NCBI GenBank assembly: GCA_025361335.1 | Contig: JANYAK010000002.1 | Span: 1,060 to 65,059 of the forward strand | Reading direction: 5' to 3' | DNA: 64,000 bases | DNA from: Coriobacteriia bacterium | GTDB taxonomy: Bacteria > Actinomycetota > Coriobacteriia > Anaerosomatales > PALSA-660 | Notes under the pieces: generated by a model | Told to the model about the DNA's origin: nothing | Databases searched by the model: none | Seen by the model: only the letters and a program-made list of their open reading frames with translations | Shown: piece after piece, positions 1-64,000 of the stretch | How the letters are laid out: every line of letters begins with the position of its first letter | How positions within the stretch are numbered: position 1 is the stretch's first letter | Translations under genes and position numbers: made by a program

Positions 1-172
1 TCTCGAGGTGCAGGAGCTGGGCGATGGTCAGGTTGGCGATCACGTCGTCGATCTCGTGACCCAGAAAGACGATGCGCTCGTTGAGCAGACGGGAGAATAT
101 GTCGAAGCTGCGCTCGCCGCGAGACGTCTGCTCGACGACGATGGGGACCAGGTCGTGGGGCCCGTGGTTCAT
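1..172 (-). CDS. clpP: ATP-dependent Clp protease proteolytic subunit ClpP, N-terminal part (runs off the window edge)
   Basis: Hand translation of the minus strand from ATG at 172 gives [57 protein letters not shown], a typical ClpP N-terminus. It lies immediately downstream of tig. It is absent from the ORF track because it is truncated. Confidence 0.85.
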
Positions 173-177
173 GGGGG

Positions 178-1584
178 TCACTCCTCGTTCTCGGCGGCCG
201 GCTTGGCGGCCTTTGTGGCGGAGGCACCATCGGCCGCCTTCTTGACCGCCTTCTTAGGCGGCTTCTTCCCAGATCCGGCTTCGGCGCCCTCTTCGACGAT
301 CTCGACGTTGTCCATCAGCCAGCGGACGGCGAGACGATGCGTGAGCCCCTCCACGATCAGGGACATGGCGCCGTTGGCCTTCAGGCGGGCGCGCAGGGCC
401 TCGGGGCCGGTCTCTTGGGACGCGGCGATGAGGCCGATCTCGGCCTCGATCTCCTCGTCGGTGACCGTGAGGCCGGCGGCGCGCGCCAGGCCTTCCAGCG
501 CCAGCTCCTCGCGAACCCGGACCTCGGCTTCACGCTGGACGTCGGCCCGCAGCTCGTCGGAGGTCACGCCGGTCTCGGTGAGGTACTGCTCGATGGTCAG
601 CTCGCGCGCCTGCAGCCCCTCGACGAAGTCCCGGAGCATGTCGTTGGCCTGGCTGTCGATCATGGCCTGCGGCACGTCGCCGACGAGCCGCGACGCGAGG
701 GTCTCGCGTGCGCCACGCTCGACCAGGCGGACATGCGCGGCGGCCTTGTTCTCGTCAAGCTTGGCGCGGATGTCGTCCCGCAGCTCCTGGGCGGTCTCGA
801 AGCCGCCCACGTTGCCGGCGAACTCATCGTCGACCTCGGGAAGATGCTTCGCCTTGATCTCGTGCACGGTGATGTCGAACCCGGCCATCTTGCCCACGAA
901 CTCGGGGTTCGACGACGTATCCGGCACATGGAACTCGGCGCGAACGGTCTGGCCGGGCTTGGCGCCCAGCATCGCGGCATCGAACTCGACGGGCATCTGG
1001 CCGCGGCCCAGTTCGTACAGGTACTTGTCGACCTCGTTACCGTCGTACGCCTCTCCGTCGACCGTGCCGACGAAACTGATGATGGCGAAGTCGTCGGCCG
1101 CAACGCCGCGGTCCTCGACGACCTCGAGGGTGGCGAACCGGTCGCGCAGGTAGTCGAGCTGCGCGTCCACCTCCCGGTCGCTGGACAGTGCCGGCGGGAC
1201 CGTGATGGTGAGGCCGTCGGTGGACTTCAGCGTCAGCTCGGGCCGCAGCTCGACCTCAGCGGTGAACGTGTATGAGGCGGCCGGCTCCAACCCATCGAGC
1301 GTGCCGACGTCGGGCTGTCCGATGGGGCGCAGGCCCTCCGCGTCGATCGCGAGGGGATAGCTGTCCTCGACCAGGTCCTCAAGCGCGTCGGCCAGCACGG
1401 CTTCACGGCCGACGTACGAATCGATGATGGGGCGCGGGGCCTTGCCGGCGCGGAACCCGGGGATGCGGACGCGCAACGCGGTCTTCGCGTACGACCGGCC
1501 GATGCTCGCGTCCACTTCAGCAGGCGTGAGCGTGACCGTGAGCTTCACGTTCGTGCCCTCTAGCTTCTCAACACTCGTCTTCAA
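178..1584 (-). CDS. tig: Trigger factor (ribosome-associated chaperone / PPIase)
   Basis: 468-aa ORF. The N-terminus [19 protein letters not shown]...[13 protein letters not shown] is the trigger-factor ribosome-binding signature region. TTG start is preceded by GAGGAGG. Conserved tig-clpP order. Confidence 0.95.
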
Positions 1585-1648
1585 CGATCCTCCTCGAGGG
1601 GATGTGCGGCGACGGGCTGCGCTCTTGGCGCCCGGTCGTGGTGCCGAA

Positions 1649-1732
1649 TGGTGCGGGCGAGAGGGGTCGAACCTCCACGAGTCTCCTCACCGGGACCTAA
1701 ACCCGGCGCGTCTGCCATTCCGCCACGCCCGC
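1649..1732 (-). tRNA. tRNA-Leu (anticodon UAG), long variable arm, CCA encoded
   Basis: The reverse complement folds as a cloverleaf: acceptor GCGGGCG/CGCCCGC, anticodon stem CCGGG/CCCGG with loop TTTAGGT, T-loop GGTTCGA, 3' ACCA. Confidence 0.9.
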
Positions 1733-1806
1733 ACGGATGACGAACAAACACTATACAGCAACGAAAGGTCGGGGCTTGGAGCCGCCGACCTTCCGAGGGT
1801 GTCGCG

Positions 1807-1882
1807 TGGTGGGCCGTATAGGGATCGAACCTATGACCTTGGGATTAAGAGTCCCCTGCTCTACCAGCTGAGCTAACGGCCC
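1807..1882 (-). tRNA. tRNA-Lys (anticodon CUU)
   Basis: Reverse complement is GGGCCGTTAGCTCAGCTGGTAGAGCAGGGGACTCTTAATCCC...GGTTCGATCCC...ACGGCCCACCA. Anticodon loop is CTCTTAA. Confidence 0.9.
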
Positions 1883-1923
1883 GCAGTGCTACGCCATTCT
1901 AGAAGATGCCGTTCAAAGTGCAA

Positions 1924-2001
1924 TGGGGTGGGTGACGGGGCTCGAACCCGCGACCTTCGGAGCCACAGTCCGACGCTCTAACCAACTGAGCTACACCCAC
2001 C
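1924..2001 (-). tRNA. tRNA-His (anticodon GUG) with encoded G-1
   Basis: Reverse complement is G-GTGGGTGTAGCTCAGTTGGTTAGAGCGTCGGACTGTGGCTCCGA...TTCGAGC...CACCCAC-C-CCA. The extra 5' G and C73 discriminator are typical of tRNA-His. Confidence 0.9.
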
Positions 2002-2013
2002 ATGTGGCGATCG

Positions 2014-2090
2014 TGGCACGCCCGGAGGGATTCGAACCCCCGACCTAGAGATTAGAAGTCTCCCGCTCTATCCAACTGAGCTACGGGCGC
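2014..2090 (-). tRNA. tRNA-Arg (anticodon UCU)
   Basis: Reverse complement is GCGCCCGTAGCTCAGTTGGATAGAGCGGGAGACTTCTAATCTCT...GGTTCGAATCC...GCCA. Anticodon loop is CTTCTAA. Confidence 0.9.
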
Positions 2091-2159
2091 AGATCCGGTG
2101 CCGCTCCCGGGCAGGCGCGACGGTGCATCACACTACCTGCGGCATCACGAGGTTGTCAA

Positions 2160-2235
2160 TGGAGCGGACGACGGGTCTCGAACCCGCAACATTCAGCTTG
2201 GAAGGCTGACACTCTACCAATTGAGTTACGTCCGC
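2160..2235 (-). tRNA. tRNA-Gly (anticodon UCC)
   Basis: Reverse complement is GCGGACGTAACTCAATTGGTAGAGTGTCAGCCTTCCAAGCTGA...GGTTCGAGACC...CGTCCGCTCCA. Anticodon loop is CTTCCAA. Confidence 0.9.
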
Positions 2236-2241
2236 GGTTGT

Positions 2242-2318
2242 TGGTCGGGCCGGCCGGATTCGAACCGGCGGCCCCCTGCTCCCAAAGCAGGTGCGCTACC
2301 AAGCTGCGCCACGGCCCG
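2242..2318 (-). tRNA. tRNA-Pro (anticodon UGG)
   Basis: Reverse complement is CGGGCCGTGGCGCAGCTTGGTAGCGCACCTGCTTTGGGAGCAG...GGTTCGAATCC...CGGCCCGACCA. Anticodon loop is TTTGGGA. Confidence 0.9.
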
Positions 2319-2397
2319 ACACCGGCAGAACCGGCCCGCTCCTACCGGAACGGCGTGCACCAGTATAGGGAGGGGGGCACCATGGGGCAACGGTCGC

Positions 2398-3009
2398 CTA
2401 GAGGCCCCCCAGCGCCTCGGCCAGCGCCCGCAGAGCGTGACCGCGGTGACTGATCGCGTTCTTCTCGTCGGCGGACAGCTCGGCCATCGTGCGGCCGCCT
2501 GTCGCGTCCGGCAGGAACAGCGGATCGTAGCCGAAGCCCCCCGAGCCGCGCGGTGCGGTCCCGATCGCCCCCTCGCACGTCCCGCGGGCGGTCGTCTCCG
2601 CGCCGAGACCGTCCACGTAGGCGACGGCGCACTCGAATCGGGCGCGGCGCTCCTGGGCGGGAGTGCCCGCGAGCGCGGTCAGCAGCTTCGCGTTGTTGTC
2701 CGCGTCCGCCGCGCCCTCCCCCGCGTAGCGGGCCGAACGGACACCCGGCTCCCCGCCGAGCGCGTCGACCATGAGCCCGCTGTCGTCGGCCAGCGTCGGG
2801 AGCCCGAACAGCCGGTGATAGGCGCCCGCCTTGAGCAGCGCGTTGTCCACGAAGGTCTCGCCCGTCTCTTCGACCTCGGGCGGCTCGATCCCCACATCCT
2901 CGGCGGTCACGAACTCCCATCCCGGGAAGGACAGCGCACAGCGGATCTCGTCGAGCTTGCCCCGGTTCTTCGTCGCGACTATGACCCGGTGGCCGGGATC
3001 ATCGCCCAT
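2398..3009 (-). CDS. rdgB: Non-canonical purine NTP pyrophosphatase (RdgB/HAM1 family)
   Basis: 203 aa. Contains VIVATKNRGKLDEI...ETGETFVDNALLKA...ADDSGL.VDALGG.PG..SARY...GFGYDP.F, which are RdgB/ITPase motifs. Overlaps the rph stop by 11 nt (operon). Confidence 0.9.
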   Translation of the reverse strand: MGDDPGHRVIVATKNRGKLDEIRCALSFPGWEFVTAEDVGIEPPEVEETGETFVDNALLKAGAYHRLFGLPTLADDSGLMVDALGGEPGVRSARYAGEGAADADNNAKLLTALAGTPAQERRARFECAVAYVDGLGAETTARGTCEGAIGTAPRGSGGFGYDPLFLPDATGGRTMAELSADEKNAISHRGHALRALAEALGGL

Positions 3010-3742
3010 ACGTGGTCAGCCCTCCGGCGACGACCTCTCGCTGGACGGCGATGAGACGCTCGGTGCCTTGGGAGGCGAGATCAAGCAGGTCGTCGAGTCG
3101 CTTTCGCGCGAACGGCGTCCGTTCCCCCGTGCCCTGCACCTCGATGAACCCGCCTTCGCCGTCCATGACCACGTTCATGTCGACCTCGGCGCGGCTGTCC
3201 TCGGAGTAGTCGAGGTCGAGCAGGACCTCCCCGTCCACGAGTCCCACGGAGATGGCGCCGATGTGCCCCCTCAGCGGTGAGGCCGCGATCTTGCCGGCCT
3301 CCTGCCATGTGAGCAGGGCGTCGTTGAGGGCCACCCATGCGCCGGTGATGGCCGCCGTCCTCGTTCCCCCGTCGGCCTGCAGAACGTCGCAGTCGACGTT
3401 GACGGTGACCTCTCCGCCCATCGCGGCCATGTCCGTCACCGACCGCAGCGAGCGGCCGATGAGGCGCTGGATCTCGTGCGTGCGCCCGCCGATGCCGCTG
3501 GCACCGATCTCGCGGCGGCGCCGCTCGTGCGTCGAGGCGGGCAGCATGGAGTATTCGGCCGTCACCCAGCCGAGGCCCGAGCCGCGCCGCCAGCCGGCGA
3601 CGCTGTCCGAGATGCTCGCGGCGCACAGCACGATGGTGTCGCCCAGTTCGAACAGGCACGACCCCTGCGCGTGCTTCAGATACCCTCGCGTGAGCCTGAC
3701 GTCCCTGAGTGAGTCGGACGCCCGTCCGTTGGTGCGTGCCAT
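2999..3742 (-). CDS. rph: Ribonuclease PH
   Basis: 247 aa. Contains RDVRLTRGYLKHAQGSCLFELGDT.VLC...GWVTAEYSMLP.ST..R..RE...GRT.EIQRLIGRSLR and CDVLQADGGTRTA, matching RNase PH. Confidence 0.95.
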   Translation of the reverse strand: MARTNGRASDSLRDVRLTRGYLKHAQGSCLFELGDTIVLCAASISDSVAGWRRGSGLGWVTAEYSMLPASTHERRRREIGASGIGGRTHEIQRLIGRSLRSVTDMAAMGGEVTVNVDCDVLQADGGTRTAAITGAWVALNDALLTWQEAGKIAASPLRGHIGAISVGLVDGEVLLDLDYSEDSRAEVDMNVVMDGEGGFIEVQGTGERTPFARKRLDDLLDLASQGTERLIAVQREVVAGGLTTYGR

Positions 3743-3786
3743 TTCCCCCGCCTTCCGCGAGTGCGCCGGCCTTTACGTGCCGCCGG

Positions 3787-4533
3787 TCAGATGTCGATGG
3801 CGAGCAGTTCGTCCGCGAGCATGACCTCCCCATCGAAGACCGCCCGCGCGTCGTCCAGTATGGCGTCCCTCGGCGTGGTCGGCCACAGATGCGTGAGCAC
3901 GAGCTTCGACGCACCGGACTCGGCGGCCAAGCGCCCGGCCTCACCCGCGGTCATGTGGGGCGCGCGCCCGGCGTAGGCGGCGGGAAGCGTGGCTTCCGCG
4001 AGCAGGACGTGGGCCCCCTCGGCGGCGCGCAGGACGGCATCGCCGTAGCTGGTGTCCGACGTGTAGCACAGCCGCCGTCCGCCCGCCTCCGCGATGAGGG
4101 CCCAGGTCGGGCCGACGTGATCGACGGCGCACGGGGAGATCGTGAGCGGCCCGACCCGGACCGGAGACCCCGCCGCCAGCGCCGAGAAGTCGAACGCAGC
4201 GGCCAGTTCTTGGCGCCCGGCCTCCGACAGCAGACAGGCCGCTCGTTCCATGAGGCCTTCGGGGCCGTACACGCGCACCGCCGGGGCCGGCCCCTCCGGC
4301 GCGAACCGCAGCATCGCCTGCAGGGCATAGAGGTCCGCGAAGTGGTCGGGGTGCTCGTGAGTGACGAACACCGCATCCAGCGTGAGAGGGTCGGCGACGC
4401 GAGCCAGGTTGGCCAGCGTCCCGTTCCCGATGTCGAACATCACGCGGGCGCCGTCCGCCTCGAGCAGGTGGCCCGCGCAGGCACGACCCGCGTCGGCGTA
4501 CGACGCGCACGAGCCGAGCACCGTCAGCCTCAC
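3787..4533 (-). CDS. MBL-fold metallo-hydrolase
   Basis: HEHPDH (HxHxDH) zinc motif. The in-frame GTG at 4533 (VRLTVLGSCAS...) is preceded by GGAGGAAGG. The rest of the 510-aa track ORF overlaps murI and is discounted. Confidence 0.8.
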   Translation of the reverse strand: MRLTVLGSCASYADAGRACAGHLLEADGARVMFDIGNGTLANLARVADPLTLDAVFVTHEHPDHFADLYALQAMLRFAPEGPAPAVRVYGPEGLMERAACLLSEAGRQELAAAFDFSALAAGSPVRVGPLTISPCAVDHVGPTWALIAEAGGRRLCYTSDTSYGDAVLRAAEGAHVLLAEATLPAAYAGRAPHMTAGEAGRLAAESGASKLVLTHLWPTTPRDAILDDARAVFDGEVMLADELLAIDI

Positions 4534-4574
4534 GACCGCTCCTTCCTCCCCGCCGCATTGCGACGACAGCGCGC

Positions 4575-5435
4575 CTACCCGAGATCGGCGAGATCCACGT
4601 GCTCGACGCGGCCGAGGGATCGCCCCAGCACCCGCGCCCCCAGCTGCCCGAACTCGTCCGCATCCCCGGTGGTCACGAAACGGTGGACCGGGCTGGTCGT
4701 GCGTGGGGCCAGCTCCCCGCGAGCCTCGAGAGTGTCGGCGACCTCGCCGGCCGTCTCCTCCGCCGACGAGATGAGCCGCACCCCTTGCCCGACCACCTGC
4801 TGGACCGCAGGCGCGAGCAGGGGGAAGTGGGTGCAGCCCAGCACAAGGGTATCCACGCCGGTCCGCTTGAGAGGGTCGAGATACCCCCGCGCCATCTCGT
4901 AGAACGACGGTCGGATGAACACGTCGGACGCTTCCGCGAGCGTGTCCTCGAACGTCCCTGGGCCCATACGCAGGCCCGACTCCACGACGTCCACGAACTT
5001 CGGCGTCGCCACTGAGAACACGGTCACGCCGGCGTCGATAGCGCGGACCGCTTCGCTGTACGCGCCCGAGTCCACGGTGCCCGCGGTGGCGATCACGCCC
5101 ACCCGACGGTTGCGCGTCGCCTTCACGGCCGCTCTCGCGCCCGGGTCGATGACGCCTATCACCGGCACGTCGAACTCGCGCTGAGCGGCTTCGAGGCCCG
5201 CCGCCGTGCCTGTGTTGCATGCGATGACCAGCAGCTTCACCCGTCGCTTCTCGAGCCATCGACCGATCTGCAGGACGAATCCGCGCACGTCGTCCTGTGG
5301 CCGGGGGCCGTAGGGGCATCGCAGGGTGTCGCCGAAGTAGATGACGGATTCGCCGGGAAGGACGCGCATGATCTCGCCGGCCACCGTCAGCCCTCCGAGG
5401 CCCGAGTCGAATATCCCGAGAGGTAGCTGATCCAT
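4575..5435 (-). CDS. murI: Glutamate racemase
   Basis: From MDQLPLGIFDSGLGGLTV... with the two catalytic-Cys contexts IACNTG and LGCTHFPLL. 286 aa. The longer 471-aa track ORF is an upstream run-on. Confidence 0.93.
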   Translation of the reverse strand: MDQLPLGIFDSGLGGLTVAGEIMRVLPGESVIYFGDTLRCPYGPRPQDDVRGFVLQIGRWLEKRRVKLLVIACNTGTAAGLEAAQREFDVPVIGVIDPGARAAVKATRNRRVGVIATAGTVDSGAYSEAVRAIDAGVTVFSVATPKFVDVVESGLRMGPGTFEDTLAEASDVFIRPSFYEMARGYLDPLKRTGVDTLVLGCTHFPLLAPAVQQVVGQGVRLISSAEETAGEVADTLEARGELAPRTTSPVHRFVTTGDADEFGQLGARVLGRSLGRVEHVDLADLG

Positions 5436-5491
5436 GCGGACCAGTATAGCCCGGCCGCTCGACACCGAGCGGGGGCCGCGTGCACAGCGGA

Positions 5492-6547
5492 CTAGACTCC
5501 GACCAACCGGCGCAGCTCGCCCGATATCGCGCCGATGGGCAGGACCTCGCCGACGCCGCCCAGCTCGGCGGCGGCCTTCGGCATCCCGTAGACGGTCGAG
5601 GTCTCCTCGTCCTGCCCGATGGTCGCGGCCCCGGCGTCTCGCATCTCCTTGAGGCCCTTGGCTCCGTCGTTGCCCATCCCGGTGAGGATCACGCCCACAG
5701 CGCCCGCGCCCAGGCTGCGCGCGACGGACGAGAACAGCGTGTCGGCCGACGGGAGGTACAGCTGTCCCGCGGAGGGTTCGGCGAAGCGCAGGACGTGTCC
5801 GTCGAACACCAAGTTGCGCCCCGTGGGAGCGAGATAGGCGGTCCCTCGTTGCGGTGAGGAACCGTCGGCCGCCGCGCGCACATCGATGGCGCATCCGCCC
5901 CCCAGCCAGTCCACCAGCCCCGGGATGAACCCCTCGGAGATGTGCTGCGCGATGAGGATGGGGAGCGGGAACTCCTTGGGTAGGCCGCACAGCACGGTCA
6001 TCAGGGCGGACGGTCCGCCCGTCGACGAGCCGATCGCGATGAGGGAGTAGCCCTTCCGACCGGCGGAGGGAGGAGCCGTCCCCGGCGCGACCGGTCCGGC
6101 CGGGCCGCGCTTGCGGCCAGCGATGTGCGTGATCACCTTCACCCGGGAGAGCATCTTGACCTTGCGGATGATGTCGCGGCCGGTGCGCTCCATGTCCTGC
6201 CAGTCAGCCGGCTCCGGCTTCTTCATCACCTCGAGCGCGCCGAGAGCCATCGCGTCGAAGGCGAGCCCCGTCCCGGCACCGTGGACCGATGATGAGACCA
6301 CCAGGATGGGCACGGGCGTGTAGGCCATGATGTGTTCGATGGCCTGCAGGCCGTCCATCCTGGGCATGTGGATGTCCATGGTGACGAGGTCCGGCTTGAG
6401 CCGGACGACCATGTCCGCGCCCTCTTGGCCGTCCTTGGCCTGACCCACGACCTCGATCCCGGGATCGCTCGCGAGTATGTGGGAGAGCATCTCCCGTGCG
6501 ACCAGGGAGTCGTCGACTATGACGACGCGCATGCGCCGCTCGACCAT
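5492..6547 (-). CDS. cheB: Chemotaxis response regulator protein-glutamate methylesterase CheB
   Basis: N-terminal receiver (VVIVDDS...DLVTMDIHMPRMDG) plus C-terminal methylesterase (IAIGSSTGGP, GMGNDGA). The alternative ATG at 6532 cannot be excluded. Confidence 0.92.
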   Translation of the reverse strand: MVERRMRVVIVDDSLVAREMLSHILASDPGIEVVGQAKDGQEGADMVVRLKPDLVTMDIHMPRMDGLQAIEHIMAYTPVPILVVSSSVHGAGTGLAFDAMALGALEVMKKPEPADWQDMERTGRDIIRKVKMLSRVKVITHIAGRKRGPAGPVAPGTAPPSAGRKGYSLIAIGSSTGGPSALMTVLCGLPKEFPLPILIAQHISEGFIPGLVDWLGGGCAIDVRAAADGSSPQRGTAYLAPTGRNLVFDGHVLRFAEPSAGQLYLPSADTLFSSVARSLGAGAVGVILTGMGNDGAKGLKEMRDAGAATIGQDEETSTVYGMPKAAAELGGVGEVLPIGAISGELRRLVGV

Positions 6548-6565
6548 GGGCCTCCCCCCGTCGTT

Positions 6566-8803
6566 CTACCTGATCAGGCGCTCGACCGTCTCGAGCAGGG
6601 TGTCCTGGTTGAACACGGACTTCGTGATGTAGCCGTCAGCGCCGGCGTCGATGCCTTCGGCCTTCTCCTCGTCGCGCTCGAGCGACGTCACGATCACGAC
6701 GGGGATCACTTTCAGCTGCGCGTCGGACTTGATGGCCCGCGTCAGCTCGAACCCCGTCATGTTGGGCATCTGGACGTCGGTGACGACGGCGTCGATCTTG
6801 AGCCCCCCCTGCCGCAGCCGGGCCAGTCCCTGCGCGCCGTCCATGGCGACCTCGACCTCGTAGCCGGCGGCCTCGAAGATCGAGCGCTCCAGCTCGCGGG
6901 TGGTGAAGGAGTCCTCGCAGATCAGCACGCGGCGCGGCCCCTCGTGCTTCTCGACCTTCATCTCACGGACGCGCATCCCGGACCGCGTCCGGGCGTTGGT
7001 CATCAGGTCGGGCACGTTGAGGATGACGACGATCTCGCCGGCCCCCAGGACCGTCACTCCCGCGACGTTCTCGATGCGCTTGAGGTGCGTGCCGAGCGTC
7101 TTGATCACGATCTGCTGTTCGCCGATGAACGAATCGACCACGAACCCCATCCGGTGGCCCGAGAAGCCCAGGATCGCGATCGGGACCTTCCCAGTCCCCT
7201 GCTGATGGGGAACCCCCAGGATGTCGCCCAAGCGCACCAGAGGCACCGTGCGGCGCTGCCGCCGGATGACCTCGTGACCCTCCACCTTGAGGATCTCGTC
7301 CGGCGTCACGCGCAGGGTCTCCTCGATGCTCGCGGTCGGTATGGCGAACACGGCGTCGCCGACGCGCAGCAGGAGTGCCCGGATGATGGCCAGCGTGAGG
7401 GGGATGGTCAGGCGGAACCTCGTCCCAGCCCCGAGCTCCGACTCCACATCGAGCGAGCCCTTGAGCTTCTCGACGACGAACTGACGCACGACGTCCATCC
7501 CCACGCCGCGGCCTGAGATCTCCGTGATGATGGGGGCCGTCGAGAAGCCTGACTCGAAGATGAGGTAGCGCGCCTCGCGATCCGAGATCGCGAGCGCCTC
7601 GTTCTCCGTGAGGTAGCCCTTCCGCACCGCCGCCGCTCGGACTCTGTCCGGGTCGATGCCCGCACCGTCGTCCGCCACCTCGATGACGATGTGGTCGCCT
7701 TCCTGCCGGGCGGCCATCCGGATGGTGCCGATGCGCGGCTTGCCCGCAGCCTCGCGTTCCTCAGGAGACTCGATGCCATGGTCGACGGCGTTGCGCATGA
7801 TGTGGATGAGCGGGTCGTTGATCTCCTCGAGCACCTTCTTGTCCAGCTCGGTGTCCGCGCCCTCGATGACCAGGTCGATCTCCTTGCGGAAGCTCTTCGC
7901 GAGATCGCGGATCGAACGCGGGAACGTGTTGAAGATCGTGGAGACCGGGAGCATGCGCAGCTGCATCCCCTGCTCCTGGAGGTCGGCGACCACGGTGGAG
8001 TCGCGCGAGGTGTCCTCGGCGTGGTCCTTGGCAAGCGTGGTGATCCCCCGCCGGAACTCGGCCAGCATGCCGTCGAGGGCGGCGACGTCGTCCATCAGCG
8101 CCGCCGTGACCGCGTCGTCACCGATCCCCAGCGTGCCGACGGCACCTTTGACGCGCCCCCACATCTTCCACGCCTCGGACAGCTCGCCCCGCAGCGCGCG
8201 GATCTCCACGACGCGCTGCTCCGCCTTGATCTGGTCGATGACGACCTCGCTGATCAGGTTGAGCAGTGAGTCGAGCTGCGCGGTCCGGACGCGGATCGTC
8301 GTCTGCTCCTTGACCTGCAGCGTGTCTTCGCGACGGGCGCGCGCGGCGCCGTCCTCCTCGGTGGGCGCGGCCTGCGCGACCGCCGTCGGAGCCTCAGCCG
8401 CGACCGGGGCCCCACTTCCGTCCGCCACCGCCCCGAGGCGGCCGAGCAACCCCGTGAGATCCGTGGTCTCGGGGATCGGCTCCCCGGCTATCTCGCACAG
8501 GTACACGATCATGTCGAGCGCTTCGAAGAACGAGTCCGACATCTCGGGCACGTACACCATCTGCCCGTCGCGCACCTTGACCATGATGTCCTCGAGGCGA
8601 TGCGCCACGTCGGATATCTCGATGAGACCCACCATGCGGGCCGAGCCTTTGAGCGTGTGCGCGTCACGGAGCATCTGATCGATGAGACCGCGATTGCCCG
8701 GATCGCCCTCCAGCGTGATGACGCCCTCATTCAGACGCTGGAGATACTCCCCAGCCTCCTCCTTGAACTTCCCTATGAACGCGCTCCGGTCGAACTCGAC
8801 CAT
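6566..8803 (-). CDS. cheA: Chemotaxis histidine kinase CheA with fused C-terminal receiver domain (CheA-REC)
   Basis: HPt (DAHTLKGSARMVG), HATPase (NAVDHGIE, DDGAGID, GRGVGMDVV), CheW-like domain, then a REC domain (VLICEDS...DAVVTDVQMPNMTG...K). Confidence 0.93.
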   Translation of the reverse strand: MVEFDRSAFIGKFKEEAGEYLQRLNEGVITLEGDPGNRGLIDQMLRDAHTLKGSARMVGLIEISDVAHRLEDIMVKVRDGQMVYVPEMSDSFFEALDMIVYLCEIAGEPIPETTDLTGLLGRLGAVADGSGAPVAAEAPTAVAQAAPTEEDGAARARREDTLQVKEQTTIRVRTAQLDSLLNLISEVVIDQIKAEQRVVEIRALRGELSEAWKMWGRVKGAVGTLGIGDDAVTAALMDDVAALDGMLAEFRRGITTLAKDHAEDTSRDSTVVADLQEQGMQLRMLPVSTIFNTFPRSIRDLAKSFRKEIDLVIEGADTELDKKVLEEINDPLIHIMRNAVDHGIESPEEREAAGKPRIGTIRMAARQEGDHIVIEVADDGAGIDPDRVRAAAVRKGYLTENEALAISDREARYLIFESGFSTAPIITEISGRGVGMDVVRQFVVEKLKGSLDVESELGAGTRFRLTIPLTLAIIRALLLRVGDAVFAIPTASIEETLRVTPDEILKVEGHEVIRRQRRTVPLVRLGDILGVPHQQGTGKVPIAILGFSGHRMGFVVDSFIGEQQIVIKTLGTHLKRIENVAGVTVLGAGEIVVILNVPDLMTNARTRSGMRVREMKVEKHEGPRRVLICEDSFTTRELERSIFEAAGYEVEVAMDGAQGLARLRQGGLKIDAVVTDVQMPNMTGFELTRAIKSDAQLKVIPVVIVTSLERDEEKAEGIDAGADGYITKSVFNQDTLLETVERLIR

Positions 8804-8845
8804 GCCGTGTGTTCCTGTCTTCCCAGTGCCCGGGCCGGAAGGGGG

Positions 8846-10072
8846 CTAGTCGATGATCTTGAACGCCTGACCCACCTGGCTGGAGTCGCGTGCGATCGTG
8901 GCGAGCCCCTCCGCCGAGGAAGCGACCTGCTTGCTCCCGGCGGCCGTCTGCTGGGCCACCTGGGCGACCTCCTTCATCGCCTTGACCACCTGCTCGGTGG
9001 CCGTGCGCTGCTGCTGCGTGGCGACCGAGATCTCCTTCGCGGCGACGGTGGTCTGCTCGATCATGTCGAGGATCTGCTCCAGCGAGTCTCCGGTGACGTT
9101 ACCCAGCGTCACCCCCTCGCCGACCTGCTTGAGTTCCTGCTCGGTGGAGATGACCAGGTCGTTGGCCGCCCCCTGGATCTCGGTCATGATCGTCGAGATC
9201 TCGCCCGTCGACTCCACGACCGATTCTGCCAGCTTGCGGATCTCGCTGGCGACGACCGAGAAGCCCTTGCCCGCCTCGCCGGCGCGCGCGGCCTCGATGG
9301 CGGCGTTGAGCGCCAGGATCTTCGTCTGGTCGGCGATATTGTTGATCATCGAGAGGACCTGGCCGATCTGCTGGCTTCTCTCGCCCAGCGCCAAGATCTT
9401 GTTGGCGGACGACTGGGCCCGCACCCTGATCTGCTCCATGGCCTCCAGTGTGTTGGCCACAGCGTGCTGGCCCGACTCGGCGCTGCCCAGCGTGGCCTCG
9501 GCCATCCGCACCACGTGGTCGGCGTTGTCGGCGATCTGACGGTACGTGGCCGCCAGCTCTTCCATGGTCGCCGTCGTCTCGCTGATGGAAGCCGCCTGCT
9601 CGGCCGCTCCCGACGCCTGCTGCTCGGTGGCGGCGAGGATCTCAGTGCTCGACTGCGCGAGCCGCTTGCTCGACTCCTGCGTCTGCCTGATCAGGTACAC
9701 GATGAGGTCGAGCATCTGGTTGTAGCTTGCCGCCAGCGTGCCGAACTCGTCCGTGGACTTCACGATGGCCTTGTGGCCGATCTCGCCCTGGGTGGCCAAC
9801 TGCACGCTCGCCACCACCGAGTCCAGCGGCGCGAGCATGCGCGAGCCCAGGAAGAGGAACAGCGCGAACCACCCGACGAACAGCAGGACGAACAGCGCCG
9901 AGACGAACGCTATCTCCATCTGCCAGCCCTCGTGGCCGGTGATGCTCTTGCCCATCAGGGCGAAGAACACCGCCACCTGGATCAGGTTGAGCGCGCCGAA
10001 CATCACCACGTTGGCGGCCAGGAACTTGTACAGGAAACGGTGCCGCATCTTCTGGATGAGTCGTGCAAGCAT
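8846..10072 (-). CDS. Methyl-accepting chemotaxis protein: two TM helices with a ~13-residue outer loop, HAMP, MA domain
   Basis: 408 aa. Highly conserved MCP hairpin tip [42 protein letters not shown]-like segment [23 protein letters not shown] before the ATG. Confidence 0.92.
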
Positions 10073-10095
10073 GATCTTCCTCCTATGTGGTACGG

Positions 10096-10644
10096 CTAAC
10101 CGCTCACTACCGGCGTCAGTACGCGGGCGAGATTGACGAGCGCCACAAGCTGGCCGCCCGTGTAGAACGTGCCGCTGATGAAGTCGGCTTGAGCCCGGTC
10201 CGTGGTGGCGAGCGGCGGTTCCATCTCGTCCGCCGACACGTCGACGATGTCGCCGATCGAGTCCACCATCAGGGCCGTGCAGACCGTCTGATCCTTCACG
10301 ACTATGACCGGCTGATGCTCGCCTCCGCCAGCCCGCTGGCTCTTCCCAAGATCGGCCATGAGCCGCAGGTCCACCACGGAGACGATCTCGCCGCGGATGT
10401 TGATGACTCCCAGCACGAAGTCGGGCGCTCGCGGGATGGGCGTGACCGTGTACTCGTTCTCGATCTCGCGGACGTCCTCGATGCGCACGCCGTAGGTCTC
10501 GTCGCCCAGCGCGAACAGCAGCACGCCGGTGCGCTGCTCGTCGACGCCGTCCACCTGCTCGACCGCCAGAGAATCGGCGCGCTTCCGCAGGGTCTCCAAC
10601 CGGAGTTCCTCACCGGGCGACATGGTCCCACCGGGTCCGGCCAT
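10096..10644 (-). CDS. cheW: Chemotaxis coupling protein CheW
   Basis: 182 aa. The CheW-like fold signature ([20 protein letters not shown]...[25 protein letters not shown]) is present. Confidence 0.9.
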
Positions 10645-10647
10645 CGT

Positions 10648-11268
10648 CTACGACCTCCCCGCTGTGGACAGCGAAGGCGGGATCAGGGCGTCGACGTCGA
10701 AGACGAACACCATCCCGCTCTCGAGGCTGCACACGCTCAGGAGTCGGTCGCTGAGGGCGTGCACGCTCGAAGGCGCCTGCATGCTCCCCGCTGGAACCTC
10801 GAGGACGTCTTCGACCTCGTCCACGACGAGCGCGACGATGCCCTGCGCCGTGCGCGTGAACACCATCGGCGTCTGCAACCCCTGCACGAGCGGCTCCAGC
10901 CCGACCAGCGCCCGCAGGTCGACCACGGGCACCACGCGCCCCCGGACGTTGATCACGCCCAGGATCGCCGCCGACGTGTCGGGCAGTCCGGATATCTCAA
11001 CGATCTGCTGGATCTCCTGCACCACATCGATGGGGAACGCGTAGCGCTGCCCCTCGATGGAGAAGACGACGATGCGCTCCGGGCTCCCGGGGTCGACCGA
11101 CTCCACGGGCTCCTCGATGAAGTCGTCGAGCACGATCGGGGACGCCCCGATCGCGTCCGCCGATGGGGCCTCGGCCGGGGCCGTCGAACCTGTGGAGTCG
11201 GCCGCGCGCTTGGGAGCCCGCTTCTTCGCCGGCACCGGGCTCGGCTTCGCGTCCTTGCGCGCACTCAT
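10648..11268 (-). CDS. CheW-like protein with Ala/Pro/Lys-rich N-terminal extension
   Basis: Starts MSARKDAKPSP... at an ATG forming an ATGA overlap with the upstream gene. The core VVFSIEGQRYAFPIDVVQEI...ILGVINVRGRVVPVVDLR is CheW-like. The longer track ORF start is discounted. Confidence 0.85.
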   Translation of the reverse strand: MSARKDAKPSPVPAKKRAPKRAADSTGSTAPAEAPSADAIGASPIVLDDFIEEPVESVDPGSPERIVVFSIEGQRYAFPIDVVQEIQQIVEISGLPDTSAAILGVINVRGRVVPVVDLRALVGLEPLVQGLQTPMVFTRTAQGIVALVVDEVEDVLEVPAGSMQAPSSVHALSDRLLSVCSLESGMVFVFDVDALIPPSLSTAGRS

Positions 11269-13034
11269 CGGGGAAGCCTCAGGACGCGGTCGAGCTCGTC
11301 GGCGCTCACGAGCCCCGCGGCGACCTTCGCGATGCCCGACGTCACGAGCGGCCTCATGCCCGCGGCCAGAGCGGCCTTGGTGAGGGCTTCCGCGTCCGCC
11401 CCGCGAGCGACCGCCATCCGCACGGGATCGGAGAACGGCAGGACCTCGAAGATCCCCGTGACCCCCGCGAAGCCGGACTGGCCGCAGTTCGGGCACCCGG
11501 ATCCGGACTTGCTGACAAGGCCGGCCGGCGCCCCTGGCAGGAGCGCGACAGCCGGTGACGGCTTCTCCACACCGCAGTTGGGGCAGTTGACCCGCACGAG
11601 CCGCTGCCCGATGGCCAGGGTCAGCGCCGACGAGAGCCCGTAGGGCTCGGCGCCCAGGTCGAGCAGCACCCGGACGGCGGGCACGATCCCCGCGGCCACG
11701 ACGGTCGCGATGACCAGTCGTCCCGCGGCGGCGGCCTCGACGGCGAGGGAGACTTCCTCCCCCGTAGCCAGGCCGTCGATGGCGATCACGTCGGTGTCCT
11801 GCCGGCTGCCGGCCGCCAGGTAGGCGGCGGGTCCCACGGGAGAGCCGGGACTCACCAGCACCTGAGCCACGGCCGGGATCTCGTGCTCGATGGAGCGTTC
11901 GACGGAGAACACGGTCTTGCCCACGGCCGCCGCATGGGCAAGGAGCGCGTAGTACGTCGCGCTGCGGCCCTCGGCCGCCGGAGACGCGATCAGCAGGATG
12001 CCCCTGCCGCGCTCCACCATCACGTGCAAGGCGCGTGTCTCGGCGTCCCCCAGCCCGAGCGCTTCGACGCCGCGTGGCTCGGCGCGGTGCGGCGCCAAGG
12101 AGACCACCAGACGCTGTCCCGAGATCGTGGGAACGACCGACACGACCAGCACCAGGTCCTGGCCGGCCAGATGGGCGCGCACGCGCCCGGTGGCCGGCAG
12201 GTTCGAGCCGGCCGCCCCGATCCGGACGAAGTTCTTGAAGCCGTCGACAAGCGACGACTGCAGAGACAGTGGAGCGCTGGCGACCTTCTCCAGACGCCCG
12301 CCGACCCGGTAGACGAGGAAGAAGTCGTCCTTGTACGGGAGGAGCTGGACCCGGGTGGCGCCCCGCGAGGCCGCGTCGATGAGGATATCCGTGACCAGGA
12401 GCGAGACCTTCACGGAATCGGCCACGGCGAGCACGTCGAGGTCGACCGCGGAGGCGCCCGCCGGGGTGGCCGCGGCGATCTGCTCGATGGTGCCCGCCGC
12501 CTCGTGGGCGACCGGCGCCAGCGGGATCCCGGTCTCGGGCGGGACCACGACCGCGACCGGTGCCGAGGGCACCTGCACCGGTGCGGGCCCCGACTCCGGC
12601 TCGCCGTAGTACTGCGTGATCGCCGCCAGGAGCGGCTCGGGGTCGGTGAGCACCGGGTCGAACTCCACGTGGAGCTCGGCAGCGACGTCGTCCAGGTCGA
12701 GCACGTTCATCGGATCCCCGACGGCGATCGTGACCGCGCCGTCGATCTCGAACAGGGGCAGCAGCCGACGCGATCGCGCGACCTGGGCCGGCATGAGCGC
12801 CAGCGCCTCTTCGTCCGGCGTGTACGAGGACAGATCGACGCGAGGGACTCCGAGCTCGGCCTCGAGCGCGTTGCCGACGTCCGCCGAGCTGACGAGACCC
12901 CGCTCGGTCAGAACGCGGCCGACCGACACGCCTCCGACGGCTGCTCCGCGCACGCTGGAGAGCTGCTCGGCCGTCAGGAGACCGGCGTCGACCAGCGTGT
13001 CGAGCACCCTGTCGGTGAGACTCGTCTCAGCCAC
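11265..13034 (-). CDS. GspE/PilB-family protein with MshEN/T2SSE_N-type N-terminal domain and degenerate (probably inactive) ATPase core
   Basis: 589 aa. N-terminus LVDAGLLTAEQL...GRVLTERGLVSSADVGNALEAELGVP..DL is T2SSE_N-like. At the Walker A position it has GILLIASPAAEGRS instead of G.TGSGK[ST]. The Walker B region is DTDVIAIDGLAT (no Glu) and the His-box is AGRLVIATVVAA (no His). The tetra-Cys CPNC...CPNC is retained. Confidence 0.8.
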   Translation of the reverse strand: MAETSLTDRVLDTLVDAGLLTAEQLSSVRGAAVGGVSVGRVLTERGLVSSADVGNALEAELGVPRVDLSSYTPDEEALALMPAQVARSRRLLPLFEIDGAVTIAVGDPMNVLDLDDVAAELHVEFDPVLTDPEPLLAAITQYYGEPESGPAPVQVPSAPVAVVVPPETGIPLAPVAHEAAGTIEQIAAATPAGASAVDLDVLAVADSVKVSLLVTDILIDAASRGATRVQLLPYKDDFFLVYRVGGRLEKVASAPLSLQSSLVDGFKNFVRIGAAGSNLPATGRVRAHLAGQDLVLVVSVVPTISGQRLVVSLAPHRAEPRGVEALGLGDAETRALHVMVERGRGILLIASPAAEGRSATYYALLAHAAAVGKTVFSVERSIEHEIPAVAQVLVSPGSPVGPAAYLAAGSRQDTDVIAIDGLATGEEVSLAVEAAAAGRLVIATVVAAGIVPAVRVLLDLGAEPYGLSSALTLAIGQRLVRVNCPNCGVEKPSPAVALLPGAPAGLVSKSGSGCPNCGQSGFAGVTGIFEVLPFSDPVRMAVARGADAEALTKAALAAGMRPLVTSGIAKVAAGLVSADELDRVLRLPR

Positions 13035-13046
13035 CGCGACCGTCCG

Positions 13047-13427
13047 CTATCCCTGGGCCTTGGACAGTTCCTCGGCGACGGCTTCCAGCAGTCTCTCGGG
13101 CTCGACGGGCTTGGTCAGGTACTGGTTCGCACCCGTCCTGATGCCCGTCGCCATCGCCTGTTCCTCGGTCTTGGCTGTCAGCATGATGATGGGGATGTCC
13201 TTGTAGTTCTGGTCGAACTTCAGCAGACGGCACACCCGATAGCCGTCCAGCTTCGGCAGCATGACATCGAGCAGGATGAGGTCGGGCTTCTCGGCGCGGG
13301 CGGTCTCGAGCGCGGCCGCCCCGTCGGATGCCGTGAGCACCTCGTAGCCACCCGCCAGGAGGATGGCCTTGATCATCTCGAGGATGGTCGGACTGTCATC
13401 GACAGCCAGTATCCTAGCGTTCGCCAT
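13047..13427 (-). CDS. cheY: CheY-like single-domain response regulator
   Basis: 126 aa. Contains ILAVDDSPT...DLILLDVMLPKLDG...IIMLTAK, the receiver-domain acidic pocket, phospho-Asp and Lys. Confidence 0.9.
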   Translation of the reverse strand: MANARILAVDDSPTILEMIKAILLAGGYEVLTASDGAAALETARAEKPDLILLDVMLPKLDGYRVCRLLKFDQNYKDIPIIMLTAKTEEQAMATGIRTGANQYLTKPVEPERLLEAVAEELSKAQG

Positions 13428-13457
13428 GAGACTCCCTCCGGTGGTGCGACGGCATGG

Positions 13458-14924
13458 TTATGAGGCCCCCATCGCCTTCCGACACTCTAGCAGAGAACGT
13501 TCGCAGGTTCTGAGTATGACGTCGGCCTGCCACCCGCCCAAGAAGCGCGTCCAGGCGCCCTCTGGATCCACGTACAGCGCCCTCAGCGCGTTCTCATATC
13601 CGCGGCATGCATCCTCGTAGCGGGACTGGGACTTGTGGATGTTGGCGAGGTTGAGGTGCGCGAGCACGAACTGCGGGTCGATGTAGATGGTCTTCTTGAA
13701 CTCGGTCACCGCGCTGGCGACGTCCCCCTGGCTCTGCTGGATGACGCCCAGCAGGTACCGGGCGCCCGCGAGCAACGGGTCCTGCGCCAAGGCCGCCTGG
13801 CATTCGCTTCGGGCGCGGTCGTACTCGCCCGCGTCCGCGTGGGCGTGCGCGGCGACCAGGAGGTCCGGGAGTCGCGCGGCGTCGGCCGGAGCGGGGCTTG
13901 GTGCCGCTGCCGGGCTCGGGACCGGCGGCGTAGGGCCGCTCGCACGGCGTTCGGGCATCGCTGGGCGGTCGACCACCGCCGCCGTCCTGCGTTCGGGCGT
14001 CGGGCCCGCCGCGCGCTCCCTGGCACGACGCTCGGTCCCGGTCTCGGCCCTGCCGACCGCCACGATGCGTCGGGCGCGTCGCTTGCGGTACAGGAAGACT
14101 CCGCCGACCTCGACCGATTCGAACTGGTCGGTGATGGTCGTGAGCGTCTCCGAGTGCCCCACGAACAGGTAGCCCCCGTCGTTCAGGCTGTCGTGGAAGT
14201 TCTGGACCACACGGCGCGTCGACTCGAGCCGGAAGTAGATGGTGACGTTGCGGCAGAAGATGACATCCCAGTTGCCCAGCAGGGCGGTGGGATAGGGTTC
14301 CTTGATCAGGTTCTGGTAGGTGAAGTCGCATATGTTGCGCACGTGCGGCGCCAGCCGGTAGCCGTCGTCCGTCCGCTCGAAGTGCCGGGCGATCGTCTCG
14401 TCAGGGACGTTGGCCAGGTGACGCTGCTGATAGATCCCCGCCTTCGCCGTCGCCAGCGCCTTGGTCGAAACGTCGGTTCCCATCACCTCGCCGCGCCACC
14501 CCGCGCCCTCGAGGCCCGAGTCGAGAAAGGTCATGGCGATGGAGTACGGCTCCTCGCCCGTGGAGCAGCCCGCGGACCACATGCGCAGGGCACGGCTGTC
14601 CCCGGTCCGCTCGCTGGCGATCTCGGGCAGGATCCGCGCCCTCAGGGCCTCGAACTGACCCGGGAAACGGAAGAACGAGGTCTCGTTGATCGTGATGAGA
14701 CTCATGAGTTCGCGGAACTCCGCCTCGTCACGAGACAGGACGTCGAGGTACTGGCTCCAGCCAGGGCAGTCGAGCCGGGTCGCTCGCGTGAGAAGCGAGA
14801 TGCGCAGGGAGTCGAGCTTCGAGTCCTCCAGGTAGATCCCGGAGTGCTGCTGGATGTAGTCGCGGAACTCCCTGAACTCCGCAAGCGGGAGGTCCTTGGG
14901 GAGGCGGTCGCCGGGGGAGCTCAC
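13458..14924 (-). CDS. cheR: Chemotaxis protein methyltransferase CheR with C-terminal TPR region
   Basis: CheR SAM-binding core (TSFFR, RMWSAGCSTGEEPYSIA, DVIFCRNV.IYF) is followed by a Pro/Ala linker and TPR-like repeats (A.Y.LG.I....GD...A...F.K.I..DP.F..AH.NLA). Confidence 0.9.
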   Translation of the reverse strand: MSSPGDRLPKDLPLAEFREFRDYIQQHSGIYLEDSKLDSLRISLLTRATRLDCPGWSQYLDVLSRDEAEFRELMSLITINETSFFRFPGQFEALRARILPEIASERTGDSRALRMWSAGCSTGEEPYSIAMTFLDSGLEGAGWRGEVMGTDVSTKALATAKAGIYQQRHLANVPDETIARHFERTDDGYRLAPHVRNICDFTYQNLIKEPYPTALLGNWDVIFCRNVTIYFRLESTRRVVQNFHDSLNDGGYLFVGHSETLTTITDQFESVEVGGVFLYRKRRARRIVAVGRAETGTERRARERAAGPTPERRTAAVVDRPAMPERRASGPTPPVPSPAAAPSPAPADAARLPDLLVAAHAHADAGEYDRARSECQAALAQDPLLAGARYLLGVIQQSQGDVASAVTEFKKTIYIDPQFVLAHLNLANIHKSQSRYEDACRGYENALRALYVDPEGAWTRFLGGWQADVILRTCERSLLECRKAMGAS

Positions 14925-14931
14925 GTCGCCC

Positions 14932-15684
14932 TCAGACGCCGGCGGCGGCAGCTCCGCCGGAGCTCTCGACCCGGTCGATCAGCCCGACCGAGAACATGCC
15001 GTACAGGATCTTCGCGGTCTCGAAGTCGTTGTAGCCGGTCAGGTCGATCAGCTCGCGCACCGTGCGCCTCCCGTGCAGGTAGCACAGGAGCATCCACTCC
15101 TTCGGCTTCAGGTGGATCTCCATCGACTTGTCGCCGGGGGCCACGGCCATGGTGAACGCCGTGTCCATGCTCGGGATCTTCTCCCGGATCTTGTTCCAGA
15201 TCTCGAGGCGCCGAGCCGACTCCATGATGATGTTCTCCACGGAGACCGAGACGCCGATGTCCTCGTCGTCGCACGTCTCGTCAGCCTCGAAGCGCAGGTT
15301 GCCCTCCTCCCATCGGAAGAGGTCGAACAGCGTGTCGTTAACCTGGTCCTGGATGAAGTTCTCCAGGATCTTCGAGTCGAGGTAGCCTTCGTCGACCAGG
15401 ATCTGGCCGAGCCGGCGGCCGGCCTTCTCCTTCTTCTGGATCTTCTGGAGGCCGAGCGCCTGGCGCAGCTGCTTCTCGGACACGGCGCCCGACTTGACGA
15501 GGCGGCGGCCCAGGGACTCGCGGTTCCAGTTGCTCGAGGCGAAGAAGACGCGGCCGTTGTCGAAGCAGACCTTGCCGTTGGCGTCCGCGCGCTCGAGGTA
15601 CAGGATCCCGGACTTCCTGCCCGACGCGACAAGACGGAACATGTCCGTCAGGGAGAAGTCCTTGAGGTTGCCTTCGAGCGCCAC
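14932..15684 (-). CDS. DUF4388 (PATAN-type) domain protein carrying two MshEN-like 24-residue motifs
   Basis: 250 aa. N-terminus GNLKDFSLTDMFRLVASGRKSGILYLE...GKVCFDNGRVFFA is the DUF4388 signature. Residues 57-80 (SLGRRLVKSGAVSEKQLRQALGLQ) and 91-114 (RLGQILVDEGYLDSKILENFIQDQ) fit RLGxxLLxxGLLxxxxLxxxLxxQ. Confidence 0.75.
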   Translation of the reverse strand: MALEGNLKDFSLTDMFRLVASGRKSGILYLERADANGKVCFDNGRVFFASSNWNRESLGRRLVKSGAVSEKQLRQALGLQKIQKKEKAGRRLGQILVDEGYLDSKILENFIQDQVNDTLFDLFRWEEGNLRFEADETCDDEDIGVSVSVENIIMESARRLEIWNKIREKIPSMDTAFTMAVAPGDKSMEIHLKPKEWMLLCYLHGRRTVRELIDLTGYNDFETAKILYGMFSVGLIDRVESSGGAAAAGV

Positions 15685-15780
15685 GCGCTGCCTTTCGACA
15701 TGCGGCTGCCGAGCACTCCGATACTAGCACGCTCGCTCGTGCTCGGGCCACGAGAGCGGGATGGCCCCCTCAAGCGGCGG

Positions 15781-16635
15781 TCAGAGTGCGCCGCGAGCGG
15801 CGGACAGGGCGACGCGGAGGGCCGCGTACTCGTCCGGCGTCGAGATCCCGCCGTCGTCCGCGATGAGCAGCCCGCCGGCGTGCGCGAGAATGAAGGCCCT
15901 CGTCCCGGCCAGGACCGCGCGAGGGGGACCGTGTTCGAGGTCGGCCGTGACGAGCCCGCCGAGGATCGCCAGGCCCTCGCGGCGCGCCCGCGCGTGCAGG
16001 CGCTCGAACACCTCGGCGGGCACGCCACCCGCGTGAAGGCCCGCGAAGCCCGCCGCCGCCAGCCCGCGCAGGAACACGGACGTCTCCCCGTCCGAGTGCA
16101 GGATCGCGGGCTTGCCGGCCGCCGCGCACGCGCGAGCTCCATCGCGCAGCCTCGGCATCACCTCGTCGGCCACGAAGTCGGGCGCCACCAACGGGCCCGA
16201 GGCCCCCGCGAGGTCATCGGCAATCACCACGGCGTCGGCCCGCAATCCCACGCCGAGCGCGATCGAGGCGAGCATGGCGTCGCGTGCGGCGTCGAGCGGG
16301 GCGGCCAGCGACTCGGGATCGCGAGCCGTGGCGCGCAGACCCTCGGCGATGCCGACCGAGTCGAGCGCGGGGCCGAGAACGCCCGGCGCCACCCACAGTG
16401 AGGCGATGCCCTCGATGCGCAGCAGCCCGACGAGACGACCCGCCCACGGCTCCCACGACGGCACGAACGCGAAGTCGAGGCCGACGCTCGCGAAGGAGGC
16501 GGCGAACGAGTCGGCCGGGGAGTCGCCGCGCGCGTCACGCAGGAGGCCGGGAGCGACGAAGCTGACGCCACACACCGGCGGATGCTCGAACTCGCCGCCC
16601 AGGGCGGCCAGCGTGCGCTCGATGCCGTCGTTCAC
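15781..16635 (-). CDS. Uroporphyrinogen-decarboxylase (URO-D)-like family protein, function unknown
   Basis: GTG at 16635 is preceded by GAAGGAGCGAGG. There is weak family resemblance only (ERTLAALGGE...P, DDLAG.SGPLV.P.F....V.P....G.......GKP.ILHSDG). No diagnostic motif was recognised. Confidence 0.4.
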   Translation of the reverse strand: MNDGIERTLAALGGEFEHPPVCGVSFVAPGLLRDARGDSPADSFAASFASVGLDFAFVPSWEPWAGRLVGLLRIEGIASLWVAPGVLGPALDSVGIAEGLRATARDPESLAAPLDAARDAMLASIALGVGLRADAVVIADDLAGASGPLVAPDFVADEVMPRLRDGARACAAAGKPAILHSDGETSVFLRGLAAAGFAGLHAGGVPAEVFERLHARARREGLAILGGLVTADLEHGPPRAVLAGTRAFILAHAGGLLIADDGGISTPDEYAALRVALSAARGAL

Positions 16636-16688
16636 CCTCGCTCCTTCTGTTAGCCTCCGATGCCTGAGGGTACCCTCGTGGCAGCGGC

Positions 16689-19319
16689 GTGACCACCGAG
16701 CAGCGCGGAGGCGATGTGCCACAGCAGGCGACCGAGACGGCATTCTGGGCGGACGCCGCCGACGCGATGCTCGCGCGGCTGAAGACGTCGCCGGAGGGGC
16801 TCACTTCGGCCGAGGCCGCCGCGCGGCTGACCCGCGTCGGCCCGAACCGGATCGGCCAGCACAAGCGGCCGACCGACCTCCTGCTGCTGCTGCGGCAGTT
16901 CCGCAGCCCCATCATCGTCATCCTGCTGGCGGCGGCAGCCCTGTACGCGTTCCTCGGCGATCCGGTCGACGCCGGCATCATCCTTGCGATAGTGCTCATC
17001 TCCGGGCTGCTGTCGTTCTGGCAGGAACGCGGCGCGGTCGACGCGGTCGACAAGCTCCTCGCCATCGTCGCGGTCATGGCCGTCGTCGTCCGCGACGGCG
17101 CCGAGAACCCGCTGCCGGTCGAGCGGATCGTGCCGGGCGATGTCGTCTCGCTCGCCGCCGGCGGCATGGTCCCGGCCGACTGCCTCGTGCTCTCCTCGCG
17201 CGAGCTGTTCGTGGACGAGGCCACCCTCACCGGCGAGACGTTCCCCGTGGAGAAGATCGAGGGCGTGCTGGACGCGGCGACGCCGCTCGCCTCGCGGACG
17301 AACTCGTTGTTCATGGGCACGCACGTCGTGTCCGGCACCGCGCGGGCGGTCGTGGTGCGGACGGGGGGCGCGACCGAATTCGGCAAGGTGTCCGAGCGGC
17401 TCGGAGACGCGCCCGAGGAGACCGAGTTCGAGCACGGCGTGCGGCGGTTCGGCTACCTGCTCATGGAAGTCACGATGGTGCTGGTGTTCGGCATCTTCGC
17501 GATCAACGTGTATCTGCACCGCCCGGTCATCGACTCGTTCCTGTTCTCGCTGGCTCTGGCGGTCGGGCTCACGCCGCAACTGCTGCCGGCGATCATCTCC
17601 ATCAACCTGGCGCACGGCGCGCGGCGCATGGCCGAACAGAAGGTCATCGTGAAGCGGCTGGCCTCCATCGAGGACTTCGGGTCGATGAGCGTGCTGTGCT
17701 CGGACAAGACGGGCACGCTGACCGAGGGCACCGTGAAGCTGCAGGCCGCGTACGACGTCTACGGCCACGAGTCGGACGACGTCGCGCTGTACGCCTACCT
17801 GAACTCGTATTTCGAGACCGGGTTCGCCAACCCCATCGATGTGGCCATCCGCTCCGCGCGCGTGATCGACGTCTCGGGCGTGCGGAAGTTGGATGAGGAA
17901 CCGTACGACTTCGTCCGCAAGCGCCTGACCGTGCTGGTGGAACGCGAGGGCAAGCCGTTCATGGTGACGAAGGGCGCGCTCGCCAACGTGCTCGACGTGT
18001 GCACGACGGCCCGCGACGCCCGCGGCAAGCCGGTGCGCCTGGAGACGGTGCGGCCAGACATCGACCACCTGCTCGAGACGCTGTCCCAGCAGGGATTGCG
18101 CACGCTGGGCGTGGCCGTGCGCGACGATGTCACGCAGCGGCGGATCGACAAGCGCCACGAGAGCGACATGACGTTCGTGGGCCTGCTCGCCTTCCTCGAC
18201 CCCGCCAAGCCCAGCGCGGCGGCTGCGGTGGCCGCCCTGCGCGCGACCGGCGTGGAGCTCAAGATCATCACCGGCGACAACGCCCTGGTCGCTCGCACTC
18301 TGGGGGCGCATATGGGTCTCGACGACCCGCGCATCCTGACCGGCGCCGAGCTGGAGAACATGCGCGAAAGCGCGCTGGCGAGGCGCGTGCGCGACGTGAA
18401 CATCTTCGCGGAGGTCGAGCCCAACCAGAAGGAGCGGATCATCCGGGCCCTGCGCAAGGCAGGTGCCGTGGTCGGCTACCTGGGCGACGGCATCAACGAT
18501 GCCAGCGCCCTGCACGCCGCCGACGTGGGCATCTCGGTGAACACGGCGGTGGACGTCGCCAAGGAAGCCGCCGACATCGTGTTGCTGGAACCCGGTCTGG
18601 ACGTACTGGCCCGCGGCATCGAGGACGGCCGCACGACGTTCGCCAACACGCTCAAGTACGTGTTCATGGCCACCAGCGCGAACTTCGGCAACATGTTCTC
18701 CATGGCAGGCGCGTCGCTGTTCCTGCCGTTCCTGCCGCTGCTGCCCACGCAGATCCTGCTGATGAACCTGGTCACGGACTTCCCGGAGATGACCATCGCG
18801 TCGGACCGCGTCGACTCGGAGCAGACGGCCGTCCCGCGGCGTTGGGACATCCGGTTCATACGCAACTTCATGGTCGTGTTCGGCCTGCTGTCCAGCGTGT
18901 TCGACTACCTGACGTTCGGCGCCCTGCTGTTCGTGATGCGGATCGACCAGACCACCGCGCACGGTCAGGCGCTGTTCCGCACGGGATGGTTCGTCGAGTC
19001 GGTGCTGTCGGCGTCGATGGTCGTGCTCATCATCCGGACGCGCCGGCCATTCCTGCGCAGCCGCCCGGGGAAGTGGCTGACCGTGGCAACGATGGGAGTA
19101 TGGGCGTTCACGCTCGGGCTGCCGTACTCGCCGCTGGCGCCCGTGTTCCGGTTCACACCTCTACCGCTGTCGTTCCTGGGCGTGCTCGCGCTCATCCTGG
19201 TCGCATACATGAGCTGCGCGGAGCTCGCGAAGGCGCTGTTCTATCGCGTGCATCCCGACACCCCGCCGCGCCGCCGCAGGCCCCGCCGGGCGGTCGCGCC
19301 CGCGCTCGAACGGCGGTAG
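16689..19319 (+). CDS. mgtA: Magnesium-translocating P-type ATPase
   Basis: 876 aa. P-type motifs SDKTGTLTEG, ITGDN, GDGINDA(S)AL and TGE. Overall MgtA-like topology and N-terminus (GLTSAEAAARL...GPN). Confidence 0.88.
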   Translation: MTTEQRGGDVPQQATETAFWADAADAMLARLKTSPEGLTSAEAAARLTRVGPNRIGQHKRPTDLLLLLRQFRSPIIVILLAAAALYAFLGDPVDAGIILAIVLISGLLSFWQERGAVDAVDKLLAIVAVMAVVVRDGAENPLPVERIVPGDVVSLAAGGMVPADCLVLSSRELFVDEATLTGETFPVEKIEGVLDAATPLASRTNSLFMGTHVVSGTARAVVVRTGGATEFGKVSERLGDAPEETEFEHGVRRFGYLLMEVTMVLVFGIFAINVYLHRPVIDSFLFSLALAVGLTPQLLPAIISINLAHGARRMAEQKVIVKRLASIEDFGSMSVLCSDKTGTLTEGTVKLQAAYDVYGHESDDVALYAYLNSYFETGFANPIDVAIRSARVIDVSGVRKLDEEPYDFVRKRLTVLVEREGKPFMVTKGALANVLDVCTTARDARGKPVRLETVRPDIDHLLETLSQQGLRTLGVAVRDDVTQRRIDKRHESDMTFVGLLAFLDPAKPSAAAAVAALRATGVELKIITGDNALVARTLGAHMGLDDPRILTGAELENMRESALARRVRDVNIFAEVEPNQKERIIRALRKAGAVVGYLGDGINDASALHAADVGISVNTAVDVAKEAADIVLLEPGLDVLARGIEDGRTTFANTLKYVFMATSANFGNMFSMAGASLFLPFLPLLPTQILLMNLVTDFPEMTIASDRVDSEQTAVPRRWDIRFIRNFMVVFGLLSSVFDYLTFGALLFVMRIDQTTAHGQALFRTGWFVESVLSASMVVLIIRTRRPFLRSRPGKWLTVATMGVWAFTLGLPYSPLAPVFRFTPLPLSFLGVLALILVAYMSCAELAKALFYRVHPDTPPRRRRPRRAVAPALERR

Positions 19320-19354
19320 GTGGGGCCCGCAGGTGTGAGGGCCCCGACCGCTAC

Positions 19355-20092
19355 CTACGGCTCCTCAGCCCACCCCGGCACCTCGCGCCACCCCTCGCGC
19401 AGCTCGCGCCGCAGCGCGTCCGTATCGGGAACCCGCTCGCGAAGCAGCGCCCAGAACGCGGGCGAATGGTCGTGCCTCAGCGTGTGGACCAGCTCGTGCA
19501 CCATCACACAGCGCGCCAGTTCGGGGCGCAGGAACAGCAGCGACCGGTTGAGGCTGATGCCGCCGCTGCGCGAGCAGCTTCCCCACCGAGTGCGCTGGGC
19601 GCGCACCGTGGCGTGGGTGAAAGGGATCCCCTCCCGCGCCGAGACCTCCTCGAGCAGCGGCACCAGAAGCGTCCTCGCCTCCCGCGCGAGCCACCGCCGC
19701 AGGGCGGCGCGGCAGGCCTCGTCGTCGCCCGCCGGAGCGGTCACGACGATCCGCCCCGCCACTGTCGCGGCCCTCGCGCCCGCGTTCGCCAAGGTTCGCC
19801 GATACGTCACGTCGAACGACACGCCCGCCGCCGGCAGGTCGACCCGGGATGGGAGCGGCGCGCCGTCAGCCACGGCGAGATGCTCGCGATGCTCGGCGGT
19901 CCTGCGCATGGCGCGCTCTATCCACGCCGCGTGCCCGCGCAGCAGCCCCGGGATCCGCTTCCGGTCCGACTCGCGCGGGATGACCACGACGAGCCCCTCG
20001 CGTGGACTCACGAGCAGGCGGATGCGCCGGGCGCGGGCACTCAGTCGGACCGTGTGCGCCGGCAGGTCGTCGTCCTTGTGCGAGGGTGTCAC
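19355..20092 (-). CDS. YgjP/DUF45-family metal-dependent hydrolase (SprT-like, HExxH)
   Basis: C-terminal CVMVHELVHTLRHDHSPAFWALL contains HELVH. The start is set at GTG 20092 (VTPSHKDDD...) and is uncertain. The 308-aa track ORF start is likely too far upstream. Confidence 0.65.
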   Translation of the reverse strand: MTPSHKDDDLPAHTVRLSARARRIRLLVSPREGLVVVIPRESDRKRIPGLLRGHAAWIERAMRRTAEHREHLAVADGAPLPSRVDLPAAGVSFDVTYRRTLANAGARAATVAGRIVVTAPAGDDEACRAALRRWLAREARTLLVPLLEEVSAREGIPFTHATVRAQRTRWGSCSRSGGISLNRSLLFLRPELARCVMVHELVHTLRHDHSPAFWALLRERVPDTDALRRELREGWREVPGWAEEP

Positions 20093-20182
20093 TGGTCCGC
20101 TCCGGTACTTTCGGGTATGAGTGACACGGTAGCGCGAACCGGCGCCAGGCGCCGCTCGCATCGAACGGGGAGGCGATGACCG

Positions 20183-20377
20183 GTGAGACCCGTGGTGGAC
20201 CGCGATCTGTGCATCGGGTGCGGCTTGTGCCAGGACACTTGTCCCGAAGCCTTCGTCATCGAGGACGACAACCTGGCGCACGTCATCACCGAGAACCCCG
20301 AGCCCGAGCAGTACGACTGCATCCGCGAGGCCGAGGAAGTCTGCCCGGTCACCGCCATCACGATCGTCGAAGAGTAG
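20183..20377 (+). CDS. fdx: Small ferredoxin (single [3Fe-4S]/[4Fe-4S] type)
   Basis: 64 aa. Contains CIGCGLCQDTCP ... CP, a ferredoxin cluster-binding pattern. Acidic protein. Confidence 0.85.
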   Translation: MRPVVDRDLCIGCGLCQDTCPEAFVIEDDNLAHVITENPEPEQYDCIREAEEVCPVTAITIVEE

Positions 20378-20389
20378 CCCTCCCCCGCG

Positions 20390-22546
20390 CTACCGCCGGA
20401 TGAGGTAGCAGCGGTGGATCCGCGGGTGGCGGGCGAAGTCGGGCGGGATGGTCGCAGCGCTCACGTCCTCGATGCGCAGATCGCCCAGCGCCGCGACATC
20501 CAGCCGGAACTTGCGCAGGTTCGTCGAGAACACCAGCACGCCGTCCGGCTCCAGCAGCATCGCCGCGTCGCGGATCATCCCCGCGTGGTCGCGCTGGATG
20601 TCCAGCGTGCCCTCCATCGCGTTCGAGGACGAGAACGACGGCGGGTCGAGGAACACGACCCCGAAGCGGGGTCCTGACGGGTCCGCCGCAGCTTGCGCCA
20701 GCCACTTCGTGGCGTCGGCGCGGACCAGCCGGTGCGCCGGTTCACCGAGGCCGTTGAGCTCCAGGTTGCGGCCCGCCCACTCCAGGTAGGTCTTGGACAG
20801 GTCGACCGATGTGGTGGCCACGGCGCCGGCCAGTGCGGCAGCCACGGTGACCGCGCCCGTGTAGCAGAACAGGTTGCACAGCGAGCGACCCTCGGCCAGC
20901 TCCCCCACCATCCGCCGCGTCGTGCGGTGGTCCGGGAACAGCCCGGTGTCCAGATAGTCGTCCAGGTTGACCAGCAGGCGCGCGTCGCCCTCCCGCACCG
21001 TCAGGAAGCGGGAAGTGTGTGCGATACGCTCGTACTGGGCGGCCTCGCCACGCTGGCGGCGACGCACCTTGAGCCGCACCTCCGCGGGAGACATACCGAG
21101 CACCTCGGGAACAGCAGCAACGGCCTCCTGCAGACGCACCGACGCCTTGACCGGGTCGACATCGCGGGGAGCCTCGTACTCCGCCACCACCGCGCGCCTC
21201 ACTCCGTCCTCGCAGTCGTACACGTCGACCGAGACCGCGTAGTCGGGCAGGTCGGCGTCGTACACCCGCCACACCGTCACGCCCTCGCGCCGCGCCCACT
21301 TCGACAGGTGCCGCCAGTCCTTGCGAAGGCGATTCGCGAACGCCGCGGCGCCCGCCGTCTCGTCCACGACGCCGGGGACCGGCACGTCCGCCACGTCCAG
21401 CCGCACCGGGATCGTCCCGTTGAACAGCCGGTAGGTCTCCTCGGGAACGACTCCCACCGCCGCGGCCAGCGAGTCGTCATCCGTCAGCACCGCGCTGCGC
21501 CATCCCGGGAAGGCCTCCCGCAGACGCGCGCCCAGCATGCCGTACAGCGCCCCGACCTCGGACCTCTCGCCCACACGCTCGCCGTACGGGGGGTTCGCCG
21601 CGACCAGTCCGCATGCCGCGCCCTCGGGCGCCGAGGCGCGCTCGATGGGCAGACGCTCCACGCTCACCCGTCCCTTCAGGCCCGCGCGCGCGATGTTGGA
21701 GGTCGCCAGCTCCACGGCCGACGCCTGGCTGTCCGAGCCCGCGATCGGGGGCAGGGCGGCGAGGCCGGCTTCCGCCCGGTCGTCCGCCTCCACGATCAGG
21801 TCGTCCCACGCGTCGGAGTCGTGGCCGAGCCATCCGGTGAACCCGAAGCGTGGCCGAAGCAGCCCGGGCGCGACGTCGCCCGCGATCCATGCTCCCTCGA
21901 TGAGCAGGGTACCCGAGCCGCACATGGGGTCAACCAGCGCCCCCCCGGCGGCGGCGATGTCGCGCCAGCCGGCCAGCAGCAGCATGGCGGCCGCGAGCGA
22001 CTCCTTCAGCGGCGCGACCGCCTGGACCCCGGCCTCGCGGTAGCCGCGGCGATGCAGCGCGTCTCCCGCCAAGTCGATCGAGACCGTGGCGCGAAGAGAG
22101 CGGATCCGCACGTTGATGCGCACGTCGGGGCTCGCCGGGTCCACGGAGGGCCGGCGCCCGAACGTGTCGCGAAGCCGGTCCACGACCGCGTCCTTGACCT
22201 TCTGCGCACCGAACATCGTGTTACGGAACGCCGGGTTCGGGTCCGACGCGAAGTCGACCGCCAGGGTCCCATCCACCGGCACGTGATCCTCCCACGGAAG
22301 GGCGCGGACGCCCTCGTACAGCGCGTCCACCGAACCTGCGTCGACTATGGCCAGCGACAACAGGATCCTGCTGGCGGTGCGCGACCACAGGCAGGCCCGG
22401 TACGCCGCCGTCAGGTCGCCGCGGAACGACACGCCGGCGCGCGCCTCCCGCACGTCGCTCGCCCCCAGCGCACGCAGCTCCTCTGCCAGCACGGCCTCGA
22501 CCCCGCGGGCGCACGTGGCGAACAGGATGTGGCGCTTCTCGCTCAT
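20390..22546 (-). CDS. rlmL: Bifunctional 23S rRNA methyltransferase RlmKL-like (THUMP + two SAM-MTase domains)
   Basis: Starts MSEKRHILFATCARGVEAVLAEELRALGA (an ATGA overlap with the upstream gene). Contains DPMCGSGTLLIE, NPPYGER and a C-terminal class I MTase (NLFCYTG...FLDPP). The track ORF N-terminal extension is discounted. Confidence 0.85.
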   Translation of the reverse strand: MSEKRHILFATCARGVEAVLAEELRALGASDVREARAGVSFRGDLTAAYRACLWSRTASRILLSLAIVDAGSVDALYEGVRALPWEDHVPVDGTLAVDFASDPNPAFRNTMFGAQKVKDAVVDRLRDTFGRRPSVDPASPDVRINVRIRSLRATVSIDLAGDALHRRGYREAGVQAVAPLKESLAAAMLLLAGWRDIAAAGGALVDPMCGSGTLLIEGAWIAGDVAPGLLRPRFGFTGWLGHDSDAWDDLIVEADDRAEAGLAALPPIAGSDSQASAVELATSNIARAGLKGRVSVERLPIERASAPEGAACGLVAANPPYGERVGERSEVGALYGMLGARLREAFPGWRSAVLTDDDSLAAAVGVVPEETYRLFNGTIPVRLDVADVPVPGVVDETAGAAAFANRLRKDWRHLSKWARREGVTVWRVYDADLPDYAVSVDVYDCEDGVRRAVVAEYEAPRDVDPVKASVRLQEAVAAVPEVLGMSPAEVRLKVRRRQRGEAAQYERIAHTSRFLTVREGDARLLVNLDDYLDTGLFPDHRTTRRMVGELAEGRSLCNLFCYTGAVTVAAALAGAVATTSVDLSKTYLEWAGRNLELNGLGEPAHRLVRADATKWLAQAAADPSGPRFGVVFLDPPSFSSSNAMEGTLDIQRDHAGMIRDAAMLLEPDGVLVFSTNLRKFRLDVAALGDLRIEDVSAATIPPDFARHPRIHRCYLIRR

Positions 22547-23730
22547 GAGCTCGTCTCCGTTCCGGGAACCGTGTGCGCGTCGGCGACAGACCTCGCGCCG
22601 ACAGCTCCCGAGTCGAGCGGCTGCAGGCCGGATTCGAAGTACCCGCGCAGCGACGACGGCACGCGCTCGAGGTCCGCCGCCGCAACGAGAGCCGAGACGT
22701 CCCGCGCGTTGCAGGTGTCCCAGAACAGCACCGTGCGACCGGCCAGCCGGCCCTCGCGTCCCCACCCCAGCAGCGCCGCCAGCGTCTTGCCCGTGTACGT
22801 ACCCTCGGCGCGGATCCCGGCGCTCTCGGCCAGACGCACGGCTTCCATGCCCTCCGGCGTGAACCGCGCGTACTCATCGCCCAGATACCCGCACGCCACG
22901 AGCACGTCGTCCTCGCCCCACTCGTGCTGTGGGAACGTGGGGTCGGCGGCGCGCAGCAGCTCCTGCGTCTCGCGGATCAGAGCCAGCAAGCCGTCGGCCG
23001 TGTCCATCTCGTAGGACACGACCGGCACGCCGACCACCTTCGTCGCCAGCCCGGCGGCGCGCATCCCCAGCGCGAGGCCGACGGCGGTGCCCATGGAGCC
23101 CAGCGCGACGAACACGTAGTCCGGCTGGGGAAGCTCGCGGTGCTCCACCTGGGTGGCCAGCTCGAGCCCGGCGCTCACGAATCCGAGCGTCGAGCGCGGG
23201 TTCGTCCCGCCGAAGGGGATCACGTACGGCTCGCGGCCGGTGCTGTCGCGCAGCCTGCGCCTCAGCGCCGCGGTGCCGCGCAGCAGGTGCGCCTGGTCGG
23301 GGTAGTGGTGCAGGTCGGCGCCCGCGGACATCGCCGCCAGCACGTTGGTGCGCACGTAGCCCGCGTTCGGCTGGGGCAGCAGCATCGAGTGCACGCGCAG
23401 CCCGAGCGCCGCTCCGTGGATCGCCGTGGCCAGCGCGTGGTTCGACCCGGCGGCTCCGAACGTGATCACGTCCGACGCACCCGAGGCGAGCGCCTCGCCC
23501 AGAAGGAACTCCAGCTTGCGGACCTTGTTGCCGCCGTACACCTCGCCCGACAGGCCGTCGTCCTTGACCCACACGGCCGCCGCTGCGGCGGCTCGCGTCA
23601 GCTCGGGCGCCTCCGCGACCCGCGTCGGCAGCGTCGCCAACCGCACCCACGGCAGGTCGAGCGTGCCCGGATATCGGGCGAACAGCTCTCGGGCGAAGCG
23701 ACGGTCGTCCGTTCCGGGCCCAGCCGTCAC
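22543..23730 (-). CDS. PLP-dependent ACC deaminase / D-cysteine desulfhydrase family protein
   Basis: 395 aa. DDLSGEVYGGNKVRKLEFLL and GAAGSNHA match this fold-type II PLP family. Substrate is not assignable. Confidence 0.8.
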   Translation of the reverse strand: MTAGPGTDDRRFARELFARYPGTLDLPWVRLATLPTRVAEAPELTRAAAAAAVWVKDDGLSGEVYGGNKVRKLEFLLGEALASGASDVITFGAAGSNHALATAIHGAALGLRVHSMLLPQPNAGYVRTNVLAAMSAGADLHHYPDQAHLLRGTAALRRRLRDSTGREPYVIPFGGTNPRSTLGFVSAGLELATQVEHRELPQPDYVFVALGSMGTAVGLALGMRAAGLATKVVGVPVVSYEMDTADGLLALIRETQELLRAADPTFPQHEWGEDDVLVACGYLGDEYARFTPEGMEAVRLAESAGIRAEGTYTGKTLAALLGWGREGRLAGRTVLFWDTCNARDVSALVAAADLERVPSSLRGYFESGLQPLDSGAVGARSVADAHTVPGTETSS

Positions 23731-24209
23731 GGACGCTCGATCGTGACCGACTCCATGACGTCACCGCGCTCGATCGCATGCACCACGTCGAGCCCCTCGG
23801 TGACCTGGCCGAAGACGGTGTAGTTGTGGTCGAGGAACGTGTGGCGCCCCAGGCAGATGTAGAACTGGCTGCCGGCGGAGTCGGGCGAGGCCGCCCGCGC
23901 CATCGCGACAGTACCGTCGACGTGCGGCCGCTCGTTGAACTCCGCCCCAAGGTAGTAGCCCGGGCCGCCGGTACCGGCCGCTCCGCCCCCGTCACGCGAG
24001 AAGGGGTCCCCGCCCTGGATCACGAAACCGGGCTCGACGCGGTGGAACGTCGTGCCGTCATAGAAGCCCTTCTCCGCCAACTCGACGAATGCCGCGGCAT
24101 GCGTGGGCGCGTCCTTGCAAAAGAAGGTGAACTTGATGACGCCCTTGGGCGTCGTGATGACGGCGACTTCGTCGCCCGTGCATGTATAGGTCGGTTCGTG
24201 CAGAGCCAT
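23727..24209 (-). CDS. Peptidyl-prolyl cis-trans isomerase (cyclophilin type)
   Basis: Contains FHRV.PGFVIQGGDP and GSQFYICL. Start is chosen at the ATG preceded by AGGAGGATCC. The track start at 24257 is possible but lacks an RBS. Confidence 0.88.
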   Translation of the reverse strand: MALHEPTYTCTGDEVAVITTPKGVIKFTFFCKDAPTHAAAFVELAEKGFYDGTTFHRVEPGFVIQGGDPFSRDGGGAAGTGGPGYYLGAEFNERPHVDGTVAMARAASPDSAGSQFYICLGRHTFLDHNYTVFGQVTEGLDVVHAIERGDVMESVTIERP

Positions 24210-24253
24210 GGATCCTCCTGGATGCGTAGGGGAGAAGGGGTCGTGCGGAGCCG

Positions 24254-25066
24254 TCACTTGCCGTCCGCGAAGCCGGCGACGACGTACGTGCCCGAGCGCT
24301 GGTCGGTCCTCAGCGTGACGAGCCCCGACTTCTCAGCGTCCTCGAGCAGGGCCGAGAAGGTGCGGTACCCGTACGACGACTCCGCGAAGGCCGGGTTCTT
24401 GCGCTTCATCGTGTCCTTGACCAGCGACGAGTACATCACGTCCTTGTTCTCGCGCTGAAGACCCTGGATCGTCTCGACCAGCAGCTGCATGGCGGGACGC
24501 TTCTCCTTGGGAACGGACTGTGCCGACACCGAGGGCGGCGCCAAGGCTCCCGTGCCCAGGTCCTCGTAGTAGATGAACTCGTCGCAGCTGGCGGCCAGAA
24601 GGTCGGATGTGGAGTCCTTCATGCCCAGGCCGATGACGTTCTTGCCGTTCTCCTTGAGTTTGGCGACCAGCGGCGTGAAGTCGGAGTCGCCCGAGACGAT
24701 GACGAACGTGTCCACGTGATCCTTGCTGTAGCACATGTCCATGGCATCGACGACCAGCTGGATGTCGGCGTGGTTCTTGCCGGTCTTGCCGCGCTCGGGG
24801 ATCTCCATCATCTGGATGCCCGAGTCATGCATGATGACGCGGTACTTCTCGAAGCGGCCCCAGTCGGCGTAGGCACGCCGCACGATGACCTTGCCCTTCT
24901 CGATGAGCCTCTCGAGGATGGCGGTCACGTCCAACATGCCGTTGTTGGCCGACGCGGGTGCGCGGCGCCGGCGGCCCGCGGCGGCGGGCAGCCCGTCGCG
25001 CTCGTAGCCCAAGGCCAGGTTCTCGAAATCGATGAATACGGCGAGCGAGTGCGCCTCGTCAGCCAT
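24254..25066 (-). CDS. NYN-domain (PIN-like) protein with C-terminal OST-HTH/LOTUS domain
   Basis: 270 aa. Has LAVFIDFENL...AD..L..D.......D.FVIVSGDSDF.PLV.KL.E.GK.V NYN motifs. The C-terminal ~70 aa resemble LOTUS (YGY.TFSALL...SGLV.L). Confidence 0.8.
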   Translation of the reverse strand: MADEAHSLAVFIDFENLALGYERDGLPAAAGRRRRAPASANNGMLDVTAILERLIEKGKVIVRRAYADWGRFEKYRVIMHDSGIQMMEIPERGKTGKNHADIQLVVDAMDMCYSKDHVDTFVIVSGDSDFTPLVAKLKENGKNVIGLGMKDSTSDLLAASCDEFIYYEDLGTGALAPPSVSAQSVPKEKRPAMQLLVETIQGLQRENKDVMYSSLVKDTMKRKNPAFAESSYGYRTFSALLEDAEKSGLVTLRTDQRSGTYVVAGFADGK

Positions 25067-25193
25067 GTGTGTCCCCTCACAGGTCGGTACGCGGCGCAGT
25101 CGATGGCGCGCCGCCTCTCACTGGCGATGGTACTACTACTGCCCATCCTCTTGCGCGCAGAAACCCTCTGGGGTATCGTGCGGTTGGCACAAC

Positions 25194-25209
25194 ATTCGCA
25201 TATTCGCAT
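25194..25209. repeat. Perfect tandem 8-bp direct repeat ATTCGCAT-ATTCGCAT in the divergent NYN/arsR intergenic region
   Basis: Read directly at 25194-25201 and 25202-25209, about 40 nt upstream of the ArsR start. Candidate operator or promoter element. Confidence 0.5.
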
Positions 25210-25250
25210 GTTCATAGAACCCAAGCCGGTCAACGGCCCTGCCGGGAGCG

Positions 25251-25589
25251 ATGATGACGGACTCGAGTGACTTCTACTGCCTGCATTCCGAGATGTGCAA
25301 GACGCTTGCGAACGAGAAGCGCCAGCGCATACTCGACGCCCTGCGTGATGGCGAGCTGACGGTCTCGGACATCCAGGCGCGCACCGGGATCGCGCAGGCC
25401 ACCCTCTCCCAGCATCTGGGCATCATGCGCTCGAAGGGCATGCTCATCTCGCGCCGCGACGGCGCTCACGTCCACTACTTCCTGTCCAACGCGAAGATCC
25501 TGCAGGCGTTCGACCTCATCAGCGAGGTTCTCGCCGAGCAGATGGATGTACGCAAGGAAGCCATCGACAGCGCGCTCGGCGAGAGGTGA
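25251..25589 (+). CDS. ArsR/SmtB-family transcriptional regulator
   Basis: 112 aa. LANEKRQRILDAL..GELTVSDIQ...GIAQATLSQHL..M...G....RRDG..V.Y is a winged-HTH of the ArsR type. Confidence 0.9.
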   Translation: MMTDSSDFYCLHSEMCKTLANEKRQRILDALRDGELTVSDIQARTGIAQATLSQHLGIMRSKGMLISRRDGAHVHYFLSNAKILQAFDLISEVLAEQMDVRKEAIDSALGER

Positions 25590-25662
25590 CGGCAGCAATC
25601 GCGGCATGAGCCGCCGCGGCACGAACGAAGAGGCGACCACGACACGAAGGAGCGGAAAGACG

Positions 25663-26172
25663 ATGTCAGACGCAGCGATGGAAGCGGTATTGGCGGCACC
25701 GCGCAAGAAGAAGCTGACCATGGTCGTGATGAGCGGAGACATGGACAAGCTGTTCGGCGCTTTCATCATCGCCACCGGCGCCGCGGCGATGGGCATGGAA
25801 GTGATCATGTTCTTCACGTTCTGGGGCCTTCGCGCCATCAAGAAGGATGTCCGGACCGGCCAGACCTTCTTCGGCAAGATGCTCGGCCTCATGTACGGCG
25901 GGGACATCTCGAAGTCCGATCCGTCCAAGTTCAGCTTCGGCGGCATGGGCCGGTGGATGTTCGGGAAGATGATGGGTGCGAACAACGTCGCCAAGCTCAC
26001 CGAGCTACGCGACCTTGCCGTGATGCTGGGCGTGGGCCTGTATCCGTGCCAGATGTCCATGGACGTCATGGAGATCCCCGCAGAGTCGTTCATCGACGGC
26101 GTCAAGCCGGCCGTCGGCGTCGGCTTCATGCTCGGCGAGGCCGAGGAGTCCGGGATCCAGTTCTTCATCTAG
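25663..26172 (+). CDS. DsrE2/DsrE3-like sulfur-relay protein (DsrE/DsrF/DrsH-like, DrsE_2 family)
   Basis: ATG at 25663 follows GAAGGAGCGG. KLTMVVMSGDMDKLFGAFIIATGAAAMGMEVIMFFTFWGL...LYPCQMSMDVM...FI matches this family, including the conserved Cys. The upstream part of the 208-aa track ORF overlaps arsR and is discounted. Confidence 0.85.
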   Translation: MSDAAMEAVLAAPRKKKLTMVVMSGDMDKLFGAFIIATGAAAMGMEVIMFFTFWGLRAIKKDVRTGQTFFGKMLGLMYGGDISKSDPSKFSFGGMGRWMFGKMMGANNVAKLTELRDLAVMLGVGLYPCQMSMDVMEIPAESFIDGVKPAVGVGFMLGEAEESGIQFFI

Positions 26173-26228
26173 ACAGCCGGGCGCGCCGCGCCCGCGCCAC
26201 GACGAGCCACCGACCGAAAGGAACGCAC

Positions 26229-26471
26229 ATGTCCGACGAAATCAAGCCCGATCTGGAGCTCGACCTGAAGGGTCTGCTCTGCCCCCTGCCCATGGTCAAG
26301 GTGTCCCAGAGGATCAAGGACGTCCCGGTGGGCGGAGTCATCCGTGCCGTCGCGACCGACCCCGGCGCCATGGCCGACATCCCCGCATGGGCCAAGTCGA
26401 CAGGCAACGAAGTCGTGTCGGCCGGGAAGGTCGGCGGCGAGTTCGTGTTCCTCGTCAAGCGCGTCAAGTAG
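26229..26471 (+). CDS. tusA: TusA/SirA-family sulfurtransferase
   Basis: 80 aa. LDLKGLLCPLPMVK carries the diagnostic CPxP active-site motif. Embedded in the longer track ORF 25953..26471. Confidence 0.9.
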   Translation: MSDEIKPDLELDLKGLLCPLPMVKVSQRIKDVPVGGVIRAVATDPGAMADIPAWAKSTGNEVVSAGKVGGEFVFLVKRVK

Positions 26472-26493
26472 CCGGAAGGACGAACCGAAGTAC

Positions 26494-27219
26494 ATGGAAA
26501 CCTACCTGCAGATCACCTCGGTGTGGGGTGTGTACCTCTCCATCGCGGTGTTCGTCGCGGGGATGGCCTGGCGCATCTGGGAATGGAGCACGACGCCCCG
26601 TTCCCCGATACCGCTGGGCATGTTCCCCAAGCCCAGAACGGGCACCGGGCGGTTCTTCAAGATGTTGAAGGACACGTTCATCGCTCCGCAGTCGTTCCGG
26701 ATCGAGCCGTGGATGTGGCTCGCCGCCATGGCGTTCCATATCGCCGCGCTCGGTGCGTTCGTCGGCCACCTGCGGCTGATCCACGAGTTCCCGTTCCTGC
26801 CCTCGCTGCTGGGCGAAGCCGGCATGAACACGTTCGCCGCCTGGTCCGGGTCGATCGCCGGCGTGCTGATGCTGGGCGCGATCCTGTTCTGGATCGCGCG
26901 GCGCACCACGGGCCCGTACAAGACGATCTCGGTGCCCGAGGACTACCTGCTGCTCGCGCTGCTGTTCGGCGTCGTCATCATGGGCGACCACATGCGCTTC
27001 GTGTACGGCTCGATCGTGCACGCCGCGACGTATCGCGAGTGGTTCCTGAGCCTGCTGGCGTTCAAGCCGGCGTTCCCCGTCGAGCTCACATCGAGCAACG
27101 TCGCGTTCTCGCTGGGGACGCACATGCTGTTCGTCGACCTGTTCCTGATCTACTTCCCGTTCAGCAAGCTCGTGCACACCGTGGGCGCGCTGGCATCCAA
27201 CTACGTGAGGAGTGAGTAG
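26494..27219 (+). CDS. NarI/DsrM/HdrE-like membrane di-haem cytochrome b (quinol-interacting subunit)
   Basis: From METYLQITSVWGVYLSIAVF... About 5 TM helices with conserved His pairs (AFHIAALGAFVGHLRLIH; GDHM...IVH; GTHM...KLVH). Adjoins the DsrK-like gene with a 2-nt gap. Confidence 0.8.
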   Translation: METYLQITSVWGVYLSIAVFVAGMAWRIWEWSTTPRSPIPLGMFPKPRTGTGRFFKMLKDTFIAPQSFRIEPWMWLAAMAFHIAALGAFVGHLRLIHEFPFLPSLLGEAGMNTFAAWSGSIAGVLMLGAILFWIARRTTGPYKTISVPEDYLLLALLFGVVIMGDHMRFVYGSIVHAATYREWFLSLLAFKPAFPVELTSSNVAFSLGTHMLFVDLFLIYFPFSKLVHTVGALASNYVRSE

Positions 27220-27221
27220 CC

Positions 27222-28520
27222 ATGGCTGACGCCACAACGACCGAAGCCACCGAGCTCGCCACCCTCGCGGGTGTCATCGACAAGAAGATGACGCGCCAGC
27301 TCAAACAGTATTTGGACCTCTGCGCTCGCTGCGCGATCTGCAAGGACGCGTGCCACCAGTACGTGGCGACGCAGGACGTGAAATACCTGCCCGCCTACCG
27401 CGCGGAACTGATCCGGCGCATCTACAAGAAGTACTTCGACAAGACCGGCCGTTTCGTGCCGGCGCTGTACGAAGGCCGCGATCCCGACGAGAACCTGCTC
27501 GACGAGCTCTACGAGACGACGTACGCGTGCACCGGCTGCCGACGCTGCATGTACTTCTGCCCCTTCTCCATCGACACGCAGTTCATCCTGTCGGTGGCCA
27601 AAGCGATGCTGATCGCGGCGGGCAGGGGCAACGAGATGCTCGGCCAGCTCGCCGACGCCGCCATCTTCAAGGGCGACAACATGGAGATGTTCCACGACGT
27701 GATCGTGGACGGCTTCAAGGACGTCGAGAAGGAGGTCCAGGAGATCACCGGCGACCCCACGGCCGAGATCCCCGTCGACAAGCAGGGCGCCGACATCCTG
27801 TACGTCGCGCTCGCCGGGGCGCACTCCATCCGGCCCGCCGCGGTCATCTTCCACGAAGCCAAGGAGTCCTGGACGCTGTCACTGTTCGAGGCCGCCAACT
27901 ACGGCTTCTTCTTCGGCGACCCCGTCAAGGCCCGCAAGATCGCCGACCGCTTCATGGACGAGGCCGTGCGCCTCGGCGTGAAGGAGGTCGTGATCACCGA
28001 GTGCGGTCACGCGTATCGCGTCGCGGAGATCTTCCACGAGGCCTGGGCGGGCAAGAAGCACCCCTTCAAGGTGACCCACGTGCTCGAGAAGATCGACGCC
28101 TACATCAAGGACGGCCGCATCAAGGTCTCCAAGGCAATCGAGTTGCCGATCACCTATCACGACCCCTGCCAGATCGGTCGCAACGGCGGCATCTTCGAGC
28201 AGCCGCGCGACATCGTGAAGGCCATCAGCAAGGACTTCCGGGACATGACGCCCAACCGCCAGGAGCAGTGGTGCTGCGGCGGCGGCGGCGGGATCGTGGC
28301 CATCGACGAGATGAACGAGTTCCGCCTCAAATCCGGTATGAAGAAGGTCGAGCAGATCCGCGCGACGGGCGCCAAGATCGTGGCCAGCCCCTGCGAGAAC
28401 TGCAGGCTCCAGATGGAGGGGCTCGACGAAGTGCACCAGCTCGGCGTCCGCATCGCGGCGATCATGGACTTGGTCGTCGAGTCCATGCCGCTGAAGGGGC
28501 GCGACGCCGCGAAGGTCTGA
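27222..28520 (+). CDS. DsrK/HdrD-like Fe-S (CCG-domain) heterodisulfide-reductase-type catalytic subunit
   Basis: 432 aa. Two ferredoxin-type motifs (CARCAICKDAC, CTGCRRCMYFCP) plus two CCG-type Cys-rich regions (ITECGHAY...DPCQIGRNGG; WCCGGGGG...SPCENC). Confidence 0.85.
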   Translation: MADATTTEATELATLAGVIDKKMTRQLKQYLDLCARCAICKDACHQYVATQDVKYLPAYRAELIRRIYKKYFDKTGRFVPALYEGRDPDENLLDELYETTYACTGCRRCMYFCPFSIDTQFILSVAKAMLIAAGRGNEMLGQLADAAIFKGDNMEMFHDVIVDGFKDVEKEVQEITGDPTAEIPVDKQGADILYVALAGAHSIRPAAVIFHEAKESWTLSLFEAANYGFFFGDPVKARKIADRFMDEAVRLGVKEVVITECGHAYRVAEIFHEAWAGKKHPFKVTHVLEKIDAYIKDGRIKVSKAIELPITYHDPCQIGRNGGIFEQPRDIVKAISKDFRDMTPNRQEQWCCGGGGGIVAIDEMNEFRLKSGMKKVEQIRATGAKIVASPCENCRLQMEGLDEVHQLGVRIAAIMDLVVESMPLKGRDAAKV

Positions 28521-28546
28521 CGTCGGCATACTCCGCTCCCTCTCAA

Positions 28547-28581
28547 GGGGCCGACATCGGGATACGCCCGGTGTCGGCCCC
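28547..28581 (+). terminator. GC-rich hairpin downstream of the dsrK-like gene (intrinsic-terminator-like)
   Basis: GGGGCCGACA...TGTCGGCCCC, perfect 10-bp arms, with further pairing possible in the 15-nt loop. It is followed by TT and sits 27 nt after the stop. Confidence 0.55.
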
Positions 28582-28600
28582 TTCGCGTATGCTGTCGGTC

Positions 28601-30316
28601 ATGGCTCACACACCCGACATGCGACCCTCCCGGCGACCTGCGGCACGCCGAAGCGCGACGGCAGGCAGGCGGCCATCGCGCGCGGTGAGGCTGGCGATCA
28701 CGCTCGGGTTCTTGGTCGCCCTCTTCGCGGCGGCCGCGTGGGGTCTGTCCCGCTTCGCCTCCGGCGCCGCGCCCGCTCCCGCGGCGGTCGTGAAAACGAC
28801 CGCCACCGCCTCCCCGATCAAGCCCGCGAAGCCCGCCATCGACGCCGCTCTCGAGGCGGCACGCAGCTCCATCGTGTTCGGCTCGTTCCTTGGGGACGGG
28901 AACCGCCGCACGTACGGCCAGGGGCCGGCGCCCAAGAGCCTCAACCTCATCTGGAAGGTCAAGCTGGGTTCCGGGAAGACACGGCGCAAGTTGGACGACA
29001 AGCCGGTGTCGTGGGCGGGCAACGGCTGGACGGGCCAGTGCACCGTGGTGAACGAGGCCGGCCGCGACTACCTTTTGGTAGGGGCGTACGACCACAACCT
29101 GAGGCGCATCGACGCGCTGACGGGGAACGTCATCTGGACGTCCCTGTTCGACGATGTCATCAAGGGCACGAACACGGTCTTCGCCAACCCGCATCCCACG
29201 GGCGACGAGGATCGCATCATCGTGGCCGCCGGGTCCCGCCGCGGATCGGACTACAAGGTCGGCGACCCCCGGATCGCACCGTTCCGGGCGGTCTCGTTCG
29301 CCACCGGCCGGGAGCTGTGGCGCTTCCCGATACCCAAGACACCGCAGTACAGCCAGGATGTCGACTCCTCGTCGCTGCTGGTCGACGACACGCTCTATGT
29401 TCCTGTCGAGTCCGGCTACGTCTACGGGCTCGACCCCAGCCGAACCCAGCCGTGGCTCGACTGGGTCTCGCCGGTCCAGCGGTACCGATCCCCCGAGCTG
29501 TGGACCGCGGCCGACGTCGCGACGCACAAGGACATCGGTGGCGCGAACATCGCCATCGAGGCTTCCGTCTCTCGCATCGGGTCGACCCTCTACCAGCCCT
29601 CGGGCGCGGGGCACATCTACGGGCTGCGCCTCCCTGACCTCAGGGTCGTGTGGGACTACCGCACCGGGTCCGACATCGACGGGACCGCGGCCGTGACCCG
29701 CGACAACAAGCTCGTCTGCACCATCGAGAAGCAGTACATCGCCGGGCACGGCGGCGCCATGATGCTCGATCCGAGCAGACCGCCCGAGCAGGCGACCATG
29801 TGGTACTTCCCGACCCCGGACCACGGCATCGGCGAGTGGGCCGGCGGCAGCGTCGGGTCCGCGGCCATCAACGACGAGACGAACAAGGATGGTTCCCGGC
29901 CGGCGCTGGCCGCGTTCACGTCGGTGGACGGCAACCTCTACGTCGTCTCGCAGGACACGATGGCGCCCAAGAAGGTGCCCCGCTTCGACGGCACGGGTGC
30001 CTACCCCACGCCGGTGGAGGTGTTCCACGGCTCCATCGGCGGATCGATCTCGACCCCCGCATTCGTGGGCGACACGATCGTCGCGGCCGGTTACGGCAAT
30101 GCGGTCGAGCTGTTCCGGGTCGTGTACACCCCGGCCGCCCAGGGCGGATCCGGCGTCGAACTTCCCGCGCGCGACGGCAGCCGGTGGAAGGTGGCCGTCA
30201 AGCGCGTGGCGAAGTTCAAGGCGGGAGCGGGGTTCGAGGCCACTCCCCTCGTCTGGAAAGGCCGCGTCTACATCGGGTGCCGGGACGGCTGGCTGTACTG
30301 CCTCGGCGACAAGTAG
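28601..30316 (+). CDS. Membrane-anchored PQQ-like/BamB-like beta-propeller repeat protein
   Basis: Arg-rich N-tail, one TM (AVRLAITLGFLVALFAAAAWGL), then repeated ...G.V.W......(Y.G)...D..LY motifs ending GRVYIGCRDGWLYCLG. The start may be 28589 or 28601. The 988-aa track ORF upstream part is in a different frame from dsrK and is discounted. Confidence 0.75.
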   Translation: MAHTPDMRPSRRPAARRSATAGRRPSRAVRLAITLGFLVALFAAAAWGLSRFASGAAPAPAAVVKTTATASPIKPAKPAIDAALEAARSSIVFGSFLGDGNRRTYGQGPAPKSLNLIWKVKLGSGKTRRKLDDKPVSWAGNGWTGQCTVVNEAGRDYLLVGAYDHNLRRIDALTGNVIWTSLFDDVIKGTNTVFANPHPTGDEDRIIVAAGSRRGSDYKVGDPRIAPFRAVSFATGRELWRFPIPKTPQYSQDVDSSSLLVDDTLYVPVESGYVYGLDPSRTQPWLDWVSPVQRYRSPELWTAADVATHKDIGGANIAIEASVSRIGSTLYQPSGAGHIYGLRLPDLRVVWDYRTGSDIDGTAAVTRDNKLVCTIEKQYIAGHGGAMMLDPSRPPEQATMWYFPTPDHGIGEWAGGSVGSAAINDETNKDGSRPALAAFTSVDGNLYVVSQDTMAPKKVPRFDGTGAYPTPVEVFHGSIGGSISTPAFVGDTIVAAGYGNAVELFRVVYTPAAQGGSGVELPARDGSRWKVAVKRVAKFKAGAGFEATPLVWKGRVYIGCRDGWLYCLGDK

Positions 30317-30523
30317 GCCTCCACTTTCGTCGCGTCAGTACGCTTCCGGCCGCTTCCCGCACGGCGAATTGCCGGTTTCGCCCAGTTCTGTCTGGGGGGA
30401 CAATGGATAGTGGCGGTTGCGTGGTGTGATGGTGCCCGCCGGACGTGGTAGCCTCTCGGTGTTGTTCGCGCCGTGCGGAGGCCGAAGATGCGTGCATGTG
30501 CATCTTGCGACGACGGGAGCGCG

Positions 30524-31993
30524 ATGCGGATCGGACGCTTCATCGGCGGGGCTGTCGCAGCCTTGGCATTGTCGGTCGCTGTCACGTTGGGTGGCTGCGC
30601 CGCACCGAAGGCGACCCCGACGGCTCAGCATCCGTCCATCCCCGCGGGCAAGACCTGCGCGGACTGCCACGCCAAGGATCACACGCACCTTCCTCCCTAC
30701 GTGGGCGCGTGCGAGACGTGTCACGTGCTCACGTCCTGGCGCATCGTCGTCTACAAGCACAAGAACCCGGACCTCGACATGGGCATCCACGGAGTCATGG
30801 GATGCCGCCGATGCCACACCGAGGGATCCCCGGTGCTCCCGACCACGTGCCCCGCGTGTCACACCGCTCCGCACGCTGGGTGGCAGGACTGCGCGAAGTG
30901 CCACCAACCGCTCACGTTCCTTGTGAGACGGCCGCCTCCGCCAGGACACCTGTCGCTCCTGGGTGGGCACTCGAACCTGACGTGCCTCGAATGCCATGCG
31001 ACGCCCCAACCGCCCGCCACGCCCCGGACCTGCGCCTCGTGCCACGGCACCCATCACGGCGGGCTCGCCGGGTGCGAGCGCTGCCACGATCCGGCGCGAG
31101 GGTGGACGCCGCTCGCCTTCGACCACAACGTGTTCTTCCGGCTCACCGGCATCCATAAGACCCTCGCGTGCGGCCGATGCCATCCGGACGGGAGATTCGC
31201 CAACACGCCGATCCGCTGCGTGAGTTGCCACGGGGTCAGGCATGGCGGCCTGACCAACTGCGCGCGCTGCCACACCACGGCGCGATTCAAGCCGTCCACG
31301 TTCCGTCACTCGCGCGTCTTCCCGCTGTCGCCGGGACCCCATGCGCGCCTTAGGTGCTCGCGATGCCATCCCCGCAACCTGTACGCGCACGTCACAGGCC
31401 GCAACTGCGTCGGATGCCACGGCCGCGTCCACGGCATGAGCACGTGCACGGCGTGCCACACAAGGACGGGCGCGGTCGCCTCGAACTGGAACCACTCGAT
31501 CTTCTTCGCGCTGACCGGGGCCCACAGGTCGCTCGCCTGCAGCGCATGCCACGGCAGTCCGTTGCGCCCGGCCGCCGGCACGCGTTGCGTCTCGTGCCAC
31601 GGCACGAAGCATGGCGGCGTGACGAACTGCGACTTCTGCCATACCACGACGTCGTTCGTGCCCATCCACGCGATCACCCATCCGAACGGCATCCCGCTCG
31701 CGGGGCATCACGGTTCGCTCTCAGGGTGCGCGGAGTGCCACCACACGCCCCTGAACTTCGTCTCGGCGCCTCGCGCCTGCGTGGAATGCCATGCGGGCGA
31801 CGTGCCGCATGTCGGCCCTTCGGACTGCGTCAGATGCCACTACCCGGTGGCGTCGTTCGCGACTCTGCACTTCACCCATCCCTCGGTCACGCCGCACACC
31901 TCCACCCGGTTCCCGTGCGACTTCTGCCACGACTTCCACAACTTCACAGTTCCTCGCAGCGTGATCTGCGTTATGTGCCACCCGGCCTTCTAA
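30524..31993 (+). CDS. Lipoprotein multihaem cytochrome c with 22 CXXCH motifs
   Basis: Signal peptide MRIGRFIGGAVAALALSVAVTLGG|C (lipobox). I counted 22 CXXCH motifs in ~465 mature residues, arranged largely as repeated three-motif modules (e.g. CGRCH-CVSCH-CARCH; CSRCH-CVGCH-CTACH; CSACH-CVSCH-CDFCH). GGGAG RBS before the ATG at 30524. Confidence 0.9.
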   Translation: MRIGRFIGGAVAALALSVAVTLGGCAAPKATPTAQHPSIPAGKTCADCHAKDHTHLPPYVGACETCHVLTSWRIVVYKHKNPDLDMGIHGVMGCRRCHTEGSPVLPTTCPACHTAPHAGWQDCAKCHQPLTFLVRRPPPPGHLSLLGGHSNLTCLECHATPQPPATPRTCASCHGTHHGGLAGCERCHDPARGWTPLAFDHNVFFRLTGIHKTLACGRCHPDGRFANTPIRCVSCHGVRHGGLTNCARCHTTARFKPSTFRHSRVFPLSPGPHARLRCSRCHPRNLYAHVTGRNCVGCHGRVHGMSTCTACHTRTGAVASNWNHSIFFALTGAHRSLACSACHGSPLRPAAGTRCVSCHGTKHGGVTNCDFCHTTTSFVPIHAITHPNGIPLAGHHGSLSGCAECHHTPLNFVSAPRACVECHAGDVPHVGPSDCVRCHYPVASFATLHFTHPSVTPHTSTRFPCDFCHDFHNFTVPRSVICVMCHPAF

Positions 31994-32128
31994 GCGTGCG
32001 CCGGACCGCCGGACGACGAGCGGCTCCGCCCACTCGGCGCGGCGCTTGCATACGGAAGGCTGCGCCGATACTGATGGTAGTGTGAATGTGTGCTCGACCT
32101 GCAATCGTTCCCATTGGAGACGCGACCT

Positions 32129-33622
32129 ATGAGCAGGATCCTCTTCGTCACTCCGCCCTACACGTGCTGGGGCGTCCAGACCATCGGCAACTGGCCGCCG
32201 CTGCAGCTGGCCTATCTCGCCGGCGCCGCACTCAAGGCCGGGCACGAGGCCAAGATCTTCGACGCGATGAACAAGAAACTCGGCTTCGACGAGATCCGGG
32301 CGCAGATCGAGGACTACCGGCCCGACTTCGTCATGAGCCTCGACTACCTGCCGGTGACCGGAGCGATCAGCACCGCGACCGTCCCCGCCGCGCTGGAGGC
32401 CCTCGCCGTCGCCAAGCAGGTCGACCCCACCGTCATCACGATGATCGGTGGCCCGCATCCCACGTTCATGTACGACGAGATCCTGCGCGACCCGGCGAAC
32501 CACGCTGACTACGTCCTGCGCGGAGAAGCCGAGGAGACGCTGGTGGACCTGATGGCCACCCTGCCGAGCGGGTCGCCGGACGCCGTCCCCGGCATCGCCT
32601 TCCTGCGCGACGGCGACGTGATCGCGACTCCCCTGCGACAGCACATCGCCGATCTCGACACGCTCGAGGTCGCATGGCACCTCCTCGACTGGGAGGACTA
32701 TCACTACAACGTCGAGCCCTGGGGCCGCATGGCGTCGGTGCTGACCTCGCGCGGCTGCATGATGGGGTGCGCCTTCTGCAGCCAACGCCTGTTCTGGCGC
32801 GGAGACTGGCGCGCGCGCGACCCCAAGGGTGTCGTCGACGAGATGCGTCTCCTGATCGAGAAGTACGAGGTCGAGTTCATCACGCTCATCGACGCGTACC
32901 CCACGAGGGACCGTGAGCGCTGGATCCAGCTGCTGGATCTGCTCATCGAGGCCGACTTGGGCGCTCACCTTCTCATCGAGACGCGGGTCGAGGACATCAT
33001 CCGCGACGCGGATATCCTCCCCAAGTACCGCCAGGCCGGCATCATCCACGTCTACCTCGGCGCGGAGACCAGCACCGACGAGATGCTCAACAGCTTGAAC
33101 AAGGGGACCACGATCGACCAGAACAAGCAGGCCATCGACCTGCTGAAGGCCAACGACATCATGATCGAGGCGTCGTTCATGATCGGCTTCCCCAACGAGA
33201 CGTGGGAGACGGTCAAGGCGACCGCGAACGAGGCGATCCGGCTGAACCCCGACATCGCGGTGTTCCCCGTGATCACCCCGATGCCGTTCACGCCCCTGTA
33301 CGAGGAGATGAAGGACCGCATCCGCGTCTTCGACTACTCGAAGTACAACCTGGTCACGCCGATCATCGAGCCGTACGCGATGTCGCTGGACGACATCACC
33401 ATCGCGCTCGGGCGCTGCTATATGACCTTCTACGCGAACAAGATGACCGAGATCCTGGCGCTCCCGGAAGGCTTCAAGCGCCGCTACATGCTGAGCGCGA
33501 TGAAACAGATGATGAAGGACTACGGCGAGCACTTCGACTTCCTCGGCATCGGCATGGCCAAGATGTCCGCGATGCCCAAGAAGATGGGCGAAGCGATGAA
33601 GGGTCGTACGCCGTCCGAGTAG
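32129..33622 (+). CDS. B12-binding-domain radical SAM protein (class B rSAM), substrate unknown
   Basis: N-terminal cobalamin-binding-like Rossmann segment (ILFVTPPY...LAYLAGAALKAGHE.KIFD), then the radical SAM cluster motif SRGCMMGCAFCSQ (CxxxCxxC). The start at MSRIL is preceded by GGAGA. Confidence 0.85.
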   Translation: MSRILFVTPPYTCWGVQTIGNWPPLQLAYLAGAALKAGHEAKIFDAMNKKLGFDEIRAQIEDYRPDFVMSLDYLPVTGAISTATVPAALEALAVAKQVDPTVITMIGGPHPTFMYDEILRDPANHADYVLRGEAEETLVDLMATLPSGSPDAVPGIAFLRDGDVIATPLRQHIADLDTLEVAWHLLDWEDYHYNVEPWGRMASVLTSRGCMMGCAFCSQRLFWRGDWRARDPKGVVDEMRLLIEKYEVEFITLIDAYPTRDRERWIQLLDLLIEADLGAHLLIETRVEDIIRDADILPKYRQAGIIHVYLGAETSTDEMLNSLNKGTTIDQNKQAIDLLKANDIMIEASFMIGFPNETWETVKATANEAIRLNPDIAVFPVITPMPFTPLYEEMKDRIRVFDYSKYNLVTPIIEPYAMSLDDITIALGRCYMTFYANKMTEILALPEGFKRRYMLSAMKQMMKDYGEHFDFLGIGMAKMSAMPKKMGEAMKGRTPSE

Positions 33623-33679
33623 ACGGACCGGCGCACGCCCCCCGACCCATCCGGCCCTCGCCGACGACAACGGGACCCG

Positions 33680-34519
33680 CTACCCCTCGGCGCCGCCGAT
33701 GTAGCCGGCGTGGATGGTGTTGAACACGGTCGGGATGCCCACGAGGCAGAAGAGCGCGATCGGCATGGCGATGATCGCGAACCACGCGAGCCTCTCGCCC
33801 TTCCAGTGCCGCATGAAGCGCAGATGCAGATAGATCGCATAGATGAGCCACACGATGAGACTCCACGTCTCGATCGGGTCCCAACTCCAGTAGCGACCCC
33901 ACGACTCGTTCGCCCAGATCGCGCCTGTGGCGATCATGATCCCCCACAGCAGGAAGCCGGCGAGCACGAGACGAGCGATGAGGCCCTCGACGACCTCTTG
34001 CTCCGGCATCCGCTCCAGGCGCTTGGCCCACTTCCCGCTCGTCGATCGCTGCCTTATAACGAACACGACCGCGAAACCGAACGACGCCGCGAAGGCCGCG
34101 AAGGCCACGTTCGCGAAGGCCACATGGATGAACAGCCAGTAGCTCGCGAGAGACGCCGTTATCGGGAAGTCGGCCTTGGATGCGAGCATCGAGCCGCCAA
34201 GAAGGAGCACCGCCACCGGCATGATCCCTATGCCCGTGGCGTGGAGACGGGGGTTGCGCCATGCGGCGATCACGAAGAAGGCCACTGTGCACAGCGTGAG
34301 CGCGTTGGCGACCTCGTAGTAGCCGATGTAGGGGCCATGGCCCAGACGGGCCCATCGCACGCCCAGCGCGACGATCTGGGGCACCAGACCCAGCGCCGAG
34401 ACGAGCACCGCCCGACGTGTGAGCACCTCCCTGTTCAGGGCGACACCGAACACGAACATCCCCGTCGCGACCACATAGAACGTGAGCGCCACCCACATGA
34501 ACACGATCTCCAGAGTCAC
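33680..34519 (-). CDS. ccsA: Cytochrome c biogenesis System II haem-handling protein CcsA/ResC
   Basis: 279 aa polytopic protein with the WWD-type motif WANESWGRYWSWDPIETWS and flanking conserved His residues. Confidence 0.92.
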   Translation of the reverse strand: MTLEIVFMWVALTFYVVATGMFVFGVALNREVLTRRAVLVSALGLVPQIVALGVRWARLGHGPYIGYYEVANALTLCTVAFFVIAAWRNPRLHATGIGIMPVAVLLLGGSMLASKADFPITASLASYWLFIHVAFANVAFAAFAASFGFAVVFVIRQRSTSGKWAKRLERMPEQEVVEGLIARLVLAGFLLWGIMIATGAIWANESWGRYWSWDPIETWSLIVWLIYAIYLHLRFMRHWKGERLAWFAIIAMPIALFCLVGIPTVFNTIHAGYIGGAEG

Positions 34520-35952
34520 GATACGCTCCCCTTCCCATCACTGCCGAGCGCGCGACGCAGTTCGCGTTCGACCTCGCCGCGACTGGTCGGCACGTTTCTC
34601 CACAGGCGCAGGGCGACGTCGAGCCTCACGCCCTCGGACCCCTCTGTGGCGGTCACAAGGACGAGTTGCTGGCGCGCCAGCGTCGTCACGCTCAGGCCGA
34701 CGAGCGCCACGACCATCACAGCGTAGATGACCGGTATCGTCGGATCGTCCACGAGCGACAGCCACGAGAACCATCCGATGTCCACCAGCCGGACGGCGCC
34801 GCCCTCGGGCAGGTCGACCGACTCGCCCTTCCGCACGATCCCGTCGAACAGCAGACCGCCGTCCGCCGAAGTCACATGCAGCCGGGCAGACGGCCGCTTC
34901 GGTATCCACTCACCAAAGCCCTGTCCCGCCCGATCGAGTGGCACGGTGACCGACATCTTCATCAGTATCCTGCCGGCCGAATCCCGACGCGACAGGAGGC
35001 CGATGGGGCTCGTTCCCTCCGTGGCCGTCTGGGAGAAGTCCACCAGCCGGATGACGCGCCCGCTCTCCGCCCCGGCCTTGTCTTGGAAGCTGAGTGTCGC
35101 CGACAGCCCGCACGCGGGGGCGTTGATCGCCAGCGATCCAGTGTGGAGCATGTGGTTGGGGTAGATGCGCTGGGTGACCACGGCCTCACCCGCACCGTCC
35201 AGGACCGAGATCGTCGGTACCGCTCCGCGGTCGATCCCCCCGGTCTTGTAGTCGGGATCGAAGGAGTCGAGGCGGATGCTGCGCGTCGCCACCCCTCCAT
35301 AGTGCCACGGCCCCGAGTTGGACAAGGCGTACGACGCCGATACGTCGGCAAGCGTCTGCCCGACCGCCACTGGCATCATCCCCTCCGAACGCACCAGCTG
35401 CCCGACGAGCACCGCGGCGATCAAAGCGACCAGTGCCCAGTGGAAGACCGCACTGCCCCACGCGGACCAGGCCGGGGACACGGCCGTCAGCATGTCCCCC
35501 CGGCGTCTCATCCTGATGCCGAGGCGCTCCAGCGCTCCCGATGCGATCTCGAGCGCGCGCTGACCCGAAAGGGCTGGATCGCATACGATCCCGAGGTCGG
35601 GTGCCTGGATCGGCGACAGCGGATCGGCAGCGGCGGCCGCGGTCAGCGCGCGCGCCCTGAACCGTGCGACCTTCGCGCGCCTCCACGCGCACGCGCTCGT
35701 GCACATCGCCAGCAGGAGCGCGGCGGCCCAGAATACGGGCGCCGTGAATGCCTGATGGAGGCCGAGCCACCTCACGACGGGCGAGAAGGAAGGGTTGGTC
35801 GCGTCCCATGCAATGACGGAGGAACTCGAGTCCGCACCCTGGGTGACGACCGTCGCCACCATCGACCAGACTCCTATGAACAGCAGGAGTCCGACGGCGG
35901 TACGCATCGACGCGAGGAACCCGACGACGACGCGCCATGCCCTGCCGATCAT
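34516..35952 (-). CDS. resB: Cytochrome c biogenesis protein ResB/CcsB
   Basis: From MIGRAWRVVVGFLASMRTAVGLLLFIG (typical ResB N-terminus), with a large extracytoplasmic loop and a C-terminal TM. ATGA overlaps occur at both gene junctions. The track ORF N-terminal extension is discounted. Confidence 0.88.
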   Translation of the reverse strand: MIGRAWRVVVGFLASMRTAVGLLLFIGVWSMVATVVTQGADSSSSVIAWDATNPSFSPVVRWLGLHQAFTAPVFWAAALLLAMCTSACAWRRAKVARFRARALTAAAAADPLSPIQAPDLGIVCDPALSGQRALEIASGALERLGIRMRRRGDMLTAVSPAWSAWGSAVFHWALVALIAAVLVGQLVRSEGMMPVAVGQTLADVSASYALSNSGPWHYGGVATRSIRLDSFDPDYKTGGIDRGAVPTISVLDGAGEAVVTQRIYPNHMLHTGSLAINAPACGLSATLSFQDKAGAESGRVIRLVDFSQTATEGTSPIGLLSRRDSAGRILMKMSVTVPLDRAGQGFGEWIPKRPSARLHVTSADGGLLFDGIVRKGESVDLPEGGAVRLVDIGWFSWLSLVDDPTIPVIYAVMVVALVGLSVTTLARQQLVLVTATEGSEGVRLDVALRLWRNVPTSRGEVERELRRALGSDGKGSVS

Positions 35953-36587
35953 TTGACCTCGCCTATGGCTTTGACACTCACCGAGTCGACGACCCACACA
36001 CCCTTCGGGTTCTGCACGACCGTGTAGATCGTCTCGTACGTGGCGGAATACGGACCCGCCACGGTCTTGCCGACGTCTTTGATGGAGACGTAACGGTACG
36101 TCCATTTCTCCTTCGCTGGAACGAGTGTGCTCGTGGAACCGGTGCTCGGGTTGCCCAATACGAGGGAGTCGAGCGTCTGATCGATGACCCTCGACTTCTG
36201 GAGATTGAGCTGGACATACGAGTCGACGCGCACTTCCTGTCCGGAGGACATCGTGGGCGTCGCGACCGTCGATTGGGCGATCCGATAGGCGTACGAGGTC
36301 CAGTCGAGGTACGAACGGATCGCCTTGTCCGGCGTGGACAGTACCCACGGCTTCGGCGAGTTCTCCAGCGCCTGGCGGGAGATGATCACCGTCGACGCCG
36401 GTCCGGCCATGCCCTTGCCCGCCGTGGTGCTCGCGTTGCCGACACCGGCACCGAGGCCCTTAGGCGCGCTCGAACATCCGGGCAAGAGCAAGAGCGCCAA
36501 GAGCAGCGGCGCCACTGCGCCGAGGGCCCCTGCGTGTCCAGCGGACGAGTGATTCCTTCTGAGAGAACCGTACAGTGCCCTCACCAT
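35949..36587 (-). CDS. Hypothetical lipoprotein co-transcribed with resB-ccsA
   Basis: Signal peptide and lipobox ...APLLLALLLLPG|CSS. No recognisable catalytic motif and no further Cys. The start at 36587 is uncertain (weak RBS spacing). Confidence 0.6.
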   Translation of the reverse strand: MVRALYGSLRRNHSSAGHAGALGAVAPLLLALLLLPGCSSAPKGLGAGVGNASTTAGKGMAGPASTVIISRQALENSPKPWVLSTPDKAIRSYLDWTSYAYRIAQSTVATPTMSSGQEVRVDSYVQLNLQKSRVIDQTLDSLVLGNPSTGSTSTLVPAKEKWTYRYVSIKDVGKTVAGPYSATYETIYTVVQNPKGVWVVDSVSVKAIGEVK

Positions 36588-36689
36588 CCTTGCGATCCGT
36601 CGGCCCGCGCCCGAGGGCCGGTCCGAGAAGGAATGACCTTCGCACCTCGACCACACCGTGCACCGTGCTCGAGAGCATTATGAACGAAC

Positions 36690-36715
36690 GGGGGCGGGCA
36701 TTGCTGCCCGCCCCC
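36690..36715 (-). terminator. Strong GC hairpin downstream of the giant cytochrome gene
   Basis: GGGGGCGGGCA-TTGC-TGCCCGCCCCC, perfect 11-bp arms, ~45 nt after the stop at 36761. On the minus strand it is followed by GTTCGTTCATAA. Confidence 0.6.
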
Positions 36716-36760
36716 TTCGACATCCAGACTCCAGCGATCAGAGCCTTGAACCAACGAGCG

Positions 36761-39700
36761 TCACTTCCAGAACGGGACCTCGGACCACGTGCCGCCGCCG
36801 ACCGCTGTGCGACCAGCAACGGGGTTGTCCGCGACACCCTCAGAGGTGCCACCGGTGTCGGAGTGCGTGAGACCGGCGGACGTGCAAGCGGTGCAGTTGT
36901 TCTGGATCGCCTCACTAGAATACAGGGCGTTGGGGCTCGTGTCGGGAAGCCACTCGGAACCTGTGGCCGTGTCGTCCCAGAGTCCCCACTTCGTCCCGTT
37001 GACACTGTCGTTCGCCTGGAAGGCCGTAGCCGGACCGATCACGAGCTCCTTGAGCGCCGTGCCGGTGGCAGCGATCTTCTCGAGATGGGATGAATACGTC
37101 TTGGCGCTGTTGTTCACGACCACACCCGCGACGGGGTCGACCTCGTTGGCGCCGTTGGTGGTGCCGTTCGGGATGACCGTGCCGACCTGGGCGTAGGTAC
37201 CCGAACCGCCACCCTGCCAGCCCCAGTTACCGCCTGGAACTGCCATGTTCGGGCTGGTGCTGAGCCGGTCGGAACCACTCGACAACCAGTAGTTCGGCAG
37301 GTACCACTGCACCTTGTACGGCGCCGGGTCGGACTCGTACACCAGCAGGCGGGGACGCTTCCAGCCGTGCGGGATGGCGATGTGGCACGAGACGCAGTTG
37401 GCCTGGCCCGTCACCATGTCCGCGTGGTGCTCCATGTGCGCCTCGTTCGAGAAGCCCATGTAGTTCATGTTGTTGCTGCGGAACCCGCGACCATTGCCTT
37501 CGATGCCGAGGCCCTGGAACGAGTTCGTGAGCTTGTGGCACTTCTGGCAGATGAAGCGGCCGGTCTTGACGCCCGCCGAGTAACCGTTGCTGGGATTGGC
37601 CGTCGCCTTGTAGAAGCCACCAGGAAGGACCGTGGCGACGGATGCCGGCACACCGGCGACCGTCTCGGTAGTGATGTTGTCCGGACCCATGTTCACGTAC
37701 GAACCGTACTTGCTGTAGTACGGGTTCGCTGTGCCGCGCGTGGTCTCTATGCTGCGCATGCCGGTCGGGTCGAAACTGGTGATCTCAGCCCGTGTCCAGT
37801 CGTCCGGGAAGTTCGGATCGAGGCCTACCGCGCCCACGTTGGCGCCCTGAGGGCCCATGCTCGAATCGAGGTTGGTGTGGCAGTCCTGGCATCTGACGAC
37901 ACTGCCCCATCCAACGTCCGTGCGGATCATGGACGGTGTGAGACCCTTGCCCGCCAGCGCGGCCGCAGGTGCGTCGGTCGGGTTGAGCGAATAGGAGCCG
38001 TCGACCGTGCCATTCAGTGCCAAGCCCTTGCTGTCGCTCCAGAACACGCCGGACGTCGGAAGCGGCCACTCCTGCGTGATCGTTTCCTCGGCGCTGCTCT
38101 TGACGACGACGCCTTCAGTACCGTTCCACAGGGTCTTGGCTCCGATGGTCGGGAAGCCCTGAGCGTTGTGGCCTGATGCCACCGGACCGGTCTTGGAGCC
38201 GAACGCGTGCGGCGCGTACGTCCTGCCGTTGTGGCAATCCGCGCACTCGGCGGTACCCGCCGCCAGCAGCGGCGTCATCTCGCCGCGGAGGTAGGACGTC
38301 GTGTGACAGAAGCACCCGAGTGCCGTATGCACGGTCGGGAGATCGGTACCGTGACACGTGGTGCAGGCGGAACTGTTCGCGCCTGTGGCGTTCCTGTGGA
38401 CGAACCCGTGGAAGGTCTCCAGGTCAGGATGGCATGTCCCGCATGCGATCTGGGTGGGCACGACTCCAGGCGTCGTATGGCATACCGCGCAACCGGGAGG
38501 ATCATCGCCCGTCAGGTGCAGGAGACTCTTGTCGCTGGAGTTGTGGCACGCCGTGACAAAGCAGGAACCCGAGATGGCATGTCCCACGTTGCCTGCGGCG
38601 TGAACCGTAGCGTAGCTGATATGGCAGGACTCGCACGTGGCGTTCGCGCCGTCGACGACGTTATCGGTGAGCGTGACGCTCACGAAACGGTTGGCGGTCG
38701 GCGCGTGGCACGCCGCGCAGGTCTTGTGGACGGTCGGTGTGACCAGAGAGGTGCCGTGGCACGCAGCCTGGGTGCACTTGAAGTCGCCAGTGCTGGTGCT
38801 CGGGATCACCGCGTGGTTACCGTGCGGGCCAAGGGCGCCATGGCACGTGATGCAGTTGCTGCGCGGCGTGACCCCGTTGGCGTGGCACACTCGGCAGCCT
38901 GACGTCGTGGCCGTCTTCGCGGGCGGGCCCTCGTGGATCGTCGCGAGGTCACCGTCGGCGTGGCAACCTGACTGGGTGCATGTCAGGGCAGGCAGCGCGT
39001 GAGCGACGGTCGTACCAGCATGCGGGTACGAGTCGATGGCACCGGTCGTGTAGAAGTGGCAGTCGATGCACGAATCTGATCCGGCCGAGATGGCTGCCAT
39101 GACCTGCGGATTGGTGCTCTCGTGGCACGTGATGCAGTTCAGGTACGGCCCGGGGCCGACCGGCCAGCGATAGTGCTCCTGCGTGAGCGACGAAAGGTGA
39201 CAGCCGCTCTGTGTGCAGAACCTGGTCGTGGAGACGTGCCAAGGCATGTCCGTGAGGGTGACGGTGAAAGAGACCGTGTGGTGCGGTGTCTCAGTATTGC
39301 CGGCCGCGTCCACGGACCAGAACTCGAGGATATGGACATCGAGGCCGTTCGTGGTGACCAGCCCGCCGGTCCCCGGGAGTCCGTCGAGTATCCAGTTGAT
39401 CCTCGCCACGCCCGAGCCGCCGAGGTTGTCCGTCGCGGTCAGATGGATGATGGCTGTGAGGAAGTACCTGGGTACGACGTCGGATGTCGTGGTCGGGGCG
39501 ACGGTGTCGCTGCCGATCGGGCCCGCGAGATAGAAGACAGGGCCTTCGAAGCGGTACGTTGCCGACAGTGAGGCTATGACTTGGTCCTTCTCGGCCGCAT
39601 TCGCCGTGAAGAAGTGGGTTCCGTTCCTCAAGTTGAGGAATCGGAACACCGGCGTCGAGGCGACCGGATCGAGCGAGACGTCGTAGTAGGAGATGCCCTC

Positions 39701-40066
39701 TGGGCGGAACGCGGGCAGATTCGCCAAGATGTAGGCTCTCTCCCCCTCGTTCGCCGTGTAGAAATGCTCTCCGGTCGCCAGATTGAAGAAGCGGTAGACC
39801 GGCATGTTGTTGCGGGGGTTGTCCGTATCGACGTACCAGCCGACCCCCTCGAAGCGGTAGGACGCGGAGAGGGTCGCTATGACCTGGTCCTTCTCCGCCG
39901 CATTCGCCGTGTAGAAGTGCGATCCGTTCGAGATGTTGAAGAACCGATACACAGGCAGGATGCCTGCCGCGTGCGCGACGCCTGGAAGGCCCAAGGCCAA
40001 CACCAGGACAGCAACGAACGCGCCGAGCCACAGGGCCCGGCTGGGCCGAACAGATTCTCTACTCAT
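36761..40066 (-). CDS. Large secreted multihaem cytochrome c with N-terminal DUF5648-type repeats and an Ig-like domain
   Basis: Start MSRESVRPSRALWLGAFVAVLVLALGLPGVAHA (signal peptide; GAGGGAG RBS). Three repeats of PV(Y/F)RF(F/L)N...G.HF(Y/F)TAN..E. Ig-like GSGVARINWILDG...FWSVDAAGNTE. 13 CXXCH, 4 CX4CH (CTQSGCH x2, CTQAACH, CFVTACH) and one CFCH. Confidence 0.9.
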   Translation of the reverse strand: MSRESVRPSRALWLGAFVAVLVLALGLPGVAHAAGILPVYRFFNISNGSHFYTANAAEKDQVIATLSASYRFEGVGWYVDTDNPRNNMPVYRFFNLATGEHFYTANEGERAYILANLPAFRPEGISYYDVSLDPVASTPVFRFLNLRNGTHFFTANAAEKDQVIASLSATYRFEGPVFYLAGPIGSDTVAPTTTSDVVPRYFLTAIIHLTATDNLGGSGVARINWILDGLPGTGGLVTTNGLDVHILEFWSVDAAGNTETPHHTVSFTVTLTDMPWHVSTTRFCTQSGCHLSSLTQEHYRWPVGPGPYLNCITCHESTNPQVMAAISAGSDSCIDCHFYTTGAIDSYPHAGTTVAHALPALTCTQSGCHADGDLATIHEGPPAKTATTSGCRVCHANGVTPRSNCITCHGALGPHGNHAVIPSTSTGDFKCTQAACHGTSLVTPTVHKTCAACHAPTANRFVSVTLTDNVVDGANATCESCHISYATVHAAGNVGHAISGSCFVTACHNSSDKSLLHLTGDDPPGCAVCHTTPGVVPTQIACGTCHPDLETFHGFVHRNATGANSSACTTCHGTDLPTVHTALGCFCHTTSYLRGEMTPLLAAGTAECADCHNGRTYAPHAFGSKTGPVASGHNAQGFPTIGAKTLWNGTEGVVVKSSAEETITQEWPLPTSGVFWSDSKGLALNGTVDGSYSLNPTDAPAAALAGKGLTPSMIRTDVGWGSVVRCQDCHTNLDSSMGPQGANVGAVGLDPNFPDDWTRAEITSFDPTGMRSIETTRGTANPYYSKYGSYVNMGPDNITTETVAGVPASVATVLPGGFYKATANPSNGYSAGVKTGRFICQKCHKLTNSFQGLGIEGNGRGFRSNNMNYMGFSNEAHMEHHADMVTGQANCVSCHIAIPHGWKRPRLLVYESDPAPYKVQWYLPNYWLSSGSDRLSTSPNMAVPGGNWGWQGGGSGTYAQVGTVIPNGTTNGANEVDPVAGVVVNNSAKTYSSHLEKIAATGTALKELVIGPATAFQANDSVNGTKWGLWDDTATGSEWLPDTSPNALYSSEAIQNNCTACTSAGLTHSDTGGTSEGVADNPVAGRTAVGGGTWSEVPFWK

Positions 40067-40148
40067 CTGGCACTCCCTCAACCGTCGCAACGTATACTTG
40101 AACAGACCCCTTTGGTAAACACCACGCCCTTCGGCGTGGACGTTCCGG

Positions 40149-40169
40149 TCGGTAGACGGCTCGGTAGAC
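40149..40169. promoter_or_regulatory. Direct repeat TCGGTAGAC-N3-TCGGTAGAC upstream of the giant cytochrome gene
   Basis: Perfect 9-bp copies at 40149-40157 and 40161-40169 (12-bp period), ~85-100 nt upstream of the start at 40066. The geometry resembles a tandem response-regulator half-site. No regulator was identified. Confidence 0.35.
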
Positions 40170-40380
40170 AGGTTGATTATCGGCTCGTGAGCGATATCTC
40201 AAGCAGGGGGTGCGGGCGGGTTTCGGACAGACGGCATTCGGCGTGACCGCCAGGGAGAGGTGGCGTCGGTCACGATTTCGGGGGGAATGCGGGTCGGGCG
40301 GCACGTGCGTCGCCACTGCGAAGAACTTGCCGGGGTGACAGTGGGGTGCGCCTACGCCCGCCGTCGCGGGGGCGAGACCG

Positions 40381-41046
40381 TCAGATCTCGGGCTGCTGTG
40401 CGGCCTTCCCTCGCCTGTGCGCCAGGTATTCCCATGTGGCCGGGATGAGCGACACGAGCACCACGGCGACCAGGACGAGGCTGAGGTTGTTCTCCACGAA
40501 GGGCACGCTGCCGAACATGTAGCCGCCGCCGAACGCGATCGCGACCCACAGGATGCCGCCCACGACGTTGTAGCCAAGGAAGTGGCCATAGTCCATCTCG
40601 CCGACGCCCGCGAGGAACGGGGCGAAGGTCCTCACGAAGGGGACGAAGCGCCCAAGCACGATGGTCTTGCCGCCGTACCGTTCGAAGAAGTGGTGGGTGC
40701 GGTCGAGGTACTCCTTCTTGAGGATCCGGCTGTCGGGATTGCGAAGCATGCGCGGACCAAGCTTTCGCCCGATCCAGTAGTTCGCAGTGTCACCCGCGAT
40801 GGCCGCCACGCACAGAAGCGCGAACAGCAGCCAAGGATCCATCCCCGAGCCCGCGCTGCTCGTGACCGCGCCGGCGGCGAACAGGAGGGACTCACCCGGC
40901 AGGAACGGGGTCACCACGAGACCCGTCTCGCAGAAGATCACGAGGAACAGAATCCCGTACATCCACAGGCCGTAGACCGAGATGACGCCCGTCAGCCACG
41001 CCTTCGGATCCCGGAGGAACGCTATGAACCCTTCGACGAGCTGCAT
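40381..41046 (-). CDS. DedA/VTT-family membrane protein
   Basis: 221 aa. Contains LFLVIFCETGLVVTPFLPGESLLFAAG...RFVP.VRTFAP..AG, the DedA signature. Confidence 0.88.
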   Translation of the reverse strand: MQLVEGFIAFLRDPKAWLTGVISVYGLWMYGILFLVIFCETGLVVTPFLPGESLLFAAGAVTSSAGSGMDPWLLFALLCVAAIAGDTANYWIGRKLGPRMLRNPDSRILKKEYLDRTHHFFERYGGKTIVLGRFVPFVRTFAPFLAGVGEMDYGHFLGYNVVGGILWVAIAFGGGYMFGSVPFVENNLSLVLVAVVLVSLIPATWEYLAHRRGKAAQQPEI

Positions 41047-41082
41047 CGGCGATCCGTCCTGTCGTGGTGACCCGAAGTGCCT

Positions 41083-41457
41083 CTAGGCGATCGGAGGGTA
41101 CTGCTCGTGGATGCGGTCGATCTGGGACCGCCACGCGGCGCGCCTGTCGGAGACGTCCCACCCCTGCCGGGCCGCGTGAGCGAAGTATCCTTCACCCGGC
41201 AGGCCCGTGTCCTTGCGGGTGACGAGCGAGGCGAGCACCGTGCCGTGCGCGGCATCCTCATCGAGGCAGATCTGGTCGAGGAACGCGACCATCGCGAATG
41301 AGTACGGGCGCAGCGCGACCGCGGTGACCTCCCGGCACAAGTCCGAGTAGGTCGTGGTGACGCGTCGCCGAGCGCACCGGATCAGGAAAGACGTCGCCTG
41401 TTCCCGGGCCAGGGCCCAGTCGGCGGCGGGGAATCCGTATACGGTGTCGCGCGGCAT
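41083..41457 (-). CDS. Hypothetical protein
   Basis: 124-aa ORF with plausible codon usage. No motif recognised. Confidence 0.45.
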   Translation of the reverse strand: MPRDTVYGFPAADWALAREQATSFLIRCARRRVTTTYSDLCREVTAVALRPYSFAMVAFLDQICLDEDAAHGTVLASLVTRKDTGLPGEGYFAHAARQGWDVSDRRAAWRSQIDRIHEQYPPIA

Positions 41458-41550
41458 TGGCCGAGTATGCCACAGCAGTCCGCGGCGCGCGTGTTCCCCA
41501 TCCGTCGCCCTCGCGGCGACGCCGGGATATCATCATCGACAGGAGGAGCG

Positions 41551-41916
41551 ATGACTGACGGGGAGCACGTCGACATACCTGAGACCGACGAGGCCCTGCT
41601 CGCGCAGTGCCGCGTGCGCGCCTTCCGTGCGACGGGTCCAGGCGGTCAAGGGGTGAACACCACGGACAGCGCGGTCCGCATCGTGCACCTGCCCACCGGC
41701 GTCACGGTGACCTGCCGGCGCGAGCGCAGCCAGCTTCTCAACAAGCGCACGTGCATAGAGCGATTGCGCGAGCGCCTGGAAAGCCTCAACGAAGTGCAGA
41801 CGCCCCGCGTGCCCACGAAGGAACCCAGGAGCGTGAAGCGCCGGATCGTTGATGCGAAGGTTCGGCGGGGTGCGATCAAGCGCTCCCGACGCCCGCCGTC
41901 TGCCGCCGACGAATGA
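41551..41916 (+). CDS. arfB: Alternative ribosome-rescue factor ArfB (peptidyl-tRNA hydrolase, GGQ domain + basic tail)
   Basis: ATG follows AGGAGGAGCG. Contains GPGGQGVNTTDSAVRIVHLPTG..V.C...RSQ..N and a Lys/Arg-rich C-terminal tail, with no stop-codon-recognition domain. Confidence 0.85.
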   Translation: MTDGEHVDIPETDEALLAQCRVRAFRATGPGGQGVNTTDSAVRIVHLPTGVTVTCRRERSQLLNKRTCIERLRERLESLNEVQTPRVPTKEPRSVKRRIVDAKVRRGAIKRSRRPPSAADE

Positions 41917-41950
41917 CCGTGGCGCGCCGCGGCGCGCCGAGAACGGATCA

Positions 41951-41977
41951 GGCCCGAGCGACGACGTCGCTCGGGCC
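41951..41977. terminator. Hairpin between convergent arfB and ssrA
   Basis: GGCCCGAGCGA-CGACG-TCGCTCGGGCC, perfect 11-bp arms. No clear U-tract. Confidence 0.45.
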
Positions 41978-41991
41978 TCATCGTGATCGTC

Positions 41992-42340
41992 TGGTGGAGG
42001 CGCGGAGAATCGAACTCCGGTCCACGACACACACTCGGGAAGCATCTCCAGGCTCAGTCGCCGGTTGTTTTCTCGGCTCGGACGACACCGGTGACCCGCG
42101 TGTCCGATGCCCAGGAGGATTGCATTCCCTTACGGCATACCTCCGTCAGCCGTTCAGTAGTCCCCTGCATGACGTCGTATCCGGTACCGGGGACGTGTAC
42201 CGGGCGGCGTCGCGGCCTATCTAGGCAGCGAGAGCGAGATCATTGTTGGCGCTTGCGCGTCTTTTCCCCTGTTTAGCGAGGCGAGGAGACCTCGGCCTGC
42301 TTCTTCCGTCATACGTATCGTGTCGAATCCAGTCGCCCCC
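41992..42340 (-). ncRNA. ssrA: tmRNA (SsrA)
   Basis: Minus-strand 5' end GGGGGCGACTGGATTCGACACG and 3' end CGGAGTTCGATTCTCCGCGCCTCCACCA form a tRNA-Ala-like acceptor with G3:U. An internal tag reading frame ends ...GCC AAC AAT GAT CTC GCT CTC GCT GCC TAG (ANNDLALAA*). Confidence 0.92.
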
Positions 42341-42439
42341 ACGTGGGGCGCACCCGACGATGTCAACGTGCGCTCCGCCCATGTCGCGGCGGACACACAG
42401 TATAAGGCGCGAGCGGGACCCGCGCCACGGACCAGCGGC

Positions 42440-42495
42440 TTGACACTCCCGGGTCCGGGTACTATACGTCGTGGTGTACTACGTTATGCGTAGTA
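42440..42495 (+). promoter_or_regulatory. Putative padR promoter (TTGACA-N17-TATACG) and inverted repeat TACTACG-N5-CGTAGTA (candidate PadR operator)
   Basis: TTGACA lies at 42440-42445. The perfect 7-bp inverted repeat lies at 42477-42483 and 42489-42495, 15 nt upstream of the GTG start. Confidence 0.4.
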
Positions 42496-42510
42496 TATAC
42501 AGGGGGTGCC

Positions 42511-42852
42511 GTGGACGTCTTCGCTTCGTGGCTCGCGCAGGCCCGCAAAGGGATCGTCGAGCTGTTCGTGCTCGAACTGCTCAGAAGCCGCGGCCGTATG
42601 CATGGATACGGGATCGTGCAGGCCCTCGACGAGCTGGGAGACCTCGTCGCTGGAGTAAGCACGGTCTACCCCGTCCTCAAGCGTCTTGAGTCCGACGGGC
42701 TGGTGACCGCCTCGTGGGAGACAGGTGCGCCCGGCAACCCGCGCAAGTACTATGAACTCACCTCGGATGGTGCGGCGTTCCTCGGACGAGCGCAGGCCGA
42801 GTGGCGGCGCATCGGACAGGCGATGGATGATCTGAAGGGGGACGTCGAATGA
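42511..42852 (+). CDS. PadR-family transcriptional regulator
   Basis: 113 aa. Contains ELFVLELL......HGYGI.QAL.........STVYP.L.RLE.DGLV...W.......RKYY.LT..G, the PadR winged helix. Confidence 0.9.
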   Translation: MDVFASWLAQARKGIVELFVLELLRSRGRMHGYGIVQALDELGDLVAGVSTVYPVLKRLESDGLVTASWETGAPGNPRKYYELTSDGAAFLGRAQAEWRRIGQAMDDLKGDVE

Positions 42853-43919
42853 CCCGCTCCGCATCCGACCTCATCGAGACCTATCTGAAGGACCTCCGCG
42901 GGGAGCTCGAGAGCGCCGGTGCCGTGCAGACCGACGACCTGATCGCGGAGGTGCGCTCCCTGCTTATCGACGCGGCCGGCGGTGACCCCACGCGCGCCGA
43001 CGGGGAGATCGCCCGATTCGGCGAGCCCGCTGCGCTCGCGCAGGGCATACTCGAGGAACGCGGGCTGGACCTGTCGAAAGGCATGTCGTCGGGCGTGTGG
43101 TGGAGGCTCGGCGTGGCGGCCCCGATAGACATCGCGATCGGGCTGGCGCTGCCCCTCGCGGCCGCCCTGCCGATCTATCTCTCCGCGCGCTTCGGCCAGC
43201 CACGGGCCGCGAGCATAGGCATAGCCATCGCGGCCGGGTTGGGAGTGCTGGCGTGGCCGTTCTACATATGGCGCCCGTGGCGGCGCGGCGGCCGCGCGCT
43301 GAGTCCGGGCATGACCCTCACCGGTCTCGCCGTGGTGCGAGCTCCCGGCTCGTGGCGACTCGCGCGCACGGGCGAGTTGGCGTCGATGGGGCTCGCTCCT
43401 CGACGCCGGATGGGGCTCGCCCTCGTCATCACGCTCATCGCGGCTCTCCTGCTCGCCGGCGGCTCGGCCGTCGGGCTCGACTTCAGCGGAGCATGGCTCG
43501 CGTCGGCCGCCATCTCCGCCGGCCTATCAGCCGCGCCCATCGGCGGCACGCCTCTCGAGGCGCAGTTCCAGTCCGTCGCGGACCAGGTCTACGGTGGGCT
43601 GGGCAACGCCAAGGAGATGGGTGGGCCGGCCGCCGCAATGCAATACGTGGCCATAGAAGCCGGACCGGCGCTGACGCCGCTGCGCGAGAGGATCGTCGAC
43701 AGGAAGATCGGGGCCGTGCTCGCCGGTACGCCGATCCAGGTCTCACCGGGGGTGTGGACGGTGGAAGTCGAAGAGTACCGGGAGGACGGCTCCAACCTTG
43801 AACCGGTCGGTTCGTCGACCTTCAGTTTCGGTCGGCGGCAGTGGCTTCTGGAGAAAGGCGTCGGCTCCGACTGGGTGATCGTCCGGATCGTGGTCGGATC
43901 TTCATCGACCAAGGGGTGA
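42849..43919 (+). CDS. PadR-associated membrane protein (DUF1700/HAAS-like N-terminus, multi-TM, C-terminal extracytoplasmic region)
   Basis: 4-nt overlap with padR. N-terminus IETYLKDLRGEL........DLIAEVRSLL resembles sensor partners of PadR regulators, followed by several hydrophobic helices. Confidence 0.6.
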   Translation: MTRSASDLIETYLKDLRGELESAGAVQTDDLIAEVRSLLIDAAGGDPTRADGEIARFGEPAALAQGILEERGLDLSKGMSSGVWWRLGVAAPIDIAIGLALPLAAALPIYLSARFGQPRAASIGIAIAAGLGVLAWPFYIWRPWRRGGRALSPGMTLTGLAVVRAPGSWRLARTGELASMGLAPRRRMGLALVITLIAALLLAGGSAVGLDFSGAWLASAAISAGLSAAPIGGTPLEAQFQSVADQVYGGLGNAKEMGGPAAAMQYVAIEAGPALTPLRERIVDRKIGAVLAGTPIQVSPGVWTVEVEEYREDGSNLEPVGSSTFSFGRRQWLLEKGVGSDWVIVRIVVGSSSTKG

Positions 43920-43947
43920 TGCGCTCGGCTCACGGCGGGCGCTGCAG

Positions 43948-44418
43948 CTAACGCCCCTTCTGCCGCTCCCGTAACGCCCGGTCGGCGTCACGCTTGGCGT
44001 CACGCTCGGCGATCGCGTCGCGCTTGTCGTAGAGCTTCTTGCCGCTGGCGAGCGCCAGCTCCACCTTCACCAGGTTGCTCTCGTTGAAGTAGAGCCGTAG
44101 GGGGACGAGTGCGTAGCCCTGCTCCTTCGTCTTGCCGATGAGATAGCGGATCTCCTTGCGGTGCAGCAGCAGCTTGCGCGACCGGTCGGTCTCGACGTTG
44201 CCGCGGTTGCCGTGGGAGTAGGGCGCGATATGCAGACCGTGCAGCCACACCTCCGCGCGCCGCACCGTCGCGAACGTCTCACGAAGGGACGCGCCGTTCT
44301 CACGCAAGGACTTCACTTCGGTGCCCGAGAGCGCGATACCGGTCTCGAAGCGCTCCTCCACGAAGTAGTCGTGAAAGGCCTTCTTGTTGTTCGCGATGTT
44401 CTTCTCTTCGCGAGCCAT
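43948..44418 (-). CDS. smpB: SsrA-binding protein SmpB
   Basis: From MAREEKNIANNKKAFHDYFVEERFETGIALSGTEVKSLR...LLLHRKEI. 156 aa. The track ORF upstream extension is discounted. Confidence 0.93.
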   Translation of the reverse strand: MAREEKNIANNKKAFHDYFVEERFETGIALSGTEVKSLRENGASLRETFATVRRAEVWLHGLHIAPYSHGNRGNVETDRSRKLLLHRKEIRYLIGKTKEQGYALVPLRLYFNESNLVKVELALASGKKLYDKRDAIAERDAKRDADRALRERQKGR

Positions 44419-44649
44419 GACCGCGATCCCATCCATTCGTGTCGTCCTCGCCGCCCCCGGCGGTGTCCCATTGTAGCCGAGCGCGCCGTGGAGTCCCGCG
44501 AGCGCCACGATCTGCGGTCGCCTTGCGGCGCGTGAGAGAACCCTCTCCGCAGTCTCACGCCTCGCTCATGTCCCCACCCGATGCTACCTCCAGGACGGCC
44601 CCGCGCCGGAAGGTCGTTCGGACCGCGAACCGATACCTTGGAGGCAAGA

Positions 44650-45012
44650 GTGAAACGACTTCCGATCTTGGCACTACTGGGCGCGCTGCTCTTCTCAGTC
44701 CCGCTGCTCGCACCTGGTGCCGCATCCGCCCACCCGGGCAACACCTGCAACCCGCCCGCCGGACATGGCAACAGCGGCTGTCACCGAGTCGCCGCGTCCG
44801 CGCCCTCGCCCTCGCCCCGTCCCGCGTCGCAGCCCAAGGCCCGAGTGAAGAAGGCCCCGTCCAGGCGGGTCGCACGCCGCGCGGCCCCGGCACCCGCGCC
44901 GGCGCCGGCGCCCGTCGTCGCGCCGGTCGTCGAGACCCCGATCACGGACGCCGACCTGGGAGCCGCCTTCTTCGGGACCCAGCCCGGCTACGGCGGGCGC
45001 GGCGACCGCTAG
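44650..45012 (+). CDS. Small secreted Pro/Ala-rich hypothetical protein
   Basis: GTG follows GGAGGCAAGA. Signal peptide VKRLPILALLGALLFSVPLLAPGAASA|HPGNTCNPPAGHGNSGCH..., then a low-complexity PAPAPAP region. Confidence 0.55.
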   Translation: MKRLPILALLGALLFSVPLLAPGAASAHPGNTCNPPAGHGNSGCHRVAASAPSPSPRPASQPKARVKKAPSRRVARRAAPAPAPAPAPVVAPVVETPITDADLGAAFFGTQPGYGGRGDR

Positions 45013-45037
45013 ACGCCGCCGACCCCGCTTCCCCACG

Positions 45038-45067
45038 TGAGAGGGGCGCCCCATCGGGCGCCCCTCT
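45038..45067. terminator. Bidirectional terminator-like hairpin between convergent genes
   Basis: GAGAGGGGCGCC-CCATCG-GGCGCCCCTCTC, perfect 12-bp arms. Confidence 0.55.
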
Positions 45068-45095
45068 CACGCTTCGGCAGGTCCCGCGCAGCCGG

Positions 45096-46172
45096 CTAGG
45101 CGGGGGTGAAATCGGTGCCCGGCTTCAAATCGAGCACGAAGCGCGCCAGGATCTTGACCGCGTCCTCGATGTCGGACAGCGCGAGCACTTCCGTGGGCGT
45201 GTGCATGTAGCGCAGTGGTATCGACACGAGCGCCGCGGCCTTGCCGCCACGGGACAGCTGGATCGCGTTCGCGTCGGTGCCGGTGCCTCGGGGCTCGGCG
45301 CCCACCTGATAGCCGACCTTCGCCTTGTCCGCCGCGGCGCACAGGAGGTCGAACACGACCTGGTTGATGTTGGCGCCGCGCGCGATGATCGGACCCTTCC
45401 CGCAGCACGCCTCACCGTGATTGCGCTTGTCGACGTCCGGATAGTCCGTGGCGTGGCCGACTTCGAGCGCGATGCCCACAACGGGATCGACTCCATAGGC
45501 GCTGGTGTGCCCGCCGCGCAGGCCGAGCTCCTCCTGGACCGTCGCGGCGGCGATCAGGTCGCCCTTCGCACCGCCGGCCTTCTTCACTTCCTCGAGCACC
45601 TTGGCGCAGATGTAGGCGCCCATCTTGTCGTCGAACGCGCGGGCCACGGCCATGCCGTCGCCGAACGTCTCGAAGCCGACGCCGTACGTGATCGGGTCGC
45701 CGATCCGCACCAAGGCCTTGACCCGCTCGGCAGGCAGGCCGAGGTCGATGAAGAGCTTCTCTATCTTGGTGACGGTCTTGCGCTGGTCCTCGTCGATGAG
45801 GTGGATCGGGAGACGGCCCATCACACCGCGCAGGACACCTTGCTTGGTGTGCACGTCCACGCGCATCCCGGGCAGGATCGCGGCGTCCACGCCGCCGATG
45901 GGCTTGAAGGCCACATATCCCTCCGGCGTGACGTAGTTGATCATCATGCCGACTTCGTCGATGTGCCCGGCCAGCATAACCGACGGGCCGGCGCCCTTCC
46001 CCTTGCCGGTGCCCTTGAGCACGGCGTGCACAGAGCCCATGACGTTCGTCTCGACGGAGTCGGCGAGCGGCGTCAGGTAGTCGCGGAAGACCCTCGCTGC
46101 GGGCTGCTCGAAGCCTGATGGCGACGGCGCTTCGGTGAGGTCCTTGAGTAGCTTGAGATCGGACGGACGCAT
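45096..46172 (-). CDS. M42-family glutamyl aminopeptidase / FrvX-like peptidase
   Basis: From MRPSDLKLLKDLTEAPSPSGFE (typical M42 N-terminus), with AHIDE.G and DD..G metal-ligand contexts. GGGAGG RBS. Confidence 0.88.
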   Translation of the reverse strand: MRPSDLKLLKDLTEAPSPSGFEQPAARVFRDYLTPLADSVETNVMGSVHAVLKGTGKGKGAGPSVMLAGHIDEVGMMINYVTPEGYVAFKPIGGVDAAILPGMRVDVHTKQGVLRGVMGRLPIHLIDEDQRKTVTKIEKLFIDLGLPAERVKALVRIGDPITYGVGFETFGDGMAVARAFDDKMGAYICAKVLEEVKKAGGAKGDLIAAATVQEELGLRGGHTSAYGVDPVVGIALEVGHATDYPDVDKRNHGEACCGKGPIIARGANINQVVFDLLCAAADKAKVGYQVGAEPRGTGTDANAIQLSRGGKAAALVSIPLRYMHTPTEVLALSDIEDAVKILARFVLDLKPGTDFTPA

Positions 46173-46301
46173 GAGAGTGCCTCCCGGTCGGATCGAGATG
46201 GTTCGAGATGGTTCGACCATCCGAGTCTATCGGTACCCGAACGTCGAGAACAGGGCACGCCGTGCGGCGGATGGAAGCCTGGACCCCCCGGGTGCGATCA
46301 G

Positions 46302-46970
46302 CTACGTGCGCGGCTTCAAGACCGCGAAGGTCCCGTCGGCGGCGCCCACCAGAGCCGAATCGGCTCGCCGCCGTGCGAACAGGCCGCAGCCGACGACGCC
46401 GGGCAGGGCCTCGAGGATCGATTCGAGCGCCTCGGGGTCCGACAGGTCGAGCCCGTCCACGTCGAGGACCACATTGCCGTTGTCGGTCACGAACAGGGCC
46501 CGCTCGGCCACCACGCCGCCGAGCGCGTCGATCTCGCGTTGGACATAGGCCCGTGCCATCGGGAGCACTTCGACGGGCAGCGGCACGCCGCCCAGCGCGG
46601 TGACCACCTTCGTCTCGTCCACGATGCACACGAAACGGTCCGCGGCGGACGCGACGACCTTCTCGCGGGCCATCGCTCCCCCGGCTCCCTTGATCAGCCG
46701 AAGAAGCGGATCGACCTGGTCGGCGCCGTCGACATACATCTCGACACGGCCGCCGATCTCCTCGAGCCCGACGACGCGCATGCCGGCAGCCAGGAGCCGA
46801 TGCGTCGTGTCCACCGAGCTCGACACCGCGCCGGCCGCGCGGGTGGCCGGCAGGCCCTCGATGAAGTATGCCGCCGTGCTCCCGGTCCCGACCCCCACCA
46901 CCGAGCCGGGCCGGACGAGCGCCAGCGCGGCCTCGGCGGCCGCCCTCTTTCCCGCTTCGCCCGTCCTCAT
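46302..46970 (-). CDS. rpiA: Ribose-5-phosphate isomerase A
   Basis: Contains VVGVGTGST, YVDGADQVD and IKGAGGAMAREK motifs. ATGA overlap with the rnr stop. The track ORF upstream extension is discounted. Confidence 0.9.
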   Translation of the reverse strand: MRTGEAGKRAAAEAALALVRPGSVVGVGTGSTAAYFIEGLPATRAAGAVSSSVDTTHRLLAAGMRVVGLEEIGGRVEMYVDGADQVDPLLRLIKGAGGAMAREKVVASAADRFVCIVDETKVVTALGGVPLPVEVLPMARAYVQREIDALGGVVAERALFVTDNGNVVLDVDGLDLSDPEALESILEALPGVVGCGLFARRRADSALVGAADGTFAVLKPRT

Positions 46971-49048
46971 CGCACCCACTCCATCTCGATGCGCCGGTCC
47001 GCCAGCGCGACATCCACGATCCGGACCGTGACCGCCTGACCCAGCCGCCATGTCACGCCCTTGTTCTCGCCGTGGAGCAGGAATCGCTCGGCATCGAACG
47101 TGTAGTGGTCGTCGCGCATGGCCATCACGTGCACGAGCCCCTCGGCCGTGTTTTCCAATTGGACGAACGCGCCGTATGACGAGACCGAAGTGATGATGCC
47201 GGCGAACTCCTCACCGATATGCTCCGCCATGAGCTCGCACAGCTTGATCTTGACCGAGTCGTTCTCGGCTGCCTCCGCCTCGCGCTCCATCATCGAGCTC
47301 TGCTCCGCCAGCCACTCCAGCTCAGAGACCATGTCGGACGTCGGCGGCTCGTGCAGCGTCCCGGTCAGTTGGGCGCGCAGCAGCCGATGGACGATGAGGT
47401 CGGGATAGCGCCGGATCGGCGACGTGAAATGGCAGTAGGCGTCGGAGGCCAGGCCGAAGTGGCTATCGAGATAGTCGACGTAGCGCGCCCGCTTGAGCGC
47501 GCGCAGCAGCAGCGAGTTGATGAGCAGGCGCTCGGGCCGCTCGTGCGCGTACGCGATGAGCTTCTGGAACGTGTGCGGCGTGGCGGCGCCCACGTCCTTG
47601 ATCGGGTAGTCGAACTCCTGCAGGACCACGCCTATCTGCGCCAGCGCATCCGGGTCGGGATCCTCGTGGATGCGGTAGACCATCGGCGCTTCGTGGTCCC
47701 GCATGTGCCGGGCGACCACCTCGTTGGCGGCGATCATCGCCTCCTCGATCATGCTGGTCGCCACCGTCTTCTCGCGCAAGGTGACCTCGAGGGGATGGCC
47801 CTTCGGGTCGAGCCACACCTTCGCCTCGACCGATTCGAAGTCGAGGCCGCCGCGCGCGACCCGTCTCCGCCCGATGGCCGCGGCCACTCCCCGGAAGTCC
47901 GTGAGCAGACGCTCGGCCTCCTCGGACGGCCAGCCTTCGCCCGTATCGAGCCAGCGCTGGACGCCCTCGTAGTCGCACCGGTGGTCGGAGCGGATGACGC
48001 TCGGGTAGAGCCGGTAGCGCCCGACCAGCCCGGTGCGGTCCAGATCGAACTCCGCCGTCATGGTGAAGCGGTCGACGCCCGGATTGAGCGAGCACACTCC
48101 GTTGCTCAGCCGCTCGGGCAGCATCGGGAGAACGCGATCCACGAGGTAGACCGACGTGGCGCGCTGGACCGCTTCCTGATCGATGACGCTCCCCCACGGC
48201 ACGTAATGGCTCACGTCCGCGATATGCACCCACATCCGGAACCCGCCGTCCACGCGCTCGAGCGAGATGGCGTCGTCGAAGTCGCGGGCATCGACCGGGT
48301 CGATTGTGATGGTGAGCAGGTCGCGCAGGTCCTCGCGGCCCGGCTCGACGGGACCCACCGCCTCCGGGATCACGCCGGCCGCGATCTCGACCTCCTTGGG
48401 GAATGCGGCACGCAGGCCGTGCTCGCGGATCACGACCTCGACGTCGACCCCGGGGTCCGTCGCGTTGCCCAGAACCTCCTCCACGCTGCCCTGCGCCGAG
48501 TGGCCCACCGCGGGGAAAGACGTGATCCGCACGACCACGATGTCACCGGTGCTCGCGCCCCCGAAGCCGTCGTGCCCCACGACCACGTCACCCTTGATCC
48601 GCCGATCGGTGGGAGAAACGAGCCCCATGCGTCCCTGCTTCTCGAACCGGCCGACGATCGTCTGGTTGTGTCGCTCTACGATGGAGGCGACCTCGCCGGC
48701 GCGCCCCTTGCCCTGCTGGCGCTGGTGGAGCCGCACGGTCACGGTGTCACCGTGCATCGCTCCGCGCATGTCCCCCGAGGCGATGTAGATGTCGCCCGTC
48801 GGGGACGAGACGAAGCCGTAGCCCCGCACGTTCACCGAGATGCGACCCTCGACTGTATTGCGCTCGCGCAGCGCCGCGTAGGTCTCGGGCCGGACCTCCG
48901 CCGCGTGGCCGCTCTTGACCAAGTGGCGCAGGGTCTCGCGGACCAGCGTCGGCTTGAAGCCGTCCCCCGGTCCCGCCATGATCTGCGCGAACGTCATCGG
49001 CCCATCGGATGCCTTGAGCGCCTTGAGAACTGTCTTGCGTACCCGCAT
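46967..49048 (-). CDS. rnr: Ribonuclease R
   Basis: 693 aa. N-terminal winged-helix/CSD, RNB domain (TIDPVDARDFDDAISL...YLVDRVLPMLPE...FTSPIRRYPDLIVHR) and a C-terminal S1 domain. Confidence 0.93.
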   Translation of the reverse strand: MRVRKTVLKALKASDGPMTFAQIMAGPGDGFKPTLVRETLRHLVKSGHAAEVRPETYAALRERNTVEGRISVNVRGYGFVSSPTGDIYIASGDMRGAMHGDTVTVRLHQRQQGKGRAGEVASIVERHNQTIVGRFEKQGRMGLVSPTDRRIKGDVVVGHDGFGGASTGDIVVVRITSFPAVGHSAQGSVEEVLGNATDPGVDVEVVIREHGLRAAFPKEVEIAAGVIPEAVGPVEPGREDLRDLLTITIDPVDARDFDDAISLERVDGGFRMWVHIADVSHYVPWGSVIDQEAVQRATSVYLVDRVLPMLPERLSNGVCSLNPGVDRFTMTAEFDLDRTGLVGRYRLYPSVIRSDHRCDYEGVQRWLDTGEGWPSEEAERLLTDFRGVAAAIGRRRVARGGLDFESVEAKVWLDPKGHPLEVTLREKTVATSMIEEAMIAANEVVARHMRDHEAPMVYRIHEDPDPDALAQIGVVLQEFDYPIKDVGAATPHTFQKLIAYAHERPERLLINSLLLRALKRARYVDYLDSHFGLASDAYCHFTSPIRRYPDLIVHRLLRAQLTGTLHEPPTSDMVSELEWLAEQSSMMEREAEAAENDSVKIKLCELMAEHIGEEFAGIITSVSSYGAFVQLENTAEGLVHVMAMRDDHYTFDAERFLLHGENKGVTWRLGQAVTVRIVDVALADRRIEMEWVR

Positions 49049-49204
49049 CGGTCCCCCCGATCGCCCCCGCCGCCGTTCGGCGGAGCGTCCAACCCTTCAT
49101 CAACCAGCGTACCCCGCGGAGGCTGGCATCGGTGGACTCGGTGCTAGAATCGCGGTAGGATTCGTCGTTCACCGCCCTACCCGGGGTCCTTGGAGGCACA
49201 GCAA

Positions 49205-49633
49205 ATGGACGGACGCACAGAGCTGGCAAGTTGCCTCGTGCACAACGGCACCGTCACGAGTCCCCGCGACATGGTCCGCGCTCTCGAGACCATCGAGTCG
49301 CTCACCTACACGCAGACGGTCGACGGTCAGGTAATGGCCGAGGGCAGTGGAACACTGGTCAAGATCATGGCCGAGCCGTCGGCCGCGACCATCCTGGTGA
49401 ACCAGTGCCTCTTCCTCAACGTCCTGAGCTTCCGCTACCTGACGTTCATGACGGCGGACGACGGCACGTGCAGCTTCGAGCTGGCCGGAGAGGGAATGAC
49501 GCTCACCCTCGTGCCCGTCGATGAGCCGGAGGGCTCCGAAGACAGGCTGCCCGCCCTGCTGCTGGACTCCGAGGACTTCGACGCTGAGAGCTACGTGCTG
49601 CTCGACGATGACGACGAGGACGAGGGCCGCTAG
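49205..49633 (+). CDS. Hypothetical acidic protein
   Basis: ATG at 49205 is preceded by GGAGG (8-nt spacer) and a TGcTAGAAT extended -10-like element at 49142-49150. Highly acidic C-terminal tail (DDDDEDEG). No motif recognised. Confidence 0.5.
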   Translation: MDGRTELASCLVHNGTVTSPRDMVRALETIESLTYTQTVDGQVMAEGSGTLVKIMAEPSAATILVNQCLFLNVLSFRYLTFMTADDGTCSFELAGEGMTLTLVPVDEPEGSEDRLPALLLDSEDFDAESYVLLDDDDEDEGR

Positions 49634-49654
49634 CCGCTCGGGCCGCTAGCCGCT
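49624..49654 (+). repeat. Perfect 15-bp direct repeat GGGCCGCTAGCCGCT x2 (1-nt spacer) spanning the stop codon of the preceding ORF
   Basis: Read directly: copies at 49624-49638 and 49640-49654. The TAG stop lies at 49631-49633 inside copy 1. Confidence 0.8.
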
Positions 49655-49684
49655 AGAGGGCTGGTGGCCCCGCTCTCCGCGCTT

Positions 49685-50890
49685 CTAGAACTTCCCGCGC
49701 AGTATCGCGACGGCCCGGCTCAACTGGGTGTCGGTCGCGGGCTTGGACTGCAGCTTCGGGTCCATCTTCACCACGACGTCGGGCGTGACGCCCTTGCCGT
49801 TGATGACGCGGCTCTTCGGGGTGAGGTAGTGCGCCGTCGTCAGCTTGACCGCCCCGCCGTTGGACAGGTCGCGGATCGTCTGCACGCTTCCCTTGCCGTA
49901 TGACTTCTCGCCCACGATGACCGCGCGCCCGTAGTCCTGCAGGGCGCCGGCGACGATCTCGCTGGCCGAAGCGGAGTTGTTGTCGACGAGGACCACGAGC
50001 GGCTTGTCGGTGGCGGTGCCGCCCACGGCCATCTGGCGCTCCTCGGGCTTGCCGCGCTGGTCGATGCGCACGATCACGCCGCTGTCGATGTAGAGCGAGG
50101 ACACCTGCACGGCCGCGCTCAGCAGTCCGCCGGGGTTCTCACGAAGATCGAGGATGAATCCTTTCGCGCCCTTGCCCTGGAGCTCGACCATCGCCTTGCC
50201 GATATCCTCAGCCGACTTGTCGTTGAACTGCATGAGCCGGATGTGTCCGACGTCCGTGCCGACCATGTCGGACATGATGTTGGGGATGGAGATGCGGGCG
50301 CGGGTGATGGTGAAGGTGAGCGGCTTGGCCGAGCCCTCGCGCGCGACACGGATGGTGACCTTGGTGTCGATCGGCCCTCGGATGCGGCCCACCACGTCGT
50401 CGAGGTCCCATTTCTTCTTCGAGACGCCGTCCACGGCCACGATCTGATCGCCCGCCTTGAGACCGGCCTTCTCGGCCGGCGAGCCCTTGAACACGGTGAT
50501 GATCGTGGGGGTGGTCTCGCGCAGGCCCACGGTCATACCCACACCGAAGAACTCGCCTTTGCTGTCCATGCGCAACTCGGTGTTGGCCTTGGGGTCGAAG
50601 TACATCGCGTACGTGTCCCCGAGCGAGTTGAGCAGCCCGTCGATGGCGTTCGTCGTCATGGAGTCCTCGGACGACGGTTTGAGGGCGTCGCGCACGATGA
50701 TGTCCTCGACCTCTTTGACCAGCGCCGGCAGCTTGCCGGACGGCACTGGAGTCACGCCCGCCTTGGCCGCACTCGCCGCGAGGGCGGGCGGGGTGCGGAG
50801 CCGCTCGTACATGGCCCCGCCGGCGAACGACCCGACGCCGATGAGGACTGCGATCGAAACGGCGATCGTCGCCTTGAGGAAGCGCTGCAT
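49685..50890 (-). CDS. ctpA: S41-family carboxy-terminal processing peptidase with PDZ domain
   Basis: 401 aa. N-terminal TM, PDZ (GSPAEKAGLKAGDQIVAVDG), catalytic region (NPGG, NNSASASEI.AGALQD, SYGKGSVQ). Confidence 0.9.
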   Translation of the reverse strand: MQRFLKATIAVSIAVLIGVGSFAGGAMYERLRTPPALAASAAKAGVTPVPSGKLPALVKEVEDIIVRDALKPSSEDSMTTNAIDGLLNSLGDTYAMYFDPKANTELRMDSKGEFFGVGMTVGLRETTPTIITVFKGSPAEKAGLKAGDQIVAVDGVSKKKWDLDDVVGRIRGPIDTKVTIRVAREGSAKPLTFTITRARISIPNIMSDMVGTDVGHIRLMQFNDKSAEDIGKAMVELQGKGAKGFILDLRENPGGLLSAAVQVSSLYIDSGVIVRIDQRGKPEERQMAVGGTATDKPLVVLVDNNSASASEIVAGALQDYGRAVIVGEKSYGKGSVQTIRDLSNGGAVKLTTAHYLTPKSRVINGKGVTPDVVVKMDPKLQSKPATDTQLSRAVAILRGKF

Positions 50891-50939
50891 GCATACCGCC
50901 TTGGTGAGTATGCGGTCCCGCTGCGGGGACCGCCGCCTG

Positions 50940-51845
50940 CTAGACCTTCAGGTAACGGCGGACAGCCGCACCGGATCCGGCGAGCCCGATCACCACGGCG
51001 GACAGGAGCAGGAGCCCGGTCAGCTGAGCGAGGGTGGTCCCGGAGATCGAGACGGGCAGGAAGCGCAGGTTGCGCTGGAGCCACGGCACGAGGAACGCCT
51101 GCGCCGCCAGGAGGGTGCCGCTCGCGAGAAGCGCTCCTACCACCGACTGGAAGACGCCTTCGAACAGGAACGGCGTGCGGATGAACCCGTTGCTCGCGCC
51201 GACGAGCCGCATGATGCCGATCTCCTTGCGGCGCGAGTAGATGGCCAGCCTGATGGTGTTGCCGATGAGCACGAGGCTCACGACGAGCAGAAGGATGACG
51301 AACACGAGGACGAACAGTCGGACGATGCCGGTCGCGGCGAAGAGGTTCTCCACGATGGTCTGGCCCCAGTGGACGTCCTCCTCGGCGTTCTTGATCACCT
51401 TGGCCAGCGCGGGGTCGGCCTTGATGGTCTTGACCACAGCGGCGACCTGGCGCGGATCTTTGAGCTTGACCTCGAACGAGGCGGGAAGCGGGTTGCCGCG
51501 GAGCTGCTCGACCAGCTGGGGCGAGTTCTTCGTGCGCTCCTTGAACCGCTCGAGAGCCTGCGTCTTGCTGACGTAGCTGACGCTGTCGACGCGCGGGTCC
51601 TTCTGCATGTCGCCTTGCAAGGCCTGCACGTCCGCGGGCGCGGCGCCGTCCTTCATGAATATCGAGATGGAGACCTTCTGCTCGAAGGAGGTGGCGATGC
51701 GGTTCACGATCGCGCCAGTCAGGAAGAACGTGCCGACGAGGAGCAGCGAGATGTAGATGATCGTCACCGCGACGAGACTCATCACCCAGTTGCGGCGGAA
51801 CGAGGACCATGCCTCGCCGATGAAGTAGCCGGGGCTAATCGCCAT
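50940..51845 (-). CDS. ftsX: Cell-division ABC transporter permease FtsX
   Basis: 301 aa. FtsX topology and C-terminal motif (EI.IM.LVGA...FIR.PF..EG). Overlaps ftsE by 11 nt. Confidence 0.9.
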
Positions 51846-52524
51846 ATCCGTACACCCCCCGGCTCTGGTCGCGGATGACCTTGCCGTTCTCGAGAGCGAT
51901 GACGCGCTTTCGCATGGAGTCGACCATCTCTCGGTCGTGGGTGGCGATGACCACGGTGGTTCCCGTCTTGTTGATGCGGTTGAGCAGACTCATGATGCCC
52001 AGCGATGTCGCCGGGTCCAGGTTTCCGGTCGGCTCGTCGGCCAGCAGCAGCGGCGGGCGGTTGACGAAGGCGCGGGCGATGGAGACGCGCTGCTGCTCGC
52101 CGCCGGAGAGCTCGTCGGGGTAGCTTTCGGCCTTGTCGTCCAGGCCGACGAGCTTGAGCACCTCGGGGACCTGAGTCCGGATGACGTGCTTCGACTTCCC
52201 GATGACCTCCAGGGCGAACGCGACGTTCTCGTAGCTCGTCTTGTTCGGCAGGAGCTTGAAGTCTTGGAACACGCAACCGATGTTGCGGCGCAGGAACGGG
52301 ATCTTCCAGTTGCGCATGTGGACGACGTCTTGCCCGGCGACGATGATCTCGCCGGTGGTGGGCAGGATCTCGCGCAGGAGAAGCTTGATAAGGGTGGACT
52401 TCCCGGAACCGGAATGTCCGACAAGGAACGTGAACTCACCTTGGGCGATGTCGACGTCTATGTCGCTCAGCGCCGGCGGCTTGTCCGCGATGTAGACCTT
52501 ACTCACGTTCTTCATTGAGATCAC
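51835..52524 (-). CDS. ftsE: Cell-division ATP-binding protein FtsE
   Basis: Walker [10 protein letters not shown], signature LSGGEQQR, Walker B LLLADEPT. Confidence 0.93.
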
Positions 52525-52642
52525 AGTGGGCTACTCCGTCCGTATGCAACGACTCCCGACCGCATATGGTAGCAGAAGCATGGCCGCCCCCCGGAGCCCG
52601 GGGGCATCTCCATGCGGAATCCACAGCCGAGCGGTTCGCCGT

Positions 52643-53599
52643 TCACGAGCTTGACAGGCTGCTTCGAGCGATGACACGGCGTGCCGCCGCCGCGATATCC
52701 CCGGCGCTCAACCCGAAGTGCTCCATGAGCTCGTCGGCCTCGCCCGAGGTGCCGAACACGTCTCGGACGCCGACACGCTCAAGCGGGACGGGCGCATGTT
52801 CTCCGACCAGTTCAGCAACTGCCGAGCCGAGTCCGCCGATGATGGAGTGTTCCTCGCAGGTGACGACCGCGCCGGTCTTGGTGACCGAGGCCAGGATCGT
52901 GTCCTCGTCGAGCGGCTTGATGGTGGCCGCGTCGACCACATCGGCGGCGATCCCCTCGGCGGCGAGCAGGTTCGCGGCGTCCAGGGCGCGCGTGACCATG
53001 GCGCCGCACGCGACGAGGCTGACCGCGGTGCCCGCGCGCAGCACGTACGCGCGACCGACCTCGAACTCGAATGCGTCGTCGTAGACGGCGGGCAGAGCGG
53101 GCCGGCCCAGGCGGATGTAGAACGGCCCGGGGGTCGAGGCAGCAGCGCGGATCGCACCCGCCGCGGCACGGTAGTCCGCCGGCACCAGGACGCGCATGTT
53201 GGGCAGGACCCGCATGAGCGCGATGTCCTCGACCATCTGATGGCTGCCGCCATCAGGGCCCACCGTGATCCCCGCATGGGTGGCGGCGATCTTGACGTCG
53301 AGGTTGCCGTAGCACACCGAGTTGCGCACCTGGTCGTAGGCGCGGCCCGTGGCGAACACCGCGAAACTGGACGCGAACGCGGTGCGCCCCCCGGCGGCGA
53401 GGCCGGCGGCGGTGCCGATGAGGTTCTGCTCCGCGATGCCGACGTCGAAGAAGCGGTCGGGGTGCGCGGCGGCGAACTTGACCGTTGTGGTCGCCTTGGC
53501 CAGGTCGGCGTCGAGCACGACGATGTCGTCGCGGCCCTCGGCCGCAAGCTCGAGCAGGGTGGCTCCCAGGGCTTCGCGGGTGGCCCTCTTGTCGCTCAC
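52643..53599 (-). CDS. Transketolase, C-terminal (pyrimidine-binding) subunit
   Basis: GTG start (VSDKRATREALG...) forms a GTGA overlap with the N-terminal subunit gene. Contains DADL..ST, F.DVGIAEQN..G.AAGLA and FA.F. The track start is discounted. Confidence 0.88.
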   Translation of the reverse strand: MSDKRATREALGATLLELAAEGRDDIVVLDADLAKATTTVKFAAAHPDRFFDVGIAEQNLIGTAAGLAAGGRTAFASSFAVFATGRAYDQVRNSVCYGNLDVKIAATHAGITVGPDGGSHQMVEDIALMRVLPNMRVLVPADYRAAAGAIRAAASTPGPFYIRLGRPALPAVYDDAFEFEVGRAYVLRAGTAVSLVACGAMVTRALDAANLLAAEGIAADVVDAATIKPLDEDTILASVTKTGAVVTCEEHSIIGGLGSAVAELVGEHAPVPLERVGVRDVFGTSGEADELMEHFGLSAGDIAAAARRVIARSSLSSS

Positions 53600-54432
53600 A
53601 GGGCGCTCCCTTCGGCCATCTCGGACAACGCCGTCGCGCACTGTTCGGCGTTGGGCGCCTTGCCGTGCCAGTCGCAGAGGCCCTCCATGAACGAGACGCC
53701 CCTGCCCTTCATGGTGCGCGCGACGATGACGACGGGGCCGCCTCGGTGAAGGCGCGCGGCTCCGAACGCGGCGAGCAGTTCGTGGAGGCTGTGACCGTCG
53801 CAGGTCAGCACCTCCCAGCCGAATGCGGCGAACTTGGCGCCGACGTCGCCGACGTCCATGACCTCACATGTGGGGCCGTCGATCTGGAGCCCGTTGAGGT
53901 CCACGATGGCGACCACGTTGCCGAGGCGGTAGTGGGCGGCGAGCATGGCCGCCTCCCACACCTCGCCCTCCTGGAGCTCGCCGTCGCCCAGGAGGCAGTA
54001 GACCGTGGAGGCGGCGTTGTCGTCGAGCCGGAGAGCGAGCGCCAGACCATTGGCCAGAGCGAGTCCCTGCCCGAGCGAACCGGTGGAGACCTCGACGCCC
54101 GGCAGCTTGCGCGCATCGGGGTGACCCTGCAGGCGAGAGCCCAGCTTGCGCAGGGTGGAGAGCTCCTCGCGCGGGAAGTAGCCGGACTCGGCCAGCGCCG
54201 CGTACAGCACGGGGGCGGCGTGACCCTTCGACAGCACGAAGCGGTCGCGCTCGGGAAGGTCGGGACGCGCGGGGTCGTGCTCCATCGCGGCGCCGAAGAG
54301 CGTGGCCACGATCTCGACTGCGGACAGGGACCCACCGGGGTGTCCTGAGCCCGCGGCTCCGACCATCTCGATGATGTCGCGTCTCATCTGCCGGCACGTG
54401 CGCGCGATCGTGGGGATGTCAGCCGTCGTCAT
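53596..54432 (-). CDS. Transketolase, N-terminal (TPP-binding) subunit
   Basis: Contains GSGHPGGSLS, D.FVLSKGHA.P.LYA, GSLGQGL and GDGE..EG..WEA, the TPP-binding motifs of split transketolases. Confidence 0.9.
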   Translation of the reverse strand: MTTADIPTIARTCRQMRRDIIEMVGAAGSGHPGGSLSAVEIVATLFGAAMEHDPARPDLPERDRFVLSKGHAAPVLYAALAESGYFPREELSTLRKLGSRLQGHPDARKLPGVEVSTGSLGQGLALANGLALALRLDDNAASTVYCLLGDGELQEGEVWEAAMLAAHYRLGNVVAIVDLNGLQIDGPTCEVMDVGDVGAKFAAFGWEVLTCDGHSLHELLAAFGAARLHRGGPVVIVARTMKGRGVSFMEGLCDWHGKAPNAEQCATALSEMAEGSAL

Positions 54433-54502
54433 CGTCTGGGCGTGTCCTTCCCGGGACCGGTGTCGGGCGCGATACCCGAGGCCACGGACAGGGTACCAGA
54501 CG

Positions 54503-57040
<2,538 letters not shown>

Positions 57041-57100
57041 GGATAGTAGTCGGCCCCTCGCGCGCCGGCGGTGAGAGCGAGCGGATGCGCGGTCGCGCGG

Positions 57101-58042
57101 TCATCGCCGCGCGCCGGCCTCCTTGAAGCCCTCACCGAGCACCTCGTGCACGTCGGAGATGACCAGGAACGCCTCGGGGTCCAGCGCGTGCACGATGGCC
57201 TTGAGCGCGTCGAGCTCGTTGCGGGACACGACGCAGAAGATGACATCGCGGTCCTCCCCACTGTAGACGCCGCGGCTCTTGAGCGCCGTGGCGCCCCTCC
57301 CCAGCTCGTCGACGATGGCTTGGCCGATGGCGGCCGCCTGGAGCGAGAAGATGTAGGCCGCCTTCTCGGTAACCAGCCCCTCCTGCACCAGGTCGATGGT
57401 CTGCCCGCCCACGAACACGGCCACCGCGCCGTACAGCGCGAGCGTCGGGCCGAACACCAGCCCCGCGGCGACCAGGACTATGACGTCCAGCGCCAGCATC
57501 AGCTGTCCGATGCCGATCGAGATCCTTCTAGTGAGCAGCTGCGCGATGATGTCGGTGCCCCCGGTGTTGCCGCCGACCCGGAACACCATGCCGACGCCCA
57601 GGCCCATGAGCGCGCCTCCCCACAGCGCCGCGAGCAAAGGGTCGTTCGCCGCCAGGTGCGGCACGAGGGGCCTGAACCACGGCAGGGCCAGCACGTCGAC
57701 CGCCACCGACAGGCCGAGCGCACCGAAGATGGTCTTGCCGCCGTAGCGCCAGCCGCGCGCGCGGATCCCGATGACGAGCAGGACGACGTTCATCATCGCC
57801 ATCTGGATGCCGACGGGCACGATCACCGGCGAGTGGAGGTTCTTCAGCACGTAGAAGATGACGGTAGCCAGACCCGATACGCCGCCGCCTGCGATCCTGT
57901 TCGGGATGAGGAAGGCGTCGAGCCCCCAGGCGGCGATGAGGATGCCCAGCGTCATCCAGAAGGTGTCGCGCACCGGCCTGCTGCGCAAGATGCGCTGGGG
58001 CGACATGGGGCGGGCGAGCCTGTTGACCGTGGCGCGCACCAT
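57101..58042 (-). CDS. YitT-family membrane protein (DUF2179 C-terminal domain)
   Basis: Polytopic N-terminal part (FLIPN.IA.GGVSG, GGNTGGTDI) and a C-terminal DUF2179-like domain. The start codon abuts the stop of the PHP gene. Confidence 0.8.
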   Translation of the reverse strand: MVRATVNRLARPMSPQRILRSRPVRDTFWMTLGILIAAWGLDAFLIPNRIAGGGVSGLATVIFYVLKNLHSPVIVPVGIQMAMMNVVLLVIGIRARGWRYGGKTIFGALGLSVAVDVLALPWFRPLVPHLAANDPLLAALWGGALMGLGVGMVFRVGGNTGGTDIIAQLLTRRISIGIGQLMLALDVIVLVAAGLVFGPTLALYGAVAVFVGGQTIDLVQEGLVTEKAAYIFSLQAAAIGQAIVDELGRGATALKSRGVYSGEDRDVIFCVVSRNELDALKAIVHALDPEAFLVISDVHEVLGEGFKEAGARR

Positions 58043-58801
58043 CTAGCCCTCCGCCCCGCCCACGTCGAGCCGCGGCCGCGGGCGGCGCGCCAGCAGATGC
58101 TCCAGCACGCTGGCCGCGCTGCGGTTCACGATGCGGTCCTCGGTGATGCCGATCTGCTCGACGACCTCCAGCGCGCGATCGAGGCCGCCGATCAGGTCGT
58201 GATAGTGCGCGTCCGAGTTCACCGCGATGGCGCAGCCTACGTCGAACGCGGCTTGGGCGAACTCGATCTCGCGGGCGCGCGAGCGGGAGCGCACGCTGCT
58301 GGGATCGAAGCTGTGGTCGTTGATCTCGAGGATCACGCCGGCCCGGACCGCAGCATCCACGACGCGGTCGAGGTGGAGCGGGAACTCCTCCTCGTTGCCG
58401 GGGTGCGTGATCATGTCGACCAGCGGGTTGGCCAGCACCCGCAGCATCGCCTCGGTGTTGCGGTCGCGGTCGCGCTTGTCGAAGCCGCACATCGGGTGGA
58501 AGCCCACCGCCACGAAGTCGAGCACCTCGAGGACGACGTCGGGCAGGTCGATGCCGTTGTCCGTGTCGGCGACGTCGGCCTCGCAGCCTTTGAGGACCCG
58601 GACGCCACACACGAACTGCGGCACCGCCTTGCTGTTCCAGAAGTACCACGGGTGCGCGCCCTGGGGGACGTTGGGGCCGTGGTCGGTGATGGCGATGAGC
58701 TCGAGGCCCTTGTCGGCGGCCGCTCGGGCGTTCTCGGTGACCGTGGAGTAGGCGTGGCCCGACGCGACGGTGTGGCTGTGGAGGTCGGCCAGCAGGCGCA
58801 T
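58043..58801 (-). CDS. PHP-domain metal-dependent phosphatase (YcdX-like)
   Basis: MRLLADLHSHTVASGHAYST...ITDHGP...H....SDAH carries PHP His/Asp motifs. Confidence 0.85.
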   Translation of the reverse strand: MRLLADLHSHTVASGHAYSTVTENARAAADKGLELIAITDHGPNVPQGAHPWYFWNSKAVPQFVCGVRVLKGCEADVADTDNGIDLPDVVLEVLDFVAVGFHPMCGFDKRDRDRNTEAMLRVLANPLVDMITHPGNEEEFPLHLDRVVDAAVRAGVILEINDHSFDPSSVRSRSRAREIEFAQAAFDVGCAIAVNSDAHYHDLIGGLDRALEVVEQIGITEDRIVNRSAASVLEHLLARRPRPRLDVGGAEG

Positions 58802-58804
58802 GGC

Positions 58805-59989
58805 CTACGACCCGGCTTGGGCGGTGGCCTGGGAGGCGGCTGCCACAGCGGCCGCCGCGGCAGTCCCGGCGCCGACCGCCTCGGCGGTGGCCTCGCCCAC
58901 CCGCCAACGGTGGAAGCCGACCACGAACTCGTCGATGCCGCCGCCCAGCACGCTGCTGACGTCGCCGGTCTCGACGCCGGTACGGACGTCCTTGACCAGC
59001 TGGTAGGGATACAGCACGTAGTTGCGGATCTGGCTGCCGAAGCTGATGTCGCGGCGCTCGCCGCGCATCTCGGCCAGATCGGCGTCGCGCGCTGCCTTCT
59101 TCAGCTCGTACAGACGCGAGCGAAGGATCTTCATCGCCGTGTCCTTGTTCTTGAGCTGGCTCTTCTCGTTCTGGCAGGTGACGACCAGGCCGGTGGGGAT
59201 GTGCGTGATGCGCACGGCGGAGTCGGTGGTGTTGACCGTCTGACCGCCGGGGCCCGACGAGCGGTAGACGTCCACGCGGATGTCCTCGTCGCGGATCTCG
59301 ACCTCGATGTCGTCGGGCAGCAGCGGCAAGACCTCGACGCCGGCGAAGGTGGTCTGGCGGCGCTTCTTCTCGTCGGTGGGGCTGATGCGGACCAGGCGGT
59401 GCACGCCGTCCTCGGACTGCAGCATCCCGTAGGCGTTGCGGCCGTGCACGGTGAACACGGCGCGGTCGATGCCCAGCTCGACACCGGGGGTGGCGTCGTT
59501 GAGGTCGACCCTCCATTTGCGGGATTCGGCGTACTTGGTGTACATGCGCAGGAGCATCTCGGCCCAGTCCTGGGCCTCGAGGCCGCCCTGGCCCGGCGTG
59601 ATGGTGACGATGGCGTCGCCGGCGTCGAACTCGCCGGTGAACCAGGAGCCGACCTCCAGGTCCACGACACGCTTCCCGAGGTCGGCCATCAGGCGGTCGC
59701 GCTCGGCGGCCATCTCCTCGTCGTCGTCGGCCAGCGCGAGCTCGTTGCCGGCCTCAGCCTCCTCGACGTCGGAGACGATCGACTCCTGCTGGGCGATCTC
59801 GTCGCGAAGGCCCGCGGCCTTGGACATGACGATCTGGGCCGCCGAGGGGTCGTCCCAGAACCCGGGCGCGGTGGCCTGCCCTTCCAGAGCCGTGGCCTCA
59901 GCGCGCTTGGCATCCAAGTGCAGGTACTCCCCGATGCGCTCCACTCGCGAGCGCATCGCGGCTATGTCCTGACTGCGGTCCTCGACCAT
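58805..59989 (-). CDS. prfB: Peptide chain release factor 2: single uninterrupted ORF, SPT instead of SPF, Ala-rich C-terminal extension
   Basis: 394 aa. GGQ motif (SSGPGGQTVNTTDSAVRITHIPTG). RF2-type domain 2 with RISPTDEKKRRQTTF. No in-frame TGA or frameshift site near the N-terminus. Confidence 0.9.
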   Translation of the reverse strand: MVEDRSQDIAAMRSRVERIGEYLHLDAKRAEATALEGQATAPGFWDDPSAAQIVMSKAAGLRDEIAQQESIVSDVEEAEAGNELALADDDEEMAAERDRLMADLGKRVVDLEVGSWFTGEFDAGDAIVTITPGQGGLEAQDWAEMLLRMYTKYAESRKWRVDLNDATPGVELGIDRAVFTVHGRNAYGMLQSEDGVHRLVRISPTDEKKRRQTTFAGVEVLPLLPDDIEVEIRDEDIRVDVYRSSGPGGQTVNTTDSAVRITHIPTGLVVTCQNEKSQLKNKDTAMKILRSRLYELKKAARDADLAEMRGERRDISFGSQIRNYVLYPYQLVKDVRTGVETGDVSSVLGGGIDEFVVGFHRWRVGEATAEAVGAGTAAAAAVAAASQATAQAGS

Positions 59990-60112
59990 CGGTGGCTACC
60001 TCGGCTGACGTAAGGGCGGGCGCCTGCTGCCGCTGTGGCGAGGCTGCCCAAGGCAGACGTATTCTAACACGCGGCGACGGCACGACCGGGCGCGCGGCGA
60101 CTGGCCGCCAGG

Positions 60113-60562
60113 TCAGATCGACAGGTCGCGAAGGTCGAACGAGGGCGAGAAAGGGTCGACGTAGCGAACGCCCTCCACCACCCTCCCGTCGGCAAAGTCC
60201 TCGGTCAGCACGACGCCGATCCCGGCCAGCCGCGCGGTGGCCCATAGCTGGGCGTCGTAGTAGGACATGCCGTGCTCGATGGTGCCGCGGACGGCGTCGG
60301 CGACGACCTCGTCGGTCACGAACAGCACCGGCCACGTCTCGCGCAGCGCGGCCAGCTCGCGAACAACGACCGGGTGTGCTGCGCGCGGGTAGAGCCTGAG
60401 CATGGTGCTCGCGTACTCGGACAGCACCTGTGTGGACACCGTCCCCGACCGGTTCTCCGCGAGCGCCAACAGCACGGCGTCGGCCGCCACCGCCTTGGGA
60501 GAGCCGTCGACCCACGTGGAATAGACCAGCACGCCGGTGTCGATCAGGACGCCACTACTCAC
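60113..60562 (-). CDS. vapC: PIN-domain toxin (VapC-like)
   Basis: LIDTGVLVY...(acidic residues)...YYDAQLWATA...VLTED pattern of PIN nucleases. The GTG start overlaps the antitoxin stop by 8 nt. The track start at 60583 is possible. Confidence 0.75.
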   Translation of the reverse strand: MSSGVLIDTGVLVYSTWVDGSPKAVAADAVLLALAENRSGTVSTQVLSEYASTMLRLYPRAAHPVVVRELAALRETWPVLFVTDEVVADAVRGTIEHGMSYYDAQLWATARLAGIGVVLTEDFADGRVVEGVRYVDPFSPSFDLRDLSI

Positions 60563-60848
60563 TCTCGCGCGGCTCTCTAGCATGGAAACGCTCGCGCCAG
60601 CCGGTTGTCCTGTCCAGCGGGGCGATCTGGTCCAGCGGCGGCCGCTCCATCGTGAGGAACCGCTGCAGCGCCGCCATGCGCCGCGCCTTGTCCGCGTCTT
60701 GGTCGTACGCGGCGTCGATCGCCTGCCGGATGAGCTCGGACTTGCTCTTGCCGGTTACCTGCGACTCCCGCGCGAGCAGGTCCATCTGCCGGGGATCAAG
60801 CATGATCTGTGTGCGTGTCATGCGCGCCATGATGCGCTTCGCCTCCAA
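60555..60848 (-). CDS. Ribbon-helix-helix (CopG/VapB-like) antitoxin
   Basis: MTRTQIMLDPRQMDLLARESQVTGKSKSELIRQAID is an RHH motif, sited upstream of and overlapping the PIN gene. The exact start (60848, 60827 or 60818 region) is uncertain. Confidence 0.7.
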   Translation of the reverse strand: MEAKRIMARMTRTQIMLDPRQMDLLARESQVTGKSKSELIRQAIDAAYDQDADKARRMAALQRFLTMERPPLDQIAPLDRTTGWRERFHAREPRESE

Positions 60849-61038
60849 CCGATCCCGAACCCGCCCCCGACCGGACTCGCCCGATCGGCCGGGTGCATGA
60901 TGTATGGCTATACATCATGCAAGCGAGAACGTCAGCGGTGAAGCGCCATGAACAGCGCCCGTCGCAGCACACGACAAGGGACCCCGCACGACGCCGAGGC
61001 CCCTTGAGTCGTCCTGGTGCGATGTGCGGGCTGATGCG

Positions 61039-63861
<2,823 letters not shown>

Positions 63862-64000
63862 CGCTTTCGGGCGTATCAGACCCGCTTTCGTGCGCGCGGG
63901 AGGGGGTCAAATGAGCCAAGCGATTGTACCACGGTGCCTGGAGCGCGGACGGCGCCCCAAAGGGCGCCGTCACACGGTAGTGCTGGTGAGTGCGTATTCC

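Follow-up and report, generated by a model that had tools for sequence, protein, structure and literature searches.

A putative extracytoplasmic cytochrome with 18 haem motifs and an N-terminal DUF5648 domain in an uncultured Coriobacteriia bacterium

Related multihaem cytochromes and the host

The cytochrome described here falls among an already known kind, the multihaem cytochromes of the Gram-positive envelope. In this group we find Thermincola potens OcwA (TherJR_2595), the wall-linked TherJR_1122 and the surface cytochromes of Carboxydothermus ferrireducens. They are also secreted multihaem proteins of monoderm hosts and the role proposed for them is the same: electrons are taken through or beyond a thick wall. 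However, OcwA has no detectable sequence relation to our protein; it is present in the PDB, yet it was not matched. Their organization is also different: the core of OcwA is NrfA/OTR-like and carries 9 haems, whereas here we find 15 predicted haems in c7-like units and an unrelated three-haem domain. No module for anchoring to glycans is mentioned in the available parts of the sources on OcwA, TherJR_1122 and the C. ferrireducens cytochromes.

Class III cytochromes are a second group with common features. The tetrahaem c3, the nine-haem cytochrome c and the 16-haem Hmc of Desulfovibrio are built from tandem small haem-dense units, as it is the case here; GSU1996 of Geobacter is a dodecahaem member of this class with several c7 domains. 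They differ from our cytochrome in being periplasmic proteins of diderm bacteria, without an anchor, a spacer or the C-terminal domain. The motif CX4CH occurs in tetrahaem cytochrome c3; in our protein it is the regular first site of tri-haem units 1–4, and one further unit has CX1CH. The latter motif is also found, as CKCH, in a tetrahaem cytochrome of Kuenenia stuttgartiensis (Ferousi et al. 2019, according to the excerpt of PMC7096707 which cites it). There is no relationship of either protein or lineage; in our family CX1CH is a predicted haem site, which is fixed just before the C-terminal domain in 43 of 50 members.

The window, which is the whole stretch of 64,000 nt analysed, belongs to an uncultured, high-GC, Gram-positive-type Actinomycetota, similar to Coriobacteriia/Anaerosomatales. 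Relatives are MAGs named as Coriobacteriia or Anaerosomatales. Those Anaerosomatales which have been cultured possess a Gram-positive wall and 17–18 multihaem cytochromes, and one of them, Parvivirga, reduces Fe(III) obligately (PMC9686372).

The cytochrome gene and its N-terminal domains

The cytochrome is encoded by a single intact gene. Its open reading frame spans 36761–40090 on the minus strand, with an ATG at 40066. The features of the gene are:

36761..40066, including the stop codon, minus strand: cytochrome gene, 1101 aa, 18 haem motifs, secreted
40073..40079, minus strand: Shine-Dalgarno-like GAGGGAG, 6 nt 5' of the ATG, read from the sequence
39968..40066, minus strand: Sec-type signal peptide, aa 1–33, with a positive start, a hydrophobic core and AHA before the cleavage site
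39497..39967, minus strand: one DUF5648 domain of three repeats of about 50 aa, aa 34–190 (Pfam, repeat alignment, repeat HMM, AF2)
39251..39496, minus strand: PKD/Ig-like beta-sandwich spacer, aa 191–272 (NCBIfam, AF2, Foldseek)
38147..39241, minus strand: 15-haem wire of five tandem tri-haem c3/c7-like units, aa 276–640 (unit alignment, Pfam, profile search)
37292..38146, minus strand: conserved C-terminal three-haem domain, aa 641–925 (invariant columns, cross-phylum module alignment)
36761..37291, minus strand: variable Gly/Asn/Trp-rich tail, aa 926–1101 (BLAST map, tail comparison)

The order of signal peptide, repeats, Ig-like domain and haem region is the one given in a previous sequence-only reading of this DNA. 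An identical protein is present in independent assemblies, in the NCBI MAG GCA_043724725.1 and in Logan assemblies of sequencing runs. The gene has a GC3 of 0.83, and its neighbours are alike. A similar leader is found across the cytochrome family, and AF2 gives a helix at aa 7–33; cleavage would take place after AHA. The presence of a signal peptide, together with ResB and CcsA downstream, is what is expected for the export and maturation of multihaem cytochromes c. By inspection of the sequence we found neither a sortase signal nor a membrane anchor in the protein.

The repeats had already been recognized as DUF5648-type and Pfam agrees (PF18885, E=1.8e-34, 119.3 bits with a cut-off of 25), the three of them making up one domain. 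A repeat HMM detects three units in the cytochrome and none elsewhere in the window, and AF2 shows three beta-beta-alpha-beta units, the subdomains described for the DUF5648 fold in PMC11299179. BSAP-2/-3 toxins and GH70 glucanotransferases have domains of the same Pfam family, but in them DUF5648 is C-terminal, on toxins or glycoside hydrolases, while here it is N-terminal on a cytochrome. This fusion, of which the earlier reader knew no description, is seen again in metagenomes, in at least ten clusters at 90% identity; among the few papers found to mention DUF5648 there is none describing it. The domain is a portable terminal module: it occurs on multicopper oxidases of Coriobacteriia MAGs, and a SpoIID-like protein and another type of cytochrome also carry it.

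The surface proteins of Clostridia with CWB2 repeats (PF04122) are also secreted and also carry a triple-repeat module at the N-terminus. Their fold is different from that of DUF5648, whose binding to a Gram-positive ligand is putative. Our cytochrome does not belong to them, as it has no Pfam match with PF04122; the repeats appear only in homologues. Three CWB2 repeats (E~1e-45) occupy the equivalent N-terminal position in the homologues P0047, P0052, P0056 and P0163, an exchange which supports an anchor role without proving it. From this exchange and from the literature, DUF5648 is probably a glycan-binding anchor in the cytochrome. The putative wall anchor of the sequence-only reading has gained indirect support: the CWB2 repeats of homologues and the Gram-positive relatives speak for it, while the documented link of DUF5648 is with glycan recognition (O-antigen-targeting BSAP toxins, GH70 enzymes) and not with peptidoglycan.

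The domain need not bind the wall of its producer, because it is also found in toxins which bind O-antigen, BSAP-2 and BSAP-3, whose C-terminal DUF5648 domains target other cells, and secreted proteases of Gram-negative bacteria commonly carry it, as seen in the homologue search. The ligand might thus be a foreign or matrix glycan, either of a partner cell, of exopolysaccharide or of organics coating a mineral, and the protein might be a conductive adhesin, released or embedded in the matrix. The lack of a sortase signal or membrane anchor would fit, as would the larger relatives, which end in lectin-like F5/8-type-C domains, and Parvivirga, whose cells form a dense extracellular matrix and cluster on ferrihydrite (PMC9686372). 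We consider such an adhesin rather unlikely, since the replacement of DUF5648 by CWB2 at the same position points to attachment to the wall of the cell itself. Furthermore an N-terminal binding module is entirely missing in many members of the family, so that binding would be accessory and not the core function.

The domain which follows, aa 191–272, matches an OmpL47-type NCBIfam domain with E=8.7e-8, below the cut-off. Its fold is modelled with confidence (pLDDT 94–97) and Foldseek matches it with PKD/Fn3-like modules (TM 0.6–0.79 on target), in agreement with the Ig-like domain noted before.

Haem motifs and the 15-haem region

A recount of the motifs gives exactly the numbers of the sequence-only reading: 13 CXXCH, 4 CX4CH and 1 CFCH, 18 altogether. 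The CX4CH motifs are found at aa 284, 363, 431 and 502, CFCH at aa 585. Practically all the cysteines of the protein (36 out of 38) fall in haem motifs; the remaining two belong to a CTAC at aa 1058/1061. Chance levels were obtained from composition-preserving shuffles of the cytochrome sequence, which contain on average 0.058 CXXCH, 0.056 CX4CH and 0.057 CXCH. The observed numbers of CXXCH and CX4CH are far above chance. The single CFCH is not significant by itself in the shuffles, so that comparative evidence is needed for it.

When the tri-haem units of the protein are aligned, CX4CH and CFCH coincide with CXXCH in sibling units. In the homologues these motifs are exchanged with CX2CH at the same columns, and the following His is always kept. 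At site 585, besides the 43 members with CX1CH, CX2CH is found in 4 of 50. Site 502 has CX4CH in 36 of 50, with CX5, CX3 and CX2 as alternates; sites 363 and 431 have it in 30 of 50 each, with CX2CH as alternate. Both CX4CH (PMC11492766) and the contracted CKCH (PMC7096707) are published haem-binding motifs. The positions of CX4CH and CFCH, compared among the units of the protein and with 50 homologues, indicate that they are haem sites rather than disulfides. This was the assignment of CX4CH in the sequence-only reading, which had named disulfides as the case that would contradict it. If the Cys pairs of CX4CH and CFCH were structural disulfides or metal ligands, only 13 haems would be carried. 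A lone CXCH is indeed within chance for this composition and only one biochemical precedent of CX1CH is cited in the available literature (PMC7096707), but the register with canonical CXXCH and the exchanges just described make this case extremely improbable. We thus expect haem at all 18 sites. There are 20 non-motif His within aa 276–925, which would be enough for a mostly bis-His ligation.

In the 15-haem region units 1–4 have the pattern CX4CH-CXXCH-CXXCH and unit 5 has CXXCH-CFCH-CXXCH. Cytochrome_C7 (PF14522) reaches 27.1 bits, above its gathering cut-off of 24.8. When a profile of the wire and its family is compared with solved structures, the best matches are Hmc and the nine-haem cytochrome c (E 4e-8 to 4e-7). 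MtrF is also matched (E 9e-5), only through generic haem motifs, and the decahaem family of MtrC/OmcA/MtrF (PF22113) stays below its cut-off (E=0.29, 11.1 bits, cut-off 30). For the haem regions AF2 gives only poor models (pLDDT about 40–65), built without haem, so that the geometry and length of these regions are proposals only.

The gene cassette, the C-terminal domain and the proposed role

The cytochrome is the first member of a conserved cassette, which continues with a GC hairpin, a 212-aa lipoprotein, ResB and CcsA; a convergent BchE-like radical-SAM gene is usually added. The cassette and its presumably dedicated ResB/CcsA pair are new here, as they had been missed in the sequence-only reading. 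Its elements and one nearby gene are:

36690..36715, minus strand: GC hairpin GGGGGCGGGC-AGCAAT-GCCCGCCCCC, 46 nt past the stop codon, with no U tail
35949..36587, minus strand: 212-aa lipoprotein with lipobox LLPGC, between the cytochrome gene and ResB
34516..35862, minus strand: ResB/CcsB-like subunit of a System II cytochrome c synthase, 448 aa (Pfam ResB, E=7e-30)
33680..34519, minus strand: CcsA/ResC-like System II subunit, 279 aa (Pfam Cytochrom_C_asm, E=4.7e-35)
32090..33622, plus strand: BchE-like B12-binding radical SAM gene, convergent with CcsA (TIGR02026)
30473..31993, plus strand: lipoprotein cytochrome of 506 aa with 22 CXXCH motifs, not conserved as part of the cassette

The hairpin (dG -33 kcal/mol, z=-5.8) is unique in the window and a comparable one is present 3' of the stop codon in all 10 related loci tested; it may be terminator- or attenuator-like. 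The lipoprotein is found at the equivalent position in 24 related loci and has no relative in Pfam or the PDB. ResB is the sole copy in the window. CcsA has an intact Trp-rich motif WGRYWSWD and 175.6 bits with TIGR03144, just under the cut-off of 187.6. The radical SAM gene has 413.6 bits with TIGR02026, below the cut-off of 481, and adjoins the cassette in 19 Actinomycetota loci.

ResB is found downstream in 24 of the 26 closest related loci which could be assessed (L009 and L022, also among the closest, have no ResB/CcsA pair), and when all 69 loci are considered a synthase is adjacent in 50. In each of three MAGs there are two cassettes which have diverged from one another, with ResB 39–43% and CcsA 56–68% identical. 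The synthase genes are thus adjacent to the cytochrome and inherited with it, as expected for a dedicated enzyme. We infer that the pair is the cognate synthase of the cytochrome, although it may simply be the general synthase of the organism. The situation is similar in Wolinella succinogenes, where the genes of the multihaem NrfA and MccA are beside their own CcsBA-type synthases, NrfI and CcsA1, and several synthase paralogues occur per genome. In Wolinella, however, a special substrate motif is known (CXXCK, CX15CH), whereas no such motif is common to all members with a cassette here: our protein has CX4CH and CX1CH, the proteobacterial members only CXXCH.

The C-terminal three-haem domain is the most conserved part of the protein and defines the family. 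It has the motifs CQDCH..GPQG, CQKCH, SNEAHMEHHAD and CVSCHIAIPHGWKRPRLL..DPAPY; the His-rich SN.AH..HH.D and CH.A.PHGW are invariant. This family is rare, with 253 members among 1.84e9 cluster representatives. Neither sequence nor profile searches gave a significant relative in the PDB, and no named relative was found. Paired_CXXCH_1 (PF09699/TIGR01905) falls just below its cut-off on aa 883–909 (20.2 bits, cut-off 20.6); in the proteobacterial relatives it is clearly above the gathering score. These are 11-haem proteins annotated as cytochrome c3 family/Paired_CXXCH_1 (for example in Thiohalomonas denitrificans and Polaromonas MAGs), followed by short ResB-like and CcsA-like genes. They share with our cytochrome C.DCH..GPHG, C.KCH, C..CH[IV]A[IV]PHGW..PAPY, a terminal Cys pair and the downstream synthase pair. 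Nevertheless their identity is only about 33% over about 100 aa, their N-terminal haem region is different, and DUF5648, the PKD-like domain, CX4CH and CX1CH are all lacking in them.

In the sequence-only reading the C-terminal region was suggested as a possible substrate-facing or catalytic end. The conservation of this domain, with its invariant His-rich motifs, raises the question of whether it is the active site for a soluble substrate, such as an oxyanion of nitrogen or sulfur. In that case the wire of 15 haems would only feed electrons to it, and the adjacent ResB/CcsA would serve to make a special catalytic haem, in the manner of NrfI for NrfA and of CcsA1 for MccA. A private synthase beside a multihaem gene is a published signature of atypical catalytic haems (PMC7096707), and in the proteobacterial relatives a ResB/CcsA pair of their own is retained even where CcmF/CcmG genes of System I lie next to it. 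We find such an enzyme unlikely. The three haem motifs of the domain (CQDCH, CQKCH, CVSCH) are all canonical CXXCH, with no CXXCK or long-spacer motif; its conserved His are sufficient for bis-His ligation; no atypical motif is common to all members with a cassette; and there is no detectable similarity in sequence or fold with NrfA, HAO, OTR, MccA or OcwA, nor any sequence relation with MtrC. The best match of the module profile is NrfA (E 0.002), with a per-domain E of 0.55. This value, the lack of a significant PDB match and the absence of CXXCK speak against membership of the OcwA/NrfA/octahaem reductase group.

A secreted 18-haem carrier with a sugar-binding anchor and a cassette with haem-attachment enzymes most likely moves electrons across the wall. 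We favour, with some reserve, a c-type cytochrome outside the cytoplasm which has 18 haem sites, is held on glycan and combines a wire and a business end. The protein would be exported unfolded through Sec, and the ResB/CcsA pair, encoded two genes downstream, would attach haem at all 18 sites, including CX4CH and CFCH. The DUF5648 propeller would hold it on a glycan of the cell envelope, with the PKD-like domain as a spacer. The 15 closely spaced haems of the five c7-like units could make up a wire with a length on the order of 15 nm, and the conserved three-haem domain with the variable tail would be the business end. Respiratory electrons would be carried through the cell wall, going to or coming from an acceptor outside the cell, for example Fe(III); this role, the orientation of the protein in the envelope and the physiological acceptor are predictions.

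A protein with such a long linear haem array might also polymerise into an extracellular filament, as OmcS, OmcE and OmcZ do. Cytochrome filament subunits are compact, and a protein of 1101 aa with several domains, among them a binding module and a spacer, differs from them. No filament cytochrome appears among the PDB matches of either the single-sequence or the profile search, so we do not place the protein with OmcS/OmcE/OmcZ. Parvivirga does show pili-like appendages, seen only when ferrihydrite is present (PMC9686372), but a filament seems to us highly improbable here.

The last 462 aa, which carry the three spaced motifs of the C-terminal domain, contain 12.6% Gly and 6.9% Asn, as the Gly/Asn-rich composition noted earlier indicated. 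In the tail a terminal CXXC (aa 1058/1061) is conserved, with 49 of 50 homologues having it, and there is a P.WK end.

A point against the proposed role is that the conserved genes of the cassette include no quinol dehydrogenase. The P0002 locus has neither the DsrMK-like genes of the window nor its 22-haem lipoprotein. Among the related loci only L012 has a nearby homologue of this lipoprotein, which is a possible membrane-proximal partner of the cytochrome.

Domain organization and haem sites

The cytochrome has 1101 amino acids. Its gene and its domains are as follows:

36761–40090, reverse strand: cytochrome gene, a single open reading frame; ATG at 40066, preceded by GAGGGAG; 1101 aa
aa 1–33: Sec-type signal peptide, ending in AHA
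aa 34–190: DUF5648 domain (PF18885; Pfam E = 1.8e-34), three repeats of about 50 aa
aa ~191–272: Ig-like domain (pLDDT 94–97)
aa 276–640: haem wire, five tandem tri-haem units defined by unit alignment
aa 641–925: conserved C-terminal domain, three canonical haem motifs in invariant contexts
aa 926–1101: tail rich in Gly, Asn and Trp, common to close homologues only, except for its terminal CXXC

The signal peptide, the Ig-like domain after the repeats and the Gly/Asn/Trp-rich end had all been described in the sequence-only reading, and they are found again here, the Ig-like domain in a confident model. The gene is not disrupted: it is one unbroken frame with a GC3 of 0.83, similar to its neighbours. 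The identical protein also occurs in independent assemblies, namely the NCBI MAG GCA_043724725.1 and assemblies of sequencing runs from Logan. A scan for sigma-70 promoters gave no match.

A motif count reproduced exactly the earlier tally of 13 CXXCH, four CX4CH (CTQSGCH twice, CTQAACH and CFVTACH) and one CFCH. These haem-type motifs contain 36 of the 38 cysteines; the other two form CTAC, at aa 1058 and 1061. About 0.06 occurrences of each motif type are expected from 20,000 composition-preserving shuffles of the protein, so that the CXXCH and CX4CH counts are far above chance. The lone CFCH is not, and other evidence is needed for it.

Such evidence comes from the wire. Its units 1–4 have the order CX4CH-CXXCH-CXXCH and unit 5 is CXXCH-CFCH-CXXCH; when the units are aligned, CX4CH and CFCH hold the same register as the canonical CXXCH of the sibling units. 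We have also compared 50 homologues. Site 585 is CX1CH in 43 of them and CX2CH in four, site 502 is CX4CH in 36 (with CX5CH, CX3CH and CX2CH as alternates), and sites 363 and 431 each show CX4CH in 30 homologues and CX2CH as alternate. The His which follows these variable Cys pairs is kept in every case. The sites could in principle be Cys pairs without haem, but structural disulfides would not swap with CXXCH and keep the His, which makes this alternative very improbable. CX4CH and CFCH are best taken as probable haem sites, as it had been claimed, their occupancy being deduced from register and conservation. CX4CH is a published haem-binding motif (PMC11492766), and so is a contracted CKCH (PMC7096707). 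There are 20 non-motif His in aa 276–925, which suffices for mostly bis-His ligation.

When the family profile was compared with the PDB, Hmc, the nine-haem cytochrome c and MtrF were matched solely through the wire (E from 4e-8 to 9e-5), which is assigned by its sequence to the c3/c7 class. As a kind, multihaem cytochromes in the envelope of Gram-positive metal reducers are already known, and so are haem arrays of c3/c7 type; the regular tri-haem unit starting with CX4CH and the family-wide contracted CX1CH site are new with respect to the literature found. The conservation of CX1CH throughout the family makes it a test bed for the handling of contracted and expanded motifs by System II.

The DUF5648 module and the proposed retention of the protein

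The repeats at the beginning of the protein had been read as three repeats of wall-binding type. Three DUF5648 repeats are indeed present, modelled by AF2 as three beta-beta-alpha-beta units. [quoted passage not shown] The Ig-like domain which follows is nearest in structure to PKD/Fn3-like modules in enzymes secreted by clostridia and vibrios; with the full-length AF2 model, Foldseek matches were limited to PKD/Fn3 modules, through this domain.

The fusion of these repeats with a cytochrome recurs, as a homologue search, already proposed, has now established: there is one full-length homologue with 51% identity (P0002) and several DUF5648-plus-cytochrome proteins with 33–37% identity over more than 80% of the length. 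Nearly all homologues and related loci belong to MAGs with the label Coriobacteriia, Anaerosomatales or Actinomycetota, and the isolate labels of several mention groundwater, a spring or a biofilm. Both cultured Anaerosomatales have Gram-positive walls and 17–18 multihaem cytochromes, and one of the two, Parvivirga, obligately reduces Fe(III) (PMC9686372).

In an alignment of 58 homologues, six have DUF5648, three have CWB2 and most of the others show no recognised binding module. Four proteins from the database search (P0047, P0052, P0056 and P0163) have three CWB2 repeats (E about 1e-45) exactly at the position of DUF5648. In clostridial surface proteins, CWB2 is well established as an anchor to wall polysaccharides. 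In larger relatives, with 36–37 haems, a lectin-like domain of F5/8 type C forms the end. DUF5648 is itself found in other company. Among the carriers P0072, P0048, P0092 and P0042 there are multicopper oxidases of 1450 aa from Coriobacteriia MAGs with a C-terminal DUF5648, and a SpoIID-like protein which carries it in three stretches. P0092, a different multihaem cytochrome of MtrC-like type, has the domain at its C-terminus, which is a second, independent fusion with a cytochrome. To judge from these arrangements DUF5648 behaves as a portable terminal module, and the oxidase, cytochrome and SpoIID-like carriers indicate that it decorates several extracytoplasmic redox and wall-active proteins in the lineage.

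[quoted passage not shown] The link to glycans, the portable character of the domain and the exchange with CWB2 support a glycan-binding retention module in the cytochrome, although its ligand need not be the wall of the producer. What stands of the original anchoring idea is a probable retention on a glycan, not separate wall-binding repeats. Binding of a foreign or matrix glycan instead of the producer's own wall is an alternative that we consider unlikely, with the O-antigen-targeting proteins on its side and the replacement by a wall anchor at the same position against it. S-layer-homology domains on OmhA of C. ferrireducens were not confirmed by the paper on that protein and are left aside. 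Glycan-binding anchors on envelope cytochromes (DUF5648, interchangeable with CWB2, and F5/8 type C) are new with respect to the literature found.

The C-terminal domain and its gene cassette

The three haem motifs of the C-terminal domain are found in the invariant contexts C.DCH..GP(H/Q)G, C.KCH, SN.AH..HH.D and CV.CHIAIPHGWKRPRLL..DPAPY. An AF2 model of aa 600–1101 (pLDDT 58.8) had no Foldseek match in the PDB. Searches with phmmer and two profiles against PDB sequences, as well as Pfam and NCBIfam, gave no identity for the domain: they returned generic c3-type matches for the wire and a sub-threshold Paired_CXXCH_1 match. The names of the relatives of its end module are limited to "hypothetical" or "cytochrome c3 family protein". 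An enzymatic domain would also be compatible with such invariant contexts, but the domain shows no similarity of sequence or fold to NrfA, HAO, OTR, MccA or OcwA, and we find this alternative rather improbable. We prefer to consider it a three-haem domain without assigned family, which is new with respect to the literature found. It is rare: 253 of 1.84 billion cluster representatives match at E<=1e-3, and 20 at E<=1e-30.

We searched 185,579 species genomes for the peptide pattern CH[IV][AG][IV]PHGW and confirmed 418 loci. The complete domain is confined to Actinomycetota. Its last 100–150 aa or so, which comprise C.DCH..GPHG, C.KCH and C..CH.A.PHGW..PAPY as well as a terminal Cys pair, recur at the end of 11-haem "Paired_CXXCH_1" cytochromes in Gamma-, Beta- and Alphaproteobacteria, and in proteins from MAGs of Deltaproteobacteria, Nitrospirae and Chloroflexi. 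The terminal CXXC (aa 1058–1061, about 36884–36895 in the window), present in 49 of 50 homologues, may form a disulfide or bind a metal; a disulfide suits it better than a haem site because the spacing varies. Across phyla the Cys pair is kept with widely different spacing, CXXC in Actinomycetota and from C-X7 to C-X40-C in Proteobacteria; W...(N/D) usually stands before it.

On the 3' side of the cytochrome gene, on the same strand, we find in order a GC hairpin, a lipoprotein gene, ResB and CcsA, the latter with its WGRYWSWD motif intact. The main elements are:

36690–36715, reverse strand: GC hairpin, GGGGGCGGGC-AGCAAT-GCCCGCCCCC; dG -33 kcal/mol, z = -5.8; no U tail
35949–36587, reverse strand: 212-aa lipoprotein gene, between the cytochrome gene and ResB
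32090–33622, forward strand: BchE-like B12-binding radical-SAM gene, converging on CcsA; TIGR02026 413.6 bits, below the cut-off of 481

The standard terminator scan missed the hairpin since it has no U tail. A comparable hairpin, often with the same stem sequence, lies directly past the cytochrome stop in all ten loci tested (L003, L004, L006, L007, L011, L013, L018, L021, L023 and L027), which points to a conserved element that separates the cytochrome gene from the maturation genes and may act as terminator, attenuator or mRNA stabiliser. Conservation of the lipoprotein is high, with a mean column identity of 67% in 12 loci. Its gene lies between the cytochrome gene and ResB in 24 loci, always so in Actinomycetota; even a profile of 12 sequences found no Pfam family and no solved relative for it. 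The radical-SAM gene adjoins the cassette in 19 Actinomycetota loci, and it is conceivable that its putative role is to modify the haem or the cytochrome. It was also seen in the vicinity of the cassette in one locus each of Deltaproteobacteria (L056) and Nitrospirae (L072).

The cassette order is kept in the locus of P0002, and among the 26 nearest related loci open to assessment ResB is downstream in 24. Three MAGs have two separate cassettes each (L004/L016, L005/L008 and L006/L037), although MAG bins can be mixed; the duplicates have diverged, with ResB 39–43% and CcsA 56–68% identical. In another locus (L012, 3724–9212) two family cytochrome genes stand in tandem before a single ResB/CcsA pair.

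Beyond Actinomycetota, a short ResB-like gene and then a CcsA-like gene also follow directly 3' of end-module cytochromes. Taking all assessable loci, 50 out of 69 have the pair or one of its members on the same strand, at most 3.5 kb downstream. In MAGs of Thiohalomonas, Polaromonas and Rhodocyclaceae, 11-haem Paired_CXXCH_1 cytochromes ending in CH[VI]A[VI]PHGW are followed by such genes. The loci concerned are:

L049, 6435–10236
L064, 5823–10325
L047, 5829–10325 and 13188–15793

In the Rhodocyclaceae MAG (L047) the System I genes CcmF and CcmG are found 3–5 kb farther downstream, so that the System II pair is supernumerary there. The arrangement recalls NrfA and MccA, which have synthases dedicated to them. 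We looked for an atypical haem motif common to all cassette-bearing members and found none; atypical motifs as a general explanation of the private synthase were discarded, since the proteobacterial members have only CXXCH. A cassette of cytochrome and private ResB/CcsA across phyla, with multiple copies per genome, is new with respect to the literature found.

These features may be joined in a single reading, which we hold as tentative: a cassette of a cytochrome and its substrate-specific synthase, spread over Actinomycetota, Pseudomonadota, Nitrospirota and Chloroflexota, with added maturation factors and a new anchor class. The C-terminal three-haem module and ResB/CcsA would be self-contained. 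The synthase would install a non-standard attachment beyond the housekeeping system, for example at the contracted CX1CH or at an unrecognised site; the lipoprotein and the radical-SAM enzyme would be further maturation factors, and DUF5648 an unrecognised class of wall anchor for Gram-positive extracellular electron transfer.

Proposed path of electrons and genome surroundings

The function that we propose as the most likely is deduced wholly from sequence and context. The cytochrome would be exported by Sec, and the adjacent ResB/CcsA would attach haem at 18 sites. DUF5648 would then retain it on an envelope glycan, with the PKD-like module as a spacer. Electrons would hop along the 15 haems of the wire. 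In the Geobacter dodecahaem GSU1996 each haem adds about 1 nm, so that the length of the wire may be of the order of 15 nm, which compares with the thickness of a Gram-positive wall. The conserved three-haem domain and the variable tail would pass electrons to or from an external partner. Polymerisation of the cytochrome into a filament, instead of the single anchored wire that we favour, appears most improbable.

The orientation may be read in two ways. The variable tail and the lectin-like C-termini of the relatives favour an outward-facing C-terminus, but the conserved domain is tightly co-inherited with a membrane-tethered lipoprotein, which fits equally well a C-terminus close to the membrane. 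A second cytochrome is found 5 kb away:

30473–31993, forward strand: multihaem cytochrome, 506 aa, lipobox, 22 CXXCH, c7-type and c3-type Pfam matches

It could be the membrane-side partner, although it is not conserved with the cassette and is not beside it in the closest homologous locus. Also on the forward strand are three genes, for a DsrE_2-like protein, a NarI/DsrM-like membrane cytochrome b and an HdrD/DsrK-like CCG iron-sulfur protein (25546–28520), followed by a PQQ/BamB-like beta-propeller open reading frame (about 28600–30316); together they may form a membrane redox module.

Few proteins are known for the passage of electrons through a thick Gram-positive wall, mainly from Thermincola and Carboxydothermus, and to our knowledge none has been described at the protein level in Actinomycetota. 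The family offers a testable design: a glycan-binding anchor, which may be DUF5648, CWB2 or F5/8 type C in different members, a spacer, a 15-haem wire and a conserved end domain. If the ResB/CcsA pair is cognate, it may be needed for heterologous expression of such cytochromes. The lineage (OPB41/Anaerosomatales and relatives) is widespread in groundwater and sediments, so the cassette could mark iron or electrode respiration in these uncultured bacteria.

Two further genes adjoin the cluster:

41992–42340, reverse strand: tmRNA gene ssrA
43948–44508, reverse strand: smpB

The stretch 24000–40000 has a GC content of 0.63–0.68, compared with about 0.70 at 16–24 kb, just upstream. A genomic island at the tmRNA gene was dropped in spite of this lower GC, since the tmRNA 3' end is not repeated in the window, and the neighbouring reading frames that were scanned include no integrase. 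The Rfam matches in the window are the tmRNA and six tRNAs, the latter in a gene cluster at 1652–2318 on the reverse strand.
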